Below are positions 1 through 64,000 of a stretch of 64,000 bases of DNA, piece after piece. The position numbers and the translations under genes are program-made. The stretch comes from a bacterium (GTDB lineage Bacteria > Patescibacteriota > Minisyncoccia > UBA6257 > WO2-44-18), in the NCBI GenBank assembly GCA_030646995.1, contig JAUSKF010000004.1, positions 84,404-148,403 of the forward strand. Reading direction: 5' to 3'. A model generated the notes under the pieces. That model was not told where the DNA came from, ran no database searches, and was given only the letters and a program-made list of their open reading frames with translations. Positions within the stretch are counted from its first letter, which is position 1; each line of letters begins with the position of its first letter.

Positions 1-210
1 TCTCCGTTGAGAGCCATGCCTGCTTTCAACACCGATTCCACGGCTTTTTTATTTATCACTGGTAGAGTTCCGGGGTGACCAGTACAAATCGGGCAGATGT
101 TTATGTTTGGATGTTTCTCTTCTGGGTCGTTAAGACAATCACAAAACATCTTGGTTTGCGTTTTCAGCTCCGCGTGAACTTCCAGACCAATTGTGGGTTT
201 ATATTGCATA
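1..210 (-). CDS. gatB: Asp/Glu-tRNA amidotransferase subunit B, N-terminal fragment (gene continues beyond window start)
   Basis: Reverse-strand translation from ATG at 210 gives MQYKPTIGLEVHAELKTQTKMFCDC...NICPICTGHPGTLPVINKKAVE, matching the conserved GatB N-terminus (IGLEVH, CxxC...CPxC). Confidence 0.7.
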
Positions 211-280
211 TTTCTCGTTAGTCTTATTATACTTCAACCAGGCTCATTGAAAAAAGACCCCTAGAAATAGAGGAGGCAGG

Positions 281-1213
281 ATGAGACTTCGAGAGAAGAT
301 TATGTATTGCGCTATGCCGACCCGATTGACTCATTTGAGCGCCAAGGTGCGCCGAATTGCCTGGCAGGCCGGCTTTGCTCCATCGATTCCTTTTGATGTA
401 GGGCCTTTCAAATATTTTGAAGGCGGCATTATTGGACGGACGGAAACCCTGCGCTTTATGATCGATTATATGAAAATCTGCGGAACGGTCGGAATTTTCG
501 GAATTTCCGAAGGCGTGATGGGAGAATTGAAAACCGCGCTCGATGAAGGAAAGAAGATCCGGGTTTTCCCGGGATTGGATCCCGAGTGGGATGCAATGTA
601 TGAAAAGTTGAAGTGCAAATACAGCGATCTTTTTGCCCGGCTACGCGGGCCGCATCAGTTGTTTAATCTCGTTGGAGCTAAAGCCATCGGAAAAACCTTC
701 TGGTCTAACTGGCTTCTCGAGCAACTCGGCGATTGTTTGGCTAGAGTGAAAAACACCACAACTCGCCAACCTCGCGATAAAAGAGATTATGAATCTTATC
801 GGTTCGTTACCAAAGAGGAGTTCTTGAAATCGCGAGCGGAACATAAATTTCTGGAAACGGTCTGGTATCACGACAATTACTATGGCTCCTCGCTCGGCAA
901 TATCCGGAAAGTGCTGAAGCACTGCAACGGCATCTGCGCGCTGACCCCAAAGGGCGCTATTGCGCTTAATCGGCATCGACTGGAGGTCAACCTGACCACT
1001 ATCCTACTAGTGGCAAAGTCTCCGGACATTCTGATGAAGAACTTTTCGCGCCGAAAGGATATCAACCCTGAACGGCAGAAACGGCTCTTGGAGGAAGCTC
1101 GCTCTTTTACTCTGCCTCCAAGCGTGCCCCATAAGAAAATCATAATCACCGGCAACAACGAGGAAGACGCAAAAAATATCTTGAAAATCGTAAAGCCTTT
1201 GATTGCAGAATAA
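281..1213 (+). CDS. guanylate kinase-like protein with ~120 aa N-terminal domain of unknown function
   Basis: C-terminal half carries GAKAIGKT (degenerate P-loop) and TTRQPRDKRDYESYRFVTKEEF...NYYGSS, resembling the guanylate kinase TTRxPR...DYxFV...YGTS core; the GExDG motif is absent. N-terminal 120 aa unrecognised. Confidence 0.55.
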   Translation: MRLREKIMYCAMPTRLTHLSAKVRRIAWQAGFAPSIPFDVGPFKYFEGGIIGRTETLRFMIDYMKICGTVGIFGISEGVMGELKTALDEGKKIRVFPGLDPEWDAMYEKLKCKYSDLFARLRGPHQLFNLVGAKAIGKTFWSNWLLEQLGDCLARVKNTTTRQPRDKRDYESYRFVTKEEFLKSRAEHKFLETVWYHDNYYGSSLGNIRKVLKHCNGICALTPKGAIALNRHRLEVNLTTILLVAKSPDILMKNFSRRKDINPERQKRLLEEARSFTLPPSVPHKKIIITGNNEEDAKNILKIVKPLIAE

Positions 1214-1215
1214 TT

Positions 1216-1246
1216 AAAAACCGCCCTTTAGGGGGCGGATTTTTTA
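1216..1246. terminator. bidirectional rho-independent terminator
   Basis: aaaaa-CCGCCC-ttta-GGGGCGG-attttttt; GC stem flanked by A-run and T-run, lying between convergent genes. Confidence 0.6.
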
Positions 1247-1247
1247 T

Positions 1248-1761
1248 TTACGAAGAGCTTCCACCGTTCAGCCACTTACGAAGCCAATTATCCCAGATGA
1301 CATCAAGGTCGGAGGTCTTCATCTTCGGACACTGGATAGTGAAGATTCTCTTTCTTTCTGTTTTGGAGATGATCGCCATAATGCAGTGCTTGTCGGTAGG
1401 CTTGAGCATAATCGTGGGAATCTCTTTGGCGTGAGAGTGAAAAACCTCGCCGAGAGTATTGTCGCCCACATACCCAAATTCCCTCTTCTGCCCTTCGAGC
1501 GGCAAGGGATTGAAGATTAGGCAAACACCACCCATATTCCCGACCTCGTTGATCTTGTCCAGATGGGTGAGCACCAAGCCAGAGCTTTCGCGAGGAGAAG
1601 TTTTCGGACGAAGCCGTTCAGGCTTCTTGATGATCTTCTTGCGATGGAATTTAAAATCCGGATAGAAGACCAGCACGCCCTTCTTCTCCAGAAAATTCAC
1701 AAATGATTGCAACTCCTCTTTGAATCGCTGACTGCAACAGATCACCAGTGGACGATACATT
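1248..1761 (-). CDS. hypothetical protein (171 aa)
   Basis: ORF track 1248..1904 trimmed to the internal ATG (MYRPLVICCSQRF...) preceded by GGAGG. The longer start overlaps the dCMP deaminase gene. No recognised motif. Confidence 0.45.
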
Positions 1762-1824
1762 AAGCCTCCGAAGTAATCGAAGTTCTGCCTTAAAAATAAC
1801 AAAACAAAATCGAGATAGCAACGG

Positions 1825-2394
1825 CTAAACCAAATTTGAGGGAGGGGCCAAATGCTCACCAAATTTATCGTGCGGTAAGTCTTTAAACAATCCACCCGAG
1901 CCACGGGAACGTTTTATTCCGCGGCCTAGTACTTTTAAGATTGCCTCTGCTCCGCCTGGCCATTCTTCAAACTTCACTCCCTTCTGCGCAAACATTTGCA
2001 TTGTTGCTTCACGAGCTTTTGCGTTGGAATAGGTGCCGGCAGTAACCACCCTCGTAATTCCCTTTTGCATTAATACCTTCGAACAGTCCACGCAGGGCGT
2101 GCCCACTATGTAAGCGGTTGCTCCGCGTAAATCTTCCCGCACGGTATTTAAAACTGCGTTCACCTCACCATGCAAAGTGCGCACGCAATGGTTATTCTCC
2201 AAAAGATGCCCCGCTTCGTCGCAAGTCTCCAATCCCGACACGGACCCATTATATCCCGTGCCGACTACGTGCTTATCTTTATTTACCAAAACACAGGCGG
2301 TGCGTAGCCGATCGCAAGAGCCGCGATTGGAAAGCCACCAAGCCTGCACCAAGAAAGTTTCGTCCCAATTGGGTTTATGGCTCAAAGAATCCAT
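1825..2394 (-). CDS. dCMP (deoxycytidylate) deaminase, zinc-dependent CDA fold
   Basis: SWDETFL N-terminus; HGEVNAV and PCVDCSKV motifs (H-x-E ... PC-x-x-C zinc ligands). Confidence 0.8.
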   Translation of the reverse strand: MDSLSHKPNWDETFLVQAWWLSNRGSCDRLRTACVLVNKDKHVVGTGYNGSVSGLETCDEAGHLLENNHCVRTLHGEVNAVLNTVREDLRGATAYIVGTPCVDCSKVLMQKGITRVVTAGTYSNAKAREATMQMFAQKGVKFEEWPGGAEAILKVLGRGIKRSRGSGGLFKDLPHDKFGEHLAPPSNLV

Positions 2395-2552
2395 TACTTC
2401 CTATACTACCAAACCATTCACTCTTTTAAAACTTTTTGGCGCAGGGCAGCTGCCTCTAAGGAACATGCCGGAGACGATTTTGATTGGTTTGTTTGTTAAT
2501 ACAAACGAAAAATCGTCGAGGGAGAAGAAAAACAGCCCGCAGGAGACTGTGG

Positions 2553-2813
2553 GCCCCTATTTCCACATATTCCATCTAATTTGGAAGCTAAAAAATGAGG
2601 CAAGTTCGCGAAGTGAGCCACAGCTTTACAAGCGTAAAGCTAGGCGAACGAACAAAGAAATTGGCCATTTTTTAGCTTCCCGAAGGGCGGGTTAATTTTG
2701 AATAGCTTCTTTGTTACTCGGATTAGACATAGAGTCTATGTCTGCATCCTCGTGGTCGCGAATCTATTCAAAATTAACTCCGCCAAATTGATGCGATATG
2801 TGGAATTAGGGGC
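2553..2813. mobile_element. MITE-like non-autonomous element, copy 1 (~261 bp, 18 bp terminal inverted repeats)
   Basis: Terminal inverted repeats gcccctatttccacatat (2553-2570) / atatgtggaattaggggc (2796-2813). Internal palindrome gacatagagtctatgtc (2726-2742). Homologous to the element at 20237-20504. Confidence 0.5.
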
Positions 2814-2857
2814 CAATTCTGTTTCCGAGGAGGCAGTTGACCGATAAGCCAGAAAGT

Positions 2858-3289
2858 TTATTTCTCTATTACCTCGATGCCCATATTCTTAGCAGTACCG
2901 GCGATAATTTTCATTGCCGCCTCCACATCATAAGCATTCAAGTCAATCATTTTGCGCTCGGCAATCGCCCGCAAGTCAGCTTTGGTAACTTTACCAACTT
3001 TGGTTTTCAGCGGATCACCAGAGCCTTTTTCAATGCCGGCAGCTTTCTTCAACAAAGCGGAAGCCGGAGGAGTCTTCAATTTGAAATCAAAGCTACGATC
3101 TTCATAAATCGTAATTTCCGCCGGGACTACGTCGCCAATCATTTCCTTTGTGGCGTCGTTGAACTTCTTGCAGAAGTCCTGAATGTTTACGCCGTGCTGA
3201 CCTAAAGCCGGGCCGATCGGCGGCGCTGGGTTGGCCTTACCGGCCTCAATCTGTAACTTTAATACTGTTTTAACTGGTTTTCCTGCCAT
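2858..3289 (-). CDS. rplK: 50S ribosomal protein L11
   Basis: [36 protein letters not shown]... canonical L11. Confidence 0.95.
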
Positions 3290-3312
3290 AAATTAAGTAA
3301 AGAGATTATAGC

Positions 3313-3867
3313 TTATAACTTTTGAACCTGCAAGGAATCAAGCTCTACCACGGTGTCGCGTCCGAAAATTGCCACCAGCACCTTAACTTTGCCCTTTTCC
3401 TCATCAACCTCCGCCACCTTAGCGTCGTAGTCCTTGAAAGGACCATCGGTGATTTTGACAGACTCACCCACCTGCAACTCTACTTTGAACTTTACTTCCT
3501 CCTCTCCGCCGCTGATTCGCTTCAACAAAGATTCAATCTCGTCTTTAGAAAGAGGGGTCGGCTTGGTACTGTCCGGACCCACGAAACCGGTAACACGTGG
3601 CGTGTTGCGCACGACATACCAAGTGTCTTCGGTGAGAATCATTTCCACCAGAACGTAACCGGGATAAATTTTTTCCTCCACGGCGCGACGCTTGCCGTTC
3701 TTAATCTTAATCATCTTCTCTTTCGGAACGATAATGTTAAAAATCTTGTCTCCCATAGCCAAAGACTCCACGCGTTGCGTTAAGTAGCGCGCTACGGCAT
3801 CTTCGTAGCCCGAATAAGTGTGTACGGCAAACCACTCCCTTTCTTTTTTAGTTTCTACCTTATCCAT
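3313..3867 (-). CDS. nusG: transcription termination/antitermination factor NusG
   Basis: WFAVHTYSGYE N-terminal NGN domain; C-terminal KOW (VGESVKITDGPFKDYDAKV). Confidence 0.9.
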   Translation of the reverse strand: MDKVETKKEREWFAVHTYSGYEDAVARYLTQRVESLAMGDKIFNIIVPKEKMIKIKNGKRRAVEEKIYPGYVLVEMILTEDTWYVVRNTPRVTGFVGPDSTKPTPLSKDEIESLLKRISGGEEEVKFKVELQVGESVKITDGPFKDYDAKVAEVDEEKGKVKVLVAIFGRDTVVELDSLQVQKL

Positions 3868-3875
3868 TTTTATTA

Positions 3876-4058
3876 TTAAATAATTTGGCTAAGCAGATAA
3901 GCGAACGCGGTGTCCAAAACTCCCAAAAACATTGCTATGGCAACCGAAAAAACCACTACGATCATCGTTAGCCGCATTGTTTCTGAAAAAGTGGGCCAAT
4001 TAACCCTTGTGAACTCCTGTCTGGCCTCCTGCCAAAAAGCTGTAACCTTACTAAACAT
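3876..4058 (-). CDS. secE: preprotein translocase subunit SecE
   Basis: 60 aa, single TM (MIVVVFSVAIAMFLGVLD) after a conserved basic N-terminus (EFTRVNWPT); lies directly upstream of nusG as in the canonical secE-nusG-rplK cluster. Confidence 0.8.
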   Translation of the reverse strand: MFSKVTAFWQEARQEFTRVNWPTFSETMRLTMIVVVFSVAIAMFLGVLDTAFAYLLSQII

Positions 4059-4160
4059 TAATACCTATTCTATATCACGATTAAGAAAAAGTCAACGTCA
4101 GACTGACAATATAGGCTTAATTATGCTACAATAACGCCAGCACCAAAAATAGGAACGGCT

Positions 4161-4505
4161 ATGAACATTGACTGGTACGGGAATGACGGCAGCTGCAATC
4201 CTCTCCCAGGAACTATGGCGACAGCCACTTGCGGAGTTTGTGGCTCGCCGATGAACGTCGAAAGAAACGTTCTTGCCCCAACCGGCCTCGCAGAAGCTAT
4301 GTCCGGCAATAAGCATCTACACGATCGGTTCACCCGCCCCAATAAAACCCGGGATTGGCATGCGGAAATTAATCGCCTCCTAATGGCGATATACATAAAA
4401 GAAATCGATGCGCTGGTGAGTTTCGAAAAGATTAATCTCGAGGAACTTAGGAAAGATGCCGCAAAAAAGATCTTAGAAATTCTCAATGCCAACGGAATAA
4501 AATAA
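4161..4505 (+). CDS. hypothetical small protein with Cys cluster (CGVCGSP)
   Basis: AGGAA RBS before ATG; followed by its own terminator; plus-strand inside a minus-strand region. Confidence 0.4.
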   Translation: MNIDWYGNDGSCNPLPGTMATATCGVCGSPMNVERNVLAPTGLAEAMSGNKHLHDRFTRPNKTRDWHAEINRLLMAIYIKEIDALVSFEKINLEELRKDAAKKILEILNANGIK

Positions 4506-4507
4506 AT

Positions 4508-4536
4508 CGCCCCGACTCTGTCGCGGGCGGTTTTTT
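4508..4536 (+). terminator. rho-independent terminator
   Basis: CGCCCCGAC-tctg-TCGCGGGCG followed by tttttt. Confidence 0.6.
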
Positions 4537-4591
4537 ATTAAAAAGCGCATCGCGCTACATACTTGGCCAACTACCACCTAATAATTTAATC

Positions 4592-4747
4592 GAGGCAGAC
4601 ATTTCTTCCCCGAAACCCGAGCGAGCTTAATCGGCTTTGGAGGTTTTTGTATAATATATCTTTAACAAAAACCCGATTAGCGCGAGCGCCAAGCGGAGTT
4701 CGCCGCAGGAGCGAATGAAGCGGGTTGAGGGAAGAGATGTCTGCCTC
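4592..4747. other. hairpin-closed ~155 nt element in gyrB 3' region (candidate structured RNA)
   Basis: 18 nt near-perfect inverted repeat arms gaggcagacatttcttcc (4592-4609) and ggaagagatgtctgcctc (4730-4747), with 17/18 complementarity. Confidence 0.25.
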
Positions 4748-4748
4748 G

Positions 4749-6749
4749 TTAAATATCCAAATTCTTTACGTACTTAGCCCGGCTCTGAATAAATTGCTTA
4801 CGCGGCTCAACTTCTTCGCCTAAAAGAATATCAAACAGACGGTCCGCTTCTTTGGCGTCGTCAATCACCACCTTCAATAAAGTACGATTAGCGGGATTCA
4901 TCGTGGTTTCCCAAAGCTGTTCCGGGTTCATTTCTCCAAGACCCTTGTACCGCTGGACGTTAAGACCCTCTTTCGGCAACTTATCCATCTCGGCCTGCTT
5001 ATAAATATATTTCACCTCTTTCCCCTTCTGCACGTGATACAACGGCGGCTGGGCGATATACAAATACCCGCCTTCAATAATCGGCAAGAAATGACGGTAG
5101 AAAAGCGTGAGCAGAAGCGTGCGGATGTGAGAGCCGTCCACGTCGGCATCAGTCATCAGTACGATTTTGTGATAGCGAAGCTTTGTGAGATCGAAAGATT
5201 CAGCAATGGCGGTACCGAGAGCAATCACCAAAGATTTAATTTCTTTGTTGAGCAACATTTTATCAATACGGGATTTTTCCACGTTCAAAATCTTGCCCTT
5301 CAACGGCAAGATAGCTTGCGTGCGGCGGTCGCGGCCTTGCTTGGCGCTTCCACCGGCAGAGTCTCCCTCAACGATAAACATTTCTGAATCTTCCGGATTC
5401 CTCGAGCTGCAATCAGCCAATTTACCCGGCAGGGTCAGTCCTTCGAGGACACCCTTACGCAAAACGGTATCCTTAGCAGCTTTCGCGGCCTTACGCGCCT
5501 TGGCGGCGAGCATACAACGCTCAATTACACGGCGGGCGTCCGCGCTATAGCGCTCCAAGAAATCCTTCAAAGCTTCACCGGTCACAATTTCCACAGCCGT
5601 GCGAGCTTCGGTGTTGCCTAAGCGAGCCTTGGTCTGACCTTCAAATTGAGGCTCGCGAAGCTTCACAGAAACAATCGCAATCAAACCTTCACGCACATCA
5701 TCACCGGTGAAATTCTCATCATCTTTGCGAATGTATTCTCCAGAGCGGGCGTAATCGTTGAGCGAGCGGGTAAGAGCCGAGCGGAAACCGGTGAGATGCA
5801 TACCACCGTCGGGAGTGTAGATATTGTTGGCGAAGCTCAACTCCTGAATTTCCATCTCACTGTTGTAAATGAAAGCCACCTCCACCTCAACGTTCTCGGA
5901 ATCTTTTTGGATATAAAAAGGAGTTTCCTGCAACGGTTTTTCTCCTTTACTCAAATATTTAATGAAGGAAAGAAGGCCACCGTCGAAATAAAAGGAGTGG
6001 AACTGCTCATCTTTTTCATTCCGCAAATCCACCACTTCCAAACGGATGCCCTTGGTCAAGAAGGCCTGCTGGCGAAGATGGTCAAGAATACGCTTTCTAT
6101 CAAATGGATTATCTTTTCCTGTGGCGGCCGGAAAGATTAACGGGTCGGGCTCAAAAGTAACTTTGGTACCGGTGGTTTTAGAACTGCCGATTTTTTTTAC
6201 TTTATATTGCGGCTTGCCCTGCTTATATTCCTGCGTGTAGACTCCTCCATCGCGGTTTACTTCCACCTGCATCCAGCTGGATAACGCGCACACTACGGAA
6301 ACACCCACACCATGCAAACCGCCTGACACTTTATAAGACTCGCCGCCGAATTTACCACCAGCGTGCAAGGTGGTCATCACAGTTTCCAATGTGGATTTTT
6401 TCGTTTGCGGGTGAACTTCTACCGGAATACCGCGGCCGTCGTCCACTACCGAGATACGGTTTTGAGGCAACAATTCGATTCGGATATTTTTCGCATATCC
6501 GGCCATGGCTTCATCAAAAGAGTTATCCACGACTTCCCAGATCAAATGATGCAAACCGGCGAGATCAGTCGTGCCGATATACATACCCGGGCGCTTCCTG
6601 ACAGGGTCCAAACCCTCCAAAACGTAGATGTCTTTCGCGGTATAAGAGCCGGGCTTATTTGAGTCCTTAAGGGAAAGCTTCTCGTCCTTCACTTCGGTTT
6701 TTCGGATCTCACTTTTTGGTTCTTTTTCCTCTTTTTTCGCCATAAGCAA
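4749..6749 (-). CDS. gyrB: DNA gyrase subunit B
   Basis: GLHHLIWEVVDNSFDEAMAG ATPase motifs; GLHGVGVSVV; C-terminal Toprim (EGDSAGGSAKQGRDR). Confidence 0.95.
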   Translation of the reverse strand: MLMAKKEEKEPKSEIRKTEVKDEKLSLKDSNKPGSYTAKDIYVLEGLDPVRKRPGMYIGTTDLAGLHHLIWEVVDNSFDEAMAGYAKNIRIELLPQNRISVVDDGRGIPVEVHPQTKKSTLETVMTTLHAGGKFGGESYKVSGGLHGVGVSVVCALSSWMQVEVNRDGGVYTQEYKQGKPQYKVKKIGSSKTTGTKVTFEPDPLIFPAATGKDNPFDRKRILDHLRQQAFLTKGIRLEVVDLRNEKDEQFHSFYFDGGLLSFIKYLSKGEKPLQETPFYIQKDSENVEVEVAFIYNSEMEIQELSFANNIYTPDGGMHLTGFRSALTRSLNDYARSGEYIRKDDENFTGDDVREGLIAIVSVKLREPQFEGQTKARLGNTEARTAVEIVTGEALKDFLERYSADARRVIERCMLAAKARKAAKAAKDTVLRKGVLEGLTLPGKLADCSSRNPEDSEMFIVEGDSAGGSAKQGRDRRTQAILPLKGKILNVEKSRIDKMLLNKEIKSLVIALGTAIAESFDLTKLRYHKIVLMTDADVDGSHIRTLLLTLFYRHFLPIIEGGYLYIAQPPLYHVQKGKEVKYIYKQAEMDKLPKEGLNVQRYKGLGEMNPEQLWETTMNPANRTLLKVVIDDAKEADRLFDILLGEEVEPRKQFIQSRAKYVKNLDI

Positions 6750-6815
6750 TACATAGATTATAGCAAAATTATGGGGAAAAGAATAGTATAAAAACAGTAC
6801 CTTTTGGGAGCAATT

Positions 6816-7124
6816 ATGAGCCTCAGCGAAAACGAGGAAAAAGCCTTGAAATTAAGCGAGGAGATGCATGGTTTGCTGGAAAAATGGCTCGGTAAAGATG
6901 GACCGGAGTGCAATGCGGCAATTCAACGCGTTGGCGCAATCAAAAAAGAAATTAATTCTTTCGGTTTCTGGGTAGATTGGCTGGCCAGCATGAAGCTGCA
7001 GCCAAACCCCGACGACAATAAGTTCGAGGTGACAGTAACCGTTTCCAGGCCTCGGCCGGATCTCACTCCACAAGAGAAAGAAATCTACGATATCTGGTTC
7101 AAGCAAATGAACGGAATGAAATAA
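6816..7124 (+). CDS. hypothetical protein (~102 aa)
   Basis: GGGAG RBS then ATG (MSLSENEEKALK...); own terminator downstream. Confidence 0.4.
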   Translation: MSLSENEEKALKLSEEMHGLLEKWLGKDGPECNAAIQRVGAIKKEINSFGFWVDWLASMKLQPNPDDNKFEVTVTVSRPRPDLTPQEKEIYDIWFKQMNGMK

Positions 7125-7126
7125 CT

Positions 7127-7152
7127 AAAAGAGGCCTTAGGCCTCTTTTTTG
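7127..7152. terminator. bidirectional rho-independent terminator
   Basis: aaaa-GAGGCC-tta-GGCCTC-tttttt between convergent ORFs. Confidence 0.6.
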
Positions 7153-7153
7153 T

Positions 7154-9169
7154 TTAACGTATCTCCGCTCCGAATTTCTCTTCAAGTACAGAAGTAATTT
7201 TTACCATTTCAGCATTCACTTCTTCGTCGGTGAGAGTGTGGTCGTCGGCTTGGAAAACCAACCGGAAAGTTAAGCTCTTGTGATCTTTCTTAGTGTTCTT
7301 GTTTTCTACCGAAGGATCATAGTAATCGATAAGATCCACGTCGTCTAAAAATTGTGGAGCGGCATTTTCCATCGCCTCCATCAGTTTATCCACGCGAGTT
7401 TCCTGATTCACGAATACCGAAATATCCCTATCCACCGAAGGATATTTAGAAAGCGGCTCATATTCTTTTTCCTCCTCTACTAATTTCAAAAGCTTATCCA
7501 AGAAAATCTCCGCTACTGCCGTTCCTTCGGAACCACGCGGAATTCCCAAATAACCGAGTACCTCATGATTGGCTTCAACGCGCAATCCACGATCCTGCTC
7601 TAAGTGCTTCAAATCCCAATCAAGGTCACGGAAAAAGAAATCGGTAAGGCCAACAGACTTCAGTAATTCATCAAGCAGGCCCTTCAATTCCAGAATCGGA
7701 TTTTCCGATTTTGAAGCCAGCGCCACCCCCAACATTGCCTCTTCTTTAAAAATCCCCTCTTTTTCGGTAAACACTTTTCCGACTTCAAAAATCCTCACGG
7801 AATCAAAGAATCGGAAGTTGTCTTCCACATTTTTTATCAGAGCCACAGTTAAATCAGGACGCAAATATTGGAAATCGGCGCTCACAGGATTCAGCAACGC
7901 CGGCGCGCCCCACCACTTCGGATCGGCGTATTTAGTCAGATCTTGCCTAGATAGAAAGGTATGGTTATAAACCTCACTCAAACCAAAACCCTGCAAAACT
8001 CCGCGTAATTTATCTTTTAATACAATATTCTCTTCTTTGTGCGCCGCCTTAATTGGAACGTGCGGGGCTTGGGATTCAAGCTTCTGGTAACCATAGAGAT
8101 TCACAACTTCTTCAACTAAATCCTCAAAAATCGAAACATCATTCCGCCAAGCGGGAATTTCCACAAATCGGCCGGTAATCTTGAAGCCGAGTTTTTTCAG
8201 ATACCCCAAAGCCGCCTTTTCTTCCAGCGACAATCCGGTCAGCTGATTGAAACGTTTGATATCAAATTTCAGCAGACGCTTCGGGTTCTTGGAATAATTT
8301 ACATCTGTCAGTTCACCAATTTTTGCCTTCGTTTCGTCTTTCAACAAAACCGTAGCTCTCTTCATCGCTACTTCGGCAAGCATAGGCGACAGACCGTGAG
8401 AAAATCGGCCGGAAGCATCAGTAAATAAATTCAAATCTCTGGCAGTCTTATAAATTGAAGGACCGTCGAAGCTGGCAGCCTCCACAATAATTTTCCTAGT
8501 GTCTTGGCTGACTTCCGCGCGCTTCCCTCCTTTTATTCCGGCAATCGCCAGCGGGCCCTGAGAATCAGCAATAACGAGATGGCTAGAATTCAACTTGTGG
8601 TCGGCGCCGTCGATGGTGCGAATCGTCTCCCCTTCTTGCGCCATCCGGACTTCAATCGGACCCTTCACTAAATCGGCGTCGAAAGCGTGTAGAGGCTGGC
8701 CGGTTTCAAGCATCACGTAATTCATCACGTCTACCACCGAATTAATCGGGCGCTGACCGCAGGCCATCAAAATATTTCTTAGCCACTCGGGAGAAGATTT
8801 TACAGCCGGAACTTCCAAATATCGCCCGATGTAGCGGCTACAGGCTTTCTTAGAAGAAATTGATATTTCGACAGCGGGATTTTTTAATTCTGCTTTCGGA
8901 TCACGCCCAGCCGATATATCCACTAAGCTGCCGCCAAAAAGCGCCGCGCCCATCCGCGCGATTCCCCAGTGGGAGGAGGCGTCGGAATAGCGATTCGCGG
9001 GAATGGAAATTTCCAATGTATCAGAAGCGCCGCCCTGCCCAGGCAATCCCTGAAGCACGGTTGGCACATCTTCCGCTTCAAAGGCATGAAAATTCAGCTT
9101 TTCTATTAAAGCTTCTTTGGAGGAAATTTTCGGCGCCAGTTGTTTGAGTAAACTATATGAGAATTTCAT
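7154..9169 (-). CDS. pheT: phenylalanine--tRNA ligase beta subunit
   Basis: MKFSYSLLKQLAP start and B3/4 and B5 regions typical of PheT; lies downstream of pheS. Confidence 0.9.
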   Translation of the reverse strand: MKFSYSLLKQLAPKISSKEALIEKLNFHAFEAEDVPTVLQGLPGQGGASDTLEISIPANRYSDASSHWGIARMGAALFGGSLVDISAGRDPKAELKNPAVEISISSKKACSRYIGRYLEVPAVKSSPEWLRNILMACGQRPINSVVDVMNYVMLETGQPLHAFDADLVKGPIEVRMAQEGETIRTIDGADHKLNSSHLVIADSQGPLAIAGIKGGKRAEVSQDTRKIIVEAASFDGPSIYKTARDLNLFTDASGRFSHGLSPMLAEVAMKRATVLLKDETKAKIGELTDVNYSKNPKRLLKFDIKRFNQLTGLSLEEKAALGYLKKLGFKITGRFVEIPAWRNDVSIFEDLVEEVVNLYGYQKLESQAPHVPIKAAHKEENIVLKDKLRGVLQGFGLSEVYNHTFLSRQDLTKYADPKWWGAPALLNPVSADFQYLRPDLTVALIKNVEDNFRFFDSVRIFEVGKVFTEKEGIFKEEAMLGVALASKSENPILELKGLLDELLKSVGLTDFFFRDLDWDLKHLEQDRGLRVEANHEVLGYLGIPRGSEGTAVAEIFLDKLLKLVEEEKEYEPLSKYPSVDRDISVFVNQETRVDKLMEAMENAAPQFLDDVDLIDYYDPSVENKNTKKDHKSLTFRLVFQADDHTLTDEEVNAEMVKITSVLEEKFGAEIR

Positions 9170-9173
9170 TCCG

Positions 9174-10160
9174 TTAGAATTGATTTATAAATCTTAAATC
9201 GCCGGAATAAAACATCCGGATATCAGGAATTTTATATTTAATCATCGCCAATCGCTCCAGCCCGAATCCGAAAGCAAAGCCCTGATATTTTTTTGGATCA
9301 AGCTTCACTTTATCCAGAACCGAAGGATGCACCATTCCGGCTCCCATCACCTCCAACCACTTGCCGTTGAATTCCACATCTACCTCCAAACCCGGCTCCA
9401 CGAACGGGAAATAACTAGGCCGGAAGCGGATTTTAGCTTCACGCCCGAAGAATTTTTTAAAGAATTGCTCGATTACATATTTAAAATTCGCCAAATTCAC
9501 ATTTTCACCGATCATTAAGCCTTCTACTTGATGGAAATTGATTTCATGAGAAGCATCGGTCGCCTCAAAACGAAAAACTCTACCCGGCACGATAATTTGA
9601 AAAGGCGGCTGATTCTTTTCCATATAGCGGATCTGCATCGGGCTGGTATGTGTGCGCATCAGCATTTTCCCCAAGTTCTCTTTCTGCCCAAGCCAAAAAG
9701 TGTCCCACATATCGCGCGCGGGATGATTGGCGGGGATATTCAAAGCATCGAAATTATAATATTCAGTTTCCGCCTCCGGTCCTTCCACCACGGAAAAATT
9801 TAAGCCCAAGAAAATTTCTTTAATCTTATTTTCGATCTGTGTGAGCGGATGCAAATGACCCACCGGCATCTTTTTTCCGGGCAAGCTGACATCTACTTTC
9901 GCAATCGTTGGCGCTGATTTTTTCGCCAGCTCCGCCAATTTTTTTTCTAACGCTGATTCAATCTCCATACGCAAAGCGTTGGCAGCAGGGCCAACTTTTT
10001 GTTTCTGGGCAAGTGACAAATCCTTCAAAGATTTCAAAACTCTATTCAACTCGCCATCCTTCCGGCCAAGATATTGAACCTTGAGGTCCTCAAGGCCCTT
10101 AACGTCTTTTACCGCCTTAATATCTTTCGCAAAAGCACTCTTTAGCTTAGATATGTCCAT
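9174..10160 (-). CDS. pheS: phenylalanine--tRNA ligase alpha subunit
   Basis: Class II motifs (FRPSYFPFVEPG, GAGMVHPSVL, FAFGFGLERLAMIKY). Confidence 0.95.
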   Translation of the reverse strand: MDISKLKSAFAKDIKAVKDVKGLEDLKVQYLGRKDGELNRVLKSLKDLSLAQKQKVGPAANALRMEIESALEKKLAELAKKSAPTIAKVDVSLPGKKMPVGHLHPLTQIENKIKEIFLGLNFSVVEGPEAETEYYNFDALNIPANHPARDMWDTFWLGQKENLGKMLMRTHTSPMQIRYMEKNQPPFQIIVPGRVFRFEATDASHEINFHQVEGLMIGENVNLANFKYVIEQFFKKFFGREAKIRFRPSYFPFVEPGLEVDVEFNGKWLEVMGAGMVHPSVLDKVKLDPKKYQGFAFGFGLERLAMIKYKIPDIRMFYSGDLRFINQF

Positions 10161-10261
10161 TGCCTACAATTATAGCAAAAGGGCTCTGTTAAGGCTAATT
10201 TTAACGCTAAATTGCCCTATCTGGCCCTATTTACTATTCACTATTGCCTATTCCCTAACCC

Positions 10262-11248
10262 CTATCTTAAAAACTTAGCGGCGTCGTTGGGGTCAACGGA
10301 ATTTAGCTCAACTCCGGAGCCTTGTTCAAAGGCCGCCCGAATAGAGACCTTCGGATACACCTCAATATGCCAATGGTAGTGGCCATATTTTTTCTTGTCT
10401 TTAATCGGAGCGGTGTGAATGAAAAAATTATAATCCGGATCTTTAAGTTTATGCTCCAGTCTTTTTAGAACTGTCTGCAAAGCCTCAACCACGTAAGCGA
10501 TGTCTTCGTCATAAGAATTTTCAAAATTCGGCAGATGTTTTTTCGGGAAAATACGCACCTCAAACGGCAGACGGGATACGAACGGCGTAAAAGCAATCGC
10601 TCCCTTGTTTTCAAAAACAATTCTTTTTTTATCCTTTGTTTCCCAAGCTATCATTTCGCAATGAACGCATTTTTTATTTTCTTTGTAATATCGGGCAGAT
10701 CCCTGCAGAGAGTGATTTACATCCGGCGGAACAATTGGCATCGCCAACAATTGATAATGCGGGTGATAAACCGAAGCGCCGGCGGTCGGACCCCAATTGT
10801 GGAAAATAAGCGTGTAAGCGATGCAGGGATCGCCGTAGAGCATCAAGTAGCGGTCACGGAATACCTGAAAGACCTGATTGGCATCTTCTTTGGAAAGCTT
10901 CGCGAAATTTTTATGATGATCTCTGGTAATTATCAAATCGTGATGCCCGACTCCCGGCAAAACTGAATATGGGCCGTTCTTAGAAATGGTCCCGCAAACT
11001 TTCTGATGTACTACTGCCGGATATTTATTTTCCAAAACCTGAATCTGCCATTTTTTCCGTTCGGGGTAAGTCAGAATCGGCTCACGATTTCCTCCTGCTT
11101 GCGGATCCTCAAACGGGCACTCTTTAATAGACGCTTTTCTGCGCTTCACTAAACGGATAGCGGATTCATGCGGGCGCTTGGAACGCCCCGGTGCCATAAT
11201 AATCCAGTCACCCGATACCATATCCTGCCTAAGTTCTGATTTTTTCAT
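10262..11248 (-). CDS. galT: galactose-1-phosphate uridylyltransferase family (HIT-like, HxHxQ)
   Basis: CPFEDPQAGGNREP zinc/N-terminal motif, HPHYQ active-site motif, duplicated HIT-like halves. Confidence 0.75.
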   Translation of the reverse strand: MKKSELRQDMVSGDWIIMAPGRSKRPHESAIRLVKRRKASIKECPFEDPQAGGNREPILTYPERKKWQIQVLENKYPAVVHQKVCGTISKNGPYSVLPGVGHHDLIITRDHHKNFAKLSKEDANQVFQVFRDRYLMLYGDPCIAYTLIFHNWGPTAGASVYHPHYQLLAMPIVPPDVNHSLQGSARYYKENKKCVHCEMIAWETKDKKRIVFENKGAIAFTPFVSRLPFEVRIFPKKHLPNFENSYDEDIAYVVEALQTVLKRLEHKLKDPDYNFFIHTAPIKDKKKYGHYHWHIEVYPKVSIRAAFEQGSGVELNSVDPNDAAKFLR

Positions 11249-13053
11249 TAGAGTGAAGATTTTCCGTTACTAATTCTATTGTCATAATACCATTGCATTA
11301 CATCACGCGCGACAGGAACGGCGTTCAAACTCCCCTCTCTGGAGTTTTCTATCAGAACCAGTACAGCAATCTCGGAATTTTCCGCCGGCGCATAACCTAC
11401 AAAGAAAGCATTAGTGCGGGTATTATTGGCAACCTGAGAACTTCCGGTTTTACCGGCGGACTTCATCGGCAGATAAACCAACATGTTCGCCGTGCCATAT
11501 GGCTTGCTTACTGCATCTTCCATTCCCTGCCGGACTTCCTTCAACTCCGACGCCCAGTCGGAGTAATCAAACAAAACTTCGGGGTCATTCTGCTTATTTA
11601 CCAGATGCGGGCGGAAAATTTTACCGTTATTGGCGATGGAGGAAATGAAATTAATTAATTGAAGCGGGGTCAGCTGAAGGTCGCCCTGCCCGATACTCAC
11701 GTTGTAGGTGTCACCGATGCGCCAGATTTGACCGGTGCGTTTCTCTTTTTCTTCCGGCTCGGGCAAAAATCCGCTACTCTCCGACAAAAGATCTATTCCG
11801 GTTTTTTGCCCCAATAAAAACTTCTCCCAATAACCACGCAATCTTTCTATTCCTAAGCCCTTGAATCCCTGAAATCCACCCCCTAATTCATAAAAATAAA
11901 CGTTGCTTGAGCGCGCCAACGCCGAACGCAAATCAACCCAACCATGAGCTTTCCAATCCAAAAATCTACTTGGATTTTCCGGAACATAGGGATTAGGAAT
12001 CTCAATTGATCCTGTAGATAAAATCTGAAAATCCGGCTCCACGATTTTCTCATGTAAAGCAGCTAGGGCAACTAAAGGTTTGATTGTAGAGCCCGGAGTA
12101 TAAGTGCCCGAAACGGCACGGTTAAATAATGGCTGACTGCGGCCAACAAGATACTTAGAAACGTTATTGTTATCGAAGCTCGGCAGGCTAACCATTGCCA
12201 GCACTTCACCACTCTGCGGGTCTAGGGCTATTCCCACCCCCGCTTCCCGGCCCAAGCCCGCCAGAGCAGATTTCATTCGATCATAGAAAAATTTCTGCAG
12301 CTGACTATCTAAAGTCACCACAAGATCTCCACCGGCTCGCGGAGCCTCTGCGACTTTTCTATCCAAAGTTTTCCCCAACGCATCGCGATAAATAAACATT
12401 TTTCCATCAATACCACGTAAAATTGAATCGTAATAAGCCTCTATGCCATCTTTCCCGACGAGATCCTTGGAAGAATCCGACTCGCCGACATATCCCAGCG
12501 TGTGACTATAAACCGGACCGTCAATATATTCGCGGACATAGTCGGAAGTAATTTCAATTTCCGGAAAATTTAGACTATTTAAAGAAATGGTTTGAGAGCG
12601 GCTAATGTTGCGCGCAAGAGGAATAAAATTTCTTTTTTCCAAATTAGCTTTACGCACAAACTCCTCCAACTCTTCCGAATCGGAGCCAAGCACGTGAGCA
12701 ATCTCCCCAATCATCGCCGACCAGTCTTCGTTCTTCTTTAAAAGATCAGCGACATTCAAAAAGGCGCTGAAGGAATTTTTATTTTCTACCAACGGATTAC
12801 CAAAGCGATCTTTGATGATACCTCGTGGCGCCGGCAATTCCACTTCCCTGTGCAAATTCACCAAAGCGCGCTCCTGATAAAATGAACCGCGCGCGACATT
12901 AAGATAGGCTGAGCGGCCAAAAGCAATCAAAGCGAGGGCAACTACTACTGCGCCCACCAATAAAAAAGTCCGCCGAGAAAGCGGCCGCTCCAGATAATCC
13001 GACTCTTGTTGCTCTTCATTGAACAACAAATCTTCTACGTTCAACTCCTTCAT
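11248..13053 (-). CDS. mrdA: penicillin-binding protein 2 (elongasome transpeptidase)
   Basis: STIKP (SxxK), SSN (SxN), KTGS (KTG) transpeptidase motifs; single N-terminal TM; lies upstream of mreDCB. Confidence 0.85.
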   Translation of the reverse strand: MKELNVEDLLFNEEQQESDYLERPLSRRTFLLVGAVVVALALIAFGRSAYLNVARGSFYQERALVNLHREVELPAPRGIIKDRFGNPLVENKNSFSAFLNVADLLKKNEDWSAMIGEIAHVLGSDSEELEEFVRKANLEKRNFIPLARNISRSQTISLNSLNFPEIEITSDYVREYIDGPVYSHTLGYVGESDSSKDLVGKDGIEAYYDSILRGIDGKMFIYRDALGKTLDRKVAEAPRAGGDLVVTLDSQLQKFFYDRMKSALAGLGREAGVGIALDPQSGEVLAMVSLPSFDNNNVSKYLVGRSQPLFNRAVSGTYTPGSTIKPLVALAALHEKIVEPDFQILSTGSIEIPNPYVPENPSRFLDWKAHGWVDLRSALARSSNVYFYELGGGFQGFKGLGIERLRGYWEKFLLGQKTGIDLLSESSGFLPEPEEKEKRTGQIWRIGDTYNVSIGQGDLQLTPLQLINFISSIANNGKIFRPHLVNKQNDPEVLFDYSDWASELKEVRQGMEDAVSKPYGTANMLVYLPMKSAGKTGSSQVANNTRTNAFFVGYAPAENSEIAVLVLIENSREGSLNAVPVARDVMQWYYDNRISNGKSSL

Positions 13054-13517
13054 CTTTTGAATATATTCTCTTCATTATCGCCTAATTGCCGTAAAAGGTC
13101 ATAAAACAATAAACTAAAAATTGAGGTGTAGAAAATCTCCATCCCCACCGCCAAGGGAGCGCCAATAAGATATCCGAAGTCTGCAATTAAATAAAAAATT
13201 ATAATCGCAGAAGCTGCCAAAGCCAGATTATTTACTGATTGACGCCAAGGCAAAACTCGGCCAATAAAATAGAAGATGGCCAGCAGAAAAACCCAGATTA
13301 ACAAGTCCAACTGAAAACCGGACTCAAAGCGTAGAAACAAAATAGATTCAACCACTAAAAAAATAAAAACGGGAAAAGAAGTTACGAAAAATGAAGCGGC
13401 CACCAAAACCGCAAGTAAAAGATTGGGCTTGATTCCGAGAACGGAAAAAAGGCCGGTGTTTTGCAGTAGCCCGGCCAACGGAACCAAGGTAGCGGCCAGA
13501 ATAGTTCTTTTAATCAT
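13050..13517 (-). CDS. mreD: rod shape-determining protein MreD (polytopic membrane protein)
   Basis: 155 aa, ~5 TM helices, positioned between mreC and PBP2. Confidence 0.6.
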   Translation of the reverse strand: MIKRTILAATLVPLAGLLQNTGLFSVLGIKPNLLLAVLVAASFFVTSFPVFIFLVVESILFLRFESGFQLDLLIWVFLLAIFYFIGRVLPWRQSVNNLALAASAIIIFYLIADFGYLIGAPLAVGMEIFYTSIFSLLFYDLLRQLGDNEENIFKR

Positions 13518-14119
13518 TTCAACAAAACCACCACACTCCTCAAATCTTTAGAGTTATAAGGGAAAATCAATCCCGCCTCTTTGAAAGAATGGGCGACTAA
13601 ATTATTAACCTCCGCCACTTCTCCCACTTTTAATCCGTAAGGTAAATCCTTTTTTGCTGATATAACCTGATCACCAATATTTATCTCCTGATCTTTATCA
13701 ATCAAGGTCAGTTTTGGATCTTGGCCGCCAACCAAGAGAGCATCATGCTCCATAACTCCAATTCTCACAGGTAAAGACCAATCTTTATCAAAGATAGTCC
13801 GCACCAAAGACTGATCTTCTGAAACTTCAATGATCTGGCCAATTAAAATATTCCCCTCCAGCGTGACGGGCATACCAACCCTGACTCCGTGAGTTGCTCC
13901 CGCATTGATGGCAATTAAATGTTTATAGTTCAACGGAAAAGAGGAATAAACCAATGCGGAAAGCCCAATTCGCTTACCCTGCTGAACCAGCTCCGGTTGA
14001 GACAGAGGACGCAGTCCCACCAAAGAAGCTAGGTTATTTTTAAATCCTGTAAAAAAATTATTTACCAGGAAAAATGCCGCAATACCAATGAGTATTAAGG
14101 CGGAAATAAACCTGCTCAT
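13514..14119 (-). CDS. mreC: rod shape-determining protein MreC
   Basis: N-terminal TM, then beta-rich periplasmic domain; synteny mreB-mreC-mreD. Confidence 0.7.
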   Translation of the reverse strand: MSRFISALILIGIAAFFLVNNFFTGFKNNLASLVGLRPLSQPELVQQGKRIGLSALVYSSFPLNYKHLIAINAGATHGVRVGMPVTLEGNILIGQIIEVSEDQSLVRTIFDKDWSLPVRIGVMEHDALLVGGQDPKLTLIDKDQEINIGDQVISAKKDLPYGLKVGEVAEVNNLVAHSFKEAGLIFPYNSKDLRSVVVLLK

Positions 14120-14122
14120 AAA

Positions 14123-15172
14123 CTAAATTTTTATATCTCTCGGCCGAAGAGGGTTATCTATGATTTGCTGATACTTGGCTAAATTCTCTACAGCTACACC
14201 GGTGCCGCGCGCCACGCAGGTAAGCGGATCGTCCACGATATTTGCCGCCACGCCCAACTCGCGGGCGATCAAAGCATCCATTCCTCGCAGTAAACTTCCA
14301 CCACCGCAAAGATAAACTCCTTTCTTTAAAATGTCGCCGGCCAATTCCGGAGGCGCCAACTCGATGACTTCTTTAACCGCTTCAAGCATCGATTTCAAAG
14401 ATTTCACGATCGCCGCGCGCACGTGAGTCTCCCGCACGATCGCCTCTCTAGGCAAACCGCTGGCCAAATCTCGGCCCCGCACCGCCATTTCCATCTTGTC
14501 GCTCTGCGGAATAGCCGAACCGATGTTGATCTTTAGCTCCTCGGCAGTCGGCTCACCAATGGCCAATTTAAATTCATCGCGCACGAAACGCATAATATCG
14601 TCGTTTAATTTATCACCGGCTACTTTCAAACTCTTGGCGATCACTGATCCACCCATAGAAATAATAGCGACTTCGGTCGTGCCGCCACCGATATCAATGA
14701 TCATATTCGCAGTCGGCTCATCGATCGGCAGGCGCGCACCCAAAGCGGCGGCGATCGGCTCTTCAATTACATAAGCGCGGGAAACTCCGGCGCCCACGAC
14801 GGCGTCTTCTACGGATTTTCTTTCTACTTCAGTTAAATTGCTCGGCACGCCGATGACGGCTTTTTGGAAGCTGTAAAAAATACTGGTGCCGCCTAAGCGC
14901 TTCAAGAAATGGCGGAGCATTTCCTGCGTCATTTCAAAATCAGAGATAACTCCATTGACCAGCGGGCGAATTACATTGATGTGCGCCGGAGTGCGGCCGA
15001 TCATTTTGCGCGCTTCGTCGCCGATAGCGAGGATCTGATTAGTTTTCGCGTTGACTGCGGTGATCGAAGGCTCGTTGATCACGATTCCCCGCCCCGCGAG
15101 ATAAACTAGCGAGTTCGCCGTGCCTAGATCGATACCGACATTTTTAGAAAAAAAGGCCAATGGGGATTTCAT
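14123..15172 (-). CDS. mreB: rod shape-determining protein MreB (actin homologue)
   Basis: GIDLGTANSLVY phosphate-1 motif, DIGGGTTEVAI phosphate-2. Confidence 0.95.
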   Translation of the reverse strand: MKSPLAFFSKNVGIDLGTANSLVYLAGRGIVINEPSITAVNAKTNQILAIGDEARKMIGRTPAHINVIRPLVNGVISDFEMTQEMLRHFLKRLGGTSIFYSFQKAVIGVPSNLTEVERKSVEDAVVGAGVSRAYVIEEPIAAALGARLPIDEPTANMIIDIGGGTTEVAIISMGGSVIAKSLKVAGDKLNDDIMRFVRDEFKLAIGEPTAEELKINIGSAIPQSDKMEMAVRGRDLASGLPREAIVRETHVRAAIVKSLKSMLEAVKEVIELAPPELAGDILKKGVYLCGGGSLLRGMDALIARELGVAANIVDDPLTCVARGTGVAVENLAKYQQIIDNPLRPRDIKI

Positions 15173-15470
15173 TGCTTAAATAAAGTACCTACATTTTAAT
15201 TCACTGGAAAAAATTTGTCTAGGAAAGTTTCTAGCTTTTGGTACCCTCAGGAAATTGCTTCTCAGAGATGGTGTAGTCCCGCTCCAGCGGCGGGACTCAC
15301 CTCGTGTCTCGCTCCGCCACTTCCGATTACGGAAGAACCGAGCTGGCGAAGCTCCGACACGCTCCTCGAACCAATATGCCTTCGACCAAAAGCTCGCAAC
15401 AGCAACCACTACCCCGCGGGGTAGTAGGAAGAAAAAAACCGCCACATCTTTCGACGTAGCGGCTTCACGA

Positions 15471-15833
15471 TTAAGAACTCACCTCCCCGAGTAACACCCA
15501 CTGATGCTCCCACTCCATCACCGTTTTGCCGGAACGGCTGATATGCGCAGGATAGTAGCGGATCTGATAACGTTTCCGGTTGTGCTTGATGACGCTACGC
15601 GACTTGGCGTTGGGATGAAGAGCGTCAATCTCCAGCTGAAGCTTCTCTTCCTCCGTACGCTCGATTGCCCCACTCTTCTTCAAGTCTTCCTCGATCCAAC
15701 GAAGCTGGTTGGCGGCATTATGGATTAGAGACGAGTACTTGTTGGGATTGTTACTCGAATCGTTGGCAGACCATTCATTACAACGACGCAGTTCCTCATA
15801 CGCCCTCGCCAAATCGTCGAAGGTATAAGGCAT
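15471..15833 (-). CDS. hypothetical protein (120 aa)
   Basis: GGAGG RBS 6 nt before ATG; strong sigma70-like promoter upstream. Confidence 0.5.
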   Translation of the reverse strand: MPYTFDDLARAYEELRRCNEWSANDSSNNPNKYSSLIHNAANQLRWIEEDLKKSGAIERTEEEKLQLEIDALHPNAKSRSVIKHNRKRYQIRYYPAHISRSGKTVMEWEHQWVLLGEVSS

Positions 15834-15866
15834 GGGAGGCCTCCAAAGAGTTTCTAGGTTGTTTTG

Positions 15867-15896
15867 AATCTACGCACAATATAGCACAAATGTGCC
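15867..15896 (-). promoter_or_regulatory. sigma70-like promoter (TTGACA-18-TATATT on minus strand)
   Basis: Read on the minus strand: TTGACAaaataggcacatttgtgcTATATT, ~35 nt upstream of the ATG at 15833. Confidence 0.4.
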
Positions 15897-15973
15897 TATT
15901 TTGTCAATAGCTCGTAAGCCGGATTCAACCTTCAAGTGCAACACCCAATGCTTCTAGCCGCCTTCCGTAATCA

Positions 15974-17209
15974 CTAAACTCTAGTCGCTGTTTTAATAAG
16001 CTCCTTAATGCCAACTAACTTCACCTTATCCGAGTCACGGCGTTTGAGTTCGATCTTATCTCCGGTTTTCGGGCTGACCACGGCGCGCCAAGTGATACCC
16101 AAAAGATCGGCATCAGCAAATTTTGCGCCAGCGGAAGTATCACGATCGTCGTAGAGCACTTCTACTCCGGCTTTCACCAGTTGCTTGTAGATCGCGTCAG
16201 CGGATTTATTGATGCCAAGCAAATGAATCTTGAATGGCGAGACAGCTTCCGGCCAGATAATGCCATTGGCGTCGTTGTAGACTTCTACAATCGTGCCCAT
16301 TACGCGAGTCGGGCCAATTCCATAAGAACCCATTATCACCGGCGACTGCTCCCCTTTTTCATTGGTGAACTTCAAACCAAAGGCTTCCGAAAAGCGAGTC
16401 CCCAAACGGAATACGTTGCCAACTTCAATCGCCTTTTCTTCTTTCACTTCCGCGTTGCACTTCGGGCAAAGATTTCCGCCACGCACTAAAGCAATTTCTT
16501 TGTTCTGCGCGAAATCACACTTGGTGCAATAAACGATTGTGTCCTCACCCACAGGAGTCGGCACCTGAAATTCGTGAGTGTAGTCTTTGGTAAAAGCGCC
16601 ACCGGAAGCTTCGGTTAATTTCGCTTTCAACCCAACCCGTTTGAAAATTTTGTGATAAGCCTTAATTACTTTTTCGTAATAAACATTCAGATCTTCCACG
16701 GAAGTATGGAAGCTGTATAAATCTTTCATAGAAAACTCGCGGCCTCGAAGAATACCGCTCTTTGCCCGAGCTTCGGCCCGGAACTTCGTCTGAATCTGAT
16801 AAGCCGAAAACGGCAAGTCTTTGTAAGAGTTAATGAAATGGGTAGCAATGGAAGTAATTACTTCTTCGTGTGTCCAACCCAAACCAATATCTTCGCCAAA
16901 TGGAGATTTGAATTCATAGGCCACGTCGGTGTGCCAACGCTTGGATTTTTCCCAATATTCTTTCGCCACCAAGGCCTGCATCAGCATTTCCTGCCCGCCG
17001 ATGGCGTTCATCTCTTCTCGAATTATCTGATTGATTTTATTTAAAACCCGATAACCCAATGGCAAATAAGAATAAACACCGGCAGACATCTTGCGCACAA
17101 ATCCGCCACGCGTAAGCAGTTTAGCGTTGACCGCCTCTTCTTCTTTCGGAGCAGTTTTAGAAGTTTTCGTGAAAAGCTCGGATTGCTTCATTAAGTAGAA
17201 ATCTAACAA
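15974..17209 (-). CDS. proS: proline--tRNA ligase (short bacterial/archaeal-like form)
   Basis: Class II motifs (FRAEARAKSGILRGREFSMKD, GSYGIGPTR), C-terminal anticodon-binding domain. Confidence 0.9.
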   Translation of the reverse strand: MLDFYLMKQSELFTKTSKTAPKEEEAVNAKLLTRGGFVRKMSAGVYSYLPLGYRVLNKINQIIREEMNAIGGQEMLMQALVAKEYWEKSKRWHTDVAYEFKSPFGEDIGLGWTHEEVITSIATHFINSYKDLPFSAYQIQTKFRAEARAKSGILRGREFSMKDLYSFHTSVEDLNVYYEKVIKAYHKIFKRVGLKAKLTEASGGAFTKDYTHEFQVPTPVGEDTIVYCTKCDFAQNKEIALVRGGNLCPKCNAEVKEEKAIEVGNVFRLGTRFSEAFGLKFTNEKGEQSPVIMGSYGIGPTRVMGTIVEVYNDANGIIWPEAVSPFKIHLLGINKSADAIYKQLVKAGVEVLYDDRDTSAGAKFADADLLGITWRAVVSPKTGDKIELKRRDSDKVKLVGIKELIKTATRV

Positions 17210-17240
17210 AAAAGCGGCCTTTAATAAAGGCCGCTGGGAT

Positions 17241-18266
17241 TTACTTACCTGCTTTCTCTTCTTTTTCTTTTTCGGCTTCCTTCTTCAAAAAATCTTCGTG
17301 AAACTCGTAGCGGTAAACGTACTTCCTTATTATAGAGAAGGATTCGGTGCCGTCTTGCGAGAAGTCCAAGCTCCAATCTTCCTCTGATTTACGAGGATAA
17401 TTGATATTGTACGCAATCTCGCTTTCCTGGCTCAACAACTCGATTCCATGAAGCTTGGAGTAGGCGCGTTCGATTTCGGAGCGTCCAATAGGAGTGCGGT
17501 AAAGATACTTGCCATCCACGATTTCGTTCGAGAAGATGGTTCCCTTTACCTTATCTCCTCGTTCGTCGTACTCCTCTTTATGGCAAATTGCTCCTCGACA
17601 ATCATAGTCGTAGCGGATCTCGAGAGAGTTATCTTCGCGATAAATCCGAAAATCTTCATAGTGAGTAACATCGTCTTTCTTATCCCACTTATAGGAATCC
17701 TGATAGATCGAAAGCAGCTTTCCGTTTCCGTGAGTCGGATTACGCTGACCGGGCTGGCTCCAGTTTGCGTATTTGTAAGTAAGCCTCCGAACTCCCCAAC
17801 GATCAAAGGCCTCCATCGATATCGGCAGACCTTTTTCGTTGAACTGCCACGTCTCTTCGGGGTCACTCCTTAAATCTCCCTCAAGCTCACATCGCCAAAA
17901 AATCACAGTAAAAGCGCCATCGCCACGGTATTTATACTCCCAGAACTTTTCACGAACCCCGTTCAGTAGGTAGGTTTTCTCTAAAATCCTACCCCTCTCA
18001 TCTAGTTTGTAGGAAAACAATTCCATAATGTTCGGACAGCATCCTTCCCTGTTGACATATTCCGTCTCGATAGAAATCAATCGCTGATTTTCATCAAAAG
18101 CAAAAATTTCCTTCTTGTATATTGGAGGCGCGGCCTCTTTGCTAACATGGGAAAAATAAAAATCTCTGTGAATCTTCTTCGCGCCTTTCGGGGCAGTGAC
18201 TATTTCCGGAGGTTCGGCAAAAGCGGAAATGCCAAAAAAAATCACGAACAGGAAGCTGAATTTCAT
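17241..18266 (-). CDS. secreted YD-repeat-like protein, paralogue 1
   Basis: Signal peptide MKFSFLFVIFFGISAFA|EP after trimming to the internal ATG; repeated Y-x-Y-D/N-x-x-G-K/R motifs. Confidence 0.6.
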   Translation of the reverse strand: MKFSFLFVIFFGISAFAEPPEIVTAPKGAKKIHRDFYFSHVSKEAAPPIYKKEIFAFDENQRLISIETEYVNREGCCPNIMELFSYKLDERGRILEKTYLLNGVREKFWEYKYRGDGAFTVIFWRCELEGDLRSDPEETWQFNEKGLPISMEAFDRWGVRRLTYKYANWSQPGQRNPTHGNGKLLSIYQDSYKWDKKDDVTHYEDFRIYREDNSLEIRYDYDCRGAICHKEEYDERGDKVKGTIFSNEIVDGKYLYRTPIGRSEIERAYSKLHGIELLSQESEIAYNINYPRKSEEDWSLDFSQDGTESFSIIRKYVYRYEFHEDFLKKEAEKEKEEKAGK

Positions 18267-18386
18267 GACTTTTCCTTTCAAAGAATCCCTCACATAATTT
18301 ATGTAAGGGACAAGTCTGGGGAGATTATACCAGAAAACTACCCAAAAGAAAAGCCCCACGTTCTCTAGAGACCGTGGGGCTTAAAA

Positions 18387-19214
18387 TTATTTCTTCAAAA
18401 AGTACTGGAGCTTGGCGCGCAAAGTGCCACCCTTAACCCATTGCCCGTTCTTCATCGCATAGGAAGTAGAAACATCTTCCGTCTTCCTTTCGCCCAATAT
18501 GGCCAGATCCGCATAAGTCGTCGAGTAAACACTCTTGCTTACGGGATTCTTACCGACTTCATCATAGCGAACAGACTCTTTCTTGTCGCCACGGTCATTG
18601 TAGCTGGTGGTTTCACGGAGAACATCGCCACTGTAGACTTCTTTCTTCTCCAGCTTGCCGGCATCGGTATATTCATAAACCTCCCAAGAAATCGGCTTAG
18701 TGGCGCCGTCAGGAGTTTCCTCCATCTTCACAAGTTTGCCGTCCTTATTATAGGAAAATTTCTTGACGGTCTTGTATCCTTCCAATTTCAATTCCACCGT
18801 AAGAAGATTTCCTTTGTCGTTCCACTTTTCGACATAAATTGAATCTTCAGAGCGCTCCCCTTCGTCGTCATAAGAATAACCATTCAACTCCCAGCTACCA
18901 TCTTCGTTGTAGGTGTAAACCCAGACGCGCCCCAACTTTCCATCAACATAATCGGTGCGCTCCGCAATCTTTCCATCAGCGCCATACTTATGAGTGTACT
19001 TAAAATCGAGAGCAAATATTCCGCTGGTAACCACGCCGACCAAATCACCTTCCTCGTAAGACCGCACGGCATGAATCAACGACTGCGAATCACCTCCGGA
19101 ACTTTCAAGAAAAATTTCAACTTCAACATTCTTGAGATTCGGATTTTCCTTGGCAAAAGTGGTGTCCTGAGCAAATACGGGAGCGGAAATAAGTAGCAGA
19201 GCAAAAAGCTTCAT
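18387..19214 (-). CDS. secreted YD-repeat-like protein, paralogue 2
   Basis: Signal peptide MKLFALLLISAPVFA|QD; repeats SYNKDGKL, YEYTDAGKL, SYNDRGDK, RYDEVGK. Confidence 0.65.
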   Translation of the reverse strand: MKLFALLLISAPVFAQDTTFAKENPNLKNVEVEIFLESSGGDSQSLIHAVRSYEEGDLVGVVTSGIFALDFKYTHKYGADGKIAERTDYVDGKLGRVWVYTYNEDGSWELNGYSYDDEGERSEDSIYVEKWNDKGNLLTVELKLEGYKTVKKFSYNKDGKLVKMEETPDGATKPISWEVYEYTDAGKLEKKEVYSGDVLRETTSYNDRGDKKESVRYDEVGKNPVSKSVYSTTYADLAILGERKTEDVSTSYAMKNGQWVKGGTLRAKLQYFLKK

Positions 19215-19304
19215 GACTCTCCTCCTCTTCTTTTAATTAACTAAGAATAATTTTATATAAAAAAATCCCGCCTTACAAGGCGGGCATTCAAAATTTACTG
19301 ATGG

Positions 19305-20135
19305 TTACTTCGCGTATTCATACTCAAAAGTGCTGCGACCCGAGGCTCGCGGAATCTTTTCATCTCCGACAAAAACCTTCCAAATTTCACTAATCCGCTT
19401 ATCGCCAGCTTTGTAACCAGGAGTAATTTCTACCCGCTGGGCGACATTACCCAAACCATCGTACTGCGCAAACGAAATCATATCGCCGCGGGTGTTGAAA
19501 ACCGCCTTATCTACAGGGTCGCCATCACCGGAATTTGTCTTGGCTTCCTTGAGATGGCCATTGGCGTAGTAGGAGTAGGTCACAATTTCATCCACTTCCT
19601 TGGTGCCATTCATGGTCGAGGAAAGAGTGGATTTAGTCAGTTTACCCGCAACGTCATATTCGTTTTCACGCCTACGAACCAACCCGGAAACATGAACATT
19701 CTCAGCCGAGAGCCATCGGCCGCCGATGTCGTAAGCATAGTCGACAACCGTTCCGGAAACTTCTTTCCCGTCGGCATCACAACGATAAACCCTCACCTTG
19801 TAACTGCCGTCTTCGACGTAAGTGTAACTAAACTTTCCATATAGCTTACGATCAGCATCAAGCTGTCGCCGCTCTTTCGGATGACCCTTGTCATCGTAGT
19901 CATGCTCATAGTAATTCACGCTATTACTTGGACCCTCTACGGTAATAGAAACCAGAACGCCGTCCTTATAACTTTCGGTACGGGTCAGCATCAGAGTGCC
20001 TTCTGGGTCTGCGCTATCAATGTAGAACTTAGAAATTTTCTTGGAAATCTTTTCATCAACTTTCTTGAAGAAATCCTCGGGATCGCTCGCCAAAGCGAGA
20101 CCGGCGAAAAACAACAGAAAGAGAAAGCTTTTCAT
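19305..20135 (-). CDS. secreted YD-repeat-like protein, paralogue 3
   Basis: Signal peptide MKSFLFLLFFAGLALA|SD; repeats HDYDDKGH, YRCDADGK, NEYDVAGKL. Confidence 0.65.
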   Translation of the reverse strand: MKSFLFLLFFAGLALASDPEDFFKKVDEKISKKISKFYIDSADPEGTLMLTRTESYKDGVLVSITVEGPSNSVNYYEHDYDDKGHPKERRQLDADRKLYGKFSYTYVEDGSYKVRVYRCDADGKEVSGTVVDYAYDIGGRWLSAENVHVSGLVRRRENEYDVAGKLTKSTLSSTMNGTKEVDEIVTYSYYANGHLKEAKTNSGDGDPVDKAVFNTRGDMISFAQYDGLGNVAQRVEITPGYKAGDKRISEIWKVFVGDEKIPRASGRSTFEYEYAK

Positions 20136-20197
20136 TTTCTATCCTTTCAAAGTAACCAAGGATTATTTTATAACAAACCCCGTAAAATGGCTACGCC

Positions 20198-20236
20198 ATC
20201 ACGGGGCAAGAAAAAAGCCCCGTAAAGACGGGGTCA
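20198..20236 (-). terminator. rho-independent terminator of the 20509-21345 gene, displaced by element insertion
   Basis: Read on the minus strand: CCCCGTCTTTACGGGG followed by cttttttcttg. It lies just beyond the left terminal inverted repeat of the MITE-like element. Confidence 0.5.
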
Positions 20237-20504
20237 GCCCCCTATTCCCACATAAGCTCTAGCAGCGTTGTGAGGTATAAATTCTTTATTTCGAGGAAGC
20301 GAATTTTGAGGCATAGACTCTATGCCCAAGATGAGCTGACATAGAAATAAAGAATTTTAACCACAACCCTCTGGGATGCGGGATTTTATTATTTATTACT
20401 TCGTTTCTCGGACTTGGAGTAGACTTCTACATCTGCGTCCTCAAAGCCTCGTACTAAATAAAAAATCCCCGCATCGCTGCGGAGAATATGTGGGAATAGG
20501 GGGC
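20237..20504. mobile_element. MITE-like non-autonomous element, copy 2 (~268 bp, 18 bp terminal inverted repeats)
   Basis: Terminal inverted repeats gccccctattcccacata (20237-20254) / tatgtgggaatagggggc (20487-20504). Internal palindrome ggcatagactctatgcc (20310-20326). Region 20400-20450 aligns with 2715-2760 of copy 1. Confidence 0.5.
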
Positions 20505-20508
20505 TAAG

Positions 20509-21345
20509 CTACTTCTTCTCGTAAAACTCATACTGATACAAGACGTGGCCGCGTTTCAACGCCAGCGCCCTCTTCTCTATTTTACTGTCCATCCATTCAT
20601 CTTCGGTAATCCGTCCGTCCTTGTCGTAGGTGTACTCATGAGCCAGCTTAGCCACCACCTCGCCACCATAGTAATCGTAAACGGCGCGCTCCTCCAGGTC
20701 TCCGGCAAGGTTGTAGCTGGATTCTGCGGACAGATAGCCCATGTGGTTGACGGTAGTCGCGCGACGCAACTTACCGTCCTTATCGTATTCGAAATCAGTA
20801 GTATTCCGAATCTTTCCCTCAATCACTTCCTCGCTCTTCTTTAGTACTCCGTCATCGCTGTAATGATTGACGATCTTGGTTTTAGAGCCGCGGCATTGAG
20901 CGCATTCCCATTCTTTCAGGAGCCCCTTCTTGTCGAAGCGTGAGATGTAAAGCAAATCTCCCGTGGCAAGAATGATTCGCTGCTCAATCTCCAAATTGCC
21001 GTCAACGTCTCTCTTGTATGTCCAACGCTCTAAAGTCTTTCCTTTGTCGTCAATCTCCAATCGTTCCTTAATCTGGCCATCATCTCCATAGATATGTTTA
21101 TAGATAAGTTTTTCGGTCTTGCCGGTGGAATCCGAGAGCTCCTTATTTACCAAATCACCCCTATCATCAAAGGTTTCGGTAACCTTGCGGTCAAAATACT
21201 GCACGGTCGGATTCTTATCATCTTCATCCCAATATTCGGTGATCCGTGCTTTCATTCTCGACGGGGGCTTTTCGAAATCAGCAACTTCAGCAAAAAGACT
21301 TCCTCCGTAAAAACAGGCGAACACGATAACGGACAATTTGTGCAC
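20509..21345 (-). CDS. secreted YD-repeat-like protein, paralogue 4 (GTG start)
   Basis: AGGAGG RBS; signal peptide; repeats YTYDKDGRI, FEYDKDGKL, YKRDVDGNL. Confidence 0.65.
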   Translation of the reverse strand: MHKLSVIVFACFYGGSLFAEVADFEKPPSRMKARITEYWDEDDKNPTVQYFDRKVTETFDDRGDLVNKELSDSTGKTEKLIYKHIYGDDGQIKERLEIDDKGKTLERWTYKRDVDGNLEIEQRIILATGDLLYISRFDKKGLLKEWECAQCRGSKTKIVNHYSDDGVLKKSEEVIEGKIRNTTDFEYDKDGKLRRATTVNHMGYLSAESSYNLAGDLEERAVYDYYGGEVVAKLAHEYTYDKDGRITEDEWMDSKIEKRALALKRGHVLYQYEFYEKK

Positions 21346-21392
21346 GGCTGCCTCCTTTAAAAAGCTGGAATTAGGATAGCGGTTTTCTAAAG

Positions 21393-22406
21393 TTAGAACA
21401 AGTGGACAACGTCCCGAATAGTAACGGCAATTATCAGCAGGAGGAGAACAAGAAACCCGGCGGCATTAACAGATCTTTCCATCTCCGGACGCAACGGCGA
21501 GCCTTTAATTTTTTCAAGAATAATAAACAAGAATCTTCCTCCGTCCAGTGCCGGAAATGGAAAGATATTGAGAACCGCCAAATTTAAAGAAATCAAAGCA
21601 ATCAACTGAACAAGATAAATAAAGCCCATTGAGCCGGCCTGGTTGGCGATGCCAAAGATGCCGATTGGCCCCACGAAATCCACCAGCAACCGGCCTTGAG
21701 TAATCAGTCCCCAGAAAAGATTCGCAAAGGCCGCCAAAATTCCACCCACAATCATCAACGAAGCCTTCAATCCCTCCCAAAGACTAGCCAACAAAGAATG
21801 CCGCTCTATCCCCGCCTCCACTACCGCCACTCCCAACGCCCCCTCTCCGGAAACTCTTGGTGTAGCTTTAATTTGCAACTCTTCCCCTGCCCGACTAATG
21901 TTCAAAACGATTTCTTTCCCGCGATTCTGATTTATAAAAGAAACGAAATCGCTTCCATTTTGAAAATCCTTCATCTGATCATTAGCCAAAATTCCCACCG
22001 CTTCCGCCGGGCTACCCGGAAGAATTTCCGACACCACTACCACCCGCGGAGTGCCGACAGCGAAAATTAAAGACATCAACATCCAACCCAAGAAGAAATT
22101 CATTGCCACACCGGCGACGATTACCAAAGAGCGTTTCCAAATCGGCTGCACAAAAAAACTTCGCGCGCGCTTCTCCGCATTTATTTCTTCCCACTGATTC
22201 TCTCCATAAAGACGCACGAATCCGCCAAAAGGCAGAAGATTCAGGCTATAAATAGTCTCTCCGATTTTTTTTGAAAATAGACGCGGTGGAAATCCAAAAC
22301 CAAACTCCTCCACCAAAACACCGAACTTGCGAGCCGCCAAAAAATGCCCAAACTCGTGGATTAAGATCAGTAACGAAATACCGATAATTACAATTAAAAT
22401 GTCCAT
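21393..22406 (-). CDS. rseP: RIP zinc metalloprotease RseP (site-2 protease, M50)
   Basis: HEFGHFLAARKFG (HExxH) in TM1, PDZ-like middle region, LNLLPFGG-type motif near N-term. Confidence 0.85.
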   Translation of the reverse strand: MDILIVIIGISLLILIHEFGHFLAARKFGVLVEEFGFGFPPRLFSKKIGETIYSLNLLPFGGFVRLYGENQWEEINAEKRARSFFVQPIWKRSLVIVAGVAMNFFLGWMLMSLIFAVGTPRVVVVSEILPGSPAEAVGILANDQMKDFQNGSDFVSFINQNRGKEIVLNISRAGEELQIKATPRVSGEGALGVAVVEAGIERHSLLASLWEGLKASLMIVGGILAAFANLFWGLITQGRLLVDFVGPIGIFGIANQAGSMGFIYLVQLIALISLNLAVLNIFPFPALDGGRFLFIILEKIKGSPLRPEMERSVNAAGFLVLLLLIIAVTIRDVVHLF

Positions 22407-22489
22407 TGGTTTAGTGTTTCGTATAAAGTATACGGTATTAAGTATTGGGGGAGAATTTATACTTAATACATCACACTGAATACTAAATA
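22407..22489. repeat. AT-rich palindromic intergenic repeat (GTATTAAGTAT family), copy a
   Basis: gtattaagtat ... atacttaatac 11 bp inverted repeat plus the actgaatactaaatacta tail shared with copies at 47395-47500 and 49850-49945. Confidence 0.4.
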
Positions 22490-23044
22490 CTATTCGGAGA
22501 TCTCCTCAATCTTAGCAGAAAGAGAAACTTCAATCTCGCTGTTTGTTTTATCTACGGACTTTTGCGCCTTTTCGCGCGATTTGAATTTCTGATCTTCGGT
22601 AATTAATTTTTCCTTGAAAGCGGACTCAATCTTTTTATTTACATCATCACGCCCGGCGCGGACTTTTATCTTGGCCTCCTCGGTCAGACGCTTGGCCAAT
22701 TTAGTCAATTCTTCACGGCGTTCATCCGTCAGGGCCGGCAAATTAATCCGGATAAGATTACCGTCGGAATTAGCGGTTAATCCCATCCCGGAAGTTTCAA
22801 TAGCCTTAACCACCGCGCTCAAGGATTCTTTATCCCAGACGTTGATATCAATTTCACGGGGAGGAAGAATGCTGATTGCGCCAAGTTGCTGAACAGTAAA
22901 ATCCTGATCCATATACCGGACTTTCAGGTTATCCACCAGTTTTGGGCTGGGCCGGTTGGTACGGACTCCGGAAAGTTCATTTTTCAGATAATCCACGATC
23001 GCTCTTAAATTTTTCTCGAAATCTTTTATTAGTTGTTCTGTCAT
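22490..23044 (-). CDS. frr: ribosome recycling factor
   Basis: Canonical RRF length and motifs (VRTNRPSPKLVDNLKV, LPPREIDI). Confidence 0.95.
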   Translation of the reverse strand: MTEQLIKDFEKNLRAIVDYLKNELSGVRTNRPSPKLVDNLKVRYMDQDFTVQQLGAISILPPREIDINVWDKESLSAVVKAIETSGMGLTANSDGNLIRINLPALTDERREELTKLAKRLTEEAKIKVRAGRDDVNKKIESAFKEKLITEDQKFKSREKAQKSVDKTNSEIEVSLSAKIEEISE

Positions 23045-23102
23045 AAGAAAAAGAATAAATGAAAGGCTGAAAAATAAAAAGCCCCCATTCGGGGGTGGTA
23101 CT

Positions 23103-23529
23103 TCATGCGGCGGGGTAAGCTCGCATCAGCTTGTCGATGCCGCACCAGTTCTCCTGGTCCAGCAGGATGAAATCCAGGACCCACTTTCCCGTATCGCTGT
23201 TATAGCCCAAGAAAGGAACACGGCGCTTGCCTTGCGGATCATTCCAAACAGTACCGGGAAAAATCAGATAGAAATTCGTCCAGCTATGCGGAATGAAATT
23301 CTGACGCTCGAGCAACGCCTCAGCGTGTCTCTGGCCAAGATTGGCATCCAGCTCAAGAGCGCGGATGGCCATACGGTTACCATGGATCAGTCCTTCTTCA
23401 GGATGATGAAACCCGCAGATATCCATAACCACCAGATCATGCTCAACCTCGACATCCCTTTTCAATTTCCAGCCCCTCTCGCGCATGTCGCGGGCGAAGG
23501 GCTTGTCGGCAGTGATGACTGCGTACATG
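23103..23529 (-). CDS. hypothetical protein (142 aa), GC-rich relative to surroundings
   Basis: Trimmed to the ATG preceded by GAGGAGG; the longer N-terminal extension in the ORF track runs through GC-rich non-coding DNA. Confidence 0.45.
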
Positions 23530-23584
23530 AACGCCTCCTCAAATGTGCCGTCGGCTACTATAACACAAACGCCTAGGATAAAAA

Positions 23585-23615
23585 ATACCCCCGCCAGCAT
23601 GCTGCTGGACGGGGG
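23585..23615 (-). terminator. rho-independent terminator (minus strand) ending a ~450 nt GC-rich non-coding segment
   Basis: Read on the minus strand: CCCCCGTCCAGCAGCATGCTGGCGGGGG followed by tattttttatcc. Confidence 0.45.
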
Positions 23616-24061
23616 TTTGAGTTTGCGCCGCAATGGCAGCAACTTCGGACAGACGACCCGATCAACAATCGGGAGCCTTTTCCGGAAACTGCCTGCGGCA
23701 GTACATAAAAATTTATTAAAGAACCCCGCTCGGTTCCCGGCGACTTTGGGGAGATGTCGCTTTGGGGGAGGTGCTCGCCGGTCGCTTATCGCTCGTATGC
23801 CACTGCTGCCACCAGAGCAACAGCTCACGCCTTAGAGGCCGCGATCGCATATGAATTAACGAGCCAAGTACCGGCGTCTCGGGTTTTCGGGAGCCCGAGC
23901 GGGGCGGATATACTTTCTGATTTGCTGTAAGCAATTTTAGCAAGAAATCTTCTGCTAGTCAATGGCTCCGCTATTTGCAGACAATCGGCAAAAAGTAGAT
24001 CAAAACACCCGTAAAGATGGTGAGTAAGATTATTCCAAAAGCTTTGTCCATTACTTTAATT

Positions 24062-24775
24062 TTATACCTCTAATAGCGCCGCTTCAAGCTGAAGCCGCTT
24101 ATTCAAATTAAATTCACTCATTAAAGCCCAGCGCCGCGATAAAGCCTTTAGTCCTTTCCAATTTTTTACCGGATCTTTTTGCAATTCCATCATCATCCCG
24201 CGCACGAAATCATCCACTAAGCGAGGCTCTTCTTCGGTGCGCTCAATAAGAGTTTTGAGAAATTCTTTTCTTTTCGCGGGCGCGGTTTTCATAAATATTC
24301 CCACTTCTTTTACTTCCGCCTCAACAACATTCTCCCCAGCCAAAAATATGCGCTGAAAACGCGACTGAACGGCGGGCGACAAAGCGCCTGGGTCTTTTAA
24401 AAGCAATACCAACAGGGCCCCGGCGGGCGGCTCCTCGGCGATCTTCAAAATTGCGTTCTGGGCGTACAAAGTCAGAGCGTGAGCGTTATCAATTACCAAT
24501 AATCGGCGAATGGAAACAGCGGGTCGTTGCCATAAAAATTCCGAGGCTAACCGAATTAAATCAATCCCGCCATCGGCGTGAGCATCATAAAAAATACTGT
24601 CATTTAAAACCCGAGTCGGCGCCTCCCAGTTCCCTGCTTCTAAAAAATTAGCCAAGCATTTTGCCGCTACTAGTTTTTCTTTCTCTGTGCCGTGTCCGAA
24701 AAAAATATAACTGTGCGAAAGACGCTCATCTTTTATCAAGTCGGAAAAAAGTTTTTTTAAATCCCCTGCTTTCAC
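24062..24775 (-). CDS. holB: DNA polymerase III delta-prime-like clamp-loader subunit
   Basis: Degenerate P-loop (FFGHGTEKEK); LVIDNAHALT Walker-B/DExx-like motif; EEPPAGALLVLL and SRFQRIFL sensor-like motifs typical of delta/delta-prime. Confidence 0.7.
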   Translation of the reverse strand: MKAGDLKKLFSDLIKDERLSHSYIFFGHGTEKEKLVAAKCLANFLEAGNWEAPTRVLNDSIFYDAHADGGIDLIRLASEFLWQRPAVSIRRLLVIDNAHALTLYAQNAILKIAEEPPAGALLVLLLKDPGALSPAVQSRFQRIFLAGENVVEAEVKEVGIFMKTAPAKRKEFLKTLIERTEEEPRLVDDFVRGMMMELQKDPVKNWKGLKALSRRWALMSEFNLNKRLQLEAALLEV

Positions 24776-24789
24776 TAACTAAGTATAAC

Positions 24790-25797
24790 CTAGCGCTTGT
24801 TCAAAAGCGTTCGCTTGTAGACTTCCAGATGATTCAGAATCAAGCCGGTACCCTTGGCAACGCAATAAAGCGGATCTTCAGCGACGTAGGTCTGCACGCC
24901 GGTCATCCGCCGGAAAAATTCATCAATATAACGCAGATGCGCGCCGCCGCCGGAAAGAATAATTCCCTTTTCCATAATATCCGCTACCAATTCCGGAGGA
25001 GTGCTATTGAAAACGCTTTGCACGGAAGCGGCAATGTCGAGCAAGTGCGGATTAAGCGCTTCAGCAATTTCGTTGGAGGTGATTACTAAATCTCTAGGCA
25101 AGCCCGAAACTAAATCCCGGCCACGAAGACGGTATTCCAATTTTTCTTTAGTCGGCAAAGCGGAACCGATTTCAATCTTCACATTTTCCGCGCTCTGCTC
25201 TCCCAAAAATAGAGAGTACTTTTTCTTAATATAATCCATAATCGCCTGATCGAATTTATTTCCGGCAACCCGCAAGCTGGCCCAGGAAACAATTCCGCCC
25301 AAAGCAACCACGGCCACCTCGGAAGTGCCGCCGCCGATGTTGATAATCATATTGCCGGAATAGTTGTTAATCGGAACGCCGGCACCCAGCGCGGCCAAAA
25401 TGGGTTCTTTTACGATATAAGCCTCTTTGGCGCCCGCTTCTTTGGCGGCGTTTATTACTGCGCGTTTTTCGGTTGGAGAAATACCGGCAGGAACGGAAAT
25501 TACCACCTCGGGCTTAAAGAAATTAAATGAGCCGGAGGCCTTAGCGATGAAATACTTCATCATCGCTTTGGTGATGTAGTAGTCGGCAATCACGCCTTCC
25601 TTGAGCGGACGATACGCCACAATGTTGTCGGGTGTACGGCCGATCATATCTTTGGCTTCGCGGCCAACAGCAAGAACGGTGTTGTCGGGTACACTCAAGG
25701 CAACGATGGTTGGTTCGTTGATAATAAAACCCCGGCCCGGCACGAAAACAATCGTGTTGGCGGTTCCTAAGTCTATTCCGATTTTTCGTGTAAACAT
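24790..25797 (-). CDS. MreB/Mbl-like actin homologue (second paralogue)
   Basis: GIDLGTANTIVF, INIGGGTSEVAV motifs. Confidence 0.85.
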   Translation of the reverse strand: MFTRKIGIDLGTANTIVFVPGRGFIINEPTIVALSVPDNTVLAVGREAKDMIGRTPDNIVAYRPLKEGVIADYYITKAMMKYFIAKASGSFNFFKPEVVISVPAGISPTEKRAVINAAKEAGAKEAYIVKEPILAALGAGVPINNYSGNMIINIGGGTSEVAVVALGGIVSWASLRVAGNKFDQAIMDYIKKKYSLFLGEQSAENVKIEIGSALPTKEKLEYRLRGRDLVSGLPRDLVITSNEIAEALNPHLLDIAASVQSVFNSTPPELVADIMEKGIILSGGGAHLRYIDEFFRRMTGVQTYVAEDPLYCVAKGTGLILNHLEVYKRTLLNKR

Positions 25798-25813
25798 TTT
25801 TTTGTGTACTTTG

Positions 25814-27124
25814 TTAGTCGTTAGTCGTTAGTCGTTTGATGTCTGCCCCTAGTTTCCGAAGTCGCTCATCCAAATTTTCATATCCCCTGTCCAATTCTTC
25901 AATACCATCAATCTCCGATTCTCCTTCGGCAACAAGAGCCGCGATGACGTGAGCAATTCCGGAACGAAGATCTCTTACGGTCAACTTCGCGGAATGCAGC
26001 TTACTCGGCCCCGTGATCTCTGCGCTGTGAAGAAAAGTTTTTCCGGCGAACCGGCAGGGAACCTCCCCTAAACACTTTGCTTGTACTTTAATCTCCGCGC
26101 CCATTAAATTCAAGTCTTGCGCATAACCGAAGCGATCTTCGTAGACTGTTTCATGCAGCGTGGAGACTCCGTTAGCTTGGGTAAGTAGGACTGCCACCGG
26201 CTGCTGCCAGTCGGTCATAAACCCAGGATAAGTATCAGTTTCAATGGCAGTCGGGCGAAGCGGGCCATCCACGGCTTTCCAAAATTCAATTCCGCCATCC
26301 GATACTTGATAGTCTCCACCCACGCGGCGCAAGACACTCAAAAATGTTGAAAGTGTTTCCTGACGCGCATCTTTCACTAAAATCCGTCCGTTGGTGGCTA
26401 CTGCCAAGCAAGCAAAAGAAATCGCCTCATTACGGTCGGGCATAATCCGGTGAGTAGCTCCGTGTAAACTTTCTACTCCATCAATATAAATTGTACGGTT
26501 GGCGCCGAATTCGATAATCGCGCCCATTTTTTGAAGCAGTTTTATCAAATCCAGAATTTCCGGCTCAAGAGCCGCATTTTGTATTTCGGTGCGCCCCTTG
26601 GCCAAAACAGCCGCTAAAATTGTATTTTCGGTGGCGCCGACGCTGGGATAGCGCAACCTTACTTCCGTCCCATGCAGGCCATCTGGGGCAATGGCAACAT
26701 AACGATCCTCAAGTACTTCGATCTTGGCGCCCATCGCGGTTAGGGCATCAATGTGAATATCCACGGGGCGTGGCCCAATCTTATCTCCGCCCAACATAGG
26801 AACTTCAGCCTTGCCAACGCGAGCCAACAACGGGCCTAGGGCGAGAATTGGAATCCGATTCCGACGAGTCAAAGAAACTACTTTGAAATTAGTAATTTCC
26901 GGAGTTTCAATAGTAAGAGTATTGCCGCTCTTGGAGATATGACTGCCAACGGCCCGGCAAAGCTCTTCGGTGATTTTTGCATCGCCGATATCAGGGAAAT
27001 TTTCCAAAATGCACGGCTCGGAAGTAAGAAGCGAAGCAATCAGCATTTTCGTCGCCGCATTCTTCGCGCCGGCCAATTTTATTTCGCCCGAAAGCTTATT
27101 TCCACCCCGAATTAAAAACCTCAT
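25814..27124 (-). CDS. murA: UDP-N-acetylglucosamine 1-carboxyvinyltransferase
   Basis: Length ~430 aa; KLSGEIKLAGAKNAA N-terminus and catalytic-loop Cys region (EPC). Confidence 0.95.
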   Translation of the reverse strand: MRFLIRGGNKLSGEIKLAGAKNAATKMLIASLLTSEPCILENFPDIGDAKITEELCRAVGSHISKSGNTLTIETPEITNFKVVSLTRRNRIPILALGPLLARVGKAEVPMLGGDKIGPRPVDIHIDALTAMGAKIEVLEDRYVAIAPDGLHGTEVRLRYPSVGATENTILAAVLAKGRTEIQNAALEPEILDLIKLLQKMGAIIEFGANRTIYIDGVESLHGATHRIMPDRNEAISFACLAVATNGRILVKDARQETLSTFLSVLRRVGGDYQVSDGGIEFWKAVDGPLRPTAIETDTYPGFMTDWQQPVAVLLTQANGVSTLHETVYEDRFGYAQDLNLMGAEIKVQAKCLGEVPCRFAGKTFLHSAEITGPSKLHSAKLTVRDLRSGIAHVIAALVAEGESEIDGIEELDRGYENLDERLRKLGADIKRLTTND

Positions 27125-27191
27125 GAGCGTAAGTATAACCCAAAATTAGAATTTTGGGTTTAACGGTTTTGGCGACCCCGCTGAGCGGGGT

Positions 27192-27593
27192 TTAGCCACG
27201 CTTAGCGTGGCGAATCAAAACTACCGTCATCGCCGCTCCCGCTAAACCCAAAGACAGATCACTAAAAGTATCAGAGGCCGGCTCTTGCGGCATACCGGTA
27301 AGAATATTCACAAAATATTCATAAAACTCCCAGCCCACCGCCACAAGAGCAACAACGCCCAGAGTTAAAATGAGGAACGGTAATAACCGGCCGCTCAACT
27401 CACCAAAATATTTCTGACCCGCAAAATACAAGAACGATACGGAAATGAATCCCCCACCCAAACAATGCATAACCATATCCAAATACCACGGGCGAAAATT
27501 TATAATTTCGTCAAAATACCAAACATCGAAATACACCAATGAAACCATCAAGGCCAACCAAAAGAGCAGGACGGTTTTTAACGTTTGGCCCAT
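27192..27593 (-). CDS. hypothetical membrane protein (4 TM)
   Basis: Hydrophobic segments; overlaps rpsI start by 16 nt. Confidence 0.45.
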   Translation of the reverse strand: MGQTLKTVLLFWLALMVSLVYFDVWYFDEIINFRPWYLDMVMHCLGGGFISVSFLYFAGQKYFGELSGRLLPFLILTLGVVALVAVGWEFYEYFVNILTGMPQEPASDTFSDLSLGLAGAAMTVVLIRHAKRG

Positions 27594-27985
27594 TGCGGAG
27601 CTCGGCGAGCTTTGAGCAATCCGTACTTTTTGCGCTCAACAATACGAGAATCACGGGTCAAGTAACCGGCTGGCTTCAACAACTTACGAAGGTCAGGCTC
27701 AAATTTAACCATAGCGCGGGCGACGGCATTCTTTACTGCGTCAGCTTGTGCATTAATTCCGCCACCATGAACCATAACACTGGCGCCAACACGAGTTTTC
27801 AAATCAGAAATCTCAAACGGCAAAAGAGCCGTGAGTTGATTGCGCAACGACGTTTTGAAATATTCTTTATAATCCTTATTGTTTACAGTCAAACCCTTTC
27901 CGGCAAAAACACGAGCAGAGGCATTGGCGCTTTTACGGCCACCTTTAGCTTGGAAGAAACGGACAATTGTTTTTTTCTCGGCCAT
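27578..27985 (-). CDS. rpsI: 30S ribosomal protein S9
   Basis: C-terminal KKYGLLKARRAPQWAKR. Confidence 0.95.
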   Translation of the reverse strand: MAEKKTIVRFFQAKGGRKSANASARVFAGKGLTVNNKDYKEYFKTSLRNQLTALLPFEISDLKTRVGASVMVHGGGINAQADAVKNAVARAMVKFEPDLRKLLKPAGYLTRDSRIVERKKYGLLKARRAPQWAKR

Positions 27986-27986
27986 A

Positions 27987-28328
27987 TTATTTTTCTATAG
28001 TTAAAAGATTCAAACGTTTTTGTTTCAAAAAATTCTGCGGCAACATACGCTTCACGGCCAACATCAAAACTTTCTCCGGAGATTTTGCAAAAGCCTCCTG
28101 GTAAACCTGCTCTTTCAAGTGACCCATATAGCCAGTGTGGCGATAGTAAATCTTTTGAGTCATTTTCCGACCGGTGACTACAATCTTCGAAGCGTTCTTA
28201 ACAACCACCTTATCTTTTCCGGGGTTGCGTGGCTGATAATCAGGATGCATTTTGCCCTGCAAAATCTGGGCAATCTGTGATGCCAAGCGTCCTAATTTCT
28301 GATCTTTTGCGTCAATTACGTATTGCAT
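27987..28328 (-). CDS. rplM: 50S ribosomal protein L13
   Basis: YYRHTGYMGHLK motif; canonical length. Confidence 0.95.
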   Translation of the reverse strand: MQYVIDAKDQKLGRLASQIAQILQGKMHPDYQPRNPGKDKVVVKNASKIVVTGRKMTQKIYYRHTGYMGHLKEQVYQEAFAKSPEKVLMLAVKRMLPQNFLKQKRLNLLTIEK

Positions 28329-28354
28329 TGTAGGATATTCTTATTGTTTAAACG

Positions 28355-28368
28355 TTTAAATATTTAAA
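28355..28368. promoter_or_regulatory. palindromic TTTAAATATTTAAA intergenic motif (1 of 5) upstream of rplM
   Basis: Exact 14 nt self-complementary motif, ~27 nt upstream of the start codon, in a 55 nt spacer. Confidence 0.4.
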
Positions 28369-28383
28369 GATATGATATATGAG

Positions 28384-28731
28384 TTACTTCACAAACTCAA
28401 TCACCGCCATCGGGGCGGCATCTCTCATGCGGGCCTTGGCCAACTTAGTGATGCGCAAGTAACCGCCGGCGCGATTCTGATAACGAGGCGCGACGTCAAA
28501 ATAAAGCTTCTTGGCAGATTTCTTAGGCAAAGCGGCAAGCAAGCGTCGAAGTGATGCTAATTGCTGCTTTTTGGCGATGGTAACCATTTTTTCCACCATC
28601 GGGCGAATTGCTTTGGCGCGCGCAACCGTAGTCGAAATCTTTTCTTTCATAATCAAATTATTAGCCAATCCTTGCAGGAAAGACTTTCGACGACCCATCG
28701 TACGATTAAATTTTCGCGCGTGCTTTGCCAT
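28384..28731 (-). CDS. rplQ: 50S ribosomal protein L17
   Basis: MAKHARKFNRTMGRRKS... canonical L17. Confidence 0.95.
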   Translation of the reverse strand: MAKHARKFNRTMGRRKSFLQGLANNLIMKEKISTTVARAKAIRPMVEKMVTIAKKQQLASLRRLLAALPKKSAKKLYFDVAPRYQNRAGGYLRITKLAKARMRDAAPMAVIEFVK

Positions 28732-28757
28732 TGTAGTATATTTCTATTATTTAAATG

Positions 28758-28771
28758 TTTAAATATTTAAA
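28758..28771. promoter_or_regulatory. palindromic TTTAAATATTTAAA intergenic motif (2 of 5) upstream of rplQ
   Basis: Exact 14 nt motif in the 45 nt rpoA-rplQ spacer. Confidence 0.4.
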
Positions 28772-28776
28772 CATCT

Positions 28777-29559
28777 TTACTCTTCTTTCTTCTTTTTCTT
28801 AGAGGCCTTTTTCGCTTTCTTTTCCTCTCCTTCTTCTGCAGCAACCGCAGACGCCTCTACTTCTTTGACTTCCACACCGGAAATCTTAACAAAGTGATCC
28901 TGCAAAATATTACTGGACTTTCTCAAAGCGGAAGATGGGGTGATACTGCCGTCGGTTGCGATAATCAAGCGGAGACGGTTGTAGTCAGCGCGCTCCCCTA
29001 CCCGCATATTTTCTACCGAAAAATTTACCTGTACTACCGGAGAGAATAAAGCGTCGATAGCGATAACACCAATCGGCAACTTATCGCTCTTACGGGATTC
29101 AACCGGCAAATAACCCAAACCCTTCTCCACGGTGATTTCCATATCTAATTCAGCATCCTTGCTGGTCAAGGTAGCAATGTGAACGTCGGAGCTAATCAGG
29201 TCAACTTGAGAGTTGGTCTTGATGTCGGACGCAGTCACAACTTTTTCTCCCTTAATCTTTAAAATCAAAACCTGAGGCTCGTCGGTGTGAATTCTAAAGC
29301 GAACTTTTTTCAAATTTAAAGCTACTTCCACCATGTCCTCCTTCACTCCTTCAACGGTAGAAAATTCATGGCTGGCTCCTTTGATTTTTACTTGAGTAAT
29401 CGCGGCGCCCGGAAGAGAAGAAAGCAAAACACGACGCAAAGCATTGCCAAGGGTTAAACCATAGCCACTGTACAATCCCTCAATTTCAAAAACCCCCTCT
29501 TTATCGGTTTCCGAGACCTTTTTGATTCCAACCGTCTCACTTAAATATTGATATTCCAT
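28777..29559 (-). CDS. rpoA: DNA-directed RNA polymerase alpha subunit (N-terminal domain only; no alpha-CTD)
   Basis: Alpha-NTD motifs (GYGLTLGNALRRVLLSSL, DALFSPV); 260 aa ending in an acidic/lysine tail in place of the ~80 aa HhH C-terminal domain. Confidence 0.9.
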   Translation of the reverse strand: MEYQYLSETVGIKKVSETDKEGVFEIEGLYSGYGLTLGNALRRVLLSSLPGAAITQVKIKGASHEFSTVEGVKEDMVEVALNLKKVRFRIHTDEPQVLILKIKGEKVVTASDIKTNSQVDLISSDVHIATLTSKDAELDMEITVEKGLGYLPVESRKSDKLPIGVIAIDALFSPVVQVNFSVENMRVGERADYNRLRLIIATDGSITPSSALRKSSNILQDHFVKISGVEVKEVEASAVAAEEGEEKKAKKASKKKKKEE

Positions 29560-29586
29560 AAGTTTTTTATTCTTTATATTTTACCT

Positions 29587-30201
29587 CTATTTACTATAAA
29601 AGTCAACCACAAGGTTCACATCAAACGGGATGTCGAAATCCTTAGGAGCGGAAAGCATCTTTCCCTCTTGTTTGTCAGCATCGACAGCCAACCAAACCGG
29701 AGCTTCGTATTTCTTTAGTTTTTCTCCCAAATCTTTGAAAAGCGGGTGTTCTTTAGACTGCGGACGAATGGAAACAATGTCTCCGGCTCGAAGCTGAATT
29801 GAAGGAATCGTGGCTTTGCGTCCATTCAACATAATATGGCCATGACTAACTAACTGGCGGGCAACGGAACGGGAAGCAGCAAATCCAACGCGATAGACCA
29901 CGTTATCTAAACGGCTTTCCAACAAGCTGATAATCAACGGACCGGTGACGCCGGGGTTACTGGTAGCTCTTTTTACGATCAAACGCATCTGATTCTCACG
30001 AATACCATAGGTATAGCGGATTTTTTGTTTCTCTTTCAGTTGAGTTCCAAATTCAGAAAGCTGTTTGCTAAAAGATTTACCGTGAGCTCCCGGTTTATGC
30101 GGCCTGCGTGAAGTAACGCATTTTGGAGAATTACAACGCTCCGCTTTCAAAAAAAGCTTTGTGCCTAGCGAACGTTCTCTTTTTTCTCGTGTATCAAACA
30201 T
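29587..30201 (-). CDS. rpsD: 30S ribosomal protein S4
   Basis: S4 domain (VSHGHIMLNGRKATIPSIQLRAGDIV). Confidence 0.95.
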   Translation of the reverse strand: MFDTREKRERSLGTKLFLKAERCNSPKCVTSRRPHKPGAHGKSFSKQLSEFGTQLKEKQKIRYTYGIRENQMRLIVKRATSNPGVTGPLIISLLESRLDNVVYRVGFAASRSVARQLVSHGHIMLNGRKATIPSIQLRAGDIVSIRPQSKEHPLFKDLGEKLKKYEAPVWLAVDADKQEGKMLSAPKDFDIPFDVNLVVDFYSK

Positions 30202-30227
30202 GGATGTATATTTTTATAATTTAAAAA

Positions 30228-30241
30228 TTTAAATATTTAAA
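30228..30241. promoter_or_regulatory. palindromic TTTAAATATTTAAA intergenic motif (3 of 5) upstream of rpsD
   Basis: Exact 14 nt motif in the rpsK-rpsD spacer. Confidence 0.4.
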
Positions 30242-30243
30242 CA

Positions 30244-30696
30244 TTAAATGCGGCGGACTTTGGGTGGTCTTGGACCGTTATGCGGAATCGGGGTTACGTC
30301 TTTAATAGAAAGGATATTGAAGCCATGGTTCGCCAAAGTGCGGACCGCGGAATCCCGGCCTCCGCCTACTCCGCTGACTACCACGTGCACATTGACCGGA
30401 CCGGACTTTTTCAACTTCTCAGCAATCACGGCGATTATCTTCGAAGCGGCAAAAGGAGTGGCCTTTTTCGGACCATTGAAACCCAAAGATCCGGCAGTGC
30501 TCCAAGCGAGTATATTACCTTTATCATCCGATACCGAAACTAGGGTGTTGTTGTAGGAAGCTTTGACGAAAACTTTGCCGGTATCAAATTTTTTGGAAAC
30601 CGACTTCTCGCTCGCCTTTGCAACAGCGGCTTCAGTCTTCTGGCCCTCTTTGAGGACTTCTTCGGTGGTTTGTTTTGTTGGTACTTTTTTACCCAT
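30244..30696 (-). CDS. rpsK: 30S ribosomal protein S11
   Basis: GKVFVKASYNNTLVSVSDDKGNILAWSTAGSLGF canonical. Confidence 0.95.
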   Translation of the reverse strand: MGKKVPTKQTTEEVLKEGQKTEAAVAKASEKSVSKKFDTGKVFVKASYNNTLVSVSDDKGNILAWSTAGSLGFNGPKKATPFAASKIIAVIAEKLKKSGPVNVHVVVSGVGGGRDSAVRTLANHGFNILSIKDVTPIPHNGPRPPKVRRI

Positions 30697-30717
30697 GTTG
30701 GTTGTGTATTTTTAGTA

Positions 30718-30731
30718 TTTAAATATTTAAA
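30718..30731. promoter_or_regulatory. palindromic TTTAAATATTTAAA intergenic motif (4 of 5) upstream of rpsK
   Basis: Exact 14 nt motif followed by a partial second copy (cgtttaaatatt). Confidence 0.4.
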
Positions 30732-30741
30732 CGTTTAAATA

Positions 30742-31125
30742 TTATTTCAACTCGTTTTTACGTTTTCCACTGCCAGCGGTCTTACGAACATTGCCACGCA
30801 CAGTGCGGGAGTTAGTCTTCGTCCTTTGGCCACGGACCGGGAGCTTGCGGGAGTGACGCATACCCCGATATGACTGCAAATCTTTCAATAAATTAATGTT
30901 CTGCTTGATGATTTGACGCAACTCACCCTCAACTTTAAAATTTTTCTCTATATGCGCCTGAATCCGGTTTACTTCCTCAGGGGTAAGAGTCTTGGCACGC
31001 TTGCTCGGATCAATTTTTACCTTCTCTAAAGTCTGGATTGCCAGAGTCCGGCCGATGCCGAAAAGATAAGTCAGCGCTATATCAATACGCTTGTTGTCTG
31101 GAATATTTGATCCGGAGATTCTCAT
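30742..31125 (-). CDS. rpsM: 30S ribosomal protein S13
   Basis: MRISGSNIPDNKRIDIALTYLFGIGRT canonical. Confidence 0.95.
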   Translation of the reverse strand: MRISGSNIPDNKRIDIALTYLFGIGRTLAIQTLEKVKIDPSKRAKTLTPEEVNRIQAHIEKNFKVEGELRQIIKQNINLLKDLQSYRGMRHSRKLPVRGQRTKTNSRTVRGNVRKTAGSGKRKNELK

Positions 31126-31143
31126 TGAAGTATATTTTATTAT

Positions 31144-31157
31144 TTAAATATTTAAAG
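31144..31157. promoter_or_regulatory. palindromic TTTAAATATTTAAA intergenic motif (5 of 5) upstream of rpsM
   Basis: Exact 14 nt motif in the rpmJ-rpsM spacer. Confidence 0.4.
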
Positions 31158-31177
31158 ATTTAAACATGGCGCTTCAC

Positions 31178-31291
31178 GCTAGCCCTGCCTCTGCTTATGC
31201 TTCGGGTTTTTGCAAACAACATAAACCCGTCCTTTCCGGCGGGTTGTCTTACAGTTAATGCAAATTACCTTTACGGATGAGCGTACTTTCA
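31178..31291 (-). CDS. rpmJ: 50S ribosomal protein L36 (not in the ORF track; below its length cutoff)
   Basis: Hand translation of the minus strand gives [37 protein letters not shown] (37 aa) with a CxxC...C...H zinc ribbon; sits in the expected infA-rpmJ-rpsM position. Confidence 0.85.
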
Positions 31292-31345
31292 TAAATACAA
31301 AAGATTTAGCAAGTATATACTAATATCGTAAAAAACGCAACTCGC

Positions 31346-31561
31346 TTAAAGACGCCGAATTATCCTAGCTCGAGTGTCCCCATAAGGACTGAATTCCAAC
31401 AGGACCTTATCTCCCGGCAAAATCTTAATATGGTGTATGCGCATTTTGCCTGAAAGATGGGCAAGTACCATTTTATCCGGAGGAACACTGACCCGAAAGG
31501 TGGCCGCCGGCAAAGCCTCTTCTACTCTCCCCTCAAGCACCCTGACGTTCTTTTCTGCCAT
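31346..31561 (-). CDS. infA: translation initiation factor IF-1
   Basis: S1-like OB fold; 71 aa. Confidence 0.95.
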   Translation of the reverse strand: MAEKNVRVLEGRVEEALPAATFRVSVPPDKMVLAHLSGKMRIHHIKILPGDKVLLEFSPYGDTRARIIRRL

Positions 31562-31597
31562 GTTGCGAGTAATTATAGCAAATTATGAGCGGTTAGT

Positions 31598-33145
31598 CTA
31601 ATCAACCGACACCGTAACTTTAGCGAGATTATTCGGAACCTTGGTAACCCAGAAAGGCCAGAGCGAGATGACTGCCGAATCTACATCCTTCATAGCCCCA
31701 ATCAGGCTCTTCAGCTCCACCTCTGACTTACCTAAGAACCGCGCCTTCAGAGCTTCGGCGTCGATATTTTTTGCCACAGAGCTTTTAAAATCAATCGGGA
31801 AGCTTATCCGGCCGGCGGCAAAATCCGCGCGAGCCTTTCCATAACTCAACTCATGACTCTTAATCACATACTCATCTTTTAATTCCTGATTAATCTTTTT
31901 CTCCAGCATCTTCATCATGTCAGCCTCTTTGAAGGCCACCGCATTAATTTGACCATCCGCCTTCACGCTAAAGTTGCCCGCCGAATCAACTTGAGTAATC
32001 ACCTCCTGCTTTAAAATACTAAAACCGGAAGCGCCGTCGATGATTTTAAAATCAGCCGGAATCTTTTTTACCAACTCATCATTCAATAGTTTTTCTAATG
32101 CCTCTGCTACGGCGGTTTTTCCTTTTTTGAGGTCAGCATCGGTCGGAAAAGCGGTCTCTCCGATAAATCCACCGGTCATCGCCGATTTTGATTCACCATA
32201 GAAAGCCTGATATTTTGGCGTGCCTTTAAATCCGGGGATGCTCAAATAACTCACGGGTCCGATATTATATGAAGCCCCTGCCTGATCAGCGACTACCGTA
32301 GCCTCCAAACTTGAAGCCACTATCTTCCCCTCCACAATTTTTGCCGCCGGCACGATAATGCTTTGCGCTAGGCGGAAGATTTTTCCATCCGGAGCGATAA
32401 AGCGGGTAGTTGCTACTAAGGGTTGCGGGTCGGAGCTGTAGGCGTTGAAGATGGTAATGGTACCAGTAGCTTTCTGTTGGACATTCTTCTTTCCGGTAGC
32501 CGGAAAGGAAAGCTGATGGGATTTCTTTTCAGAAAAAGATTGGCCGGGAATGGTAGCGAGCGCCGGATCGATTACCGCTGATTTTTCCGCCCTCACTGAA
32601 TCTTTGTAAGGCCAGACCTGTTTGACGCTCACGATTTTTATCTCCGCGCTAGGAAGCACGGTCGCGGCCACGATGCCCGCAACTACTACAACCGCCAGTA
32701 CTGCTCCCCCGCCGATAAAACCGGTCAGCCGGCCACGAATGCGAGCCGCAATGGGCTTCCGCTGAACCGACTCCACCAGTTTCTTTTTTTTGATATCCGC
32801 CTCTTCATCATCTTCTCGGCTTTTTTTGGAAGAAACGATATCGTAAAACTGGCGGCGAGAACGTGACAAAATCGGGTTCAACGATTCCAACCCCGAAAGA
32901 CTGGCCAACTCAATAACCTTATCATCCACCGATTCAATCACAATTTTCTTTTTCAAAAGCTTTGACTCTCTGGAGATGAGATGGAAATTAGAAAGCGAAT
33001 CAGCCAACTTGGAAAATCGGGGAATACTTAAAACGATTTCTTTGGCGTCGGAATCGATTAATTTTTCTACTACCAAAGCCACCTCATCGCTTTTGCCGAC
33101 GGCGATTTTTTTAATTCGATGGATGTTTGGTTTCGTGGGACTCAT
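31598..33145 (-). CDS. hypothetical membrane-anchored protein (cytoplasmic N-domain, one TM, large extracytoplasmic domain)
   Basis: TM segment GFIGGGAVLAVVVVAGIVAATVL at ~aa 150; no recognised motif. Confidence 0.5.
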   Translation of the reverse strand: MSPTKPNIHRIKKIAVGKSDEVALVVEKLIDSDAKEIVLSIPRFSKLADSLSNFHLISRESKLLKKKIVIESVDDKVIELASLSGLESLNPILSRSRRQFYDIVSSKKSREDDEEADIKKKKLVESVQRKPIAARIRGRLTGFIGGGAVLAVVVVAGIVAATVLPSAEIKIVSVKQVWPYKDSVRAEKSAVIDPALATIPGQSFSEKKSHQLSFPATGKKNVQQKATGTITIFNAYSSDPQPLVATTRFIAPDGKIFRLAQSIIVPAAKIVEGKIVASSLEATVVADQAGASYNIGPVSYLSIPGFKGTPKYQAFYGESKSAMTGGFIGETAFPTDADLKKGKTAVAEALEKLLNDELVKKIPADFKIIDGASGFSILKQEVITQVDSAGNFSVKADGQINAVAFKEADMMKMLEKKINQELKDEYVIKSHELSYGKARADFAAGRISFPIDFKSSVAKNIDAEALKARFLGKSEVELKSLIGAMKDVDSAVISLWPFWVTKVPNNLAKVTVSVD

Positions 33146-33184
33146 ATATTTTTATTTCAGAATGTCGATATATCGAAATTTCAT

Positions 33185-34360
33185 CTAGACAGGCGACAGC
33201 CAACGTACCCGTCGCTTAGCCATCTGGCTCATCCGATCGTCTTGCGGGGCAAGGTACCATTCCAAAACATTCGCAAGTAGGCCGAAGGAATTCTTAGACT
33301 GGGCTGTATGCTTAAATTTTATATCAAAGCCGAAGTTTTTGCTAATTATGTCAAGGTCAAGAAGCCGTAATTGGGCCGGCTTACCAAGCTCACCGCGAAA
33401 ATTCGCCACAAACATCGCCGGCAGGTCAAAGGACGGGTTTACAAATACCAAATTGGTATCCATTTTTTTAATCGCCTGTCCGATACCGTTAGCCAACATC
33501 TGTAATTCCCGGCCGAGCAAAGCCTCAACTCGCCGCTTGAAAGTTACAGAAATAAAACCTTGATTATACAAGCCAATAACTTTGGCCGCGGTCTCAGAAT
33601 CCACGGAAAGATCGGCGGCCAAAGAAGCATTAAGGTTATTTTCTCCCCAAGGGAAATGATCCCAATAAGAATTTTGCGATCCGGAGGAGGCAAACATTAA
33701 AGTTTTTCCGGGAAAAATGTTGGCTACGGCAAAATTTTCCGCCGCCTCTGATTTAGCAATTACGTTAGCCCAAGCCGTGCCGTTCTCCGAAATAAACACC
33801 ACCTGATTGATCGGCAGGGAATCTTTCAATGACTCGGCGAATTGCCGCAGTAAAAAAGTTTGGCTGAAAAGAATTTCTACCGTCTTCGCCTTGAATCCAA
33901 CCGGATTCACTACCTTGTGCCCATCTAATCGCACTCCCCGGATTTTCACGTCCGACAGCACTACGTCGAGATCGCTAGTTGACATTTTTACGGCCACCCT
34001 ACTCCGCTGACGATCAAAAAATTTCCAGATTGCTTGAGAGATAAGATTGTCCAACTCCGGCTCATCGATAAGCTCCTTGAAACGATCACGCACTAGAACT
34101 ACGGAAGAATAAATAGTAGTAGCTAAATGCGAGTCTAATCCCAAAATTATTTTGTATTGCGCCAGCCGGCCGAACTTTTTCAGAAGCTTTTTGAGGTCCG
34201 GGCCGGTATGCGTTTTAATGAATTTGAGTTCTTTATTATCAAAATTAGCTTTTATATAGGCCACCCGATTGCTATTCTCCAGAATTTCGACGACCAAAAA
34301 CCTATCATCCTTTCCTCTCAATAACGACGACAGTTTTGTTTTTAGTAGGTTAAAATCCAT
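33185..34360 (-). CDS. hypothetical protein, possibly divergent actin-like (FtsA/PilM-type) ATPase
   Basis: Size and alternating beta/alpha pattern; weak resemblance only. Confidence 0.35.
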   Translation of the reverse strand: MDFNLLKTKLSSLLRGKDDRFLVVEILENSNRVAYIKANFDNKELKFIKTHTGPDLKKLLKKFGRLAQYKIILGLDSHLATTIYSSVVLVRDRFKELIDEPELDNLISQAIWKFFDRQRSRVAVKMSTSDLDVVLSDVKIRGVRLDGHKVVNPVGFKAKTVEILFSQTFLLRQFAESLKDSLPINQVVFISENGTAWANVIAKSEAAENFAVANIFPGKTLMFASSGSQNSYWDHFPWGENNLNASLAADLSVDSETAAKVIGLYNQGFISVTFKRRVEALLGRELQMLANGIGQAIKKMDTNLVFVNPSFDLPAMFVANFRGELGKPAQLRLLDLDIISKNFGFDIKFKHTAQSKNSFGLLANVLEWYLAPQDDRMSQMAKRRVRWLSPV

Positions 34361-34431
34361 CCATTTTTAGGTGGAGGTCACTTAAGTTAAGTATACCATC
34401 TCAAACACCAGTATTTACGCGCTACTCGAGC

Positions 34432-36195
34432 CTATTCTACAATTCCCCTGATACGGCGAACTCCAGCGGAAACTGCCTCTTCTTTGGCAATCTTAAACTT
34501 CCCTATCGTTAGGGTGTTAGACACGTGGGGACCGCCGCAGAATTCTTTGGAAAATGCCGAAGGAATATCGTGGCCGACATAATAAACCTTCACGCGCTCG
34601 GGGTATTTATCCAAAAAGAAATGGAGCGCCCCGGTTTTCGCGCCTTCTTCTTTCGCCATCTCCTCAAAACCCACCGGCAGGTCTTTCTGGATCTGCTCAT
34701 TCACTAAGTCCTCCACTTCTTTAATTTCTTCGACTGTCAGCTTCCGCGGGAAGATAAAATCAAAACGAGTACGCTCTACGGTGATATCAGAGCCTTTTTG
34801 CTGAACTTCATTGCCCAAAACTTTCCGAAGCGCCGCCTGCATCAAATGAGTCGCAGTGTGCAAACGAGTTACTTTCTTTAATTCCTCGGCGTCTTTCGCT
34901 TTCAATTCTCCAGTGTCCAGAAGCAGACCATGACCGCCGAATTTCTTTTCTACGCCCGCGCGAGAAATTTCTTGATGCTTTTTAAATTCTTCATCAAACT
35001 CGGTGCGATCCAATCCCTTGCTCGCCTCCGGAGCCAACTCTTTAATCAACTCAAATGGCAGACCGAAAGTTTCGTAAAGATAAAAGCCTTCTTTAGAACT
35101 GATGGCGGGGTATTTTTTAATTTCTTTCACGCCGAGCGCGATTGCCTGCTCGAACTTATCTTTCTCCGCCTCCAAGACCTCCAAAATCCTCAACTCTTTA
35201 ACTTCCGGATAAATATTGCCGAATTTTTCTTTCACCCACTCCACCGCCATCCCAAAGAGATTCCCGTGAACATCGTGGATGGTCTGATAAGCCAAAACGC
35301 GGCGAAGTAGGCGACGCAAAATATATCCTGCCTCTTTATTAGAGGGACGCACGCCGTCGGCGACCAAGAAAATGGAGGAGCGAAGATGGTCGGCGAGAAT
35401 ACGAACAACTCGATCTTCAATTCCCGGCGCCATCTCGCGGATCTTGGCGATTAGATCGCTGAAAACATCTGTCTCAAAAACACTCGGCGCGCCCTGCATC
35501 ACCGTTACCAACCGCTCAAAGCCCATGCCGGTATCAATGCCAGGGGTTTTCAAATTTTCCAGAGTCTTGTCGGACTTTTGGTAGAACTGATTGAAAACAT
35601 TGTTCCAAATCTCCACCCCCTCGCCTTTTTTCGCCTCCTCGGCAGTCTTAGCTACATAAATTTCAGTGGTCGGCCCGCAAGGACCTTCACTGCCGGTTGG
35701 ACCCCAGAAATTGTCGGCTCGGCCACGTTTAAATATTTTCTCCACCGGCATGCCGAGTTCTTTGTGCCAGATATCAAAAGATTCGTGATCATATGGAACT
35801 GCTCCCTCCCCGGCAAACACGGTGACATAAACCAATTCCGGATTCACTCCGAGAACTTTCGTGACATATTCATACGCCCAATGAATCGCTTCTTTTTTGA
35901 AATAACCGCCAAAAGAAAAATTGCCGAGCATTTCAAAAAAAGTGAGATGAGTTTTATCGCCGACTTCATCAATATCGGAAGTGCGGAAACATTTCTGGAC
36001 AGAAGTCGTACTTAAACTGCCGAAATCTTTTTGCGCGTTCAGTTCTCCGATAAAATATGGCTTGAACTGCTGCATACCGGCAGTCGTCAAAAGCACCGAG
36101 GGGTCGGTTGGCAACAATGACGAAGACGGCACGACAGCGTGCCCTTTGGACTTGAAGAAGTCCAGAAATGATTTACGAATCTCCTCGGAGGTCAT
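34432..36195 (-). CDS. alaS: alanine--tRNA ligase (catalytic + editing domains; lacks C-terminal C-Ala domain)
   Basis: N-terminal class II core (FLDFFKSKGH, TTAGMQQFKPYF); editing-domain HTATHLMQAALRKVLG and CGGPHV zinc motif. Confidence 0.9.
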   Translation of the reverse strand: MTSEEIRKSFLDFFKSKGHAVVPSSSLLPTDPSVLLTTAGMQQFKPYFIGELNAQKDFGSLSTTSVQKCFRTSDIDEVGDKTHLTFFEMLGNFSFGGYFKKEAIHWAYEYVTKVLGVNPELVYVTVFAGEGAVPYDHESFDIWHKELGMPVEKIFKRGRADNFWGPTGSEGPCGPTTEIYVAKTAEEAKKGEGVEIWNNVFNQFYQKSDKTLENLKTPGIDTGMGFERLVTVMQGAPSVFETDVFSDLIAKIREMAPGIEDRVVRILADHLRSSIFLVADGVRPSNKEAGYILRRLLRRVLAYQTIHDVHGNLFGMAVEWVKEKFGNIYPEVKELRILEVLEAEKDKFEQAIALGVKEIKKYPAISSKEGFYLYETFGLPFELIKELAPEASKGLDRTEFDEEFKKHQEISRAGVEKKFGGHGLLLDTGELKAKDAEELKKVTRLHTATHLMQAALRKVLGNEVQQKGSDITVERTRFDFIFPRKLTVEEIKEVEDLVNEQIQKDLPVGFEEMAKEEGAKTGALHFFLDKYPERVKVYYVGHDIPSAFSKEFCGGPHVSNTLTIGKFKIAKEEAVSAGVRRIRGIVE

Positions 36196-36324
36196 TCAAT
36201 GATTTTATAGATTCCAAAGACAATTCTCAAGTTAATACAATATGGTAATCCTACGCTACGCTCAGGATTGCTACTGCTAACCAAATTTTCTGCTTCTTTG
36301 AATTGAAAATTTGGAGCAGTAGGT

Positions 36325-36358
36325 AAAAAAATCCCCTCCGGTTTTTACACCGAAGGGG
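36325..36358 (-). terminator. rho-independent terminator of GC-rich cassette
   Basis: Read on the minus strand: CCCCTTCGGtgtaaaaaCCGGAGGGG followed by attttttt, immediately 3' of the stop at 36380. Confidence 0.5.
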
Positions 36359-36379
36359 AACTGGCCTCGTGAACTATGC

Positions 36380-36799
36380 CTACACGAGCATGTATTTGAC
36401 GGCGGTCTCCATCACCAGCGACGCCGCCTTCAGGCTAGTGAGCCGGAGCTCACCCACCCAGAAGATCGGGGTGCCGGAGTACGACAGTTGGATCTTCAGC
36501 TCCTGCTGAAGAACCAACTCCTCCCCGGTCGGCATCTGGATACGATACTCCAGAATGCCGGTCGGGATATCCCCGAACGCGCTCTCTTCGGGCGCGCACC
36601 GGAGGTTGGCCATGACCCGCACTCCGCTCTCAAAGAAGAGAACGAAGTCCGGGTCGCACTTCAGCGCCCGCTCGACACCCTCCACGATGGAGGGCGCCAG
36701 CTTCTGGATCTCCGCGAATTCCTTCGCGAAGGTCCGCCCCGCCGGGGAAAGCTCCGACAACGACCTGACTGCCCGTCTGCTCGTCGTGGTGTTGCTCAT
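36380..36799 (-). CDS. hypothetical protein (139 aa), GC-rich cassette gene
   Basis: ORF with downstream terminator; ~60% GC against a ~45% core. Confidence 0.5.
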   Translation of the reverse strand: MSNTTTSRRAVRSLSELSPAGRTFAKEFAEIQKLAPSIVEGVERALKCDPDFVLFFESGVRVMANLRCAPEESAFGDIPTGILEYRIQMPTGEELVLQQELKIQLSYSGTPIFWVGELRLTSLKAASLVMETAVKYMLV

Positions 36800-36875
36800 A
36801 ACTTTTCTCCTTGAGTAGAATTTCTTGATTAGGCGATCGATCCGCGATGGACCGATCTAGCCCCGGAACCGGCGA

Positions 36876-37259
36876 CTACAGCATACGCAGGCGACCCGCC
36901 ACCGTGATGGCAATAATCACCGGCTTGACCTCCGGCCCACGATTCATCCGGTAGGCCCACTCTCCGGAACTGGTGTTCCGGACCCTGACCGTACACGCGC
37001 CCGACGGCGTTCTAGTGCTATCGGGTTTCAGGATCCAAACCCCAATCTCCAGCTGGAGATTGGCGCCGTGGCCGGTCTGGAAGCTCGAAAAGACGAGCTT
37101 CGATTTCAATCGGCCACCAACCTTCAGAAGATCGTCGATCTGCTCGACGATTTTCTGTTTCAGCCGCCCCCAGCCCGTCATGAGCTGGTGCTGAACCTCG
37201 TCGGCGGCAATGCCAATCCGAGGCCGGTCGTAGAGCGTAAAGCATGTGTTGACGGCCAT
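36876..37259 (-). CDS. hypothetical protein (127 aa), GC-rich cassette gene
   Basis: AGGAGGAGG RBS; promoter TTGACA-17-TAGACT upstream, inside the repeat. Confidence 0.5.
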   Translation of the reverse strand: MAVNTCFTLYDRPRIGIAADEVQHQLMTGWGRLKQKIVEQIDDLLKVGGRLKSKLVFSSFQTGHGANLQLEIGVWILKPDSTRTPSGACTVRVRNTSSGEWAYRMNRGPEVKPVIIAITVAGRLRML

Positions 37260-37339
37260 ACACCTCCTCCTAAATTAGTTTTCAAGGTTAAGCTTAGATC
37301 ACCTCAATCCAAGCCAAGAAAGTCTAGCATACTTGAGCC

Positions 37340-37540
37340 TATTTGTCAAGGGCTCATGGCTTCCTACCCCAAGCTCCTCATAAGACCTTCGGCGGCCAAA
37401 CCGCGACTTATTTAAGCTATTTTTTCGGCCCTAAAATTGGGGTGCGCCAAAATAGCTAAACGCACGGGGCTACGCCTCGGAATCTTATTCGGAGCATTGG
37501 GGTAAAGCCTGATTCGCTTTGTTAAAACTGGAACCAAGAA
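37340..37540. repeat. GC-rich intergenic repeat, copy A (~200 bp)
   Basis: Aligns along its length with 46440-46690 and partially with 57790-57875. Shared blocks include gaccttcggcggcc, ggccctaaa, cgcacggggctacgcctcggaatc, ttcgcttt and aagggctc. Confidence 0.55.
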
Positions 37541-37544
37541 TCCC

Positions 37545-39305
37545 CTACTCGCTCACTTCTACGGCCCCGCCCATGCCCGGGTTTAAATGGTCGTGATACT
37601 TCCAAGAACCTGCCTTTTCAAATACAAAAGAATAAGACTCCCCCTCGCTTAAACCGCCCAGGGAATCAAAGCCCGGTAAAACTAAATGGGTTGGGTGCGA
37701 CGCCGAAGCCGGCCAGTGTGGACGAATATCTTTATTCAACCAGGTAACTTTCGCGCCAGCCGCAACTTGAATCATCGGAGGCTCAAATCCGGTGGTAGTG
37801 ATAAAGACCGTAATTGATTCCGGCTGAAGAACGGAGGTAGTTTTAATGGGCACATGGCCGATTGCTTCATTGGCCGGAACAGAATTCAACGCTTTGGGAA
37901 CTTCAATCGATTTAGGATTTTCTAAAGCTCTAAAAAATTCTTCAATAGTAGAAAGAAGAATCTTAACTGTCCGCAGGGAAGCCGCGATGCTTTCCGGAGC
38001 CTCTTCTCTTTCGATTGATTTAGCCAAGGCAACAATTCTTCGCTCGGCCTCGCTTAGCAAAGAGAATAGTTTCGGATTCTGCTCTTTAGTAAAGTCGGAC
38101 TTATTTACCTCGGAAAGCCAAAAGTCATATACCTTATTAATATTTTCCAAATCACTCTCGGCATCCGATATATCCGGATTCAGCTGATTAATCGCATTTT
38201 TTAAAGCGGCCTGGGCGGCGGTAGCCTGTCCGAAAGCTCCTCCATAATTACCTTCTTCTAAAAACTTCTCGGCTTGCAAAAGACCGAATTTTGCCCGCTC
38301 CACCAGCTCCTTGGGAGCGTTTTTTACGGATACCCGCTCACTAATCATCTCTTCCACCCTGGCCAGCAAGTCTTGCGCTTCGGCCATGGCCTGTTTGGCC
38401 CGTTCTTCGCTGATGCCTCCGGCATCTTCAATCTTGGATAAAATTCTCTGGCGAATAATATTTAATTCGTTACGCAATGCCGAGGTAAGCACTTTTTCTC
38501 GAACTTCATCAATAAGCCGTAATCGACGCAAACGATCTCCGGACAACCCGCTTAAATCCCCCAATTCCCCGCCAGCCAATACTAATCCCTCCAATTTTCC
38601 ACCAAATTTCAAAAGTAAATCCTCGCGTAGAAAAGAAACGGATTTTTCCGCTTCTCCTGAAAGCGCTTCTCCTAAACGATCCGCCAAATCGGCGGCCCGC
38701 AACTCTCTGAAGGGATCGTTAAGCTCCTGAACCTCCAAAAGAAATTGAGCCTTGAAGTCTCGTGGGTTAACCAACCGAATCGGCGCCTGCGCCAAAGCAG
38801 CTGCCAAGGAATCAACCGCTTTTTCTATTTTCTCTAATGAAGCTTTTTCATTCGAATATTTATTGGACAAATCTTCCAGCAATCGGAAGTGGCGCAATCC
38901 CTGTGAAATCAAATCCTCCGAAATAGCCGACAATTTGGAGCTTCCGAGCTCGTCTTTGATGGCCTCGAGATTTTCCATCAGCCGGGAAAGGCTATCCAAA
39001 TAACTATCCAATGCGCGATCAATGGCAAAAAGATTGCCGGTGGCAATTTCCTCCAGCTTCTTAAGTTCTGCCGCTTTTTCGTTCAAAACATTCAACTCCA
39101 ACTGGGCACGATTGCTGGCGCTAGCCGAGAGTAACTTGCGGAAACCCCGTCCCCATTCTTTCAAAAAATAGAAAGGATTCGAAGGCAAAAGACCGGAGCT
39201 TTGGATGCCCAAATCACCCCCTTCTTGAGCCAAAAGGAATGCCTGCGGGACCGTTATAGACAATGCAACGGCCGCCGTTATAAGTATCTTATGTAGTTGT
39301 TTCAT
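37545..39305 (-). CDS. secreted coiled-coil-rich protein with C-terminal cupredoxin-like domain
   Basis: Trimmed to the internal ATG giving signal peptide MKQLHKILITAAVALSITVPQA. C-terminal KVTWLNKDIRPHWP...YHDHLNPGMGG resembles a plastocyanin-like fold but has no Cys. Confidence 0.55.
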   Translation of the reverse strand: MKQLHKILITAAVALSITVPQAFLLAQEGGDLGIQSSGLLPSNPFYFLKEWGRGFRKLLSASASNRAQLELNVLNEKAAELKKLEEIATGNLFAIDRALDSYLDSLSRLMENLEAIKDELGSSKLSAISEDLISQGLRHFRLLEDLSNKYSNEKASLEKIEKAVDSLAAALAQAPIRLVNPRDFKAQFLLEVQELNDPFRELRAADLADRLGEALSGEAEKSVSFLREDLLLKFGGKLEGLVLAGGELGDLSGLSGDRLRRLRLIDEVREKVLTSALRNELNIIRQRILSKIEDAGGISEERAKQAMAEAQDLLARVEEMISERVSVKNAPKELVERAKFGLLQAEKFLEEGNYGGAFGQATAAQAALKNAINQLNPDISDAESDLENINKVYDFWLSEVNKSDFTKEQNPKLFSLLSEAERRIVALAKSIEREEAPESIAASLRTVKILLSTIEEFFRALENPKSIEVPKALNSVPANEAIGHVPIKTTSVLQPESITVFITTTGFEPPMIQVAAGAKVTWLNKDIRPHWPASASHPTHLVLPGFDSLGGLSEGESYSFVFEKAGSWKYHDHLNPGMGGAVEVSE

Positions 39306-40272
39306 AGTAATTCCAGCTACACCTTGTTGAGAGCAGAACTTGCCTGCCGAAGGCATGGCTGGAGGCAAAAAGCTATCTAAAATGGGTAGATTTGGACTCT
39401 GCCCAACAAAAAAGGCCTTAACAGACCTTAGGGATACTATATCACAAAGGGTATCGGAAAACAATCCTCTTTGGGGAATAAAAAAGCCCCCGTCTGCGTG
39501 AGCAAGCGGGGGTAAATCTGGGTCGCGTGGTAGCGGGTTGGGGGCGTAAGCCTCGCCATTGTCCTGCCCATCGGCAGGCATCGCGCTACCGACGCAACCT
39601 TTTCGAGAAAACTGCGCGCAGTCCGCGGTGTGGCCCCACCGCGGTGTAGAGGCCACTCATTCGCCTCTATGTTCCGGCGAGCCCCTGAGGGTACTCTATT
39701 CTCTCCGCGCCATCCAATTAAGCGGAGTTCTATAAGGCCGGAATTGACACGCACCACTCTTGTGATGCGGCTGCCAGGGTGGCTGCGCGCGCCCACCTGC
39801 ACCAAAAAGGATCCTTGTCCCTCGCGTAGATCATCAGACCTTACGCAAGGGACTTGTCCCATACATTAGAAATGTACGGTCTCTAACACTACAGTCATTC
39901 ACTAAAAGCACTTCGTTTTTCTAGCTTTATGGAACACACTGCGAAGCCCTAATCCCCCTTTATAGCGGGATGGGCAAGCCCGCCTGAGGCGGGTAAATAA
40001 AAGACCCTTTTTGATGCGGGTGGACTACTTAACGTTCTAGGAGAGATTATAGCGTATAACCTAATTCTTGTCAAGCCCCCACACCAAACGAGAAGTTTGG
40101 CTGAATTCTTTTGCTTCTCGTTGTGGTGTGGGGGTCAAGGGCTCCGGCATGTTCCTCGAAACTACTCCCTGCGCTTTGGAAAAAAACGCCTCCGAGACGT
40201 TCCTTGAAGATGTTTTCCCAAGATAGTAACCGACCGGTGTTATCCCGCGAGATAACACCCCATCGTTGACTA
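39306..40272. other. ~1 kb GC-rich, hairpin-dense non-coding block
   Basis: No credible ORF; ORF-track entries here are Arg-rich translations of GC-rich DNA. Multiple long perfect stems, e.g. 40078-40136, 39968-39998 and 39630-39680. Confidence 0.3.
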
Positions 40273-40311
40273 TAAAAACAAAAATCCCCTACCTTCTGCA
40301 GAAGGTAGGGG
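40273..40311 (-). terminator. strong rho-independent terminator (11 bp perfect stem)
   Basis: Read on the minus strand: CCCCTACCTTCtgcaGAAGGTAGGGG followed by atttttgttttt. Confidence 0.55.
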
Positions 40312-40411
40312 CCGGATGACGTGTTCGCGCTAGTTTAGCGGGCGGCATCGCTTGGGATCAATCATCGCTGTTAGTTGCCCGCAAGGATCGCGACGCGAAC
40401 ACGCTGATTCG

Positions 40412-41014
40412 TTACTTGTTTGTTGAATCCTCAGCGGGAGTGTTCTCTCTGCGGATGCGATCCACGATCGCCTTGCGCTCCCGCCGGTTTCTTTCTGCCT
40501 CTTGATAGCCACACTCCACTTTTTCCAAATCGACCCTATCCCAATACGCCATTCGCTCCCAAACCTCGAACGGGACGCGCACATAGACATCGTCCCCGTC
40601 GGGGCTGATGAGTTGCGCCACAGACTCCCGCGGATCGACGAGCTGAAAGAGCTTGACCCTCTTCACCCGGTAACCGTCATAGTCGAGCATCTGTCGAAGC
40701 GTCAACTCCGGCCCGCGACGCGCCCGGAAAAATTCACCGAACTCGCCGAAGTACCAGATGCTGAACGCAAGCGCGAAGACCCCGGTGGAAATTAGCGTTG
40801 CAGGATGCGTGCCTACCGCCTTCAGCTTCGCCAGCGGCTTTCGGAAAGGGTACATGGCCACACCCACAACCTTCATGAAGGCGTTGCGCAGCCAGCCATT
40901 CCTCTGCTCCAGCATTCCTTCCAGCTCATCAATCCGCCTCTGCTTCTCGGTGCACAACTCCACATAATCCGGCTGGTCGACATACTTGGAACCGTCCTGC
41001 GGGGCTTCACTCAC
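40412..41014 (-). CDS. hypothetical single-TM protein, GC-rich; probable GTG start
   Basis: AGGAGG 6 nt before GTG at 41014; the ATG at 41053 lacks an RBS. TM segment LISTGVFALAFSIWYFGEF. Confidence 0.45.
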   Translation of the reverse strand: MSEAPQDGSKYVDQPDYVELCTEKQRRIDELEGMLEQRNGWLRNAFMKVVGVAMYPFRKPLAKLKAVGTHPATLISTGVFALAFSIWYFGEFGEFFRARRGPELTLRQMLDYDGYRVKRVKLFQLVDPRESVAQLISPDGDDVYVRVPFEVWERMAYWDRVDLEKVECGYQEAERNRRERKAIVDRIRRENTPAEDSTNK

Positions 41015-41347
41015 AGCTTTCCTCCTTGTAAGGGACTGGCGAGATATTAGCATGTCAAACTGAATTCGTCAAACTATAAAAATCCCTGCCGGCAGGCAGG
41101 CCCTTCAATAAGAACAAAGCGAACGAGGTTACTTTTTGTTCTCGTAGCTCCTCAAAGCAGAGGCGAAGGCGTGTTGGTTCAAGGAACATCTCGGAGGCGG
41201 TTGGGCTTGGCTCGTTCGTTGTCCATATTTACGAACGAACAACCGCCGAGAGAGAAGAAAACCCCGCCGTTGGAGTGGGGTTATTCTGTGTCCGAGAATC
41301 AATACGCCAGAGCCCTTTGCGAGAGAATAAAAGTAGCCGAGTGAGCC

Positions 41348-42652
41348 CTAGTAGCCTTCTAAGGTGTGTGCCTTCCCGTGCCCCCGAATACGAACCAAAG
41401 CCTTAGCTTCAATCTGCCGAATACGCTCACGAGTAACGCCGAATTCCTTGCCCACTTCTTCCAGAGTGTGGGTCACGCCATCATCCAAACCAAAACGCAT
41501 GCTCAAAATCTTCTGCTCGCGGGGAGTCAGGTCAACCAAAATTTCTTTGATTTTGTCACGGAGTAAAGTTTGAGAAGCTACCTGTGAAGGAGTCAGGTTG
41601 CGGTCGTCGGGAATGAACTCCGAAAGGGTGGAATCCTCATCATCATCGCCTACTGGAGATTCCAAAGAAACGACGTCCTGGGAAATTTTCTGAATGTGGC
41701 GGATCTTTTCTACCGGTATATTCATCTCAATAGCAATCTCTTCCGCCAAAGGCTCACGGCCCAGCTCTTGTAGAAGACGGCGTTTGGCCTGCGTGTATTT
41801 AGAAATTGTTTCCACCATATGCACCGGAATACGAATGGTGCGGGATTGGTCGGCTAAAGCGCGGGTAATGGCCTGGCGAATCCACCAAGTGGCATAGGTA
41901 GAAAATTTAAAACCACGGCGATAATCAAATTTATCGACGGCACGGGATAAACCTATGTTACCTTCCTGCACCAAATCCAAAATGCTCAAATTCGGAGAGC
42001 GATTCACATACCGCTTGGCGATAGAAACCACTAAACGCAGGTTGGCCTGAATGAAATGACGGCGGGCTTCTTGGTCCCCTTTTTCAATTTTCTTCGCCAA
42101 CTCCCTTTCTTCCTCGCCTTTCAAGAGTGGGGTCTTACCAATTTCTTTTAAATACATCTGTACAGCGTCAGGCAAATGCTCGCCTACGGTCGCCTCCTCC
42201 AATTCTTTAGTGCTAATCTCTTCTTTCGGAAGTTCAATTAATTGATTGGTTTCTATTACTTTAATCTGGGACTCTTCGAGTTTGTCGTAAATCTCTTCTA
42301 AAAAGCTGATATCGTCTTCAACATGCGGAAAATAATTCAAAACCTCGCCGTCGGTCACGAAACCGCGACTTCGGCCTCTTTCGATAAGCTCACCCAAGGC
42401 CTGCAAATCAATTTCCCGTTTCGCGGCTTTTTTGCCGGTGAGTTTACCCTGTTTTGCATTAGATTTCTTCGAGAACTTCTCCACCTTCTTGGACTTCATA
42501 GTAATCCCCTTAGCCTTTCTAGACGCCTGCCTACCGGTAGGCAGGGCTTTTTTAACGGTTTTTTTGACCGTCTTTTTAGCTATCTTCTTAACTTTTTTAA
42601 GCTTGCTCCGTGAGAGCGAAGCAACTTTACGGGGTTTCAATTTTTTCACCAT
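41348..42652 (-). CDS. rpoD: RNA polymerase sigma factor RpoD (sigma-70) with lysine-rich N-terminal extension
   Basis: Region 2 (IAKRYVNRS...[16 protein letters not shown]), region 4 HTH ([24 protein letters not shown]). Confidence 0.9.
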
Positions 42653-42674
42653 AAGTAGAAAACGACCCTGCTTG

Positions 42675-44426
42675 CTATGCCAAAGTCGCTTGTTTCTCTA
42701 AATTCTGCATTTCTTGAAGTACTTTGTCAAAGGCAGAGAGGGCCGCTGTAAGCTCAGCCTCATTATTCTTCTGCTCGGCGAGTTTAATAGACCAGAGCAA
42801 TTCCTGCTTATGGGAGCGCAAATTTTCCATCTTTAACTGACGCACCAACTCCAATAACTCGGCTTTGGCCTTAACTTCGTCGGATTCAAAGTCCAAACCG
42901 GATCGTAAGCTGACTAAATCAGCCACCGGCTTCAGTTCAACATTCAACGACAAAGATTTCGGGTCCCTACCGTGCTCCAAAATAGCCCTATAACTTTCCG
43001 GAATATGCTCAATGTTATTTTTTATATCTTCATAGAAAGCCGGATGATTTAACACTAGCGAAATAGTCCGCTGGCTAATCAGATCCTTGCGTGATAATTG
43101 CGGAAGTTTGGCTTTTTCGGCGGGCTCCACAGCCGAGTCGGTAAATTTCGGCGCCTCATCTTTGATGTTCAACATTTCTTCCTCCAGCGTTGTCTGAGCG
43201 ACACCACTCTGATCGGAAATAATTTTCAACCAATGCGAACGCTCCACTGGGCTAGCTATCACCCGAAGTCGGGATAAAAGCGCCCGTACATTCTTTTTCC
43301 AAACCAGCGTGTCGGAACGATTAGATATTTGATGCTGACTAATCAAATATTCCATCGCCGGCTTAGCCTCGGAAACCAGCTTCACCATCATTCCGGGATT
43401 CGCCTGCGCGATATCTGCCGGATCCTTCACGCCAAGATCCGCCGGCACCGACAAAACTTTAATCGAAAAATCGGCGGCATTTGCCAAATCAATCGTGCGT
43501 TCGGCGGCCATTTTTCCGGCGGCGTCCTGATCGAAAGAAAGTACTAAAGAATCCGAAAGGCGTTTGAGATTACGGAGGTGATCAACGGTGAGCGCCGTTC
43601 CGGATGTCGCCACCAAATTCTTCACTCCGTCCTGCCAAGACATTATCAAGTCCATCTGACCTTCCACTAGTACGGCGGTACGGCTGTCGCGGATAAAATT
43701 CTTGGACTTATCCAGGCCATAAAGTAGCTTCGATTTATTGAAAATTGGCGTTTCGGGCGAGTTCACATATTTCCCTAAATTTTCCGATTCAAATCCCGGC
43801 ATAATTCTTCCCGTAAAAGCGATGGTTTTGCCGAAAGAATTAATCAACGGAAACATTATCCGATTACGGAAACGGTCCCGAAAAGTACCGCGGTCGGTTT
43901 TCAGAGAAAGTCCGGCTTTTTCAATCGCGGTGATTGCATAGCCTTTGCCGAGTAAAAATCTGGTGAGGACTTCGGGTTGGTCGGGAGCGAACCCGATTTC
44001 AAACTCTGCTATAGTTTCCGGCTTCAGGCCTCGGGATTTTAAATATTCGCGGACGGCGGGGGTGAGTTGGGATTTGAAAAAGTCCTTAGCTAAGCGATTA
44101 GCTTCATATAAAACATTCAGGGCTTTCTGATCAGGTCCGGAAATTTGCCCGATATCCACGCCTGTTTTTTCCGCGAGAATTTTCAAGGCTTCAAAGAATT
44201 CTATATTTTCAAAACGCATCAAGAATGCAAAAATATCTCCTCCGACATTACAACCGAAACAATGCCACATCTGTCGGTCAGGCGAAACGATAAAAGACGG
44301 GCTCTTCTCTTTGTGAAACGGGCAATGGCCTTTGAGATTCTTTCCGGCAGGATTCAACGGCACGTAAACTCGGATAAAATCCGCGATATCCAACTTATCT
44401 TTTATCTGCTGGGTGTTATCCGACAT
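42675..44426 (-). CDS. dnaG: DNA primase
   Basis: CHC2 zinc finger ([11 protein letters not shown]...[11 protein letters not shown]); TOPRIM (LVEGQMDLI); lies upstream of rpoD. Confidence 0.9.
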
Positions 44427-44532
44427 GCCTTGATTTTACTCGATTTATACCATTGTAGGCAATAAAAAGACCCAGCATGTCTCTAGATCGTTATGGTTCA
44501 ACAGTTTTTGATAATTCGAGAGAAAGTACTAC

Positions 44533-44877
44533 CTAAAAATCCATCGAGGACTCCAGCTTGGGCAAATTAATGGTGTCGATAAGAGCCATTTTCAAGCTAG
44601 CAGCCTCCTTTTCAATTACCGGACCGTCATAATCTCCGCTGTGCGCAGTTGAGCCTTTATAAACCGGCGCTTTCTGGTCAAGGTGCAGATTAACCACCAA
44701 TTTTTTCGTGGTTTTATTGAAAGAAGCATAGACGTGAAAACGCGGATACAAATTATCCGATAGGCCGCGATAAAAACGCCACTCCCCCGTTTTTTGGTCG
44801 TTGCCGTCAAAATGATAACCGACCGAACGCATCGAGTCGGTAAGATTCTCGGTGAAGTTTAGAAATTCAATTGTCAT
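44533..44877 (-). CDS. hypothetical protein (114 aa)
   Basis: Translationally coupled to the upstream cupredoxin-like gene (start at 44877, stop at 44878-44880). Confidence 0.45.
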   Translation of the reverse strand: MTIEFLNFTENLTDSMRSVGYHFDGNDQKTGEWRFYRGLSDNLYPRFHVYASFNKTTKKLVVNLHLDQKAPVYKGSTAHSGDYDGPVIEKEAASLKMALIDTINLPKLESSMDF

Positions 44878-45306
44878 TTATTTAACTCTTATTTCGCCGG
44901 TCATTGTGGCGGGATTGTCGGAGGAATGATAAGTGTAGGTGCCGGGGAAATTAAACAGATGAGTAAAAAGCTCGCCGTATTTAAGTTGGGTAGAATTCGC
45001 AAGTTTAGTCAGTAATCCGGCCGGTTGAGAATCAAAGTTCACGGAATGAAAAAGTTCGTCACCATTCTTCCAGAGAACCTTCGTCCCCGGGCTGACTACA
45101 ATCCTACGAGGATTAAAATCAAAATCTTTCATATCTACCAGCACCTCCGTGATTCCCCGCAAATCAAAATATCCGGCTGGCACCTCTTCTGTAAAAATAC
45201 CCTCCTCTTTCTCCGGCAGTCCCGATTGAAAATAATTAAAAAATACAAATAAACCGGCCAAACAAATAGCGGCGGTCAATACTCCAATTAGAAATAAACG
45301 CTTCAT
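44878..45306 (-). CDS. secreted cupredoxin-like protein (Cys ligand replaced by Ser)
   Basis: N-terminal TM/signal; PGTKVLWKNGDELFHSVNF...PGTYTYHSSDNPATMTGEIRV matches the plastocyanin/pseudoazurin pattern except C->S. Confidence 0.55.
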   Translation of the reverse strand: MKRLFLIGVLTAAICLAGLFVFFNYFQSGLPEKEEGIFTEEVPAGYFDLRGITEVLVDMKDFDFNPRRIVVSPGTKVLWKNGDELFHSVNFDSQPAGLLTKLANSTQLKYGELFTHLFNFPGTYTYHSSDNPATMTGEIRVK

Positions 45307-45336
45307 ACAAGAAAAGTCTAACGCAAATTCCGGTAA

Positions 45337-45374
45337 TAAAAAACCTCTGCAATTACGCAGAGGCTTTGTTTGTT
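45337..45374. terminator. bidirectional rho-independent terminator
   Basis: aaaaaaa-CCTCTGC-aattac-GCAGAGG-ctttgtttgttt. Confidence 0.5.
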
Positions 45375-45375
45375 T

Positions 45376-46431
45376 CTAAAATGGCTTTATTTGCTTCAGC
45401 AAATCGGAAGCCGGATTAAACCTGAACTTCTTCACCGGTTCGAAGAAGTCACTACATTGCTCAAGCGCAAAGACAATCTCTTTCGCTTCTTCGCTAGTCA
45501 AACTTTCCTTCATTCCCTTCTCCAAAACTTCGATAGTGTATTTGGGGGAAAGAAGCTCGGGATCTCGGCCGGGCACTCTCTTGGCCCGCTCTTCGAGCAT
45601 CCGCCTCGGCAACTCTTTCGCAAGGAACCAAAGCGCATCGCGAAGTTTTGCATAAGTCTCAGAGCTTGTGTCAGCGTTGCATTCTTTCACGGCTCGGAGA
45701 ACCGACCGGAAAGAAGGCGGCCTCTTAACTGATGCCGCGCGGCAGGCCAACACTCCGCCGATGCCTCCGCCATCCGCCCTTTCTGGCGGAGGCGGATCCG
45801 CTTCAAGCACTTCGCAAGATGGCAGGAGAAGGATTGCCTCGGAATCAATCTCCTTCTCTTCGGGCTCGGCCGATGCCAGCCTGACATCGGAAACCAACAG
45901 CGAACAAGGCAGATTCAAATTTTTCAAAGATTGCGGGATGTGGTCGTAGGAAATAACATGTACCAATTTTCCGGCGACAATCAGCGCTTGCACCAGCTTG
46001 AAGAACGGCTCACCGCCATCCCCTGTGCAAAGCACTACTCCCTGAACGCGAGCATCGTTAGCCATCAGCAAACCGATTTCGCAAAGGGCCAAATCCGCAG
46101 AATCCTTCCCTTGTGGAACCAGAATCACGGAAGTGAAGTCGCGATCAATGAGGCACTGCATCATCCGAGAATTATCTTTGCGCATCGCCACCGGCTTCTT
46201 CCGAATGTCAGCGCTCTCTCCATGCACAACAGACTTCGGGGCAGACAGCGCAGCATCTGCGCGAATCAAAGGTCCAAATTGACCGGCAATTCGATCAGCT
46301 TGATCAATCGCTAGATTCAAAACCTTTACATCCGTCAGGCTGCAACCATCATCGTGCCTTGCCTGAATAGTCAAATTTTCAACGTCCATCAAGATGACAC
46401 TGCCCTTGAGCGTACTCGTCTCCGCATGCAT
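45376..46431 (-). CDS. NYN-domain (LabA-like, PIN-like nuclease) protein with C-terminal extension, GC-rich
   Basis: VILMDVENL...DSADLALCEIGLLMANDARVQGVVLCTGDGGEPFF matches the NYN D...EN...D...GDGDF pattern. Start trimmed to the ATG preceded by GGAGAGG; the longer ORF runs into the repeat. Confidence 0.55.
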   Translation of the reverse strand: MHAETSTLKGSVILMDVENLTIQARHDDGCSLTDVKVLNLAIDQADRIAGQFGPLIRADAALSAPKSVVHGESADIRKKPVAMRKDNSRMMQCLIDRDFTSVILVPQGKDSADLALCEIGLLMANDARVQGVVLCTGDGGEPFFKLVQALIVAGKLVHVISYDHIPQSLKNLNLPCSLLVSDVRLASAEPEEKEIDSEAILLLPSCEVLEADPPPPERADGGGIGGVLACRAASVKRPPSFRSVLRAVKECNADTSSETYAKLRDALWFLAKELPRRMLEERAKRVPGRDPELLSPKYTIEVLEKGMKESLTSEEAKEIVFALEQCSDFFEPVKKFRFNPASDLLKQIKPF

Positions 46432-46439
46432 GGCTTTTC

Positions 46440-46690
46440 CTCTCCAAGACAGCGGTGATATCTTACTAATTTTTTGCCAAAAAGTAAAGGGCTCGCTCGG
46501 TCTTTGCATAACTTCTCACTCGACCTTCGGCGGCCATGCCGCGACTCACTTAACGAGATTTTTCCGGCCCTAAAGGGACACTTCGTTCCCGAAAAAATCT
46601 CTATTCGCACGGGGCTACGCCTCGGAATCTCGTTCGAAATTATGCAAAGGCCTCATTCGCTTTATAAAAAATCTCCGCAAAAATGCGGAG
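46440..46690. repeat. GC-rich intergenic repeat, copy B (~250 bp) carrying the promoter of the NYN gene
   Basis: Homologous to copy A. On the minus strand TTTACT-17-TAAGAT promoter at the left end, aligned with TTGACA-17-TAGACT in copy A. Confidence 0.55.
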
Positions 46691-46691
46691 A

Positions 46692-47339
46692 CTAATCATC
46701 ACGTCGAGGGCAGGACTCACCAAACAGATAACCGAAGGCCATAGCAAAGAGTCCGCCGGCTACCACATCCACAAGGTTGTGCTGTTTCACGGTTAGGGTG
46801 CTAATGGTAATCAATGCGCCCCAAAGCATGAACAGTACACCCTTCCGATAACGCCCGGCGGACATCAAGAGAAATGGCCCAAGTAAGCTGAAAAAGGCAT
46901 GCCCGCTGGGAAATTGATTGGCGGCCACATCGGTAGCCCGCAACCAGAGCACGGCGCCGTCAAAGTAATTCAGACAATGCACTACCGGCGTAGGATAATT
47001 ATGCGTCGTCGGCAGAAAGAAATAGAAAAGACTCAAGAGCAGACCACCGAGCATGTATGCCCAAAAAAGATTCCGAAGAACTAGTCGATTACGAACCGTC
47101 AGAAAAATTAGGGTGACTTGCAGATAGAGAGTCAGGTAAATTACTACCGTCCACGACACGAAAGGGATGGCCTGGTCGAGATGATAGAATGGCGTGACGT
47201 CTGGTTCCAAAATTAGAATTTTCGGAATAATTGCGTAAGTCGCGCCAGCCATTATCCAAAAGATAATAAGGGCCTTAAATTTCTCTCGCCAGCAAAAAAC
47301 AAAAGTATCTCGCACCTCCTTCCACCACTTCAATATCAT
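46692..47339 (-). CDS. PAP2-family membrane phosphatase
   Basis: PSGHA and VKQHNLVDVVAG motifs (PAP2 motifs 2 and 3), 5-6 TM. Confidence 0.6.
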   Translation of the reverse strand: MILKWWKEVRDTFVFCWREKFKALIIFWIMAGATYAIIPKILILEPDVTPFYHLDQAIPFVSWTVVIYLTLYLQVTLIFLTVRNRLVLRNLFWAYMLGGLLLSLFYFFLPTTHNYPTPVVHCLNYFDGAVLWLRATDVAANQFPSGHAFFSLLGPFLLMSAGRYRKGVLFMLWGALITISTLTVKQHNLVDVVAGGLFAMAFGYLFGESCPRRDD

Positions 47340-47394
47340 TTTTCAGCCTCCTCTTTGATTCAAAAAACTAGGAAGAGATTAGCACGTAGACTTG

Positions 47395-47500
47395 GGTTAG
47401 TAAACCCAAATCGGTATTTAGTATAAGGTATCCGGTATTAAGTATGCCCTCGCTCAAATACGGAATACTTCATACTTGATACTAAATACTAAAAATCCGG
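47395..47500. repeat. AT-rich palindromic intergenic repeat (GTATTAAGTAT family), copy b
   Basis: ccggtattaagtatg ... atacttcatacttgatactaaatactaaaaa. Confidence 0.4.
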
Positions 47501-47520
47501 CATTGCCGGATTTTGTTTTT
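47490..47520. terminator. rho-independent terminator downstream of tRNA-Pro (bidirectional hairpin)
   Basis: aaaaa-ATCCGGC-att-GCCGGAT-tttgttttt. Confidence 0.5.
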
Positions 47521-47521
47521 G

Positions 47522-47592
47522 TCGGGGCGCCGGGAATCGAACCCGGCCTATACGCACCCCATGCGTACGTACTGCCGATATACTACGCCCCG
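47522..47592 (-). tRNA. tRNA-Pro (anticodon GGG), CCA not encoded
   Basis: Hand-folded cloverleaf on the minus strand: acceptor CGGGGCG/CGCCCCG, D-arm GTAT-ATCGGCA-GTAC, anticodon stem TACGC/GCGTA with loop ATGGGGT, T-arm CCGGG-TTCGATT-CCCGG, discriminator A. Confidence 0.85.
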
Positions 47593-47607
47593 ATATTTAC
47601 TTACCAA

Positions 47608-47644
47608 CCAATCCTACTAAAAATCCCCTTCGAATGAAAGGGAT
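47608..47644. terminator. hairpin terminator downstream of rpmB
   Basis: aaaaATCCCCTTcgaatgaAAGGGATttttatttt. Confidence 0.4.
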
Positions 47645-47645
47645 T

Positions 47646-47876
47646 TTATTTTGCTGGAACTGTTTCTGGAGCTTTCGGCTTTTGGTACTTCGGAAGAGGC
47701 TTATTCTGACTCCTTAAGCATTGAGTACAAACCAAAGCTCTTACTCCGGAAGCGAGACGAGTCCTCTGCAAGTTCGGATATTTGCGAGTCCAATTGGTCG
47801 GGTTGTAGTGACCACGCAAAAGAACGCGGGTACCCGCCATCAGAGATCCTTTTTGACATACTGCACACTGTCTCAT
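47646..47876 (-). CDS. rpmB: 50S ribosomal protein L28 (Cys4 zinc-ribbon type)
   Basis: MRQCAVCQKGS...RKYPNLQRTRL...CTQC; trimmed from the ORF-track TTG start to the internal ATG. Confidence 0.65.
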   Translation of the reverse strand: MRQCAVCQKGSLMAGTRVLLRGHYNPTNWTRKYPNLQRTRLASGVRALVCTQCLRSQNKPLPKYQKPKAPETVPAK

Positions 47877-47918
47877 ATTGAATACTATGATAATCGATTT
47901 CTTGAAAGCGGTCAACTA

Positions 47919-47943
47919 TAAAAAAATCCCCTTATGCGGGGGA
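47919..47943 (-). terminator. rho-independent terminator overlapping the stop codon of the 47932 gene
   Basis: Read on the minus strand: ATCCCCCGCATAAGGGGAT followed by ttttttt. Confidence 0.45.
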
Positions 47944-48522
47944 TCCAAATTTGAAATTCTTCTGATCCGGCTGGCGGAAGTTGAAGCCGAAGGACGCAGT
48001 CGTGACCATTGTGTCTTTGAAGGTGCGGCCAGTGTAGAGCGCGTCTTTCTTTCGAACTAGAGTAAGAAATCCCGTCGGGGCAAAGGGCGTCGTCGGCTGG
48101 ATTACCAGAAGATAATCTTCATAAGCCTCGCGCCCCGGATTCGGCAAATAAGCTTCGTTGACTACCATTCCGATTGCCTTCTGACCGGCATAATCAAAAA
48201 TAACTTCCGGCACATTGCCGCTAGTCACCTTGTCGATGTAATCCTGATTCAGAAAAAAATCGATCACTACCGAGACCAGGGGGATCTTCGAGAAAAGCTT
48301 AAGGAAAAACTGCCGCAGTTTCGGTTTACCAATCAGCCAACCAATGAACAGAATGCCTAGAGCATACACCGCCAAATTCAGTGGCAGGTTGATGATCTTT
48401 GCATCGCTGAACGAAATAACAAAGTTCGACAGCAACGACAAAGCCCAAATGATAAAAGACACCAGAATCGCAATTACACCCGACCAGATAAGACCGGCCT
48501 TAAACGTCTTCCAGATTTTCAA
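47932..48522 (-). CDS. hypothetical membrane protein (two N-terminal TM helices plus soluble domain; DUF502-like architecture)
   Basis: Hydropathy pattern only. Confidence 0.4.
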   Translation of the reverse strand: MKIWKTFKAGLIWSGVIAILVSFIIWALSLLSNFVISFSDAKIINLPLNLAVYALGILFIGWLIGKPKLRQFFLKLFSKIPLVSVVIDFFLNQDYIDKVTSGNVPEVIFDYAGQKAIGMVVNEAYLPNPGREAYEDYLLVIQPTTPFAPTGFLTLVRKKDALYTGRTFKDTMVTTASFGFNFRQPDQKNFKFGSPA

Positions 48523-48533
48523 GTGAAGCCCTC

Positions 48534-49061
48534 CTATTCTTTAGAAGCTCCTTTAGCTAAGGCCAAGTTTACTAACAAAGCGCTAAGAATACCAATGAGC
48601 GCGCCGGCCAAAATATCCAACGGCCAATGAACGCCCGCCACCACCCGAGCCACTCCTATCAGAAAAGCTCCAAGCAAAAAGAGACTCCCCTTCTTCTTAT
48701 CGAATAAAAATACCGCAAAAGCCAGGGCAAAAAATACGGATGCATGGCCCGATGGAAAAGACGCCACATTGCCATGATTAAAAACGGGAACTAGGTTCAG
48801 TTCTACAAACGGCCTAGCCCGAAAGAATAAAAATTGAATAACCTCCGCGATAATTCCACGGGAAATAATTACCGCCAACGCCAATAAGGAAAATTTATAA
48901 AAACGATGCCTCCAGCTTTTTTCCCACCAAAGAAGTCCGACAACCAACAAAATTAACAAGTAGGCCAAGTACTTACCAAAAAAAACTATCAATCCGTCCA
49001 TAAGGGCTGATTGATTGGCGAATCCGTGCAGGAAATTAAAAATAGCTAAATCGTATCCCAT
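48534..49061 (-). CDS. PAP2-family phosphatase (undecaprenyl-diphosphatase BcrC-like)
   Basis: PSGHA, RVVAGVHWPLDILAG motifs. Confidence 0.65.
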   Translation of the reverse strand: MGYDLAIFNFLHGFANQSALMDGLIVFFGKYLAYLLILLVVGLLWWEKSWRHRFYKFSLLALAVIISRGIIAEVIQFLFFRARPFVELNLVPVFNHGNVASFPSGHASVFFALAFAVFLFDKKKGSLFLLGAFLIGVARVVAGVHWPLDILAGALIGILSALLVNLALAKGASKE

Positions 49062-49154
49062 GTAAGTGTTCGCTAATAATGCTAATTATGACAAATAATG
49101 CCAATAAATCCTATTCGCATTATTAAATTAAATTCGTATTATTCGCGATTACTC

Positions 49155-49355
49155 CTAGCGGCGGACGAACGGAAGCAAACCCATATAGCGGGAGCGCTTA
49201 ATGGATTGAGCTAATTTTCGCTGATGTAATGCGCAAGTACCTGTATAACGAGGGTCGATAATTTTAGCTTGGCCGGAAGTAAACCGACGCACGAAGGCGA
49301 CGTCTTTGTAATCGATAACCTCGATATTCTGCGAGCAAAATATGCACTGAATCAT
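49155..49355 (-). CDS. rpsR: 30S ribosomal protein S18
   Basis: IDYKDVAFVRRFTSGQAKIIDPRYTG canonical. Confidence 0.95.
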   Translation of the reverse strand: MIQCIFCSQNIEVIDYKDVAFVRRFTSGQAKIIDPRYTGTCALHQRKLAQSIKRSRYMGLLPFVRR

Positions 49356-49383
49356 AAAGTAAATCTATTATAGACTAACTCAA

Positions 49384-49845
49384 TTAAAATGGCAAATCCT
49401 CCATCTTAATATCTTCGTCAATCTGAATAGTCGGAATCGGCTCAGCTCCGCCGGCTGGCGGACGGACATCAGCCGAATTAGCTGATTCCATAGGCTTACC
49501 GGAACTTCCTACACCTCCTGATCGCGGCCCTAATTCAATTCTGTCGGCTATAATCTCCGTGGTGCTACGGTTCTGACCCTGCTTGTCCTGCCATTTACGG
49601 GTCTGCAATCTGCCCTCCACTAAAGCCAATCCCCCTCTAGTTAAAAACTTACCGGCGATTTCCGCCGAACGGCCCCAAACGACAATATTATGATACTCCA
49701 CCTCTTCTTTCTTTTGACCCGCCTTGTCGGTCCAATAGCGATTAGTAGCCAAGCTGAAGCTGGCAACTTGCTGACCGCCGGGAGTACTGCGAAGAATCGG
49801 ATCAGCAGTCAACCGACCTAGAATAAAGACTTTATTGAGATTCAT
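49384..49845 (-). CDS. ssb: single-stranded DNA-binding protein
   Basis: OB fold (NKVFILGRLTADP...HNIVVWGR), Gly/Pro-rich linker, acidic tip ...EDLPF. Confidence 0.95.
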   Translation of the reverse strand: MNLNKVFILGRLTADPILRSTPGGQQVASFSLATNRYWTDKAGQKKEEVEYHNIVVWGRSAEIAGKFLTRGGLALVEGRLQTRKWQDKQGQNRSTTEIIADRIELGPRSGGVGSSGKPMESANSADVRPPAGGAEPIPTIQIDEDIKMEDLPF

Positions 49846-49849
49846 ATGT

Positions 49850-49945
49850 GATTAGTATTAAGTATTTTGTATTAAGTATCAAGTATAATTCGCATACTGA
49901 ATACCGGATACTTTATACCTAATACTACTAAAATAGCCCCAATGG
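49850..49945. repeat. AT-rich palindromic intergenic repeat (GTATTAAGTAT family), copy c
   Basis: gtattaagtattttgtattaagtatcaagtata ... atactgaataccggatactttatacctaatacta. Confidence 0.4.
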
Positions 49946-49946
49946 G

Positions 49947-50390
49947 CTATTTTAGAATTTCCTCAAGTTTCTCCGACAAGGCTTCGTTGCTGAGAGTAGT
50001 CGATGCGGGAGCTTTCCTTTCCACCCTTCCAGCCGTGGCCGGCTTTCCCGCCCCGGCGGGTAAACCGGCAACCTCGGCCTGCCCTGGCATAACCCTCGGA
50101 GCCGGCATTTTCACCGGAGGGGTGAGAATCAAGAATCTCAAAATCGGCTTTTTCAACTGGAGGGTTCCATGAATCAATTTCACCTCTGCCGGTTCAGCAG
50201 TAAAATGGCAAAAGCCAAAATACGCAGTAGCATGCTTTTTAATCGAGTAGGCCAAGGTAATGGAAGCTACCGATTTCTGATGAGTAATCTCAGCGCCATT
50301 CTCCTTCAAAACCGAAACTACCTCCTGCTCCGCCTCCGGAGTGTCTAAGAGATAAGAAATTTCGTATTCTTTTCTAGATTCCTCTTTCAT
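49947..50390 (-). CDS. rpsF: 30S ribosomal protein S6 with Pro/Ala-rich C-terminal extension
   Basis: YEISYLL start; rpsF-ssb-rpsR synteny. Confidence 0.85.
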   Translation of the reverse strand: MKEESRKEYEISYLLDTPEAEQEVVSVLKENGAEITHQKSVASITLAYSIKKHATAYFGFCHFTAEPAEVKLIHGTLQLKKPILRFLILTPPVKMPAPRVMPGQAEVAGLPAGAGKPATAGRVERKAPASTTLSNEALSEKLEEILK

Positions 50391-50414
50391 TTTTCTAGTT
50401 AGTAGATATTAGCG

Positions 50415-53400
50415 TTAAGCGACCGCCTCGTCAACTGGCTCTTCATCAGCCAGTACAGCGTTGAAGCCTGTGCCGACCGGAATCAATCGGCCGATGATTA
50501 CGTTCTCTTTCAAGCCACGCAAGCCGTCTACTTTGCCTTCAAGAGCTGCGGCAATCAAAACACGAGCAGTTTCTTGGAAAGAAGCGGCGGACAAGAAGCT
50601 TTCGGTAGACAAAGCAACTTTGGTGATACCCATCAACATCTGCACGGCTTTCGCGGGTTCTTTTCCGGCTTTCTTGATAGCGCGGTTTACCTCCAAGAAC
50701 TTAGATTTCTCCAGCACATCGCCCGGCACAAATTCAGTATCGCCGGATTCTTTTACCTTAACGCGGGAGAACATCTGACGCACGATTACCTCGATATGCT
50801 TGTTGTTGATGCTGGCACCTTCAGACAGGTAGATTCTTTGAATTCCATTGATGATGTATTTCTGAGCCGCCTCTGCGCCCTTCAACGAGAAAATTTCTTT
50901 CAGGTCTAAGTTGCCCTCACAAAGCTGATCTCCTCTCTTTACTTCATCTCCCGGTTTAACAAAGACATCCACCAAACGGGACACAGTGTACTCTTTGGTT
51001 TCTTTTTTGGAATTAACTTTAATAACCTTCGACAAACCTCGGTCTTCGATGGTATCCACGATTCCATCTTCTTCAGCCAAGAAGGCGCGTCCTTTCGGAG
51101 GGCGAGCCTCAAAAATTTCTTCAATACGAGGCAAGCCGTGAGTAATGTCAGATCCGGCAACGCCACCGATGTGGAAAGTTCTCATAGTCAGCTGGGTACC
51201 AGGCTCACCGATAGATTGAGCGGCAACTACACCAACAGCCTGACCAAGCTTGATTGCGCTATTGTTGCCCAAATCGTAACCGTAGCAAGCCGTGCAAACA
51301 CCATACAAAGTCTTGCAGGTAATCGGAGAACGCATTTTCACCGCTTCAATCTTAGACAAATTAACCAATTCAGCCTGCTCGCGATTAATCATTTCTCCTG
51401 CTTTAACCACGGTCTTGCCGTCTACTTTAATGTCTTCCAAGGAAGTACGGGAGAACAAGCGGCTGCCCAAAGTGCTGCCGAATTCCATTCCGTCAGCGCG
51501 ATCAACGGTAATACCCTCTTTGGTTTTGCAGTCCTCTTCACGAACTACCAAATCTTGGGACACGTCCACCAAGCGGCGGGTTAAGTAACCGGCAGAAGCG
51601 GTTTTTAAAGCGGTATCAGTAGAACCTTTACGGGCACCGTGAGTGGAAATGAAATATTCCAACACACCCAAGCCTTCTTTATAAGAAGAACGGATTGGCA
51701 ACTCGATTGGTTCGCCTTTCGGGTTTTGCACCAAACCTTTCATACCGGCCATCTGTACCGGCTGGGACCATGTGCCACGAGCGCCGGAATCAATAATCTG
51801 GTAAACGGAACTTTGCGAATTAAGAGTTTCCGGAACTAATTTAGCAACCTCTCCTTTAATCTTTTCCCAAACTGAAATTACACGGGCGCGGCGTTCGGAA
51901 TCGGTCAGTAAACCTTGCTGATACTGCTCCCGAATTTCCGACACTAAAACTTCCGCCTTTTTCATTAATTCGGGTTTCTGTGGAGGAATCACCAAATCAG
52001 CCATACCCCAGCTGATACCGGATAAAGTCGCGTATTCGAAACCTAAACGCTTGATACCATCAAGCACTTCGGCAGTCTTTTCAATTCCGTATTTGTGAAT
52101 TACAGCGGCGATAAGTTTCGAGAGCTCCTTTTTGCTCATCTTTTTATTCACGAAACCAAAGTCCGGAGGCAAAATCTGATTGAAGATTACGCGACCCAAA
52201 GAAGTGGTTTCCGCGTGAGGAGAACCAATCTTGATTGGAGCGTTAATCGCCAACATATCATGATGCTCGGCGGTAATAGCTTCCTCATTAGTAGAGAAAA
52301 TCTTTCCGGCGCCAACTGCGTCTTCTTTAATATTGGTCAGGTAATAGCAACCCAGAACGATATCTTGAGTCGGCACGGTAATCGGATCTCCGGTAGCCGG
52401 CTTCAGCAAATTAACGCTAGAAAGCATGATTTCTCGGGCTTCTTTTTGAGCCTGCTCGCCCAATGGCAAGTGAACGGCCATCTGGTCACCGTCGAAGTCA
52501 GCGTTAAAAGCGGAGCAAACCAAAGGAGGAATGCGGATAGCCAAATCTTCGGTCAGAACAGGCTGGAAAGCTTGAACACCCAAGCGATGCAAAGTCGGAG
52601 CGCGATTCAAAAGCACTTTGCGTCCCGCGATTACTTCTTCCAAGATTGCCCAGATTTCCGAAGGAGCTTGTTCGATTAAGCGGTTAGCATTGCGGATGTT
52701 GTAGGCCAATCCCCTTTCAATAACTTTATTGATTACAAACGGCTTGAACAATTCCAAGGCCATTTTTTTCGGAAGACCACACTCATTCAACTTCAAATTC
52801 GCGCCGATGACGATAACCGAACGGCCGGAATAATCTACGCGCTTACCCAAAAGGTTTTGGCGGAAACGGCCCTGCTTGCCCTTTAACATGTCCGCCAAAG
52901 AGCGGAGCGGGCGACGCTGGCTCGAAAGCTGTTGTGTTCCGAAGCGGGCGGAATTGTCGATTAAAGCGTCCACGGATTCCTGCAACATACGTTTTTCGTT
53001 GACCACGATTACATCCGGAGCTTTTAATTCCAAAAGCTTCTTCAAGCGGTTATTGCGGTTAATAACGCGGCGATATAAATCATTCAAATCAGAAGTCGCG
53101 TAACGGCCGCCGTCCAAAGCCACCATCGGACGCAAATCCGGAGGCAACACCGGCAAAACGGTCAAAATCATAGAAGCCGGATCAATGCCAGTCTTATAAA
53201 GAGAGGTGGCTAATTTCAAGCGGCGCAAAACCAACCGTTCTTTCAACGGATCTTTCACGGTCTCGGCTTCTTTCTTCATTTCGGAAACCAAAGCTTTCAA
53301 ATCCAAATTGGATAAGATTTTCTGCAAAGCCTCGGCGCCGGTGCCGGCTTGGAAGATATCCGCAAACCGCTTAGACAAATTAACGTATTCAACTTCGGTC

Positions 53401-53963
53401 AAAATCTTACCTACATACAAAGAAGCGATTTCCTTTTTCGCAGCCGACATACCGGCGCGCAATTCTTCCGTCTTCACGCCTTCTTTGCGGGCAGATTTCT
53501 TACGAGTAGAAAATTCTTTTTCCAAATCCTCCATCACCCGCTTTTTCGCGTCTTCTTTTACTGCAGTAATGATGTAAGAAGCGTAATAAATAACCTTCTC
53601 CAATTTCATTATCGGAGTGTCCAAAAGCACGCCAATCTTAGATGGGACGTTCTTGAAGAACCAAATGTGAGCTACCGGAGCGGCCAACTTGATGTGACCC
53701 ATTCTTTCGCGGCGCACAATCGCGCGGGTAACTTCTACTCCGCACTTGTCGCAAACCACATTCTTATAGCGAATACGGCGATATTTACCGCAATAACATT
53801 CCCAATCCTTAGTCGGACCGAAAATACGCTCGGAGAAAAGACCGTCTTTTTCCGGACGCTGGGTGCGGTAGTTGATGGTTTCCGGTTTGATGATTTCACC
53901 GAAAGACCATTTCAGAATGTCTTCAGCAGAGGCGAGTTTTAATTTAATGGCTTGAAAGTTCAT
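50415..53963 (-). CDS. rpoC: DNA-directed RNA polymerase beta-prime subunit
   Basis: Zinc finger CxxC...CxxC near the N-terminus, NADFDGD catalytic motif, 1182 aa. Confidence 0.97.
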
Positions 53964-53973
53964 GTTTTTGTAG

Positions 53974-57180
<3,207 letters not shown>

Positions 57181-57789
57181 TAGGTGGTTATTATTTTTTA
57201 GGGTGACGTTTATATTAATGGCGACCCTGTCTAACCATTTTGGTTATTAAATTTTATTAAAATTGCGTCTTTCTTCCGCATGACTCTTCTACGGGGCTTG
57301 CCCCGCACCTTATTGCGTCATAGGCAGGCAAACTTCACGTCATAGAAAAGGTGCGGGGTCAAATTCAGAAAAACGCCAAAACCCAAACCACGCTTTTTAC
57401 CGATTTGAGCGTAGCTTATGGATTTCTTTAATTAGTTAATAGTGTATACCCGTTGACAAAAATTGTCAAGGGTGCGTTGGGGTGTGCCCGGTGCTACAAC
57501 AAATATGACCTAAGCACAAACCTCTATTTTCCACACAAACTTGCCGAAAGCTACTCTAATCTAGCCTGTTGGTTGTAGCACCGGGTGTGGATAACTCCCC
57601 TTGACCGCACTTGGCACTTTCGGGCGATCACTTCTCGGAAACGGCATAATTTGCTTCCAGCGAGCAAATTTACCTCTCCCTCGGCGATTTGTCCCTAATG
57701 AGCCAATCCAAATCGCCTGCGGCATGTTCCTCCAAGTAATCCGCCCTACGGCCAAGAGCAGTCTGCGTTGGTGCTGGTTGGGGAAATAA

Positions 57790-57875
57790 AAAATCCTATT
57801 CGCGCAGGGCTACGCCTCGGAATCGAGTCCGGAGTTTGGAACAGGGGCTCGCTAAGTTAGAAATCCGCCCACGCC
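57790..57875. repeat. GC-rich intergenic repeat, partial copy C
   Basis: aaaaaatcctattcgcgcagggctacgcctcggaatcgag...gggctcgct aligns with the 3' half of copies A and B; immediately 3' of the restriction-modification gene stop. Confidence 0.45.
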
Positions 57876-57907
57876 ACTTCGTTCACGAGATTCAGCCAAG
57901 CCTCAAT

Positions 57908-60283
57908 TTAAAATCCTGAAGGATAAGGCAAAGACCTTATATAGTCTTCCATAAATTGCCAATCAGGATTATCGCTCTTACCAATGGGAAGTTTAATTTT
58001 TTCGAAAGGCAATCTCATAAGCCTTACTTGTCTGCCATAGGCATACTTATACTTCAATTTACTTAGTATAGTTACCAAAAATAAAGAGCTGAATTTACTA
58101 AGCTCAAAGTCAATCGGAATAAGCGTGTGCACATTGTCGTCGCTGAAATATTTATAGTCATGATAAAAAACATTAAAAAACATATCGACGGTTATTTTAT
58201 TTTGAAATATCTTCTTCTTGCCTTGGAACTCCTCCAAAGAAATGTATTCGGAAACACCGTTGTTATTTTCTCCAGCTGTTATTAGTGGGATCTCGCCATC
58301 TATACGATCGGGCTTTGTCAATCTCTCCCCTTTCTCAAAGCGAAATAGATCACCCAAGCCAAACACTCTCCAACTGCGAGTATCTATTAATTGCTCCTTC
58401 TTAGTAGAATCTTTATTTTTTAACAAGAACTCAGCCATTTCGCTTTTCCCGTTTTTAAATAAAAACGCAGCTACATTCACTGTATTTTGAATAAATTCTA
58501 ATCCACTAATTCTTGAGAAATCAGTCTCGAGATACGCCTCAGCGCACCACTCATCATCTTTGGTGATCTTTTTAAGAACACAAAAACCAGGAATTTCTTT
58601 TTTCCCGTAAAAAGCCGCCAACCATGCTTCTCTTATATCTCGCCATTTGTCGGTAGCGACCCTGCCATCCCTTTTATCTTTTCTAAAACCATCATTTTTC
58701 CAATATCCGAACCAGCTCTCGTGATGCTCGTCGCTATCATGTGGGGTATGAGCCGTAAAAACCATAATACAAGTAACGGTTCCGATGGGGTAAAATAGGT
58801 CATCCGGCATACTCATCACCGCTTCTAATCTATGCTCGCTGAGAAGTTTTTCACGAAGTGGATGCTTGGTATCGATCGCTAGAGACATTGGCACAATTAC
58901 TATCCCCGTCGCGTTCTTACTCAACCCATCAAGCATGCGAATGACGAAATCCCACTCATGCAAATTGTCACCTTTTTGTGAATATGGTGGGTTCATAAAA
59001 CCCGCGTTCGCTTTATTTTTAATTTTATTGAAAAGAACGTCATCGAAACATGAACCTTGATAAAGATTAGTCTTCCCATCACCTCGCAAGATCATGTTCG
59101 AAACAGCTAGAGCAAACATTTGGGGTTCTTGCTCGATGCCAATAAGGGAGTTGGATAGTATTCTTCTTTTCTCTTCCGCCGAAACTTTTCCAGTCATTTT
59201 TTTCATCGCCGATATCAGAAAACCGCCAGTTCCGGCGCATATATCAAGAACGACTGAATTCTTGTCTAGTTTTGCCAACTCTGAGAATAAGTCGGTGATA
59301 TGTTTTGGGGTTAGAACAATACCAAGACCCTTACCATCACCTCCGGTATAACGAATAAATTCACCATAAAAATTGCCTATGATGTCAAAATCATAGTGAT
59401 CTTTGGTGAAGGGCTGAACGTGCATTTGTAAATCTCTGATTATGTGTAGTAAAGGGGATTCGTTTTTCTTGGCGTCAATCTTTTGTAACTCAGGATGGTG
59501 TGCTATAAAACTAAACGCGTTTACAACTGCTTTCTTCTTAGCTTCATGCGTGTCTCCAAGCTCCGCTTTATCTATAATCTTTTTTAAAGAATTAAATGTC
59601 TCGTTGGCCAATTCTTCTCCTTCGTATTTCTTGTATGCAACCTCAAAACCCTTATCCATGAGAGCTAATAAAACACCGCTAACTAGCAATGGCTTTTGGG
59701 CTTCAGTAATCTTCGCATAATCGCGCATGTAATCATGCAACTCCCGGGAAAAACGCATTAGATCAGAATGCCGGGACTTTGCTAACGCAGGATCAAATTT
59801 CGCACGCTCAATATACCTATTCCAAGGCAGTATTTTCTCGATTTTTCTATTATTTTCATCTAATAAATCTGTATAGGTAGAAGAGTTTTTAGGATATAAA
59901 TATGTACTTACTTTGTAATCACTTTCATCTTCGCCGCTAATACCAATGGCAATAACATTAAATTCCCGGGCCAGGTGACTACCATACAAAAGAGCGCCAT
60001 CAACTGCATAATCCTTGTACTGATCCCTGCTTTTTGATTCGTGATATTTTAAATCCGCTTTGCATTCGATGATTAGTAAAAAATCATTGTCGTCTTTTTT
60101 CCTAACAATAAACTCCGGCTTTCCCGATCCTAAACCAGACTTACTGGCATTTTTTAGTAATTTTTGGATTGTGGGATTGTCGCTTTTTTGTTCTTCAACA
60201 ACAAATTCTGCATTATCAAAAATACCCGCCTTTGTCAGAAGTTTACGAGATAGGTTTTCGGTTTTTTTCTCGTTCTTAGTCAT
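57908..60283 (-). CDS. single-polypeptide Type IIG/IIL restriction-modification enzyme (MmeI-like: N-terminal PD-(D/E)xK nuclease, gamma-class N6-adenine methyltransferase, C-terminal HsdS-like target-recognition domain)
   Basis: DFLLIIECK nuclease motif; methyltransferase motif I VLDICAGTGGFL before motif IV NPPY; C-terminal region with HsdS-type TRD pattern. AT-rich (~33% GC). Start trimmed to the ATG after a GGGGG RBS. Confidence 0.75.
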   Translation of the reverse strand: MTKNEKKTENLSRKLLTKAGIFDNAEFVVEEQKSDNPTIQKLLKNASKSGLGSGKPEFIVRKKDDNDFLLIIECKADLKYHESKSRDQYKDYAVDGALLYGSHLAREFNVIAIGISGEDESDYKVSTYLYPKNSSTYTDLLDENNRKIEKILPWNRYIERAKFDPALAKSRHSDLMRFSRELHDYMRDYAKITEAQKPLLVSGVLLALMDKGFEVAYKKYEGEELANETFNSLKKIIDKAELGDTHEAKKKAVVNAFSFIAHHPELQKIDAKKNESPLLHIIRDLQMHVQPFTKDHYDFDIIGNFYGEFIRYTGGDGKGLGIVLTPKHITDLFSELAKLDKNSVVLDICAGTGGFLISAMKKMTGKVSAEEKRRILSNSLIGIEQEPQMFALAVSNMILRGDGKTNLYQGSCFDDVLFNKIKNKANAGFMNPPYSQKGDNLHEWDFVIRMLDGLSKNATGIVIVPMSLAIDTKHPLREKLLSEHRLEAVMSMPDDLFYPIGTVTCIMVFTAHTPHDSDEHHESWFGYWKNDGFRKDKRDGRVATDKWRDIREAWLAAFYGKKEIPGFCVLKKITKDDEWCAEAYLETDFSRISGLEFIQNTVNVAAFLFKNGKSEMAEFLLKNKDSTKKEQLIDTRSWRVFGLGDLFRFEKGERLTKPDRIDGEIPLITAGENNNGVSEYISLEEFQGKKKIFQNKITVDMFFNVFYHDYKYFSDDNVHTLIPIDFELSKFSSLFLVTILSKLKYKYAYGRQVRLMRLPFEKIKLPIGKSDNPDWQFMEDYIRSLPYPSGF

Positions 60284-60478
60284 GGAAAACCCCCAAAGCA
60301 GTAAAAGCAAAATTATCTCCTATTGTTTGATTATATCATCTTCGCTTATATCGAAAACGGAAAAGAGTAAATAATACATATAGCAAAGCTATGCCGAGAA
60401 AGCTCCTCAGGGCGTGGATCCAATCCTCGCCCTAGCCGCCTTCTTCCATTTTACTCTCTAGGTTAGTAAATTCCTTTC

Positions 60479-61633
60479 CTACTTTATCGCCTTAATGAAA
60501 CTGATTAGTGCCTCGGTTGCTTCCGCGAGATCTATTGAAACTGGAACATCAATACCATGTGCAATATCGTGCCTTAGTCTAGTAATGGGCGTGATTGGAT
60601 CCTTTTTATTATCGGCTTTGCAGATTCGGCCTACTTTCTTTGATTTAAAATAAGCATTGAACATATACTCGTCAAAATCAGTGTAAGTATCACCTGTGTA
60701 CCTACCACTTTTTTCTTCACGGCGCTTTAAATATTCATATAATTCTAAATAGTAACTCTCGCTCGCTACTCCAAAAATGAGGTAATTAATCTCACCATCT
60801 GACTTATAAGGAAGCACCCCTACGCCATCCATTCTTTTCACGGCGGTCGCATCCTTCTTGGTATCATCGCGATATATTTGGTAAATTGCCTGCCCCTTAC
60901 CCAGCTCTATAAAATATGGATCATGGGTCGTAATAAGAACTTTCGCGCCCGGCCTTTGAGAAAGCTTAAAGAGGGCACCATATAAGCTCTTTTTCCATTT
61001 TGGATGTAGGTATGCTTCTGGCTCTTCGAAAACTATTAAAATTTTCTCTTCTTCTCTAATCTCTCTTTCGGCGTAGTACCGAATAAGCGCTGCAACTATG
61101 AGACGCTGCGCGCCCATTCCAATTTTTTCAAAATCCACCTCACCAACTTTTGTTTTATATAAATCTTTTACGAAGGCTTTTATCAGCTTAATAATCAAAT
61201 CTTCCTTAAAACTATCCTCGGATATCTTCAGATCAAACTCCTTCTTCTCCAAACCAAAATCATTCAAAATCCTATTTACTCCGCCAACAAATTCTTTTTT
61301 CGCTTTAGACGTTTCAAATTTATTCGCTAAATCCTTAAGCATACTTTTATCGAAAATCGGGCCGAGGATAAGCTTTAGGAGCTTAAAAAAATCAGTCGTT
61401 GTTGCGGAGGTCTTTGTTTCTTCGTTCTGTGGCTGAGTATTCTCTGCGGGAATAAAAATAGGCTCATATTCTCCCATTGCTTCATGATCCATAATTGCCT
61501 TAACTAAGCTTGTTTTTCCGCTATTATTCTCGCCAGCCAAAATTGTGTAATTTCCCAACTCTAATATTATTTCCTCGGTGATACTCGTCCCATCTTGCTT
61601 AGGTATAGTAAGTTTCATTTTATTGAGCTTCAT
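60479..61633 (-). CDS. AAA15/ABC-type ATPase with ~130 aa C-terminal domain carrying an Rx4-6H (HEPN-like) motif
   Basis: Walker A GENNSGKTS, Q-loop-like GMGAQR, Walker B ILIVFEEPEAYLHP, H-loop VLITTHDP; C-terminal TRLRHDIAHG. Start ambiguous (61648/61633/61618). Confidence 0.65.
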   Translation of the reverse strand: MKLNKMKLTIPKQDGTSITEEIILELGNYTILAGENNSGKTSLVKAIMDHEAMGEYEPIFIPAENTQPQNEETKTSATTTDFFKLLKLILGPIFDKSMLKDLANKFETSKAKKEFVGGVNRILNDFGLEKKEFDLKISEDSFKEDLIIKLIKAFVKDLYKTKVGEVDFEKIGMGAQRLIVAALIRYYAEREIREEEKILIVFEEPEAYLHPKWKKSLYGALFKLSQRPGAKVLITTHDPYFIELGKGQAIYQIYRDDTKKDATAVKRMDGVGVLPYKSDGEINYLIFGVASESYYLELYEYLKRREEKSGRYTGDTYTDFDEYMFNAYFKSKKVGRICKADNKKDPITPITRLRHDIAHGIDVPVSIDLAEATEALISFIKAIK

Positions 61634-62883
61634 GTGCCCCGCTGCCATCTTCTAATTCCAAAGTTTTTATCTGTGGTAAAGAAACTAAACCGCTTAAATC
61701 CCCATACATGCCTACTGTGTTCGTAATTACTTTTTGAATTTGCTTTTCTCTCTCAGACCAAATCTTTTCATATGCCAGTCGTTCTTTTCTTAAACCTTCA
61801 CCCATATTAGTGAAAGCCTCAACGATTGCCTCTACCCTCTGCCTAAACTCCACGCCAGTTAAATAACTGTAAAGTACTTCCATCTTTTCATTCTTGCCAA
61901 CCGACATTGCCCTCTCCCTCGTGACTGCTTCTAAATTCATTCGTATGGCCGTAGCTAAAGCTATAGAAAGCTTCGTGTCGCAAATCCAAACTCCGTCTCG
62001 AAAAATAAATCCCTTCACCCCCTCCGGCAAAACCGCAGAAACAATCACTGCTACATCAGCCTTAATCGCTCTTTGATCATCTTTTAACTTCTGAATCCAT
62101 CCCTCGCTCCAAGCCTTGGTTTTTTTAGATTCCCAAACAATTTTTCCGCATAATCGACCGCCACGATCCAAAACTTTCTGAATAACATCGGCGCCGGTAA
62201 CTCCTTTGGGGACTGGCAAAATTTCATCAATCGGAAATTCAGATCTCAGTATTTCTTCAAGTTCCAATTCCAGAACCTCGCCCTGAGTTTGCTGCGATCC
62301 TTGTTCTAGCTTGCGCATCAAATCAGCGTTCGCTTTCGTAACGTCCGAGATTTTTTTATTCAGTTCGGCAATTTTATACCAACTTTCCTCTACGGCCTTT
62401 TTATTAGCTTCTTCTGATATCTTTTTTCGTTCCTCATCTAATTGCCTCTGCTTCTCTAGTTCAAAGTTCTTTTTGTCCTCTTCAAGTTTATTCTTCTCTT
62501 TGCGTAGCCGTAACTCATTTCCATTCGCTTCCTCTAACTTTTTATCCTTTTCTTTGAGCTGTTCATCTAAAAATTTTAATTCAGACAACTTTTGCTTTTC
62601 TGCCTCAGCTTGAGCCTGCTTCCGCAAAGCAGGTTTCTCAGCGGCAATCTTTTCGTTTACTTTCCTGTTAACCTCCGCTTGCGAGTTTTGTTGAGCCTCT
62701 AATAATTTGACCTGCCCGGCTTCTAATTCTTTTCTCTGTGTAGTAATTTCGGCTTCTTTTAGCCTGCTTTCTTCGCCAAATTCTTTTTTTAATTTTTCTT
62801 TTATTTGATGAGTCAAAACCTCATCCATCGAAAATAACGCACGGCATTTCGGACACTCAATTTTTTGCCCTGGGGTTTCCATT
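61620..62883 (-). CDS. DUF2130-like protein: N-terminal zinc ribbon, long coiled coil, C-terminal PD-(D/E)xK-like domain
   Basis: ECPKCRALF zinc ribbon; ~250 aa K/E-rich coiled coil; GADVIQKV...IVWESKKTK (D...ExK). Start trimmed to the ATG at 62883; the longer extension runs through GC-rich DNA. Confidence 0.55.
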
Positions 62884-63007
62884 TTGATTTTAATTGTTAC
62901 TGATTCTACCAGAAAATCTGGTATACAGGAACTCGCTGCGCCCCAGGAAGGAATCAAGTCTTCGGGAAATAAAAAGCCCCGCTTATTAGGCGGGGCCACT
63001 TTCTTAC

Positions 63008-63409
63008 TTAACCACCTAGGACGGGATAGTGCTGCTGATGGACGTGGTACTTGAATCCATGGAACTCGCTGATGTAAATCTTGTTCACCATATCGCCGCA
63101 TCGTTTTTCGGGTTGGCCAACTTCGATGCACAGATCACTGAACGGAATCTCGGGGAATGCTTCCCGCGCAAGCGCGATTAACTGACTCATCTTCGGAAGC
63201 ATTGCCAGCGATCGCGGACCCGCAACTGCGACGAAGGTGATTTCCACAACTCGCGCCGAATCCTTGAACTCGGTCATCACTGCCGTCGTCTTTGTGTCTT
63301 CCGCTTTCCCATTGGCCGACATGAGATGCGACAAATCCTTCGTCGCATTCACTTCCCGAGCTTTTTTCCACGCCGCCTTCAACTCCGGACTTGCGCCTTT
63401 CATGGCCAA
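63008..63409 (-). CDS. hypothetical protein (133 aa), GC-rich
   Basis: AAGGAGG RBS; minus-strand promoter TTGCTT-17-TATTAT at 63432-63460. Confidence 0.45.
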   Translation of the reverse strand: MAMKGASPELKAAWKKAREVNATKDLSHLMSANGKAEDTKTTAVMTEFKDSARVVEITFVAVAGPRSLAMLPKMSQLIALAREAFPEIPFSDLCIEVGQPEKRCGDMVNKIYISEFHGFKYHVHQQHYPVLGG

Positions 63410-63506
63410 CCTCCTTAATTGGGCTTAGCAGATAATAGCACGAATTAACCTGAAAAGCAACTATCTTTGGCCAGAGTCCACTATTGCCCTGCTGTGGACA
63501 AATTCG

Positions 63507-63534
63507 TTGACTATTGCGGAAATTCTGCTATATT
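63507..63534 (+). promoter_or_regulatory. sigma70-like promoter TTGACT-16-TATATT (plus strand)
   Basis: Consensus-like -35 and -10, divergent from the minus-strand promoter of the 63409 gene. Confidence 0.4.
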
Positions 63535-63540
63535 TTAGGT

Positions 63541-63592
63541 ATTAGGGCTTCGGCCTCCGAGGACCCCGCAGAAATGCGGGGTCCGATTTTTT
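63541..63592 (+). ncRNA. candidate ~50 nt small RNA or leader (UUCG-loop hairpin + GAAA-loop terminator hairpin)
   Basis: Promoter-to-terminator distance ~50 nt; GGCttcgGCC and GGACCCCGCAgaaaTGCGGGGTCC followed by tttttt; no ORF. Confidence 0.3.
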
Positions 63593-63749
63593 ATAATGAC
63601 TCTTTCCATATCGCTTTGAGAACTTTGAATTCTTCCTCGCCCAGAACCACCGCTGACCTTCTGTGGAAAAAGCACTTGACTATGCAGGCCTGCGGGTATA
63701 TAGTCTTAATTGTAAAGGGTGTCCCAGGTGTGGGCGCCCCCTTTGCTTT

Positions 63750-64000
63750 TTATGGGACTTTTATAAGATTTTTGCTTGATACCAACCTTATTAAACCCTC
63801 ATTCTTCTTTGTAAAATCGTCCTTAATTGCCCCGCCTATAATGTCTGACATTTGCATTGCATTTACATATCGAGAATCAACGTGCGTTATATGATTGATT
63901 CTTTCTCTATCTTTATCTTTGATGTACTTTTTCACTTTTTTCATTAGATAGTTGTCAAAGGAGTCGAATTTCCCATCTAGCAATCTCCGATCTGTTCGAT
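63750..64000 (-). CDS. hypothetical protein, C-terminal part (reading frame stays open to the window edge)
   Basis: No in-frame stop between 63983 and 64000; AT-rich. Confidence 0.3.
   Translation of the reverse strand, partial: RTDRRLLDGKFDSFDNYLMKKVKKYIKDKDRERINHITHVDSRYVNAMQMSDIIGGAIKDDFTKKNEGLIRLVSSKNLIKVP

Follow-up and report, generated by a model that had tools for sequence, protein, structure and literature searches.

A MITE-like palindromic element inserted into another mobile structured repeat downstream of rplK

The window analyzed here (the whole stretch of DNA, 64,000 nucleotides) carries a ribosomal protein locus in which rplK, the gene for L11, is followed by a 463-nt gap and not by rplA. 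The first-pass annotation had assigned 261 bp of this gap to a MITE-like element, placed it where rplA would be expected, and described the canonical secE-nusG-rplK-rplA-rplJ-rplL-rpoBC cluster as broken exactly there. The locus therefore raises two questions: what kind of sequence follows rplK, and is it connected with the missing rplA? We find that a MITE-like, nonautonomous palindromic insertion element with terminal inverted repeats (the TIR element) describes the sequence best, and that it lies within another mobile structured repeat (domain A) in the 3' region of rplK.

The rplK locus and the missing rplA

Nearly all genes of the window lie on the minus strand, where the order is secE (4058..3876), nusG (3867..3313), rplK (3289..2858), the 463-nt gap (2857..2395), and a deaminase gene (2394..1825). 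The main features of the locus are as follows.

2858..3289, minus strand: rplK (L11), an open reading frame (ORF), with Pfam Ribosomal_L11 on the identical protein
1825..2394, minus strand: dCMP/cytidine deaminase gene, the conserved downstream neighbor of rplK in the relatives L002, L003, and L005
2552..2814, plus strand (family orientation "E" is the plus strand, antisense to rplK): TIR element copy 1, 263 nt, noncoding; recognized from terminal-repeat statistics, folds, the family profile, and its absence from the orthologous gap of relatives
2552..2570: left terminal inverted repeat, the 5' strand of helix P1
2796..2814: right terminal inverted repeat, the 3' strand of helix P1; 19 bp with one T/T mismatch
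~2583..2680: arm A, a long hairpin (GGAAGCTAAAAAATG ... CATTTTTTAGCTTCC, tip GCTTTACAAGCGTAAAGC), from folds
~2686..2784: arm B, a long hairpin that holds an 8-bp repeat and a 17-nt palindrome, from sequence and folds

Relatives were ranked by NusG identity (L002, 94%; L003, 89%; L004, 95%; L005, 91%). L002, L003, and L005 have the same gene order as the window (nusG-rplK-dCMP deaminase-170-amino-acid ORF-guanylate kinase-gatB), but the gap between rplK and the deaminase gene, 463 nt in the window, is 86, 103, and 67 nt in these genomes, respectively. Within this gap, all three have a plain terminator (aaaaccgcccc...ggggcggttttt) and a short promoter-like stretch but no TIR element. The empty site that the first-pass annotation had proposed to look for in related genomes is thus present in three of them, and the 463-nt gap is a lineage-specific gain. 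In L004, rplK is likewise not followed by rplA, and one extra ORF of 143 amino acids lies between rplK and the deaminase gene.

Because the element-free L002 to L005 also have no rplA after rplK, the missing rplA predates the insertion, and copy 1 did not displace an L1 gene, since relatives without the element have no L1 gene there either. As judged from these genomes, rplA follows rplK nowhere in the clade examined, with or without the element. Published work describes a Parcubacteria subgroup that lacks L1 (bioRxiv 10.1101/2022.01.07.475337, with reference to Brown et al. 2015). The earlier observation that rplA, rplJ, and rplL are missing held in that the ORF map of the window has none of them beside rplK or rpoB; the notion of an element sitting in the place of rplA and breaking the cluster did not.

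Upstream of rpoB, a 727-nt gap (57181-57907) without rplJ or rplL contains a promoter-like site (TTGACA-17-TACACT), a long local stem (57488-57501 with 57572-57585), a copy of domain A, and a partial copy of a further repeat, domain B. Beyond it, at 57908..60310, lies a gene that joins an N6-methylase to a type I specificity domain, and AAA/AbiEii-like ATPase and DUF2130 genes come next, an arrangement that looks like a defense island. In L039, a close relative whose NusG is 95% identical, nusG is directly followed by a 23S_rRNA_IVP-domain gene (1832-2212), in the slot that rplK takes in other relatives; this contig stops ~100 nt past that gene, after a 21-codon partial ORF. L038 and L039 were inspected as closer relatives that might carry domain A without the insertion, and both contigs stop short of the region 3' of rplK.

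Copy 1 begins 44 nt past the rplK stop codon, in the 3' untranslated region. The core of its terminal repeat (GCCCCTATTTCCACATAT at 2553-2570 and ATATGTGGAATTAGGGGC at 2796-2813, with one T/T mismatch), its 17-nt palindrome (GACATAGAGTCTATGTC at 2726-2742), and its 8-bp inner repeat (TTGAATAG at 2698-2705 and CTATTCAA at 2764-2771) all lie where the first-pass annotation had placed them, except that one extra G:C pair (2552/2814) lengthens the terminal repeat to 19 bp. The 8-bp repeat is only the inner portion of the longer arm B helix, and arm A was absent from the earlier description. Folding of copy 1 gives ~100 Watson-Crick pairs in a terminal helix, a second helix, and the two long arms. 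On its own, copy 1 folds with -123 kcal/mol as RNA (z, -13.0) and -74 kcal/mol as DNA (z, -12.6), and in both cases 0 of 200 shuffles were as good. The terminal 18-mer (≤3 mismatches) occurs 4 times in the 64-kb window versus 0.09 times expected, and 2 of these occurrences mark where a second copy begins and ends. Over the whole 463-nt gap, the window is 100% identical to an independent Logan assembly of the same organism (L001, SRR13727527).

Copy 1 contains no transposase ORF, as had been noted, and indeed no credible ORF at all; the overlapping frames are of 172 amino acids (antisense to the deaminase gene) and 49 amino acids. No promoter-like site was found inside or beside the TIR element. 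Rfam 15, ribosomal protein leaders included, gave no relevant match at the gathering score in the window and four loci. In relaxed searches on four subregions (E up to 5 to 10), nothing matched over 2300-2950 at E up to 10, again including the ribosomal leader families, and only subthreshold, chance-level matches were found over the second copy.

Further copies, empty sites, and landing positions

The second copy in the window is the following.

20237..20504, minus strand (orientation E is the minus strand, sense to the host gene): TIR element copy 2, 268 nt, from terminal-repeat matches and folds

Copy 2 shares the architecture of copy 1: besides the terminal helix there are a second helix of ~10 bp, a pair of arms of 35 to 40 bp, and a small CCC-N4-GGG hairpin. 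Both copies have the same arm B tip (CATAGAGTCTATG). Copy 1 on the plus strand is collinear with copy 2 on the minus strand, so that the two stand in opposite orientations to their upstream host genes. Another candidate for copy 2, at 57520-57602 (cctctattttccacaca ... gtgtggataactcccc), was rejected; its 15-mer match is at chance level, and it has no BLAST similarity.

In 185,579 species-representative genomes, a two-ended terminal-repeat pattern matched one related Parcubacteria metagenome-assembled genome (MAG) only, at two places (L006 5233-5500 and L007 6315-6581), and nhmmer found a third, divergent copy in the same MAG (L007b, at L007 3035-3304). A metagenome scan for the terminal repeat plus the second helix gave one match only, a 158-nt one-armed deletion derivative (L008). 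When viral contigs were scanned for the 16-nt terminal core, the 22 matches were all single and unpaired, in line with chance. The element measures ~263 to 268 nt, with a terminal helix of 19 to 21 bp and, except in L007b, the termini GCCCCCTAWTYCCACATA, and copy 1 matches the nhmmer family profile with an E value of 1e-54. Identity is 52% between copies 1 and 2, 75% between copy 2 and the L007 copy, and 97.8% between the L006 and L007 copies. Copy number is low, with 2 copies per 64-kb window and very few matches in public data. The first-pass annotation had expected copies beyond the first, and these exist (a second in the window, three in the related MAG, and one deletion derivative). The sequence is thus neither limited to two copies nor, at rplK, conserved intergenic DNA in relatives, whose gap is without it.

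The host genes are unrelated to each other (L11, lipoprotein-like paralogues, and nicotinate phosphoribosyltransferase [NAPRTase]). Copy 1 is antisense to its host gene, and the other four independent insertions are sense. L007 is syntenic with 15 to 22 kb of the window, and its copy at 6315-6581 occupies the site orthologous to that of copy 2. Despite its 97.8% identity to this copy, the L006 copy lies at an unrelated locus, directly after the NAPRTase gene. That site (L006/L031) is empty in three sister genomes (NAPRTase 94%, 88%, and 85% identical), where it consists of a TAA stop codon, 2 to 10 nt, and the same terminator. The filled site in L006 reads tacTA[GCCCCC...GGGGGC]AGtcccgcg, and the empty site reads tatTAAtgaaaaatccc. 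The near-identity of the L006 and L007 copies at unrelated loci and the empty site in three sisters together argue for recent movement, and the 98% identity of the two copies could partly reflect gene conversion.

At this youngest copy, comparison with the empty site revealed no target-site duplication of 2 nt or more (TA on the left, AG on the right). Matching flanking dinucleotides were found in only 2 of the 5 copies, L008 (TA/TA) and L007 (TT/TT). The family therefore shares with MITEs a length below 500 bp, the lack of coding sequence, terminal inverted repeats, dispersed copies, and filled and empty sites between relatives, but not a target-site duplication at young copies. The original reading as a MITE-like insertion survives in these respects, whereas neither the duplication nor a parent insertion sequence (IS) was found.

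The insertions land in a narrow space. Three independent ones end 1 to 3 nt before the stem of a terminator: copy 1 (stem at 2550..2532), copy 2 (20233..20218), and the L006 copy (tcccgcg...cgcggg). Copy 2 starts 4 nt past the stop codon of the gene at 21345..20509 and ends 3 nt before its hairpin. In L006, the first G of the element completes the TAG stop codon, and the terminator follows 2 nt past the element; in L008, too, the element end supplies the TAG stop codon of the host gene. The original spacer between stop codon and terminator was no longer than ~10 nt for copy 2 and L006. Either the TIR element targets the stop-terminator spacer or only such insertions survive in a compact genome. 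The sense copies (copy 2, L006, and L007) have a terminator-like hairpin with a U-run ~20 nt inside the element (20485..20466 in copy 2). In L007b, the gene that starts at 3030, downstream of the element, has its ribosome-binding site (GAGGAGG) in one strand of the terminal helix, and the fold would sequester this site.

We looked for an enzyme that could move the element. Among 10 unannotated ORFs of the window there were no transposase or recombinase families; the ORFs matched NYN, AAA/AbiEii-like, DUF2130, and methylase plus type I specificity domains, among others. The precomputed Pfam lists of ~145 kb of related loci contained no such family either, and the pattern scans (genomes, metagenome, and viral contigs) gave no paired terminal repeats at IS-like spacing. 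A parent IS with matching terminal repeats was accordingly found in none of these three places (the window, the ~145 kb of related loci, and the pattern scans). No RAYT (Y1 transposase) gene was seen within the 64-kb window and the 8- to 21-kb loci.

Conservation of the fold and nesting in domain A

The fold of the TIR element is more conserved than its sequence. RNAalifold on five family members gave 93 consensus pairs, of which 51 had changed on both sides. Cells at these positions were paired in 86% of cases, compared with 40 to 50% when the 3' partners were slid, and 0 of 500 shuffles reached the observed values, although the set comprises five sequences, two of them near-identical, and the shuffle count is not to be read as a probability. 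Copy 1 aligns poorly to the family consensus, though its own fold is near perfect. In L007b, the termini differ in sequence (CCTCCTCTTTCTCTGTAAA), yet the terminal helix forms all the same, and such swapped termini are not expected for the site of a sequence-specific transposase. Between copy 2 and the L007 copy at the orthologous site, 19.7% of paired and 36.6% of unpaired positions are substituted; 8 doubly changed pairs are kept and 3 are broken, while the flanking intergenic DNA is unalignable. The copy at the orthologous site thus looks to be under constraint in two species, a pattern that would fit a host function as well as a selfish element.

With respect to strand, each copy has ~100 Watson-Crick pairs and 0 to 5 G-U pairs on either strand, and A-C mismatches are no more frequent than G-U pairs. 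Stability does not consistently favor one strand, and G-U versus A-C counts and energies give no clear strand preference. This near-pure Watson-Crick pairing fits DNA-level palindromy, or the use of both strands, better than it fits a single-stranded RNA.

Copy 1 is flanked on both sides by domain A, a second dispersed structured repeat of ~150 nt. Its copies are listed below.

2815..2852, minus strand: copy c1, 5' part (box CCTCGGAAACAGAAT), severed from the rest by the TIR element; from nhmmer and paralogue alignment
2422..2551, minus strand: copy c1, 3' part, with a terminator-like hairpin H1 (2550..2532) and T-run, hairpin H2 (CGACGATTTT ... AAAATCGTC), and then CCGGCATGTTCC
41153..41316, minus strand: copy c2, uninterrupted, the next feature past rpoD; as a paralogue, it serves as an "empty site" for copy 1
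57612..57765, plus strand: copy c3, uninterrupted, with the rpoB promoter on one side and the end of the methylase gene on the other
15239..15399, plus strand: degenerate copy
Relatives: L002 185-342 and 1185-1343; L031 1142-1291; L034 3411-3546

In the relatives, the copies thus belong to L002 (two), L031/L006, and L034/L035. With nhmmer, positions 2-42 of domain A align to 2851..2811 and positions 40-164 to 2550..2424. Because the two halves of the profile flank copy 1, and because c2, c3, and the L002, L031, and L034 copies are unbroken at this point, copy 1 splits domain A. The split lies between the conserved CAGAAT box and the hairpin with T-run at 2550..2522, which was flagged by the terminator scan, so that the insertion point of copy 1 is 1 to 2 nt upstream of the terminator-like hairpin of domain A.

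Domain A folds into an outer helix, a GGAA(N)CA/TGTTCC helix, a terminator-like arm, and a covarying hairpin (GRCGRTT...AAYCGYC), with 46 consensus pairs, 30 of them changed on both sides. In the predicted fold, the arm of A-tract, hairpin, and U-tract looks like a bidirectional terminator. The reverse strand folds better by 3.6 to 18 kcal/mol in 8 of 8 copies, and domain A occurs in either orientation to its neighboring genes. It is also insertion polymorphic, being present in L034 and absent at the same junction in L031 and L032, and Rfam contains no match to it. After rplK, rpoD, and (in L002) gyrB, it stands in place of the native terminator, and the predicted terminator-like hairpin appears now to end the rplK transcript. 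A small plus-strand ORF in domain A (MPETILIG...) was rejected as a gene; its start is not conserved (ATC in c2), its substitutions are not biased to the third position, and the stems covary. Separately, a stretch of 755 nt at 39657-40411 has no convincing gene and shows weak partial domain A matches (40139-40211) and chance-level Rfam matches only.

Most intergenic gaps of the window longer than ~250 nt are filled by strongly folding, mutually nested repeats, as judged by rough z-scores from 8 mononucleotide shuffles, and at least two of the repeat families of the window show gain or loss between sister genomes.

Several other repeats were seen along the way. Domain B is a long imperfect hairpin of ~150 to 190 nt at 37345-37527, 46484-46670, and, in part, 57788-57863 (plus strand). 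Its full copies are 70% identical and each lies just upstream of a minus-strand sigma-70-like promoter; the copy at 46484-46670 adjoins an NYN-domain gene (45376..46509), and the motif GGCTACGCC of domain B is also present in terminator hairpins at 20175-20210 and 42602-42637. A third type of repeat, at 4590-4751 (minus strand), is ~165 nt long with terminal inverted repeats of ~33 bp (TAACGAGGCAGAC...GTCTGCCTCGATTAA). It starts at the stop codon of gyrB and precedes the conserved terminator of that gene; its interior is found again in L034 (~1040-1170). In L002, this stop-terminator slot of gyrB is taken by domain A. At 28326-31167, where genes of ribosomal protein size are separated by short gaps, an AT-rich motif of ~46 nt (TATTRTTTAAAYGTTTAAATATTTAAA) recurs five times, in one gap after another, and may be a shared promoter or terminator signal. 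AT-rich repeats of GTAT/AGTAT units occur at 22414-22492, 47414-47491, and 49848-49927; one set flanks tRNA-Pro (47521-47592), and the gap at 47340-47645 folds strongly (minus strand, z of about -11, a rough estimate). Finally, an intergenic block of ~170 nt (gggcgaccaggtgggtcgccc ... ggattggcaggggcgcgcaagtaaagttatcccc) in L031 (5625-5800), L032 (4225-4400), L034 (5490-5655), and L036 (11345-11485) is highly conserved among genomes with 85 to 100% identical NAPRTase and may be an undescribed noncoding RNA; it had no Rfam match at the gathering score in L031 and L034.

Nature of the element and its place in the genome

The sequence at 2552-2814 is probably a copy of a small, nonautonomous, noncoding palindromic insertion element family of one Parcubacteria clade that is moved in trans. 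Because the TIR element encodes nothing, an enzyme acting in trans would have to move it. A structure-specific enzyme that recognizes hairpin or cruciform DNA (of the Y1/HUH type, or a site-specific recombinase) would be favored over a classical DDE cut-and-paste transposase because there is no target duplication and because the fold is kept where the terminal sequence has been replaced. New copies would settle, or be retained, in the short interval that separates a stop codon from an intrinsic terminator. The element would then be transcribed within the 3' end of the host mRNA, and ~100 bp of duplex RNA there would presumably influence how stable the 3' end is, how RNase III processes it, or how transcription terminates.

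A rather unlikely alternative to such an insertion element is that the sequence serves the host as a structured 3'-end module (a stabilizer, terminator, or guide for RNase III) that is rarely copied and is not a selfish transposon. It would explain why an orthologous copy was kept at 75% identity in two species amid unalignable flanks, why paired positions evolve at about half the rate of unpaired ones with more compensatory than broken pairs, and why so many consensus pairs covary (51 of 93, with 86% of cells paired against 40 to 50% in the slid controls); every insertion with a downstream terminator sits between the stop codon and that terminator, and the sense copies bear their own terminator-like hairpin and U-run. 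However, the orientation of copy 1 is opposite to that of the others, so no single RNA strand is used, and the rarity of G-U pairs, equal to that of A-C mismatches, points to Watson-Crick DNA palindromy over selection at the RNA level. The host genes are, moreover, unrelated, close relatives manage without the element, and the covariation comes from five sequences of which two are near-identical. An independent noncoding RNA gene, small or large, that happens to follow rplK would also have a very stable, conserved multihelix fold with compensatory changes and no ORF. We consider this improbable given the lack of a promoter-like site at the element and of any Rfam match at E up to 10, the equally good folding of both strands, the occurrence of copies in both orientations, and the location of copy 1 inside another repeat, between stop codon and terminator, at a site that lacks it in close relatives.

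More improbable still is conserved intergenic or regulatory DNA marking the loss of rplA (with its L1-binding leader) and tied to the break in the secE-to-rpoBC cluster. The window has no rplA after rplK and no rplJ or rplL before rpoB, as this would predict, but the element-free L002, L003, and L005 show the same rplK-deaminase adjacency, and L004 has no rplA either. The absence of L1 is a known trait of a Parcubacteria subgroup, no ribosomal leader was found with Rfam, and the other copies of the TIR element adjoin unrelated genes. That the palindrome arose by chance or by misassembly is hardly credible in light of the 0 of 200 shuffles, the terminal-repeat statistics, the identical independent assembly, and the homologues in other genomes.

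The insertion element family favored here belongs to a known general kind of element. Among such elements, Correia elements duplicate TA on insertion, and a REPIN consists simply of two short REP units, spans ~100 nt or less, carries a conserved short motif, and is present in tens to hundreds of copies. Unlike REPINs, the TIR element is 263 nt long, has four helices and few copies, and is built of a terminal helix and two independent long arms, with no REP doublet. Bacterial MITEs such as the Correia elements of Neisseria and the ERIC elements of enterobacteria are, like it, shorter than 500 bp, noncoding, bounded by terminal inverted repeats, intergenic, and dispersed, and they give stable stem-loop transcripts (PMC10969869). 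They are often found at the 3' ends of genes and cotranscribed with them, the same placement as that of the TIR element; RNase III cuts Correia elements at the terminal repeats, ERIC elements alter mRNA decay, and direct repeats are expected in young MITEs (PMC10969869). In contrast to Correia and ERIC elements, the TIR element has no target-site duplication, no related IS that we could find, and a very low copy number; it folds into a four-way junction with two 35- to 40-bp arms and not into a simple hairpin, and in one family member the terminal helix persists although its sequence differs. The missing duplication and parent IS, the conservation of fold over sequence, and the constrained orthologous copy are departures from a textbook MITE.

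Two other systems share further traits. In the pneumococcus, BOX, RUP, and SPRITE are unrelated small structured repeats that use the same intergenic slots and insert into one another, and SPRITE resembles a rho-independent terminator (PMC3049150, summarized in PMC10969869). The TIR element is similar in being nested in the terminator-armed domain A, with at least two more structured repeat types in the window, and differs in having no sequence relationship to these repeats, in its host phylum (CPR), and in that domain A is a multihelix repeat of ~150 nt that extends beyond a terminator. REPINs, which depend on RAYT (Y1/IS200-like), are portrayed as nonautonomous, extragenic, vertically inherited hairpins that make no target duplication and persist for long at orthologous sites (PMC3116915; bioRxiv 10.1101/2021.07.10.451892). 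The absence of a target duplication and the persistence of copy 2 and its L007 counterpart at the same site, 75% identical, are points of likeness. The behavior of the TIR element is closest to that of nested BOX/RUP/SPRITE repeats, 3'-end Correia and ERIC elements, and duplication-free, persistent REPINs. We found no published description of the TIR element family and, in a narrow literature search, no papers describing MITEs in Patescibacteria.

A broader proposal, which we hold only tentatively and with some doubt, is that the clade carries a mobile set defined by structure (the four-way-junction TIR element, domain A, and at least two hairpin repeats) that is moved by an enzyme acting on folded DNA without target duplication, homes to the stop-terminator gap, and is kept by selection as exchangeable 3'-end modules. 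On this view, domain A would stand in for the native terminator of rplK, rpoD, and (in L002) gyrB, and the TIR element would add ~100 bp of duplex to the 3' untranslated region. If true, these would be CPR-specific mobile terminators and 3' untranslated region structures, unlike ordinary decaying MITEs.

For annotation, the analysis removes a false lead, in that the missing rplA is a lineage trait and not transposon damage. The genomes of CPR/Patescibacteria are small and tightly packed; if such elements supply terminators and 3'-end structure to genes such as rplK, rpoD, and gyrB, they would be part of how transcription is organized in reduced genomes, and they would also serve as strain-level markers.

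Follow-up and report, generated by a model that had tools for sequence, protein, structure and literature searches.

An array of exported YD-repeat-like proteins with a probable envelope binding or scaffold role in an uncultured Patescibacterium

Four consecutive genes on the minus strand of an uncultured groundwater Patescibacterium encode short proteins that display a signal peptide and Rhs/YD-like repeats. This raises the question of what class of protein the array represents and what its products may do. The locus was analyzed in a window of 64,000 nucleotides of DNA, and the four open reading frames reported in the initial annotation are all present. Paralogue D (positions 20509..21345, 278 aa) occupies array position 1 and has a GTG start; C (19305..20135, 276 aa) is at position 2, B (18387..19214, 275 aa) at position 3 and A (17241..18266, 341 aa from its ATG) at position 4, all on the minus strand. 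The open reading frame of A could extend to a GTG at 18359; the 341 aa start is the one used in the database protein and in the orthologue L007_4.

The four sequences are highly diverged, as had been described, with a pairwise identity of 21%–33%. BLASTP nevertheless links them: E-values are 3e-17 for B and C, 6e-17 for B and D, 5e-10 for C and D, 8e-8 for A and B, and 3e-7 for A and C. A profile made without A recovers A at E = 1.3e-10, and a search of the 64-kb window with this same profile found no open reading frame beyond the array members. Judged by these sequence comparisons, A to D are true paralogues whose relationship is beyond chance. B is the most conserved member of the array.

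The proteins had been portrayed as filled with YD-like repeats, and the example motifs YTYDKDGRI, SYNKDGKL, RYDEVGK and HDYDDKGH are all found in the translations. The description holds for three of the four. The aromatic-x-x-x-G motif occurs nine times in B, five times in C and seven times in D, compared with about one copy in shuffled sequences (2000 shuffles, P ≤ 0.001), and is spaced in these proteins mostly at 23–29 residues, with a YDxxG turn about every 25 residues. Paralogue A does not fit, since its repeats are degenerate and only two motif matches are found (P = 0.19). Searches with repeat models likewise gave a divided result. D passes the NCBIfam model TIGR01643 (YD_repeat_2x) at 19.2 bits against a cut-off of 15.8 and is the only one of the four to do so, whereas all four individually miss the threshold of Pfam RHS_repeat (PF05593): B, C and D score 12.9–14.7 bits against a cut-off of 22 (C with E = 0.042) and A gives no match.

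At the level of the family the similarity is clearer. RHS_repeat is the Pfam family matched most often, by 11 of 37 family members (E ≤ 0.01). Profile A6 matches teneurin-2 (7.9e-8), an Rhs family protein (7q97, 1.1e-6) and Tse5 (1.4e-4), and profile A2 matches long multi-repeat proteins down to E = 6e-26. Eight of these A2-matched proteins were tested (E from 6e-26 to about 4e-15), and all carry RHS_repeat far above threshold. The proposed resemblance to Rhs/YD proteins is thus borne out by profile matches to teneurin, Rhs shells and RHS_repeat proteins, and assignment of the array to a YD/Rhs-repeat-like class is supported. MORN and beta-propeller repeats were considered as other classes and rejected. 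MORN_2/YwqK-type repeats have a Gly-rich hairpin of similar period and co-match some RHS proteins, but MORN_2 (PF07661) matches none of A to D even at E ≤ 10 and only one of the 37 family members at E ≤ 0.01; no propeller family is among the Pfam matches.

AlphaFold models show how the repeats may be arranged. B is modelled with confidence (pLDDT 88.9, pTM 0.81) as an 18-strand hairpin meander, and A, at moderate confidence (pLDDT 71.2), likewise forms an 18-strand meander. Residues 1–19 of B and 1–21 of A, the signal region, are unstructured. The YDxxG turns sit at the hairpin tips, so that structure prediction recovers the repeat periodicity. The whole mature chain is therefore predicted, with good support from the models, to form a single antiparallel sheet in which 7–9 YD beta-hairpin repeats supply about 18 strands.

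Foldseek top matches for both models are Rhs cores (E from 2e-7 to 4e-7, probability 1.0), with RhsA at 1.9e-7 for B and Rhs cores at 4e-7 for A. Among solved structures the best matches comprise Rhs cores, 4ghb, teneurins and a Tc BC component. The shells of Rhs, Tc BC and teneurin proteins (PDB 7q97, 8qjc, 4igl, 6fb3) have the same YDxxG hairpin, a period of about 25 and the same local sheet architecture, and this likeness is significant at both the profile level and the fold level (E about 1e-7, probability 1.0). TM-scores to the Rhs shells are low (0.13–0.30), a consequence of the much greater size of the targets: the array proteins have about a quarter of the length of the solved cores (1020–1350 residues), and thus cannot form a closed cocoon. 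The beta-spiral shell of Rhs type that had been suggested for these proteins is not possible at this size, and the nearest whole-fold match is the small protein 4ghb. On good support, each array protein amounts to a small, self-standing segment of the kind of sheet from which the cages of Rhs/Tc toxins and teneurins are built.

4ghb is a BACUNI_01323-like DUF4595 protein of Bacteroides uniformis, described as "porin-like", and is of similar size (about 255 residues in solved chains, compared with mature array proteins of about 255–320 aa). Like the array proteins it is exported and consists solely of an all-beta sheet of YD-type hairpins. It is the best whole-fold match of B (7e-7), though a borderline one (TM 0.48/0.51), and the match to A is poor (1.5e-6, TM 0.27–0.33). 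Identity in sequence to 4ghb amounts to 11%–12%. DUF4595 (PF15283) gives 18.2 bits with B against a cut-off of 34.2 (E = 0.0026) and nothing with the other three, is matched by four of the 37 family members (E ≤ 0.01), and co-matches true Rhs proteins. Two further short uncharacterized families are YD-like in appearance, DUF6156 (PF19653) and DUF3836 (PF12930, PDB 4r03), and their models of 96 and 127 positions cover only part of an array protein. Among the four, D alone matches DUF6156 (30.9 bits, cut-off 27); this model is matched by three of the 37 members and also by true RHS proteins. DUF3836 is matched by one of the 37, and 4r03 is a weak match in both sequence and fold.

The likeness to Rhs and Tc toxins does not extend to the toxin apparatus. 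The array lacks the C-terminal PxxxxDPxGL core, autoprotease, toxin, immunity gene and PAAR/VgrG/T6SS/TcA partner. The Rhs core motif DPxGL is absent from A to D, and its single match among 20 family proteins is internal, in L005_6. The initial annotation was correct in finding no C-terminal toxin domain: A to D give no match to a toxin Pfam domain, the B chain ends with the last beta-strand of its model, and A, which has an insertion at about residues 175–198, ends with a short charged helix (328–340). No T6SS, PAAR, VgrG, TcA or immunity gene lies beside the array in any lineage. The proteins might instead act as immunity proteins or decoys that would neutralize incoming Rhs/YD-type or other toxins. 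This analogy derives from a DUF4595 protein in a Bacteroides fragilis T6SS locus, a lipoprotein and candidate immunity protein (PMC11854122), together with the weak match of B to DUF4595. That role is itself only a suggestion, however, the array has no toxin or secretion-system gene nearby and lies in stable housekeeping synteny and not in a variable island, and PADLOC finds nothing. An immunity function thus seems very unlikely. The array family also differs from DUF4595 in being a conserved array of 4–6 genes in Patescibacteria, and from the above lipoprotein in its signals, which are of the signal-peptidase-I type without Cys.

An N-terminal hydrophobic segment with an AxA-type site is found in all 20 family proteins, and a lipobox or LPXTG in none of the 20. 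The cleavage contexts listed earlier for the window proteins, AFA/EP, VFA/QD, ALA/SD and LFA/EV, all occur, within ...SAFA/EPPE of A, ...PVFA/QDTT of B, ...LALA/SDPE of C and ...SLFA/EVAD of D. The mature proteins have a pI of 5.1–5.7, a GRAVY of -0.8 to -1.0 and about 35% charged residues. From these sequence properties the array proteins are well supported as small, Sec-exported, soluble and acidic, and as devoid of enzyme, toxin, autoprotease and membrane or wall anchor.

These properties bear on two other possibilities. In diderm bacteria bamA lies after rseP (E. coli gene order), and the array occupies this position; together with the all-beta fold, the signal peptide and the match to a protein labelled "porin-like", this could suggest membrane beta-barrels, i.e. 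porins or outer-membrane proteins. The sequences are however strongly hydrophilic, no membrane-like (lipid-facing) strand face was found, the C-terminal residue is Lys and not aromatic, and the structural and profile matches are to soluble YD sheets. Composition effectively refutes a barrel identity, which we regard as extremely improbable. It is unlikely, though less remote, that the curved sheet encloses a cavity and serves as a carrier or scavenger of lipids or other host-derived nutrients, which Patescibacteria are generally unable to make themselves. The proteins are exported and soluble, the "porin-like" 4ghb is the closest whole-fold match, and LolA3 of P. gingivalis is a weak match of the A model (E = 1.4e-4). 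The TM-score of A to LolA3 is only 0.16–0.20, however, neither strand face is hydrophobic (mean Kyte-Doolittle +0.36 on the more hydrophobic face and -1.32 on the other), and adjacent transporter genes are absent.

Relatives carry 4–6 members in a fixed order between rseP and proS. Synteny and positional orthology extend to five other lineages, and there is a positional orthologue for every one of the four genes of the window. Identity is 35%–36% for the D orthologues (L002_1, L005_1, L007_1), 30%–32% for the position-2 genes orthologous to C, 49%–52% for the B orthologues and 42% for A with L007_4; array orthologues thus share 30%–52%, whereas flanking genes share 69%–94%. The dN values are 0.16–0.26 for the array, compared with 0.02–0.08 for frr, rseP, proS and mreB, and the nominal dN/dS of the array is 0.06–0.16 (about 0.1), with dS saturated. 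A diversifying family had been suggested; the genes instead form ancient positional orthologue groups, fast-evolving but with this low nominal ratio. The array derives from old duplications, and active diversification is not supported. Its copies are non-redundant; each is retained by purifying selection, while its rate of change is three to ten times that of the adjacent housekeeping genes. The family occurs only in a narrow clade of Patescibacteria, and a literature search found no paper describing it.

The fixed gene order, in which each position has a single orthologue across six lineages, allows for another arrangement, in which the 4–6 paralogues would come together extracellularly as a single hetero-oligomeric YD cage or sheath and jointly do the job of a single 1000–1400 aa Rhs core. 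Their summed length of about 1170–1700 aa (about 18 strands each) is comparable to that of an Rhs core (1020–1350 residues), and the edges conserved in the family, N-terminal F-x-K and C-terminal aromatic-x-aromatic...K, could be the seams between subunits. Membership varies, however: position 5 is missing from the window and position 2 from L094 and L095, and L005 carries an additional, sixth gene. Such variation is unexpected for an obligate stoichiometric complex. In addition B alone resembles a self-contained small protein, 4ghb (TM about 0.5), and several genes have their own terminator-like hairpins. We consider such an assembly quite unlikely; the view of Rhs/YD proteins is unchanged unless it is true.

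The reading that we favour, with moderate confidence, is that the array encodes exported soluble YD-repeat proteins with a binding or scaffold role in the envelope. Once cleaved by signal peptidase I, they would remain in or on the envelope of a wall-bearing, probably episymbiotic Patescibacterium and act as non-catalytic modules. A partner, be it a glycan, a peptide or a further envelope protein, may bind to the concave, Tyr/Trp-rich side of the curved sheet, with a different specificity for each paralogue. The last residue is Lys in 20 of 20 family proteins, compared with four of 37 other open reading frames, and this invariant Lys and the basic tail may keep the acidic proteins attached to anionic polymers of the envelope. 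The neighbours in every lineage are frr, rseP, proS and mreBCD, and the surroundings contain many envelope genes (murA-type, two mreB, mreC, PBP2, rseP), so that the array lies amid the cell-envelope gene neighbourhood of the clade, though this setting may reflect no more than conserved housekeeping synteny. We infer the envelope location; the family, which is lineage-specific and evolves fast, would belong to the envelope proteins and does not represent a novel type of system.

Most envelope and surface proteins of CPR/Patescibacteria lack annotation, yet the attachment-dependent lifestyle of these organisms must rely on them. With the present assignment, a set of "hypothetical proteins" maintained at 4–6 copies in a narrow groundwater clade acquires a fold and a repeat class, and the poorly understood short YD-repeat proteins that stand alone (DUF4595, DUF6156, DUF3836) gain a non-lipoprotein example of monoderm type. 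The assignment is useful in annotation and provides candidates for studies of surface proteins.

The intergenic regions show additional features. Terminator-like hairpins are present on the minus strand between A and proS (17213..17235, with a 10-bp stem), between C and B (19267..19284) and at 20218..20233; these come from a consensus scan only, and such sites are no more numerous in this region than in shuffled sequence. The D-C spacer, 373 bp in length, had been described as struck by a MITE-like element, and does contain one of 270 bp (20236..20505) with 24-nt terminal inverted repeats at 20236–20259 and 20482–20505. It is a member of a real dispersed repeat family. The element lies 3 bp downstream of the D stop codon and carries a terminator-like hairpin and T-run on the gene strand (20485–20466). 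The hairpin at 20218..20233 is located just outside of the element and may be the original terminator of D.

The region 17241–21345 contains four consecutive open reading frames on the minus strand, termed A, B, C and D, which are at array positions 4, 3, 2 and 1, respectively. Paralogue A (17241–18266) encodes 341 aa, B (18387–19214) 275 aa, C (19305–20135) 276 aa and D (20509–21345), which has a GTG start, 278 aa. The start of A was set at the ATG at 18266 and not at the upstream GTG at 18359, because a database protein of 100% identity (P0158, 341 aa) and the orthologue on contig L007 of another lineage begin there. The signal-peptide contexts and example repeats listed in the initial annotation were all found in the translations of A–D. 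In A–D and 16 relatives (20 of 20 proteins) the N-terminus has a hydrophobic segment and, after it, an AxA-like site; the putative type I signal peptide is a direct reading of the sequence. All of these 20 proteins are without a lipobox Cys and without LPXTG, and lipoprotein or sortase anchoring of A–D was rejected on this basis. Residues 1–19 of B and 1–21 of A are unstructured in the AlphaFold models.

Lys is the last residue in all 20 family proteins, compared with 4 of the 37 other open reading frames of at least 150 aa in the window. The C-termini (minus strand positions 17244, 18390, 19308 and 20512 for A, B, C and D) often have the form aromatic-x-aromatic-...-K(K), with Lys usually located after an aromatic-x-aromatic strand. 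An F-x-K motif found a few residues past the signal-peptide cleavage site is nearly invariant. These family-wide features may bear on the mechanism of A–D.

The four proteins are paralogues beyond chance. Pairwise BLASTP gives E-values of 3e-17 (B–C), 6e-17 (B–D), 5e-10 (C–D), 8e-8 (A–B) and 3e-7 (A–C) at identities of 21–33%, and an HMM made with C, D and B together with the orthologues of B matches A at 1.3e-10. With the window translated in all six frames, the same HMM shows no further match besides A–D. A strict aromatic-x-x-x-G motif is present nine times in B, five times in C and seven times in D, compared with about one in shuffled sequences (P ≤ 0.001), mostly at a spacing of 23–29 residues. 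Paralogue A has the motif only twice (P = 0.19) and is thus a degenerate member. Comparison of the profile with itself for internal repeats gave only the trivial full-length match.

The initial annotation described the proteins as YD-repeat-like, i.e. similar to the beta-hairpin repeats of Rhs proteins and teneurins, and this is borne out when the family is taken as a whole. Individually, A–D show only sub-threshold matches to Pfam RHS_repeat (E 0.04–0.16) and B a weak match to DUF4595 (E 0.0026). Paralogue D is above the cut-off for Pfam DUF6156 (30.9 vs 27 bits) and for NCBIfam YD_repeat_2x (19.2 vs 15.8 bits). Among 37 family members, matches at E ≤ 0.01 were to RHS_repeat in 11, DUF4595 in four, DUF6156 in three and MORN_2 in one. 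MORN repeats were rejected as the repeat class, the Pfam search of A–D having given no MORN_2 match. A profile of the 37 sequences finds among solved structures the YD shells of teneurin-2 (7.9e-8) and the Rhs family protein 7q97 (1.1e-6), and further Tse5 (1.4e-4) and Tre23-Rhs (1.6e-3); a smaller profile of 11 sequences reaches 0.005, and D as a single sequence finds nothing relevant. An exhaustive profile search of 1.84 billion representative sequences gave 3864 matches at E ≤ 0.001. These are headed by approximately 15–20 full-length proteins of about 275 aa, followed by long proteins matched in 2–13 stretches at 6e-26 and weaker. In all eight long proteins scanned (E 6e-26 to about 4e-15), RHS_repeat is far above threshold (52–127 bits). 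As judged from these profiles, the YD/RHS repeat signal is clear at the family level.

A model of B made by AlphaFold2 with 10 homologues (pLDDT 88.9, pTM 0.81) displays 18 strands in one continuous antiparallel meander, whose hairpin turns hold the YDxxG motifs at residues 77, 102, 131, 155, 182, 205 and 217. A Foldseek search of the PDB with this model places RhsA (7q97) first at 1.9e-7, then 4ghb, a "porin-like" Bacteroides DUF4595 protein of 255–257 residues (7e-7, TM-score 0.48/0.51). Rhs cores of Salmonella, Advenella, Acinetobacter and Photorhabdus follow and teneurins come after these; the single-layer sheets of OspA are weaker matches. The model of A is less confident (pLDDT 71.2) and has the same order of 18 strands, with a disordered insertion at residues 175–198 and a charged C-terminal helix in addition; it finds the same matches as B. 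The TM-scores to Rhs shells are low (0.13–0.30) because the target structures exceed A and B four- to sevenfold in size. The likeness to Rhs shells is one of local sheet architecture and not of the whole cage. That the paralogues form a hetero-oligomeric "split shell" is improbable.

A–D were also said to have no C-terminal toxin domain, and this holds. The PxxxxDPxGL core motif is present in none of the four, and in the AlphaFold models B stops at the last beta-strand and A at a short helix, so that a toxin would have no space. Near the array, genes for secretion systems, PAAR, VgrG or immunity were found in no lineage examined. A classical Rhs toxin is rejected on size, motif and context. 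The shell size, the core motif with toxin and the partner systems that define Rhs/Tc toxins are all missing, and A–D should not be filed under these toxins. Immunity or decoy proteins would have a precedent in DUF4595, which the literature mentions only as a co-match on Rhs proteins and, speculatively, as an immunity lipoprotein of a T6SS (PMC11854122 for the latter); PADLOC gave no match to defence systems, and a role of this kind is very improbable.

The mature proteins are acidic (pI 5.1–5.7) and strongly hydrophilic (GRAVY −0.8 to −1.0), with charged residues making up about 35%; in B, the strand face that is the more hydrophobic of the two has a mean of only +0.36 (Kyte-Doolittle). An outer-membrane porin was rejected on composition and strand-face hydrophobicity. 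The same properties effectively refute membrane barrels, although the "porin-like" 4ghb is among the structural matches.

A "hypothetical protein" on a 181-kb contig of an uncultured bacterium MAG has 100% identity to B. The nearest relatives of B, 44–63% identical, are from Patescibacteria/Parcubacteria MAGs, and a GTDB scan with family profile A3, one genome per species, shows a B orthologue in only two species. Literature searches on YD and Rhs repeats of Patescibacteria, Parcubacteria or CPR gave no description of the family, and a broad literature search on short YD-repeat lipoproteins was unproductive.

Synteny was analyzed in five other lineages, i.e. L002 (Hainich groundwater), L005, L007 (the same as L008, Parcubacteria Gr01-1014_19), L094 and L095. 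In all five, frr and rseP directly precede the array, and proS comes after it wherever the contig reaches past the array (L002, L005, L007/L008 and L095). The wider neighbourhood has a murA-type gene, two mreB, mreC and PBP2. In Bacillus subtilis the genes rseP and proS are directly adjacent, and thus the array has the appearance of having been inserted into an old string of housekeeping genes. Positional orthology is strict in a bit-score matrix: D corresponds to position 1 (35–36% identity), C to position 2 (30–32%), B to position 3 (49–52%) and A to position 4 of L007 (42%). The duplications are therefore older than the split of these lineages. Array membership varies slightly between lineages. 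A position-5 gene (about 300 aa), found between position 4 and proS in L002, L005, L007 and L095, is absent from the window, where the gap between A and proS (17210–17240) is just 31 bp and contains a hairpin. There is a sixth gene in L005, and by gene size and order only, outside the orthology matrix, L094 and L095 are without position 2. These MAGs bear inconsistent taxonomic labels; the same 11-kb sequence (L011 = L009/L007/L008) is deposited both as "uncultured Candidatus Saccharibacteria bacterium" and as "Parcubacteria group bacterium Gr01-1014_19".

Compared with L002, L005 and L007, the proteins that flank the array in the window are 69–72% (RRF), 75% (RseP), 92% (ProRS) and 92–94% (MreB) identical, and the array proteins 30–52%. 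Among these three lineages dN is 0.16–0.26 for array genes, 0.02–0.08 for frr, rseP, proS and mreB, and 0.09–0.15 for mreC and a ligase-like gene. As dS between lineages is saturated (0.9–3.7 or undefined), the dN/dS ratios, 0.06–0.16 for the array compared with 0.02–0.05 for housekeeping genes, are nominal and indicative only. Contigs with an identical family protein are 99.9–100% identical in DNA and thus allow no unsaturated comparison, and dN/dS between the paralogues themselves, as the initial annotation suggested, is meaningless at their level of identity. The array genes evolve fast, under selection that is purifying overall. The nominal ratios give no evidence of gene-wide diversifying selection, and the suggestion of a "diversifying" family is not upheld; selection on particular sites is possible.

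It is well supported that A–D are single-domain YD-repeat sheets, soluble and exported, that contain neither a catalytic nor a toxin part, and that four to six old, non-redundant copies are present in an envelope-gene neighbourhood. A–D are related to YD-repeat sheets and would work like them. The proteins would remain within the envelope or at its surface and may act as non-catalytic binding or scaffold modules, with the Tyr/Trp-rich face of the curved sheet as the probable binding surface and different partners for each paralogue. A ligand or lipid carrier would be consistent with soluble, exported proteins; it is unlikely, and binding or scaffold modules are preferred. The nearest known kind are short stand-alone YD proteins, i.e. 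DUF4595/BACUNI_01323-like (4ghb), DUF6156 and DUF3836, of which the window family is a new subfamily. BACUNI_01323-like proteins (about 312 aa) on Clostridium perfringens plasmids have the annotation "sugar-binding". Many other short matches in the representative search start with lipoprotein-like signals. Unlike these and the three named groups, the window family has signal-peptidase-I type export, forms a conserved array, has a different taxonomic home and has a sequence below Pfam thresholds.

The MITE-like element noted earlier in one intergenic spacer belongs to a dispersed, variably present element family with terminal inverted repeats, since copies are found at several sites and are absent in some lineages. 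The 270-bp element (20236–20505) is in the D–C spacer, starts 3 bp past the D stop codon and is bounded by 24-nt terminal inverted repeats. Its fold is a closing stem with two long hairpins (z = −12.4 on one strand and −13.7 on the other), and it contains a conserved terminator-like hairpin with a T-run in gene orientation. Copies that likewise come right after the position-1 gene are present in L007 (8717–8984, 77% identical) and L094 (9668–9938, 82%); at this site the element is absent in L002, L005 and L095. A more diverged intergenic copy is at 2552–2814 of the window, with 30-nt terminal inverted repeats that are 83% complementary. A profile search gave further full-length, more diverged intergenic copies in L005 (6115–6385, upstream of frr) and, between positions 4 and 5, in L007 (11996–12265) and L095 (8533–8788).

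DNA identity between the window and L007 is 76.7% for the element, 69.8% for rseP and 69.4% for frr, and the array genes that flank the element show no DNA-level alignment at all. Compensatory changes are found in 8 of 73 consensus pairs. No target-site duplication is evident by eye at the element, and Rfam gave no match to it. The element could be a site-preferring MITE, i.e. a repeated site-specific insertion, or a functional structured RNA/DNA element. A metagenome scan with its 17-mer terminus gave 82 single matches, none with both termini or the rest of the element, and these are read as chance level.

Short CCCCGT...ACGGGG hairpins are present upstream of C at 20172–20233, together with a 15-nt direct repeat (AAnAAnCCCCGTAAA) whose copies are 40 nt apart. 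They may be REP-like or terminator hairpins. A 46-nt stretch at 42592–42637 is 80% identical to this hairpin region.

Follow-up and report, generated by a model that had tools for sequence, protein, structure and literature searches.

A lineage-restricted, GC-rich two-gene operon with predicted RNA structure across its coding sequences in a Patescibacteriota bacterium

Atypical GC content is commonly taken as a sign of horizontal transfer. Two small adjacent open reading frames (ORFs) in the 64,000-nucleotide stretch analyzed here (the window) stand out in this way, and the question is whether they are horizontally acquired cargo, as originally predicted, or whether their composition has another cause.

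Layout of the cassette and its relatives

The two ORFs encode proteins of 127 and 139 amino acids (orf127 and orf139), and the contrast on which the original prediction rested was borne out, with GC contents of 0.594 and 0.624, respectively, compared with 0.462 for the window. GC content by codon position was 0.58/0.45/0.76 in orf127 and 0.58/0.43/0.86 in orf139. Third-position GC (GC3) across approximately 58 nonoverlapping ORFs of at least 100 codons in the window ranged from 0.38 to 0.64 except in three, which were orf127 (0.76), orf139 (0.86), and a further ORF, orf213 (0.70). Expression-linked codon bias was rejected as the source of the high GC3 because ribosomal-protein and RNA polymerase genes have a GC3 near 0.5. 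Several alternative overlapping ORFs are present in other frames across the GC-rich patch. The features of the cassette, in the order of its predicted transcription, are as follows.

37321..37349, minus strand: sigma-70-type promoter of the cassette (consensus scan, 10/12 matches)
37260..37314, minus strand: 5′ untranslated region of about 55 nt, with an inferred transcription start (sequence, MFE structure, Shine-Dalgarno survey)
36876..37259, minus strand: orf127, the putative optional first gene (codon composition, dN/dS, homologues, AF2, mRNA structure)
36800..36875, minus strand: intergenic spacer with the Shine-Dalgarno sequence of the second gene, AAGGAG (sequence, Shine-Dalgarno survey)
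36380..36799, minus strand: orf139, the putative core gene (codon composition, dN/dS, homologues, AF2, hhalign, mRNA structure)
36322..36359, minus strand: intrinsic terminator (11-bp G+C-rich stem at 36359-36332, 6-nt loop, T-run)

The cassette is arranged as an autonomous unit that comprises a dedicated promoter, two ORFs, and a dedicated terminator, as had been proposed. The promoter consists of a −35 element TTGACA (37349-37344), a 17-nt spacer, and an extended −10 element TG-n-TAGACT (37326-37321), and the 5′ untranslated region contains a predicted 5′-terminal stem-loop followed by a strong Shine-Dalgarno sequence, AGGAGGAGG. Both genes have strong and correctly spaced Shine-Dalgarno sequences, and only 11 of 52 genes of the genome have one. 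The terminator lies 3′ of orf139, and equivalent terminators were found after the second gene in the related loci L089, L081, and L086. The flanking genes were also as described: alaS lies downstream (34432-36195, minus strand), and the secreted-protein gene upstream encodes a signal-peptide DUF5667/cupredoxin-like protein with a true start near 39314.

Related genomes or contigs from metagenomes, at least seven in all (L001, L081, L086, L088, L089, L090, and L056), contain syntenic homologues, which were identified by synteny, an exhaustive HMMER run, and profile search; a single-sequence word-indexed protein search returned self matches alone. In L001, L081, L086, L088, and L089, the DUF5667 gene and alaS flank the cassette or its core gene, and related arrangements are present in L090 and L056. 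One further match in a scan of metagenome contigs, L087 (66% GC), had no supporting ORF and was taken as chance. The two genes occur together, in one predicted transcription unit, in L001, L088, and L089, with a spacer that is 76 nt in the window and variable, at approximately 12 to 45 nt, in relatives. Five homologues of orf127 were detected, and the homologues of orf139 include P0003, P0004, and those in the three loci that keep the pair. The orf139 homologue stands alone in L081 and L086, L090 pairs an orf127 homologue with an alternative protein (family B), and L056 contains family B without an orf127 homologue. Profile comparison of the orf139 family with family B by hhalign gave 94.8%, and the two are distantly homologous. 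Presence/absence variation is confined to orf127, which is always accompanied by a partner, and the partner can stand alone. Judged from these sequences, the orf139-superfamily gene appears to be the core of the cassette and orf127 an optional first gene.

Both ORFs showed strong codon periodicity, with GC3 far above second-position GC, and both frames are open in five to six lineages despite identities of only 36 to 61% to the proteins of the window (37 to 84% over all pairs). Moreover, all indels in the family alignments are multiples of three, and substitution rates fall from the third to the first to the second codon position. The ratio dN/dS was 0.30 for orf127 (against L001), 0.48 for orf139, and 0.033 for alaS. 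We conclude that both ORFs are real genes.

Predicted RNA structure across the coding sequences

The whole cassette transcript folded with a z-score of −12.7 relative to dinucleotide shuffles, with L001 at −5.1 and an alaS control at −2.5. When synonymous codons were permuted, z-scores ranged from −2.5 to −9.2 in 12 of 13 family genes, with orf139 at −9.2; the L081 family member scored just −0.9. In 23 control segments, drawn from neighboring genes in the window and in L081, L001, and L056, z-scores ran between +1.6 and −3.2; in control ORFs rich in GC3, they ran between +1.5 and −3.5. GC3 alone was rejected as the source of the folding excess because z-scores were mostly near 0 for orf213 and other GC3-rich ORFans. 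Runs of four successive 300-nt segments with strong predicted structure occur just twice in the 64 kb, and the cassette is one of them. A blastn search excluded the possibility that the cassette is an array of repeat copies or has complementarity to sequence elsewhere in the window.

Consistent with a conserved fold, consensus-MFE z-scores of the two cassette families were −10.5 and −7.5, compared with segments of DUF5667 and alaS, which scored +1.5 to −2.2. The consensus for orf127 contains 118 pairs in an arrangement that includes twelve conserved helices, one of which pairs 20-27 with 382-390. Compensatory change was seen at 29 of these pairs, compared with 15.5 ± 2.7 in shuffles (0 of 500 reached 29) and 5 to 10 in slid controls, for a structure that was derived from the very alignments, of 5 to 6 sequences per family, on which it was tested. 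The orf139 family consensus, built in the same way, contains 97 pairs, including 17-19 with 431-433, and 22 of the 97 are compensatory. The RNAalifold covariation term was slightly positive for the two families (+4.9 and +3.8), which is a net penalty. Hairpins at homologous positions carry double substitutions, and some compensatory changes alter amino acids, from Leu/Ser to Phe/Asn in one stem and from Pro...Gly to Phe...Asn in another. Some conserved long-range helices enclose loops of 30 to 60 nt, and others close each coding sequence end to end. Paired columns are richer in G+C and evolve more slowly than unpaired columns at all three codon positions, and the slower evolution argues for constraint rather than mutagenesis. 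GC3 in unpaired consensus columns was 0.69 to 0.77, and thus conserved structure would explain much, but not all, of the GC excess.

Rfam 15 at gathering thresholds returned one tRNA and nothing else over the whole window, and Rfam covariance models gave no match at E values up to 1 between 36000 and 41200. An unclassified structured noncoding RNA of approximately 560 nt lies 2 kb from the cassette. No conserved antisense promoter was identified in the cassette, in which weak 9/12 matches alone were seen. Pairing in the initiation regions and ribosome-binding sites does not exceed that of the remaining transcript, and sequestration of the Shine-Dalgarno sequence or start codon as an off switch was not supported.

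The reading that we hold to be somewhat probable is that the cassette is a fixed operon, in the order promoter, optional orf127, orf139-superfamily gene, and terminator, whose GC3 excess is largely the footprint of selection for RNA structure rather than of recent horizontal transfer. The transcript of approximately 1 kb is predicted to form densely spaced, stable helices throughout both coding sequences, under evolutionary constraint, and the fold may give the message unusual resistance to ribonucleases. As the ribosome-binding sites are not extra-paired, the message would be long-lived and steadily translated into two fast-evolving proteins that probably work together. A long-lived, structure-stabilized message is our best guess at the role of the fold.

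A stronger version of the same idea, which we consider unlikely but worth keeping in view, is that the transcript is truly bifunctional, acting as a structured RNA in its own right (a scaffold, a decoy, or a partner of the encoded basic protein) and also encoding two proteins. The fold and the protein would then coevolve, with the upkeep of base pairs dictating amino acid replacements. Two known kinds of coding RNA resemble the cassette. Like the hok message of the hok/sok type I toxin-antitoxin system, the cassette has its own promoter and terminator and a conserved fold over the whole message including the coding sequence, with helices that join the 5′ part of each coding unit to its 3′ part and compensatory substitutions within the ORF. 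Unlike hok, which encodes a hydrophobic peptide of no more than 60 amino acids on a transcript of approximately 0.4 kb, the cassette encodes two soluble proteins of 127 to 139 amino acids on approximately 1 kb, has no identified antisense RNA gene, and does not preferentially sequester its ribosome-binding sites. RNA viruses and RNA phages have coding sequences that likewise contain dense conserved hairpins inside ORFs and show covariation that constrains synonymous, and even nonsynonymous, sites. The cassette differs from these in that it is encoded in DNA and occupies a fixed place on the chromosome in several metagenome-assembled genomes. Genes for a replicase, a coat protein, or lysis are lacking, as are viral relatives.

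Protein families and the case for acquisition

The orf127 protein is basic (pI 10.1; GRAVY −0.12), and the orf139 protein (GRAVY +0.08) belongs to a family with a conserved N-terminal motif, LS..SP.GR.FA.EF. AF2 models, built on very shallow alignments (three sequences for orf139), predicted, for orf127 (pLDDT 71), a long helix followed by four beta strands and a helix at the C terminus and, for orf139 (pLDDT 80), three N-terminal helices, a meander of four to five strands, and a C-terminal helix. Both genes encode small cytoplasmic proteins of new families that, as modeled, share a long N-terminal helix, a four- to five-stranded beta-meander, and a C-terminal helix. Comparison of orf127 with orf139 by hhalign gave only 13.7%, too low to establish that the two are paralogues, although the predicted topologies are alike. 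The statement that the proteins lack recognizable motifs held up: scans of Pfam, NCBIfam, PADLOC, and PHROGs with the single proteins and with every family member gave no match, and sequence and profile searches of the PDB gave solely chance matches to engineered repeat proteins. Foldseek searches with the predicted models gave no structural match for either protein, and no RelE-, ParE-, HicA-, or MazF-like structure was among the results.

The sole functional lead is a half-domain profile match between orf139 and PAS_3 (PF08447). The C-terminal beta-meander of orf139 resembles strands G-H-I of multi-PAS_3 sensor proteins, and the family shares with them the pattern Y-R-h-x-h-P-x-G-E ... h-x-h-x-h ... 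G-x-P-h. Matches of orf139 to PAS_3 repeat proteins by phmmer reached an E value of 5e-12, summed over repeats, and hhalign of the family to the repeats gave 94.3% (E = 1e-7, 48 columns), a probability inflated by preselection of the repeats as query matches. Family B (17.8%) and orf127 (1.6%) aligned weakly in the same register. The likeness is limited in that the match covers half a domain only and that none of 14 family members matched any Pfam PAS model, even at an E value of 5. Moreover, the orf139 model lacks the N-terminal A and B strands and does not reproduce the B-A-I-H-G sheet with helices between B and G, and no PAS structure was among its top 50 Foldseek matches in the PDB. We infer that orf139 may be a core PAS-like binding or sensing module and orf127 its optional basic partner, possibly a nucleic acid binder.

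If the cassette were instead a horizontally acquired toxin-antitoxin-like or immunity pair, the basic orf127 protein would act as the toxin, and the part of antitoxin or immunity protein would fall to orf139 or family B, which may persist as an orphan. Such a pair would fit the atypical composition, the autonomous promoter and terminator, and the strong Shine-Dalgarno sequences in a genome in which few genes have one. It would also fit the dependence of orf127 on a partner that is itself found alone, the swap between orf139 and family B, and fast divergence, with 36 to 61% identity for the cassette proteins compared with 89 to 94% for alaS wherever comparable length sufficed. Similarity patterns out of step with the flanking gene point the same way: the DUF5667 protein of the window is nearest to that of L089 (78%), the cassette genes are nearer to those of L001, L088, and L090, and the discord hints at recombination or exchange. 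In reverse-order type II toxin-antitoxin systems such as HicAB and HigBA, two small adjacent genes are likewise cotranscribed, the first product is basic, the second is approximately 140 amino acids, and presence is patchy, divergence rapid, and composition atypical. The cassette differs in that its products have no homology to any known family, its second gene is the conserved one and is solitary in some genomes, its locus is chromosomally fixed, and no DNA-binding domain is evident.

Several observations bear against recent acquisition. The cassette has the composition of a genomic islet (GC of 0.59 to 0.62 versus 0.46; GC3 of 0.76 and 0.86 versus 0.38 to 0.64), but an islet is expected to vary in presence at a given locus among close relatives, and in these relatives the locus is occupied by the cassette or its core gene. 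The cassette is equally GC3 rich there (0.70 to 0.86), and GC3 is high in every lineage even though synonymous sites in alaS are saturated. The cassette borders contain no integrase, transposase, or tRNA, and no relatives were found among viral contigs, phages, or plasmids, a search in which weak tblastn matches to LysR genes were discarded. Repeat A, a separate hairpin-forming intergenic repeat of approximately 190 nt that also occurs elsewhere in L081, had been proposed as a boundary that carries the promoter. The predicted promoter abuts a copy of the repeat in the window, but the promoter is present in five of the six related loci compared, and the homologous spacers of all six lack the repeat. 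A promoter of the form TTGAC(A/T), 17 nt, TG-n-TA.A.T precedes the cassette in L001, L088, L081, and L086, and in L089 TTGACA alone is visible, too near the annotated ATG.

A toxin-antitoxin-like pair is further disfavored by a lack of matches to toxin, antitoxin, defense, or phage families and by a putative antitoxin with no recognizable DNA-binding domain, and it would leave the RNA structure over both coding sequences unexplained. We therefore consider an acquired pair improbable, if not negligibly so. The case for recent transfer in general is weak, the toxin-antitoxin-like and phage-related options found no homologue, and of the original suggestions it is "something novel" that survives; acquisition long ago by an ancestor of the clade is possible. 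Homologues were detected solely within one narrow clade. We conclude that the cassette is a lineage-restricted, chromosomally fixed small operon of one genus-level Parcubacteria-like CPR clade of ultra-small bacteria.

Other accounts of the fold and its significance

The inverted repeats could also be an unselected by-product at the DNA level, arising by quasi-palindrome template-switch mutagenesis or by GC-biased gene conversion at a recombination hot spot. Either process would yield palindromes, apparent compensation, high GC3, and fast protein evolution together, and the cassette does contain many perfect hairpins of 6 to 9 bp with loops of 3 to 8 nt, combined with fast evolution and incongruent similarity patterns. 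Moreover, the antisense strand is structured too, with z-scores of −6.9 and −4.0. However, the sense strand is consistently the more stable, and conserved G-U pairs are present whose counterparts in DNA or on the opposite strand would be mismatched as A-C. The conserved long-range and end-to-end helices go beyond local palindromes, and the slower evolution of paired columns at each codon position is not what mutagenesis would leave. We regard a DNA-level origin as quite unlikely. Least probable by far is that the region is a structured noncoding RNA with two chance open frames, which would suit the extreme folding scores and conserved helices, the alternative ORFs expected of GC-rich DNA, and a true structured noncoding RNA 2 kb away, but which is opposed by the period-3 composition (0.58/0.43/0.86), the indel and substitution patterns, dN/dS below 1, frames kept open at 36 to 61% identity (37 to 84% over all pairs), correctly spaced Shine-Dalgarno sequences, and protein-like AF2 models.

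To our knowledge, bacterial messages in which the entire coding region is selected for structure are rare beyond type I toxin mRNAs and RNA viruses, and protein-altering compensatory changes in such messages are rarer still. The structure-stabilized operon that we favor would offer a clear natural example of double coding, in which one sequence specifies both a protein and an RNA fold, in CPR bacteria, a group that is poorly understood. It would also add two or three new small protein families that are possibly PAS derived. If the RNA has a function of its own, it would be among the largest bifunctional bacterial RNAs and, with the neighboring noncoding RNA, would mark a CPR-specific RNA-centered locus. 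The GC contrast of the cassette is conserved over lineages and appears to track an RNA fold in the coding sequence, which points to a cause other than horizontal transfer and one worth testing elsewhere.

Setting and signals of the cassette

GC, ORF, GC3 and signal scans agreed on a GC-rich patch of two ORFs with its own promoter and terminator, as the original prediction had described. GC content climbs to 0.58 to 0.63 over ~36300-37250, in a window with 46.2% GC.

Features of the cassette and its neighborhood
34432-36195, minus strand: alaS, downstream of the cassette; its counterpart in L081, a locus of a related genome, has tRNA-synt_2c and tRNA_SAD
36359-36332, minus strand: clean intrinsic terminator of the cassette, with T-run
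36380-36799, minus strand: orf139, second gene (ORF listing)
36876-37259, minus strand: orf127, first gene (ORF listing)
37349-37321, minus strand: cassette promoter-like site (TTGACA, 17 nt, TG-n-TAGACT)
37350-37545: repeat A, copy next to the cassette, ~190 nt, intergenic
37545-39656 as listed (703 aa), minus strand: secreted DUF5667/cupredoxin-like protein gene, upstream of the cassette
39478-40039, minus strand: non-coding transcription unit of ~560 nt, between orf213 and the DUF5667 gene
40412-41053, minus strand: orf213

The listed 703-aa DUF5667 ORF begins 114 spurious codons too early; the extension overlaps the terminator of the non-coding RNA and the gene's own promoter (TGTGATATAGTATCC), the true start lies at ~39314 with a signal peptide MKQLHK... 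(MKQLHKILITAAVAL), and homologues are 572 to 586 aa long. Among ~58 non-overlapping ORFs of the window, GC3 ranged from 0.38 to 0.64 apart from three outliers: orf139 (0.86), orf127 (0.76) and orf213 (0.70). Because the GC3 of the cassette falls outside that range, we conclude that the original description was accurate and far from chance. The product of the third outlier, orf213, is 213 aa long, has a single predicted membrane helix and matches no family; a 221-aa gene follows rpoD at the equivalent position in L081.

Shine-Dalgarno-like motifs were found at only 11 of 52 window genes, both cassette genes being among the strong minority, and many core genes, including ribosomal-protein genes, rpoB/C and alaS, have an A/T-rich leader or a TATAAT abutting the start codon, which together suggest that leaderless or Shine-Dalgarno-independent initiation is widespread in the window. 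In spacers between ribosomal-protein and adjoining genes (28326-31167), a 46-nt A/T-rich repeat (…TATTTAAA.GTTTAAATATTTAAA.AT) occurs five times, in part as inverted pairs; it is probably a promoter or operator that these genes share.

Relatives and origin of the cassette

Word-indexed searches with single cassette proteins returned self matches only. A scan for alaS relatives located L001 (alaS 91% identical), where the DUF5667 gene and alaS flank two homologues in the gene order of the window, first one of 128 aa (58% identity) and then one of 146 aa (49%). Moreover, an exhaustive HMMER run gave two orf139 relatives, P0003 and P0004, and a profile search gave four more orf127 relatives.

Gene order at further related loci
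L088: DUF5667, orf127 homologue, orf139 homologue, contig end
L089: DUF5667, orf127 homologue, orf139 homologue, alaS
L081 and L086: DUF5667, lone orf139 homologue, alaS
L090: orf127 homologue, then a 131-aa family B protein
L056: 130-aa family B protein (39% identity to that of L090) upstream of alaS, without an orf127 homologue

Homologues of the pair stand side by side in L001, L088 and L089. Family B is distantly homologous to the orf139 family by profile comparison (hhalign 94.8%, E 5e-8); given this and the varying make-up of the relatives, the second gene is the core of the cassette and orf127 an optional first gene. A near-consensus promoter with extended −10 and a strong Shine-Dalgarno were each present in 5 of 6 related loci, and a terminator followed the second gene wherever the contig reaches that far. 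Neither family occurred at any of the other 78 alaS loci (alaS ≤71% identical).

The stretch directly upstream of alaS is a variable spot in the clade. Some relatives have extra genes between cassette and alaS that are missing from the window (L001:4113-4931; L056:2635-3156), one extra family upstream of alaS comprises 173- to 175-aa proteins with a single membrane anchor, and L001 also has a 70-aa GC-rich ORF near alaS with over-structured mRNA (z −3.5). More distant CPR genomes have unrelated GC3-rich ORFans ≤2.5 kb upstream of alaS (L005:5451-6182, L009:6835-7410, L031:7600-7851), that of L009 with a GC3 of 0.66 versus a genome median of 0.26 and some folding excess (z −3.3).

The original prediction placed the promoter in repeat A and took the repeat as the boundary of probable horizontally acquired cargo. 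Repeat A folds as one long imperfect hairpin (z −5.2; core GGGGCTACGCCTCGGAATC), with further copies at ~46480-46680, ~57700-57850, 2432-2487 (inverted) and L081:5334-5352. It was not found in the homologous spacer of L001, L088, L089, L081 or L086, and in L081 it occupies another spacer. Because five related loci keep the promoter and none has the repeat, the promoter belongs to the cassette itself. Repeat A resembles MITE or REP elements in occupying different intergenic sites across related genomes, and is a multi-copy intergenic element untied to the cassette.

Recent import fared no better. Family genes have 56 to 63% GC and GC3 of 0.70 to 0.86 in every genome (backbone GC3, ~0.5) even though synonymous sites of alaS have reached saturation among them (dS 1.8), and the contrast is therefore maintained rather than a fading import signature. 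Moreover, no cassette relatives were found in viral contigs, phages or plasmids. One rival reading is a toxin-antitoxin or immunity pair; the cassette proteins matched no defence or toxin-antitoxin families. Identity to the window's cassette proteins was 36 to 61% (all pairs, 37 to 84%) versus 89 to 94% for alaS, and the window's DUF5667 is nearest to L089 (78%), whereas both cassette genes are nearer to L001, L088 and L090. Such rapid divergence and a similarity pattern at odds with the flanking gene fit some exchange or accelerated evolution.

The orf127 family is basic (pI 9.5 to 10.1); C6 and the pair A88-C89 are invariant in it, and it has a GWGxLKQ motif. The orf139 family varies in charge (pI 5.3 to 9.6) and conserves LS..SP.GR.FA.EF close to its N-terminus and, within the sheet, Y..MP.G...I.L...G.P..V. 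AlphaFold2 models of both proteins have a long N-terminal helix, a 4- to 5-strand antiparallel meander and a C-terminal helix. Foldseek against PDB and BFVD gave no match at E ≤ 0.001 for either model, and PAS_3 is the only lead from sequence. Multi-PAS_3 sensor proteins matched orf139 residues ~63-130 in the HMMER run, the orf139 family profile aligned to their PAS_3 repeats over strands G-H-I only (94.3%), and family B and orf127 aligned weakly to PAS_3 in the same register. A PAS fold was not indicated by predicted topology or fold search, and no family member matched Pfam PAS models even at E = 5. We conclude that the cassette genes are novel and regard a PAS origin as a lead rather than as a classification.

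Predicted RNA structure within the coding sequence

The predicted transcript (36325-37320, minus strand) folded at −493.5 kcal/mol and its dinucleotide shuffles at −396 ± 7.7 (z −12.7); the L001 cassette gave z −5.1 and an alaS segment −2.5. A stricter control permuted synonymous codons within each gene, keeping protein, codon usage and GC3. Thirteen family genes then gave z of −3.5, −9.2, −3.1, −2.8, −5.7, −3.3, −3.9, −5.4, −2.5, −4.6, −0.9, −2.8 and −2.5, and 23 neighbor-gene segments (window, L081, L001, L056) gave +1.6 to −3.2. Among GC3-rich controls, orf213 (−0.3, −0.6) lacked excess structure, unlike the cassette, and other ORFans gave +1.5 to −3.5. A scan of the 64 kb by 300-nt windows (mean z −0.7, sd 2.0) had four windows in a row below −4 at just two places, the cassette and a non-coding RNA locus.

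Other strongly folding 300-nt windows (z −4.6 to −7.9) were 4501-4800, 45301-45600, 47401-47700, 20101-20400, 2401-2700 and 23401-24000, some of which match inverted repeats (4586-4753), tRNA-Pro with flanking repeats, or repeat-A-like copies. A 241-aa ORF within one (23106-23828; GC 0.54) has an odd N-terminus, VSCCSGGSSG, and may not be a gene.

The window and its relatives form perfect hairpins at homologous positions, and these differ from one another by substitutions on both sides of the stem. Near nt 160 of orf127, the window has GAAGCTCG.TCTTTT.CGAGCTTC, L001 has GAAGTTCG.TCTTTT.CGAACTTC (Leu...Ser to Phe...Asn) and L090 has GAAACTCG.TCTTTT.CGAGTTTC; near nt 106 of orf139, the arms are CCCTCCA/TGGAGGG in the window, GTTCTCC/GGAGAAC in L001 and CTCCTCC/GGAGGAG in L089. 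For alignments of 5 to 6 sequences per family, with predicted structures derived from the alignments tested, RNAalifold gave 118 pairs in 12 helices for five orf127-family genes (84.7% of cells paired), with both-side changes in 29 pairs versus 15.5 ± 2.7 in shuffles (0/500 reached 29) and 5 to 10 in slid registers, and 97 consensus pairs, 22 compensatory, for the orf139 family. When alignment columns were shuffled keeping codon position, gaps and conservation, consensus-MFE z was −10.5 for orf127, −7.5 for orf139, −0.3, −1.9, −0.2 and +1.0 for DUF5667 segments, and −2.2, −1.3, +1.5 and −2.1 for alaS segments.

Palindromes of purely mutational origin are a rival reading. As caveats to the modeled structure, the RNAalifold covariation term is slightly positive for the cassette families, and GC3 in unpaired columns is still 0.69 to 0.77. 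Paired columns have higher G+C, and their rate of change is lower at each of the three codon positions. The sense strand is stabler than the antisense (z −9.3 versus −6.9 for orf127, −7.1 versus −4.0 for orf139) and conserved G-U pairs occur, both of which favor a structure at the RNA level.

A non-coding RNA with chance ORFs is effectively excluded by the homologues, codon periodicity and open frames found. The two ORFs are genuine genes, because independent evidence agrees: GC by codon position (orf139, 0.58/0.43/0.86; orf127, 0.58/0.45/0.76), synteny, dN/dS versus L001 (orf127, 0.30; orf139, 0.48; alaS, 0.033), Shine-Dalgarno motifs, and protein-like AlphaFold2 models (pLDDT 71 for orf127, 80 for orf139) built on very shallow alignments. 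Consistent with coding, nucleotide-level alignments of 5 to 6 homologues had indels only in multiples of three and differences per site in the order third > first > second codon position. We conclude that coding and modeled RNA-structure constraints overlie the same sequence.

The neighboring RNA and the role of the cassette

The ~560-nt non-coding unit has a perfect promoter at ~40045-40075 (TTGACA, 17 nt, TATAAT), a GC content of 0.56 to 0.59, a terminal intrinsic terminator and no conserved ORF. It is kept in L001, L088 and L086, and L081 retains the promoter and 5′ part only. A 24-bp long-range helix closes its 5′ domain (76 consensus pairs, 8 compensatory, with a covariation bonus). Rfam gave no match for it up to E = 1; the unit is a candidate for a new, large structured RNA in this CPR clade.

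The cassette is an autonomous, strongly signalled operon of an orf139/family B core gene and an optional basic partner. Because pairing around the Shine-Dalgarno sequences and start codons does not exceed the mean of the transcript, its structure would not be an off switch. The predicted structure would shield the message from ribonucleases, giving a long-lived mRNA that encodes two rapidly evolving proteins, which would act jointly; possibly the RNA also has its own function, perhaps along with the basic protein it encodes. Foreign cargo bounded by a repeat is largely replaced by a clade-specific operon whose GC richness would reflect a conserved coding-sequence RNA fold. A conserved RNA fold throughout coding sequence is an unusual feature, enough to merit experimental follow-up.

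Follow-up and report, generated by a model that had tools for sequence, protein, structure and literature searches.

Introduction

The enterobacterial ERIC sequences (also called IRU) are non-coding imperfect palindromes of 127 bp that are located between genes and are patchily distributed at orthologous sites. They are kept across species with structure-preserving changes, and some copies carry internal insertions at fixed points; we know of no transposase for ERIC. REP sequences have a GUAG directly 5' of an imperfect palindrome, and form a strand-specific hairpin that is recognised as single-stranded DNA. CPR bacteria are ultra-small and have tiny genomes in which non-coding DNA is scarce, and descriptions of repeats or regulatory RNAs from them are few. 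Here, we analyze a structured intergenic repeat, termed family 1, in a 64-kb stretch of CPR bacterial DNA (hereafter, the window) and in related genomes, and compare it with these and other known systems.

Results

Family-1 copies in the window

The family-1 repeat is about 190 nt long, and is represented in the window by two full copies (A and B) and one degenerate full-length copy (C), all on the minus strand, which is the gene-sense strand. The copies and related features are as follows.

37340-37530, minus strand: copy A, subtype 1, a full rod of ~190 nt (covariance model R1, 191 bits, E 3e-51)
37461-37484, minus strand: 5' strand of the core in copy A, GAUUCCGAGGCGUAGCCCCGYGCG
37384-37408, minus strand: 3' strand of the core in copy A, AGUCGCGG-nnn-GGCCGCCGAAGGUC, which pairs with the 5' core strand
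46479-46673, minus strand: copy B, subtype 2, a full rod (R1, 193 bits, E 8.5e-52)
46606-46629, minus strand: invariant 5' strand of the core in copy B
57701-57869, minus strand: copy C, degenerate and full-length with a shortened tip (R1, 23.7 bits, E 7e-5)
40126-40180, minus strand: remnant resembling the element ends (CCAAAGCG...GGAACAUGCCGGAGCC; also read as CCAAAGCG...GGAACATGCCGGAGCC), missed by the covariance model

The initial annotation of the window, made from its sequence alone, described A and B as related and C as the 3' half of the same element. The relationship of A and B is confirmed by their alignment over about 190 nt and by their similar covariance-model scores. The exact core word noticed in C is also genuine: the 18-mer GGGCTACGCCTCGGAATC is common to A, B and C, with three exact matches in the window (37467, 46612 and 57807, all on the plus strand) against 0.05 expected. 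By the covariance model, C is a degenerate full-length copy rather than a 3' half, and its 3' side is fused to a different repeat (family 2). The sequence GACCTTCGGCGGCC is present within the window in copies A and B only. A scan of the window with model R1 matched A, B and C and nothing else. The window copies are spaced 9-11 kb apart, with dnaG, rpoD and rpoBC in between.

The motif AAGGGCTC, which had been thought to recur as a related signature in other GC-rich non-coding stretches, is not enriched in the window (five occurrences against 2.6 expected, with 13 of 100 shuffles reaching five), and was rejected as a family signature since its count is at chance level. The stretches concerned, 40128-40140 and 41300-41345, do not belong to family 1 by the covariance model; they contain the remnant and a different repeat family.

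Copies elsewhere and host lineage

Six further copies were identified beyond the window, every one from CPR MAGs or groundwater metagenomes, which brings the known total to nine. An exact 18-mer scan of 185,579 species (one genome each) returned 29 loci, three of which are true copies (L018, L022 and L027); the other 26 are in-frame chance matches in GC-rich genomes. A 24-mer scan of metagenome contigs yielded three more copies (L031, L032 and L033) and one chance match. Searches of viral contigs, phage records and plasmid records found zero copies. When the window and six loci were scanned with Rfam 15 at the gathering score, the element was unmatched and the window yielded only tRNA-Pro(GGG); at E<=10 around A and B, nothing relevant was found, the sole matches being the intrinsic terminator of the PAP2 gene. 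The family-1 repeat is previously undescribed: it has no Rfam match, and full-text literature searches found nothing similar.

The copies L018, L022 and L027 are located in two CPR MAGs labelled Saccharibacteria. These labels clash with the evidence from RpoC and S1: the named organisms nearest to these homologues are Parcubacteria and Harrisonbacteria, and on this basis the window and the copy-bearing contigs belong among Parcubacteria/Harrisonbacteria-like CPR bacteria. Because of this contradiction, the clade is treated here as Parcubacteria-like. The MAG that carries both L018 and L027 is closely related to the organism of the window: gene order is the same, and amino-acid identities are 97% for MreB, 93% for RpoD and 85% for DnaG. 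Copy A and the L027 copy are 84% identical and have unrelated flanking genes, and the rpoD or mreB DNA of the two genomes shows a similar identity (84-86%).

Subtypes 1-3 coexist inside genomes and recur across genomes, and no near-identical pairs occur among the known copies. The initial annotation allowed for a recent local duplication in the event that neither further copies nor covariation were found; both were found, and such a duplication is therefore refuted. Family 1 is a structured, non-coding repeat of intergenic DNA that is restricted to one lineage, a Parcubacteria-like CPR clade.

Fold, strand and conservation

Copy A has a predicted folding energy of -76 kcal/mol (z -5.9/-5.7 versus shuffles), copy B has z values of -4.1/-3.3, and the fold of copy C is no better than shuffles (z -0.1). 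We used an alignment of the eight full copies as input for RNAalifold. The consensus on the gene-sense strand (the minus strand of the window) is a single long rod with 48 pairs and -42.9 kcal/mol, compared to 39 pairs and -34.4 kcal/mol on the opposite strand. Standard pairs account for 94% of the 382 pair cells of this alignment on the gene-sense strand. Both sides have changed in 14 pairs, versus 6.0 ± 1.7 in shuffles (0/500) and 1-4 in controls with slid partners; the covariation in the family-1 fold is significant.

The gene-sense strand has 26 G.U cells and no A.C cells, whereas 10 A.C/C.A cells occur in the plus-strand structure, which was predicted independently. These counts, together with the larger number of pairs and the better energy, therefore indicate that the gene-sense strand is the folded strand, as RNA or single-stranded DNA. 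The plus strand, which was at first favored for a hairpin CGGGGC-UAC-GCCUCG with a G.U pair, was dropped as the functional strand on these same figures.

The element begins at its 5' end (minus strand) with the conserved lead-in AAAGCGAA, followed by an outer stem of ~20 bp whose sequence is wholly different between subtypes and whose pairing is kept. The two strands of the core form a GC-rich helix of ~20 bp with fixed irregularities, namely a UU bulge, a GA/GAA internal loop, a UA bulge and a 3-nt bulge. The 5' core strand is identical in all eight full copies save for the position Y, which is paired to G as C-G or U-G, and the 3' core strand consists of near-invariant columns (142-192 of alignment A3). 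Beyond the core lies an A/U-rich stem with compensatory changes, and then a variable tip of three kinds: subtype 1 in A, L027 and L033, subtype 2 in B and L022, and subtype 3 in L018, L031 and L032. In both the outer stem and the A/U stem, B differs from A by compensatory changes. The element ends with a conserved CCGAGYGAG tail at its 3' end, and L022 carries an extra 26-nt hairpin inserted in an internal loop. K-turns require five nucleotides in the bulged strand; a kink-turn in the GA/GAA loop was rejected, its bulged strand having only three. Within subtypes, identity is 92.6% in the core and 73.7% in the rest of the element, which means purifying selection on individual copies or on several master copies.

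Position between terminator and promoter

In gene orientation, seven of the eight full copies end 3-7 nt before a sigma-70-type -35 box. The eighth, L033, has a convergent gene in place of a downstream promoter, and the degenerate copy C lies ~230 nt upstream of the rpoB promoter. The predicted signals and genes around the copies are as follows.

37321-37349, minus strand: promoter after copy A, TTGACA-17-TAGACT (10/12 matches), driving the 127-aa ORF
36380-37259, minus strand: two ORFan genes downstream of copy A (127 aa and 139 aa), with a terminator after them
46670-46693, minus strand: PAP2 intrinsic terminator directly upstream of copy B, with a 10-bp stem and a U tract
46460-46488, minus strand: promoter-like hexamers after copy B, TTTACT-17-TAAGAT, upstream of the NYN gene, identified by reading
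45376-46431, minus strand: NYN-domain gene downstream of copy B (351 aa, GC 0.51)
L027: promoter TTGACA-17-TATAAT
L031: promoter TTGTCA-17-TATTAT
L032: promoter TTGCCT-17-TATACT
L022: promoter TTGATT-16-TATAGT
L018: promoter TTGCTA-17-TAAAAT

The hexamers at A and B were placed correctly in the initial annotation, which took them to be carried by the element. The copy A promoter starts 3 nt past the last conserved block (GAG), outside the conserved part of the element, and the promoter-like hexamers of copy B occupy the same position with respect to the element as those of the other copies; their assignment to host genes is addressed below. The genes downstream of the copies are unrelated, namely the ORFan pair (A), the NYN protein (B), MreB (L018), an RRM protein (L022), L25 (L031) and S1 (L032), and the upstream genes are likewise unrelated to one another. 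The predicted GC-richness of the downstream genes holds for the ORFan genes after A (GC 0.59 and 0.62, window 0.46) and is marginal for the NYN gene. Copy B, its promoter, the NYN gene and a terminator (about 45343-45364) make up a unit of ~1.36 kb.

Each window copy comes after the end of a minus-strand gene, as had been noted, with the correction that a terminator separates B from the stop codon of PAP2. Both B and L027 have a canonical intrinsic terminator before the element, with a U tract ending about 15-20 nt short of it; the nearest upstream gene of L032 is a divergent tRNA, and in copy A the element follows the stop codon of the upstream gene without a separate terminator in between. 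No terminator was found after the element on the gene-sense strand, and no U tract follows the rod in A or L027. No conserved promoter was found upstream of the element on either strand; promoter-consensus matches inside the element occur in subtype 2 only, and the start would fall within the outer stem. Located in a gap between terminator and promoter and without a conserved promoter of its own, the element region should therefore be little transcribed. The earlier suggestion of a transcribed 3'-UTR or insulator is weakened by the strong terminators before B and L027 and by the divergent tRNA before L032. The gene-sense strand is also the G-rich strand and all neighboring genes are co-oriented, so that orientation fails to separate a mobile element from one with a host function.

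Several essential genes in these genomes are apparently leaderless: AlaRS (36195), S1 (L032 8541) and L25 (L031) have an ATG 6-8 nt past a good -10 box and no Shine-Dalgarno sequence, and the ORFan and NYN genes have leaders that bear one. A riboswitch or ribosomal-protein leader was rejected, as the element is located upstream of the -35 box and not in a 5' UTR, the S1, L25 and AlaRS mRNAs appear leaderless, and the downstream genes are unrelated and have orthologues in relatives without the element. A short conserved NYN gene (177-189 aa) is found in relatives after S1-S15 and before PNPase (L045 2469-3038, L046 2240-2785 and L047 5680-6213); the 351-aa NYN protein beside copy B is longer and distinct from it.

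Filled and empty orthologous sites

The S1 locus is filled in L032 (...CCGAGCGAG|ATATTTGCCT-17-TATACT-8-ATG) and empty in L045 (...CCTATAT|TTGCCT-17-TATATT-8-ATG), a contig from the same MAG as L022, in which the family is present. L046 is the same as L045 and has no element, and a promoter TTGCCT-17-TAnAnT-8-ATG is common to L032, L045 and L046. Since the S1 promoter is present at the empty sites, it is the gene's own. At the mreB locus, L018 has the order aaRS, element, mreB, and in the window two ORFan genes (15176-15833) stand between aaRS and mreB, with no element even though MreB is 97% identical; the mreB promoter spacer and -10 box are the same in both.

The slot after the gene following rpoD has a terminator tail GGGGATTTTTGTT and a promoter CTTGACAAGAA...GCTATAAT that are common to L027 and the window. 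L027 carries an intact subtype-1 copy between them, and the window slot (40075-40285) contains unrelated hairpins, the remnant and a perfect 48-nt palindrome; no duplicated bases were found at the junctions of this filled-empty pair. The PAP2 and cupredoxin genes are adjacent in the relative L036, and in the window they are separated by a terminator, copy B, the promoter, the NYN gene and a second terminator. The rpoBC neighborhoods of four relatives (RpoC 82-86% identical) hold no copy.

The -35 box and the 1-4 nt upstream of it are shared with empty sites (S1 and the L027/window pair), and the element as a donor of -35 boxes was rejected on this ground. Judged from these alignments, the predicted promoters belong to host genes and not to the element. 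The proposal of a promoter-bearing MITE is thus divided: insertion-type presence and absence is upheld, and the promoter part fails because the S1, mreB and rpoD-distal promoters occur without the element. The proposed link to foreign genes is seen in the ORFans after A and the inserted NYN unit after B, but most copies elsewhere precede native genes; foreign genes and repeats may land in the same permissive slots, which would explain their association. The element turns over quickly between sister genomes, in one orientation and with its fold and core kept.

Comparison of the 5' end AAAGCGAAUGAGGCC with the reverse complement of the 3' end GGGCUCGCUCGGUC gave ~6/12 matches, and no conserved terminal inverted repeats were found. 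Nor was a convincing target-site duplication found at the family-1 copies: the flanking hexamers have 3-6/6 matches with free alignment, with 6/6 in L018 only, and T-rich flanks are expected to give as much.

The perfect 48-nt palindrome (40078-40125, minus strand; CCCCCACACCACAACGAGAAG...CTTCTCGTTTGGTGTGGGGG) is flanked by a CTTGAC direct repeat, and its insertion point coincides with the -35 box of a perfect promoter, TTGACA-17-TATAAT (40074-40046). In sequence it looks like a small MITE whose 6-bp target duplication would have regenerated the -35 box. Insertion into the rpoD-distal slot does happen: the window slot carries this palindrome with its CTTGAC flanks.

Other repeats and neighboring loci

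Family 2 is a second GC-rich structured repeat, with motifs that include GGAACAUGCCG..[stem]..CGAGGGAGA. Its copies are as follows.

2458-2545, plus strand: family-2 copy in the window
41178-41317, minus strand: family-2 copy in the window
57632-57731, minus strand: family-2 copy in the window
L036 20996-21129: family-2 copy elsewhere
L031 1131-1195: family-2 copy elsewhere

The family-2 stems covary (GGCGAUUU/AAAUCGCC versus GACGAUUUU/AAAAUCGUC), and the orthologous site of L036 shows 81% conservation of the copy that follows rpoD. A related 25-mer, TTCAAGGAACRTCTCGGAGGCG, is also found at 40184-40208 and directly upstream of the L018 copy. Five AT-rich 46-nt repeats (CATTGTAG.ATATT...TTTAAA.GTTTAAATATTTAAA) occur at 28326-31167 in the short spacers that separate ribosomal-protein and rpoA genes. 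An AT-rich palindromic repeat (GTATTTAGTATAAGGTAT..ATACTTGATACTAAATAC) is intergenic at 22412-22492, 47414-47491 and 49848-49927, with one site by tRNA-Pro and one between the S6 and SSB genes.

A long hairpin at 57480-57590 (minus strand; CACACCCGGUGCUACAACC ... GUUGUAGCACCGGGCACACC) is found a short way upstream of the promoter of rpoB, TTGACA(57469-57464)-17-TACACT, which is followed by a 5' UTR of ~260 nt with its own GC-rich hairpin. Directly upstream of copy C and rpoB is an AT-rich island (57908-63131, minus strand; GC 0.39-0.42). Its products are a fused N6-methylase/specificity protein, an AAA_21 ATPase and a DUF2130 protein, and it probably represents a defence island that was acquired; relatives carry FtsW-YceG at this position. 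Logan short-read contigs of the same organism (SRR13727527) stop in or beside repeats, for example within C (L043 5875-6102; L035; L044).

Discussion

Origin and possible role of family 1

It is roughly an even call that family 1 is, now or recently, a non-autonomous mobile element of the REP/ERIC/MITE kind that depends on a single-stranded structure, comparable to REP/RAYT, ERIC or IS200-derived palindromic elements. We infer its mobility, a single-stranded intermediate and a trans-encoded enzyme. The single-stranded fold would be lagging-strand-template single-stranded DNA or an RNA copy, and the enzyme, encoded in trans, would recognise the fold and above all the conserved core. Copies would survive only in the short non-transcribed gap that extends from a terminator (or stop codon) to the next -35 box, in one orientation, this gap being the sole place where a streamlined genome would tolerate them. 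We favor the mobile reading because of the strand-specific, covarying fold and the restricted distribution, because the copies are non-orthologous, because they are present or absent at orthologous sites, because their location speaks against a transcribed function, and because insertion happens in the rpoD-distal slot. Against it, a scan of about 55 window ORFs found no transposase, integrase or HUH/Y1 domain, and none adjoins any copy. The lack of near-identical copies gives no sign of recent transposition, and only nine copies are known. IS110 bridge RNA, omega RNA and retron msr/msd were rejected, as no recombinase, TnpB/IscB or RT gene is adjacent and as family 1, with its varying helices and conserved loops, shows the opposite of a guide-RNA pattern.

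Purifying selection acts on the core, and a host function would explain this equally well, as it would the tight spacing to the -35 box and the points just raised against mobility. A somewhat unlikely but serious alternative is accordingly a host-functional boundary element between transcription units. The rod, as read-through RNA or extruded DNA, would then serve for backup termination or insulation, for the binding of an RNase or another protein, or for modulating the promoter, with the core as the binding site of a host protein. The greater constraint on the core within subtypes fits such a role, as do the free, RNA-like use of G.U pairs, the missing separate terminator before copy A, and a divergence between A and the L027 copy that equals that of rpoD/mreB DNA. 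The short distance to the -35 box in seven of eight copies is tighter than tolerance alone predicts; it is found upstream of the highly expressed S1, L25, MreB and RRM-protein genes, with rpoB also downstream of a copy, and other, unrelated long hairpins abut -35 boxes in the window (40078-40125 and 57480-57590). However, the same genes in relatives, even in a family-bearing MAG, have the same promoter without the element, and the window has let the element decay at the rpoD-distal orthologous slot. The terminators upstream of B and L027 and the divergent tRNA of L032 leave little RNA to be expected, the rods of A and L027 end without a U tract, and no promoter lies downstream of L033.

Distinctly unlikely, in our view, is an element that is targeted to promoters or works with them, either as a mobile insertion near sigma-70 -35 boxes or as a domesticated cis element. 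A structure-guided mobile element would in the first case integrate a few nucleotides upstream of these boxes. In the second, the GC-rich core with its GA/GAA loop would bind a CPR protein, perhaps RNA polymerase, a sigma factor or a nucleoid protein, and this binding would insulate strong and often leaderless promoters, or adjust their output, in genomes where transcription factors are very few.

It is improbable that the copies are small RNA genes with transcription of their own, such as those of a 6S-like or protein-sequestering rod RNA. A rod of ~190 nt with covariation and a conserved irregular helix would suit them, and without an Rfam match the RNA could be an undescribed one. But the element has no conserved upstream promoter, its internal consensus matches are specific to subtype 2 and would start transcripts within the outer stem, no gene-sense terminator follows it, the upstream U tract ends 15-20 nt before it, and several diverged copies are found per 64 kb, with turnover between sister genomes. 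6S RNA itself was rejected, as the element lacks its own promoter and terminator, has a continuous helix with small bulges in place of the large central bubble of the 6S type, and is present three times within 64 kb, compared to one or two genes per genome for 6S.

The attC-like or other site-specific recombination site at gene-cassette boundaries that the initial annotation had put forward is very improbable and already largely refuted: although the strand-specific fold is attC-like, the B-promoter-NYN-terminator unit is absent between PAP2 and cupredoxin in L036 and copy A precedes two GC-rich ORFan genes, neither putative cassette has a second copy or half-site at its distal end, native housekeeping genes follow five of the seven promoter-adjacent copies and have promoters that are also present where the element is missing, the window ORFs scanned encode no integrase domain and the window has no array of tandem cassettes, the R''/R' core motif is missing, the conserved centre and variable stem base are the wrong way round, and 190 nt exceeds any known attC.

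Turnover of an element whose fold and core are kept hints at a new mobilisation system that acts on single-stranded structures, or at a new boundary element, which in the latter case would be of a new kind suited to compact, largely leaderless transcription units. In practice, family 1 breaks short-read assemblies and may wrongly be taken for an ORF (46474-46695) or a cassette site, and the covariance model R1 permits a clade-wide census of it.

Comparison with known systems

Like attC sites, the family-1 element would act through a folded single strand and is placed after an upstream stop codon. It differs in having no RYYYAAC/GTTRRRY boxes, with ends AAAGCGAA... and ...CCGAGYGAG (TTTATAAAA at the end of copy B), in its length (190-220 nt, compared to about 57-141 bp for attC), and in its invariant centre and variable stem base, the centre of attC being variable. 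The presence/absence polymorphism at the orthologous S1, mreB, rpoD-distal and rpoBC sites is shared with DDE-type MITEs, but the invariant centre and covarying ends of family 1 are the reverse of their pattern. Correia/CREE of Neisseria and RUP and BOX of pneumococcus are likewise short non-autonomous hairpin repeats near genes that can affect expression; they show terminal inverted repeats and target-site duplications, neither of which was found for family 1, and promoter hexamers are part of some of them, whereas the promoter next to family 1 is the host's.

REP/BIME sequences share with family 1 a strand-specific hairpin, a location after genes and a conservation that is kept across copies. 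In the family-1 core, a GUAG precedes the palindrome CCCCGYGCG...CGCGG..GGC, a likeness that involves only a 4-mer and may be due to chance. REPs are 20-40 nt long, are present in hundreds of copies and often form inverted pairs, compared to the 190-nt family-1 element, and no match to a RAYT/Y1_Tnp gene was found among the window ORFs scanned.

ERIC, as a non-coding imperfect palindrome with patchy orthologous sites and structure-preserving changes, shares these features with family 1, and the 26-nt insertion in L022 is comparable to the insertions seen in some ERIC copies. There is no sequence similarity between the two. ERICs are mostly located in transcribed regions, whereas family 1 lies after terminators and before -35 boxes, measures about 190 nt, keeps its central helix invariant and has a CPR host. 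Among the systems considered here, family 1 most resembles the known intergenic repeats, and it differs from them in its host, its size, its pattern of conservation and its strict position between terminator and promoter.
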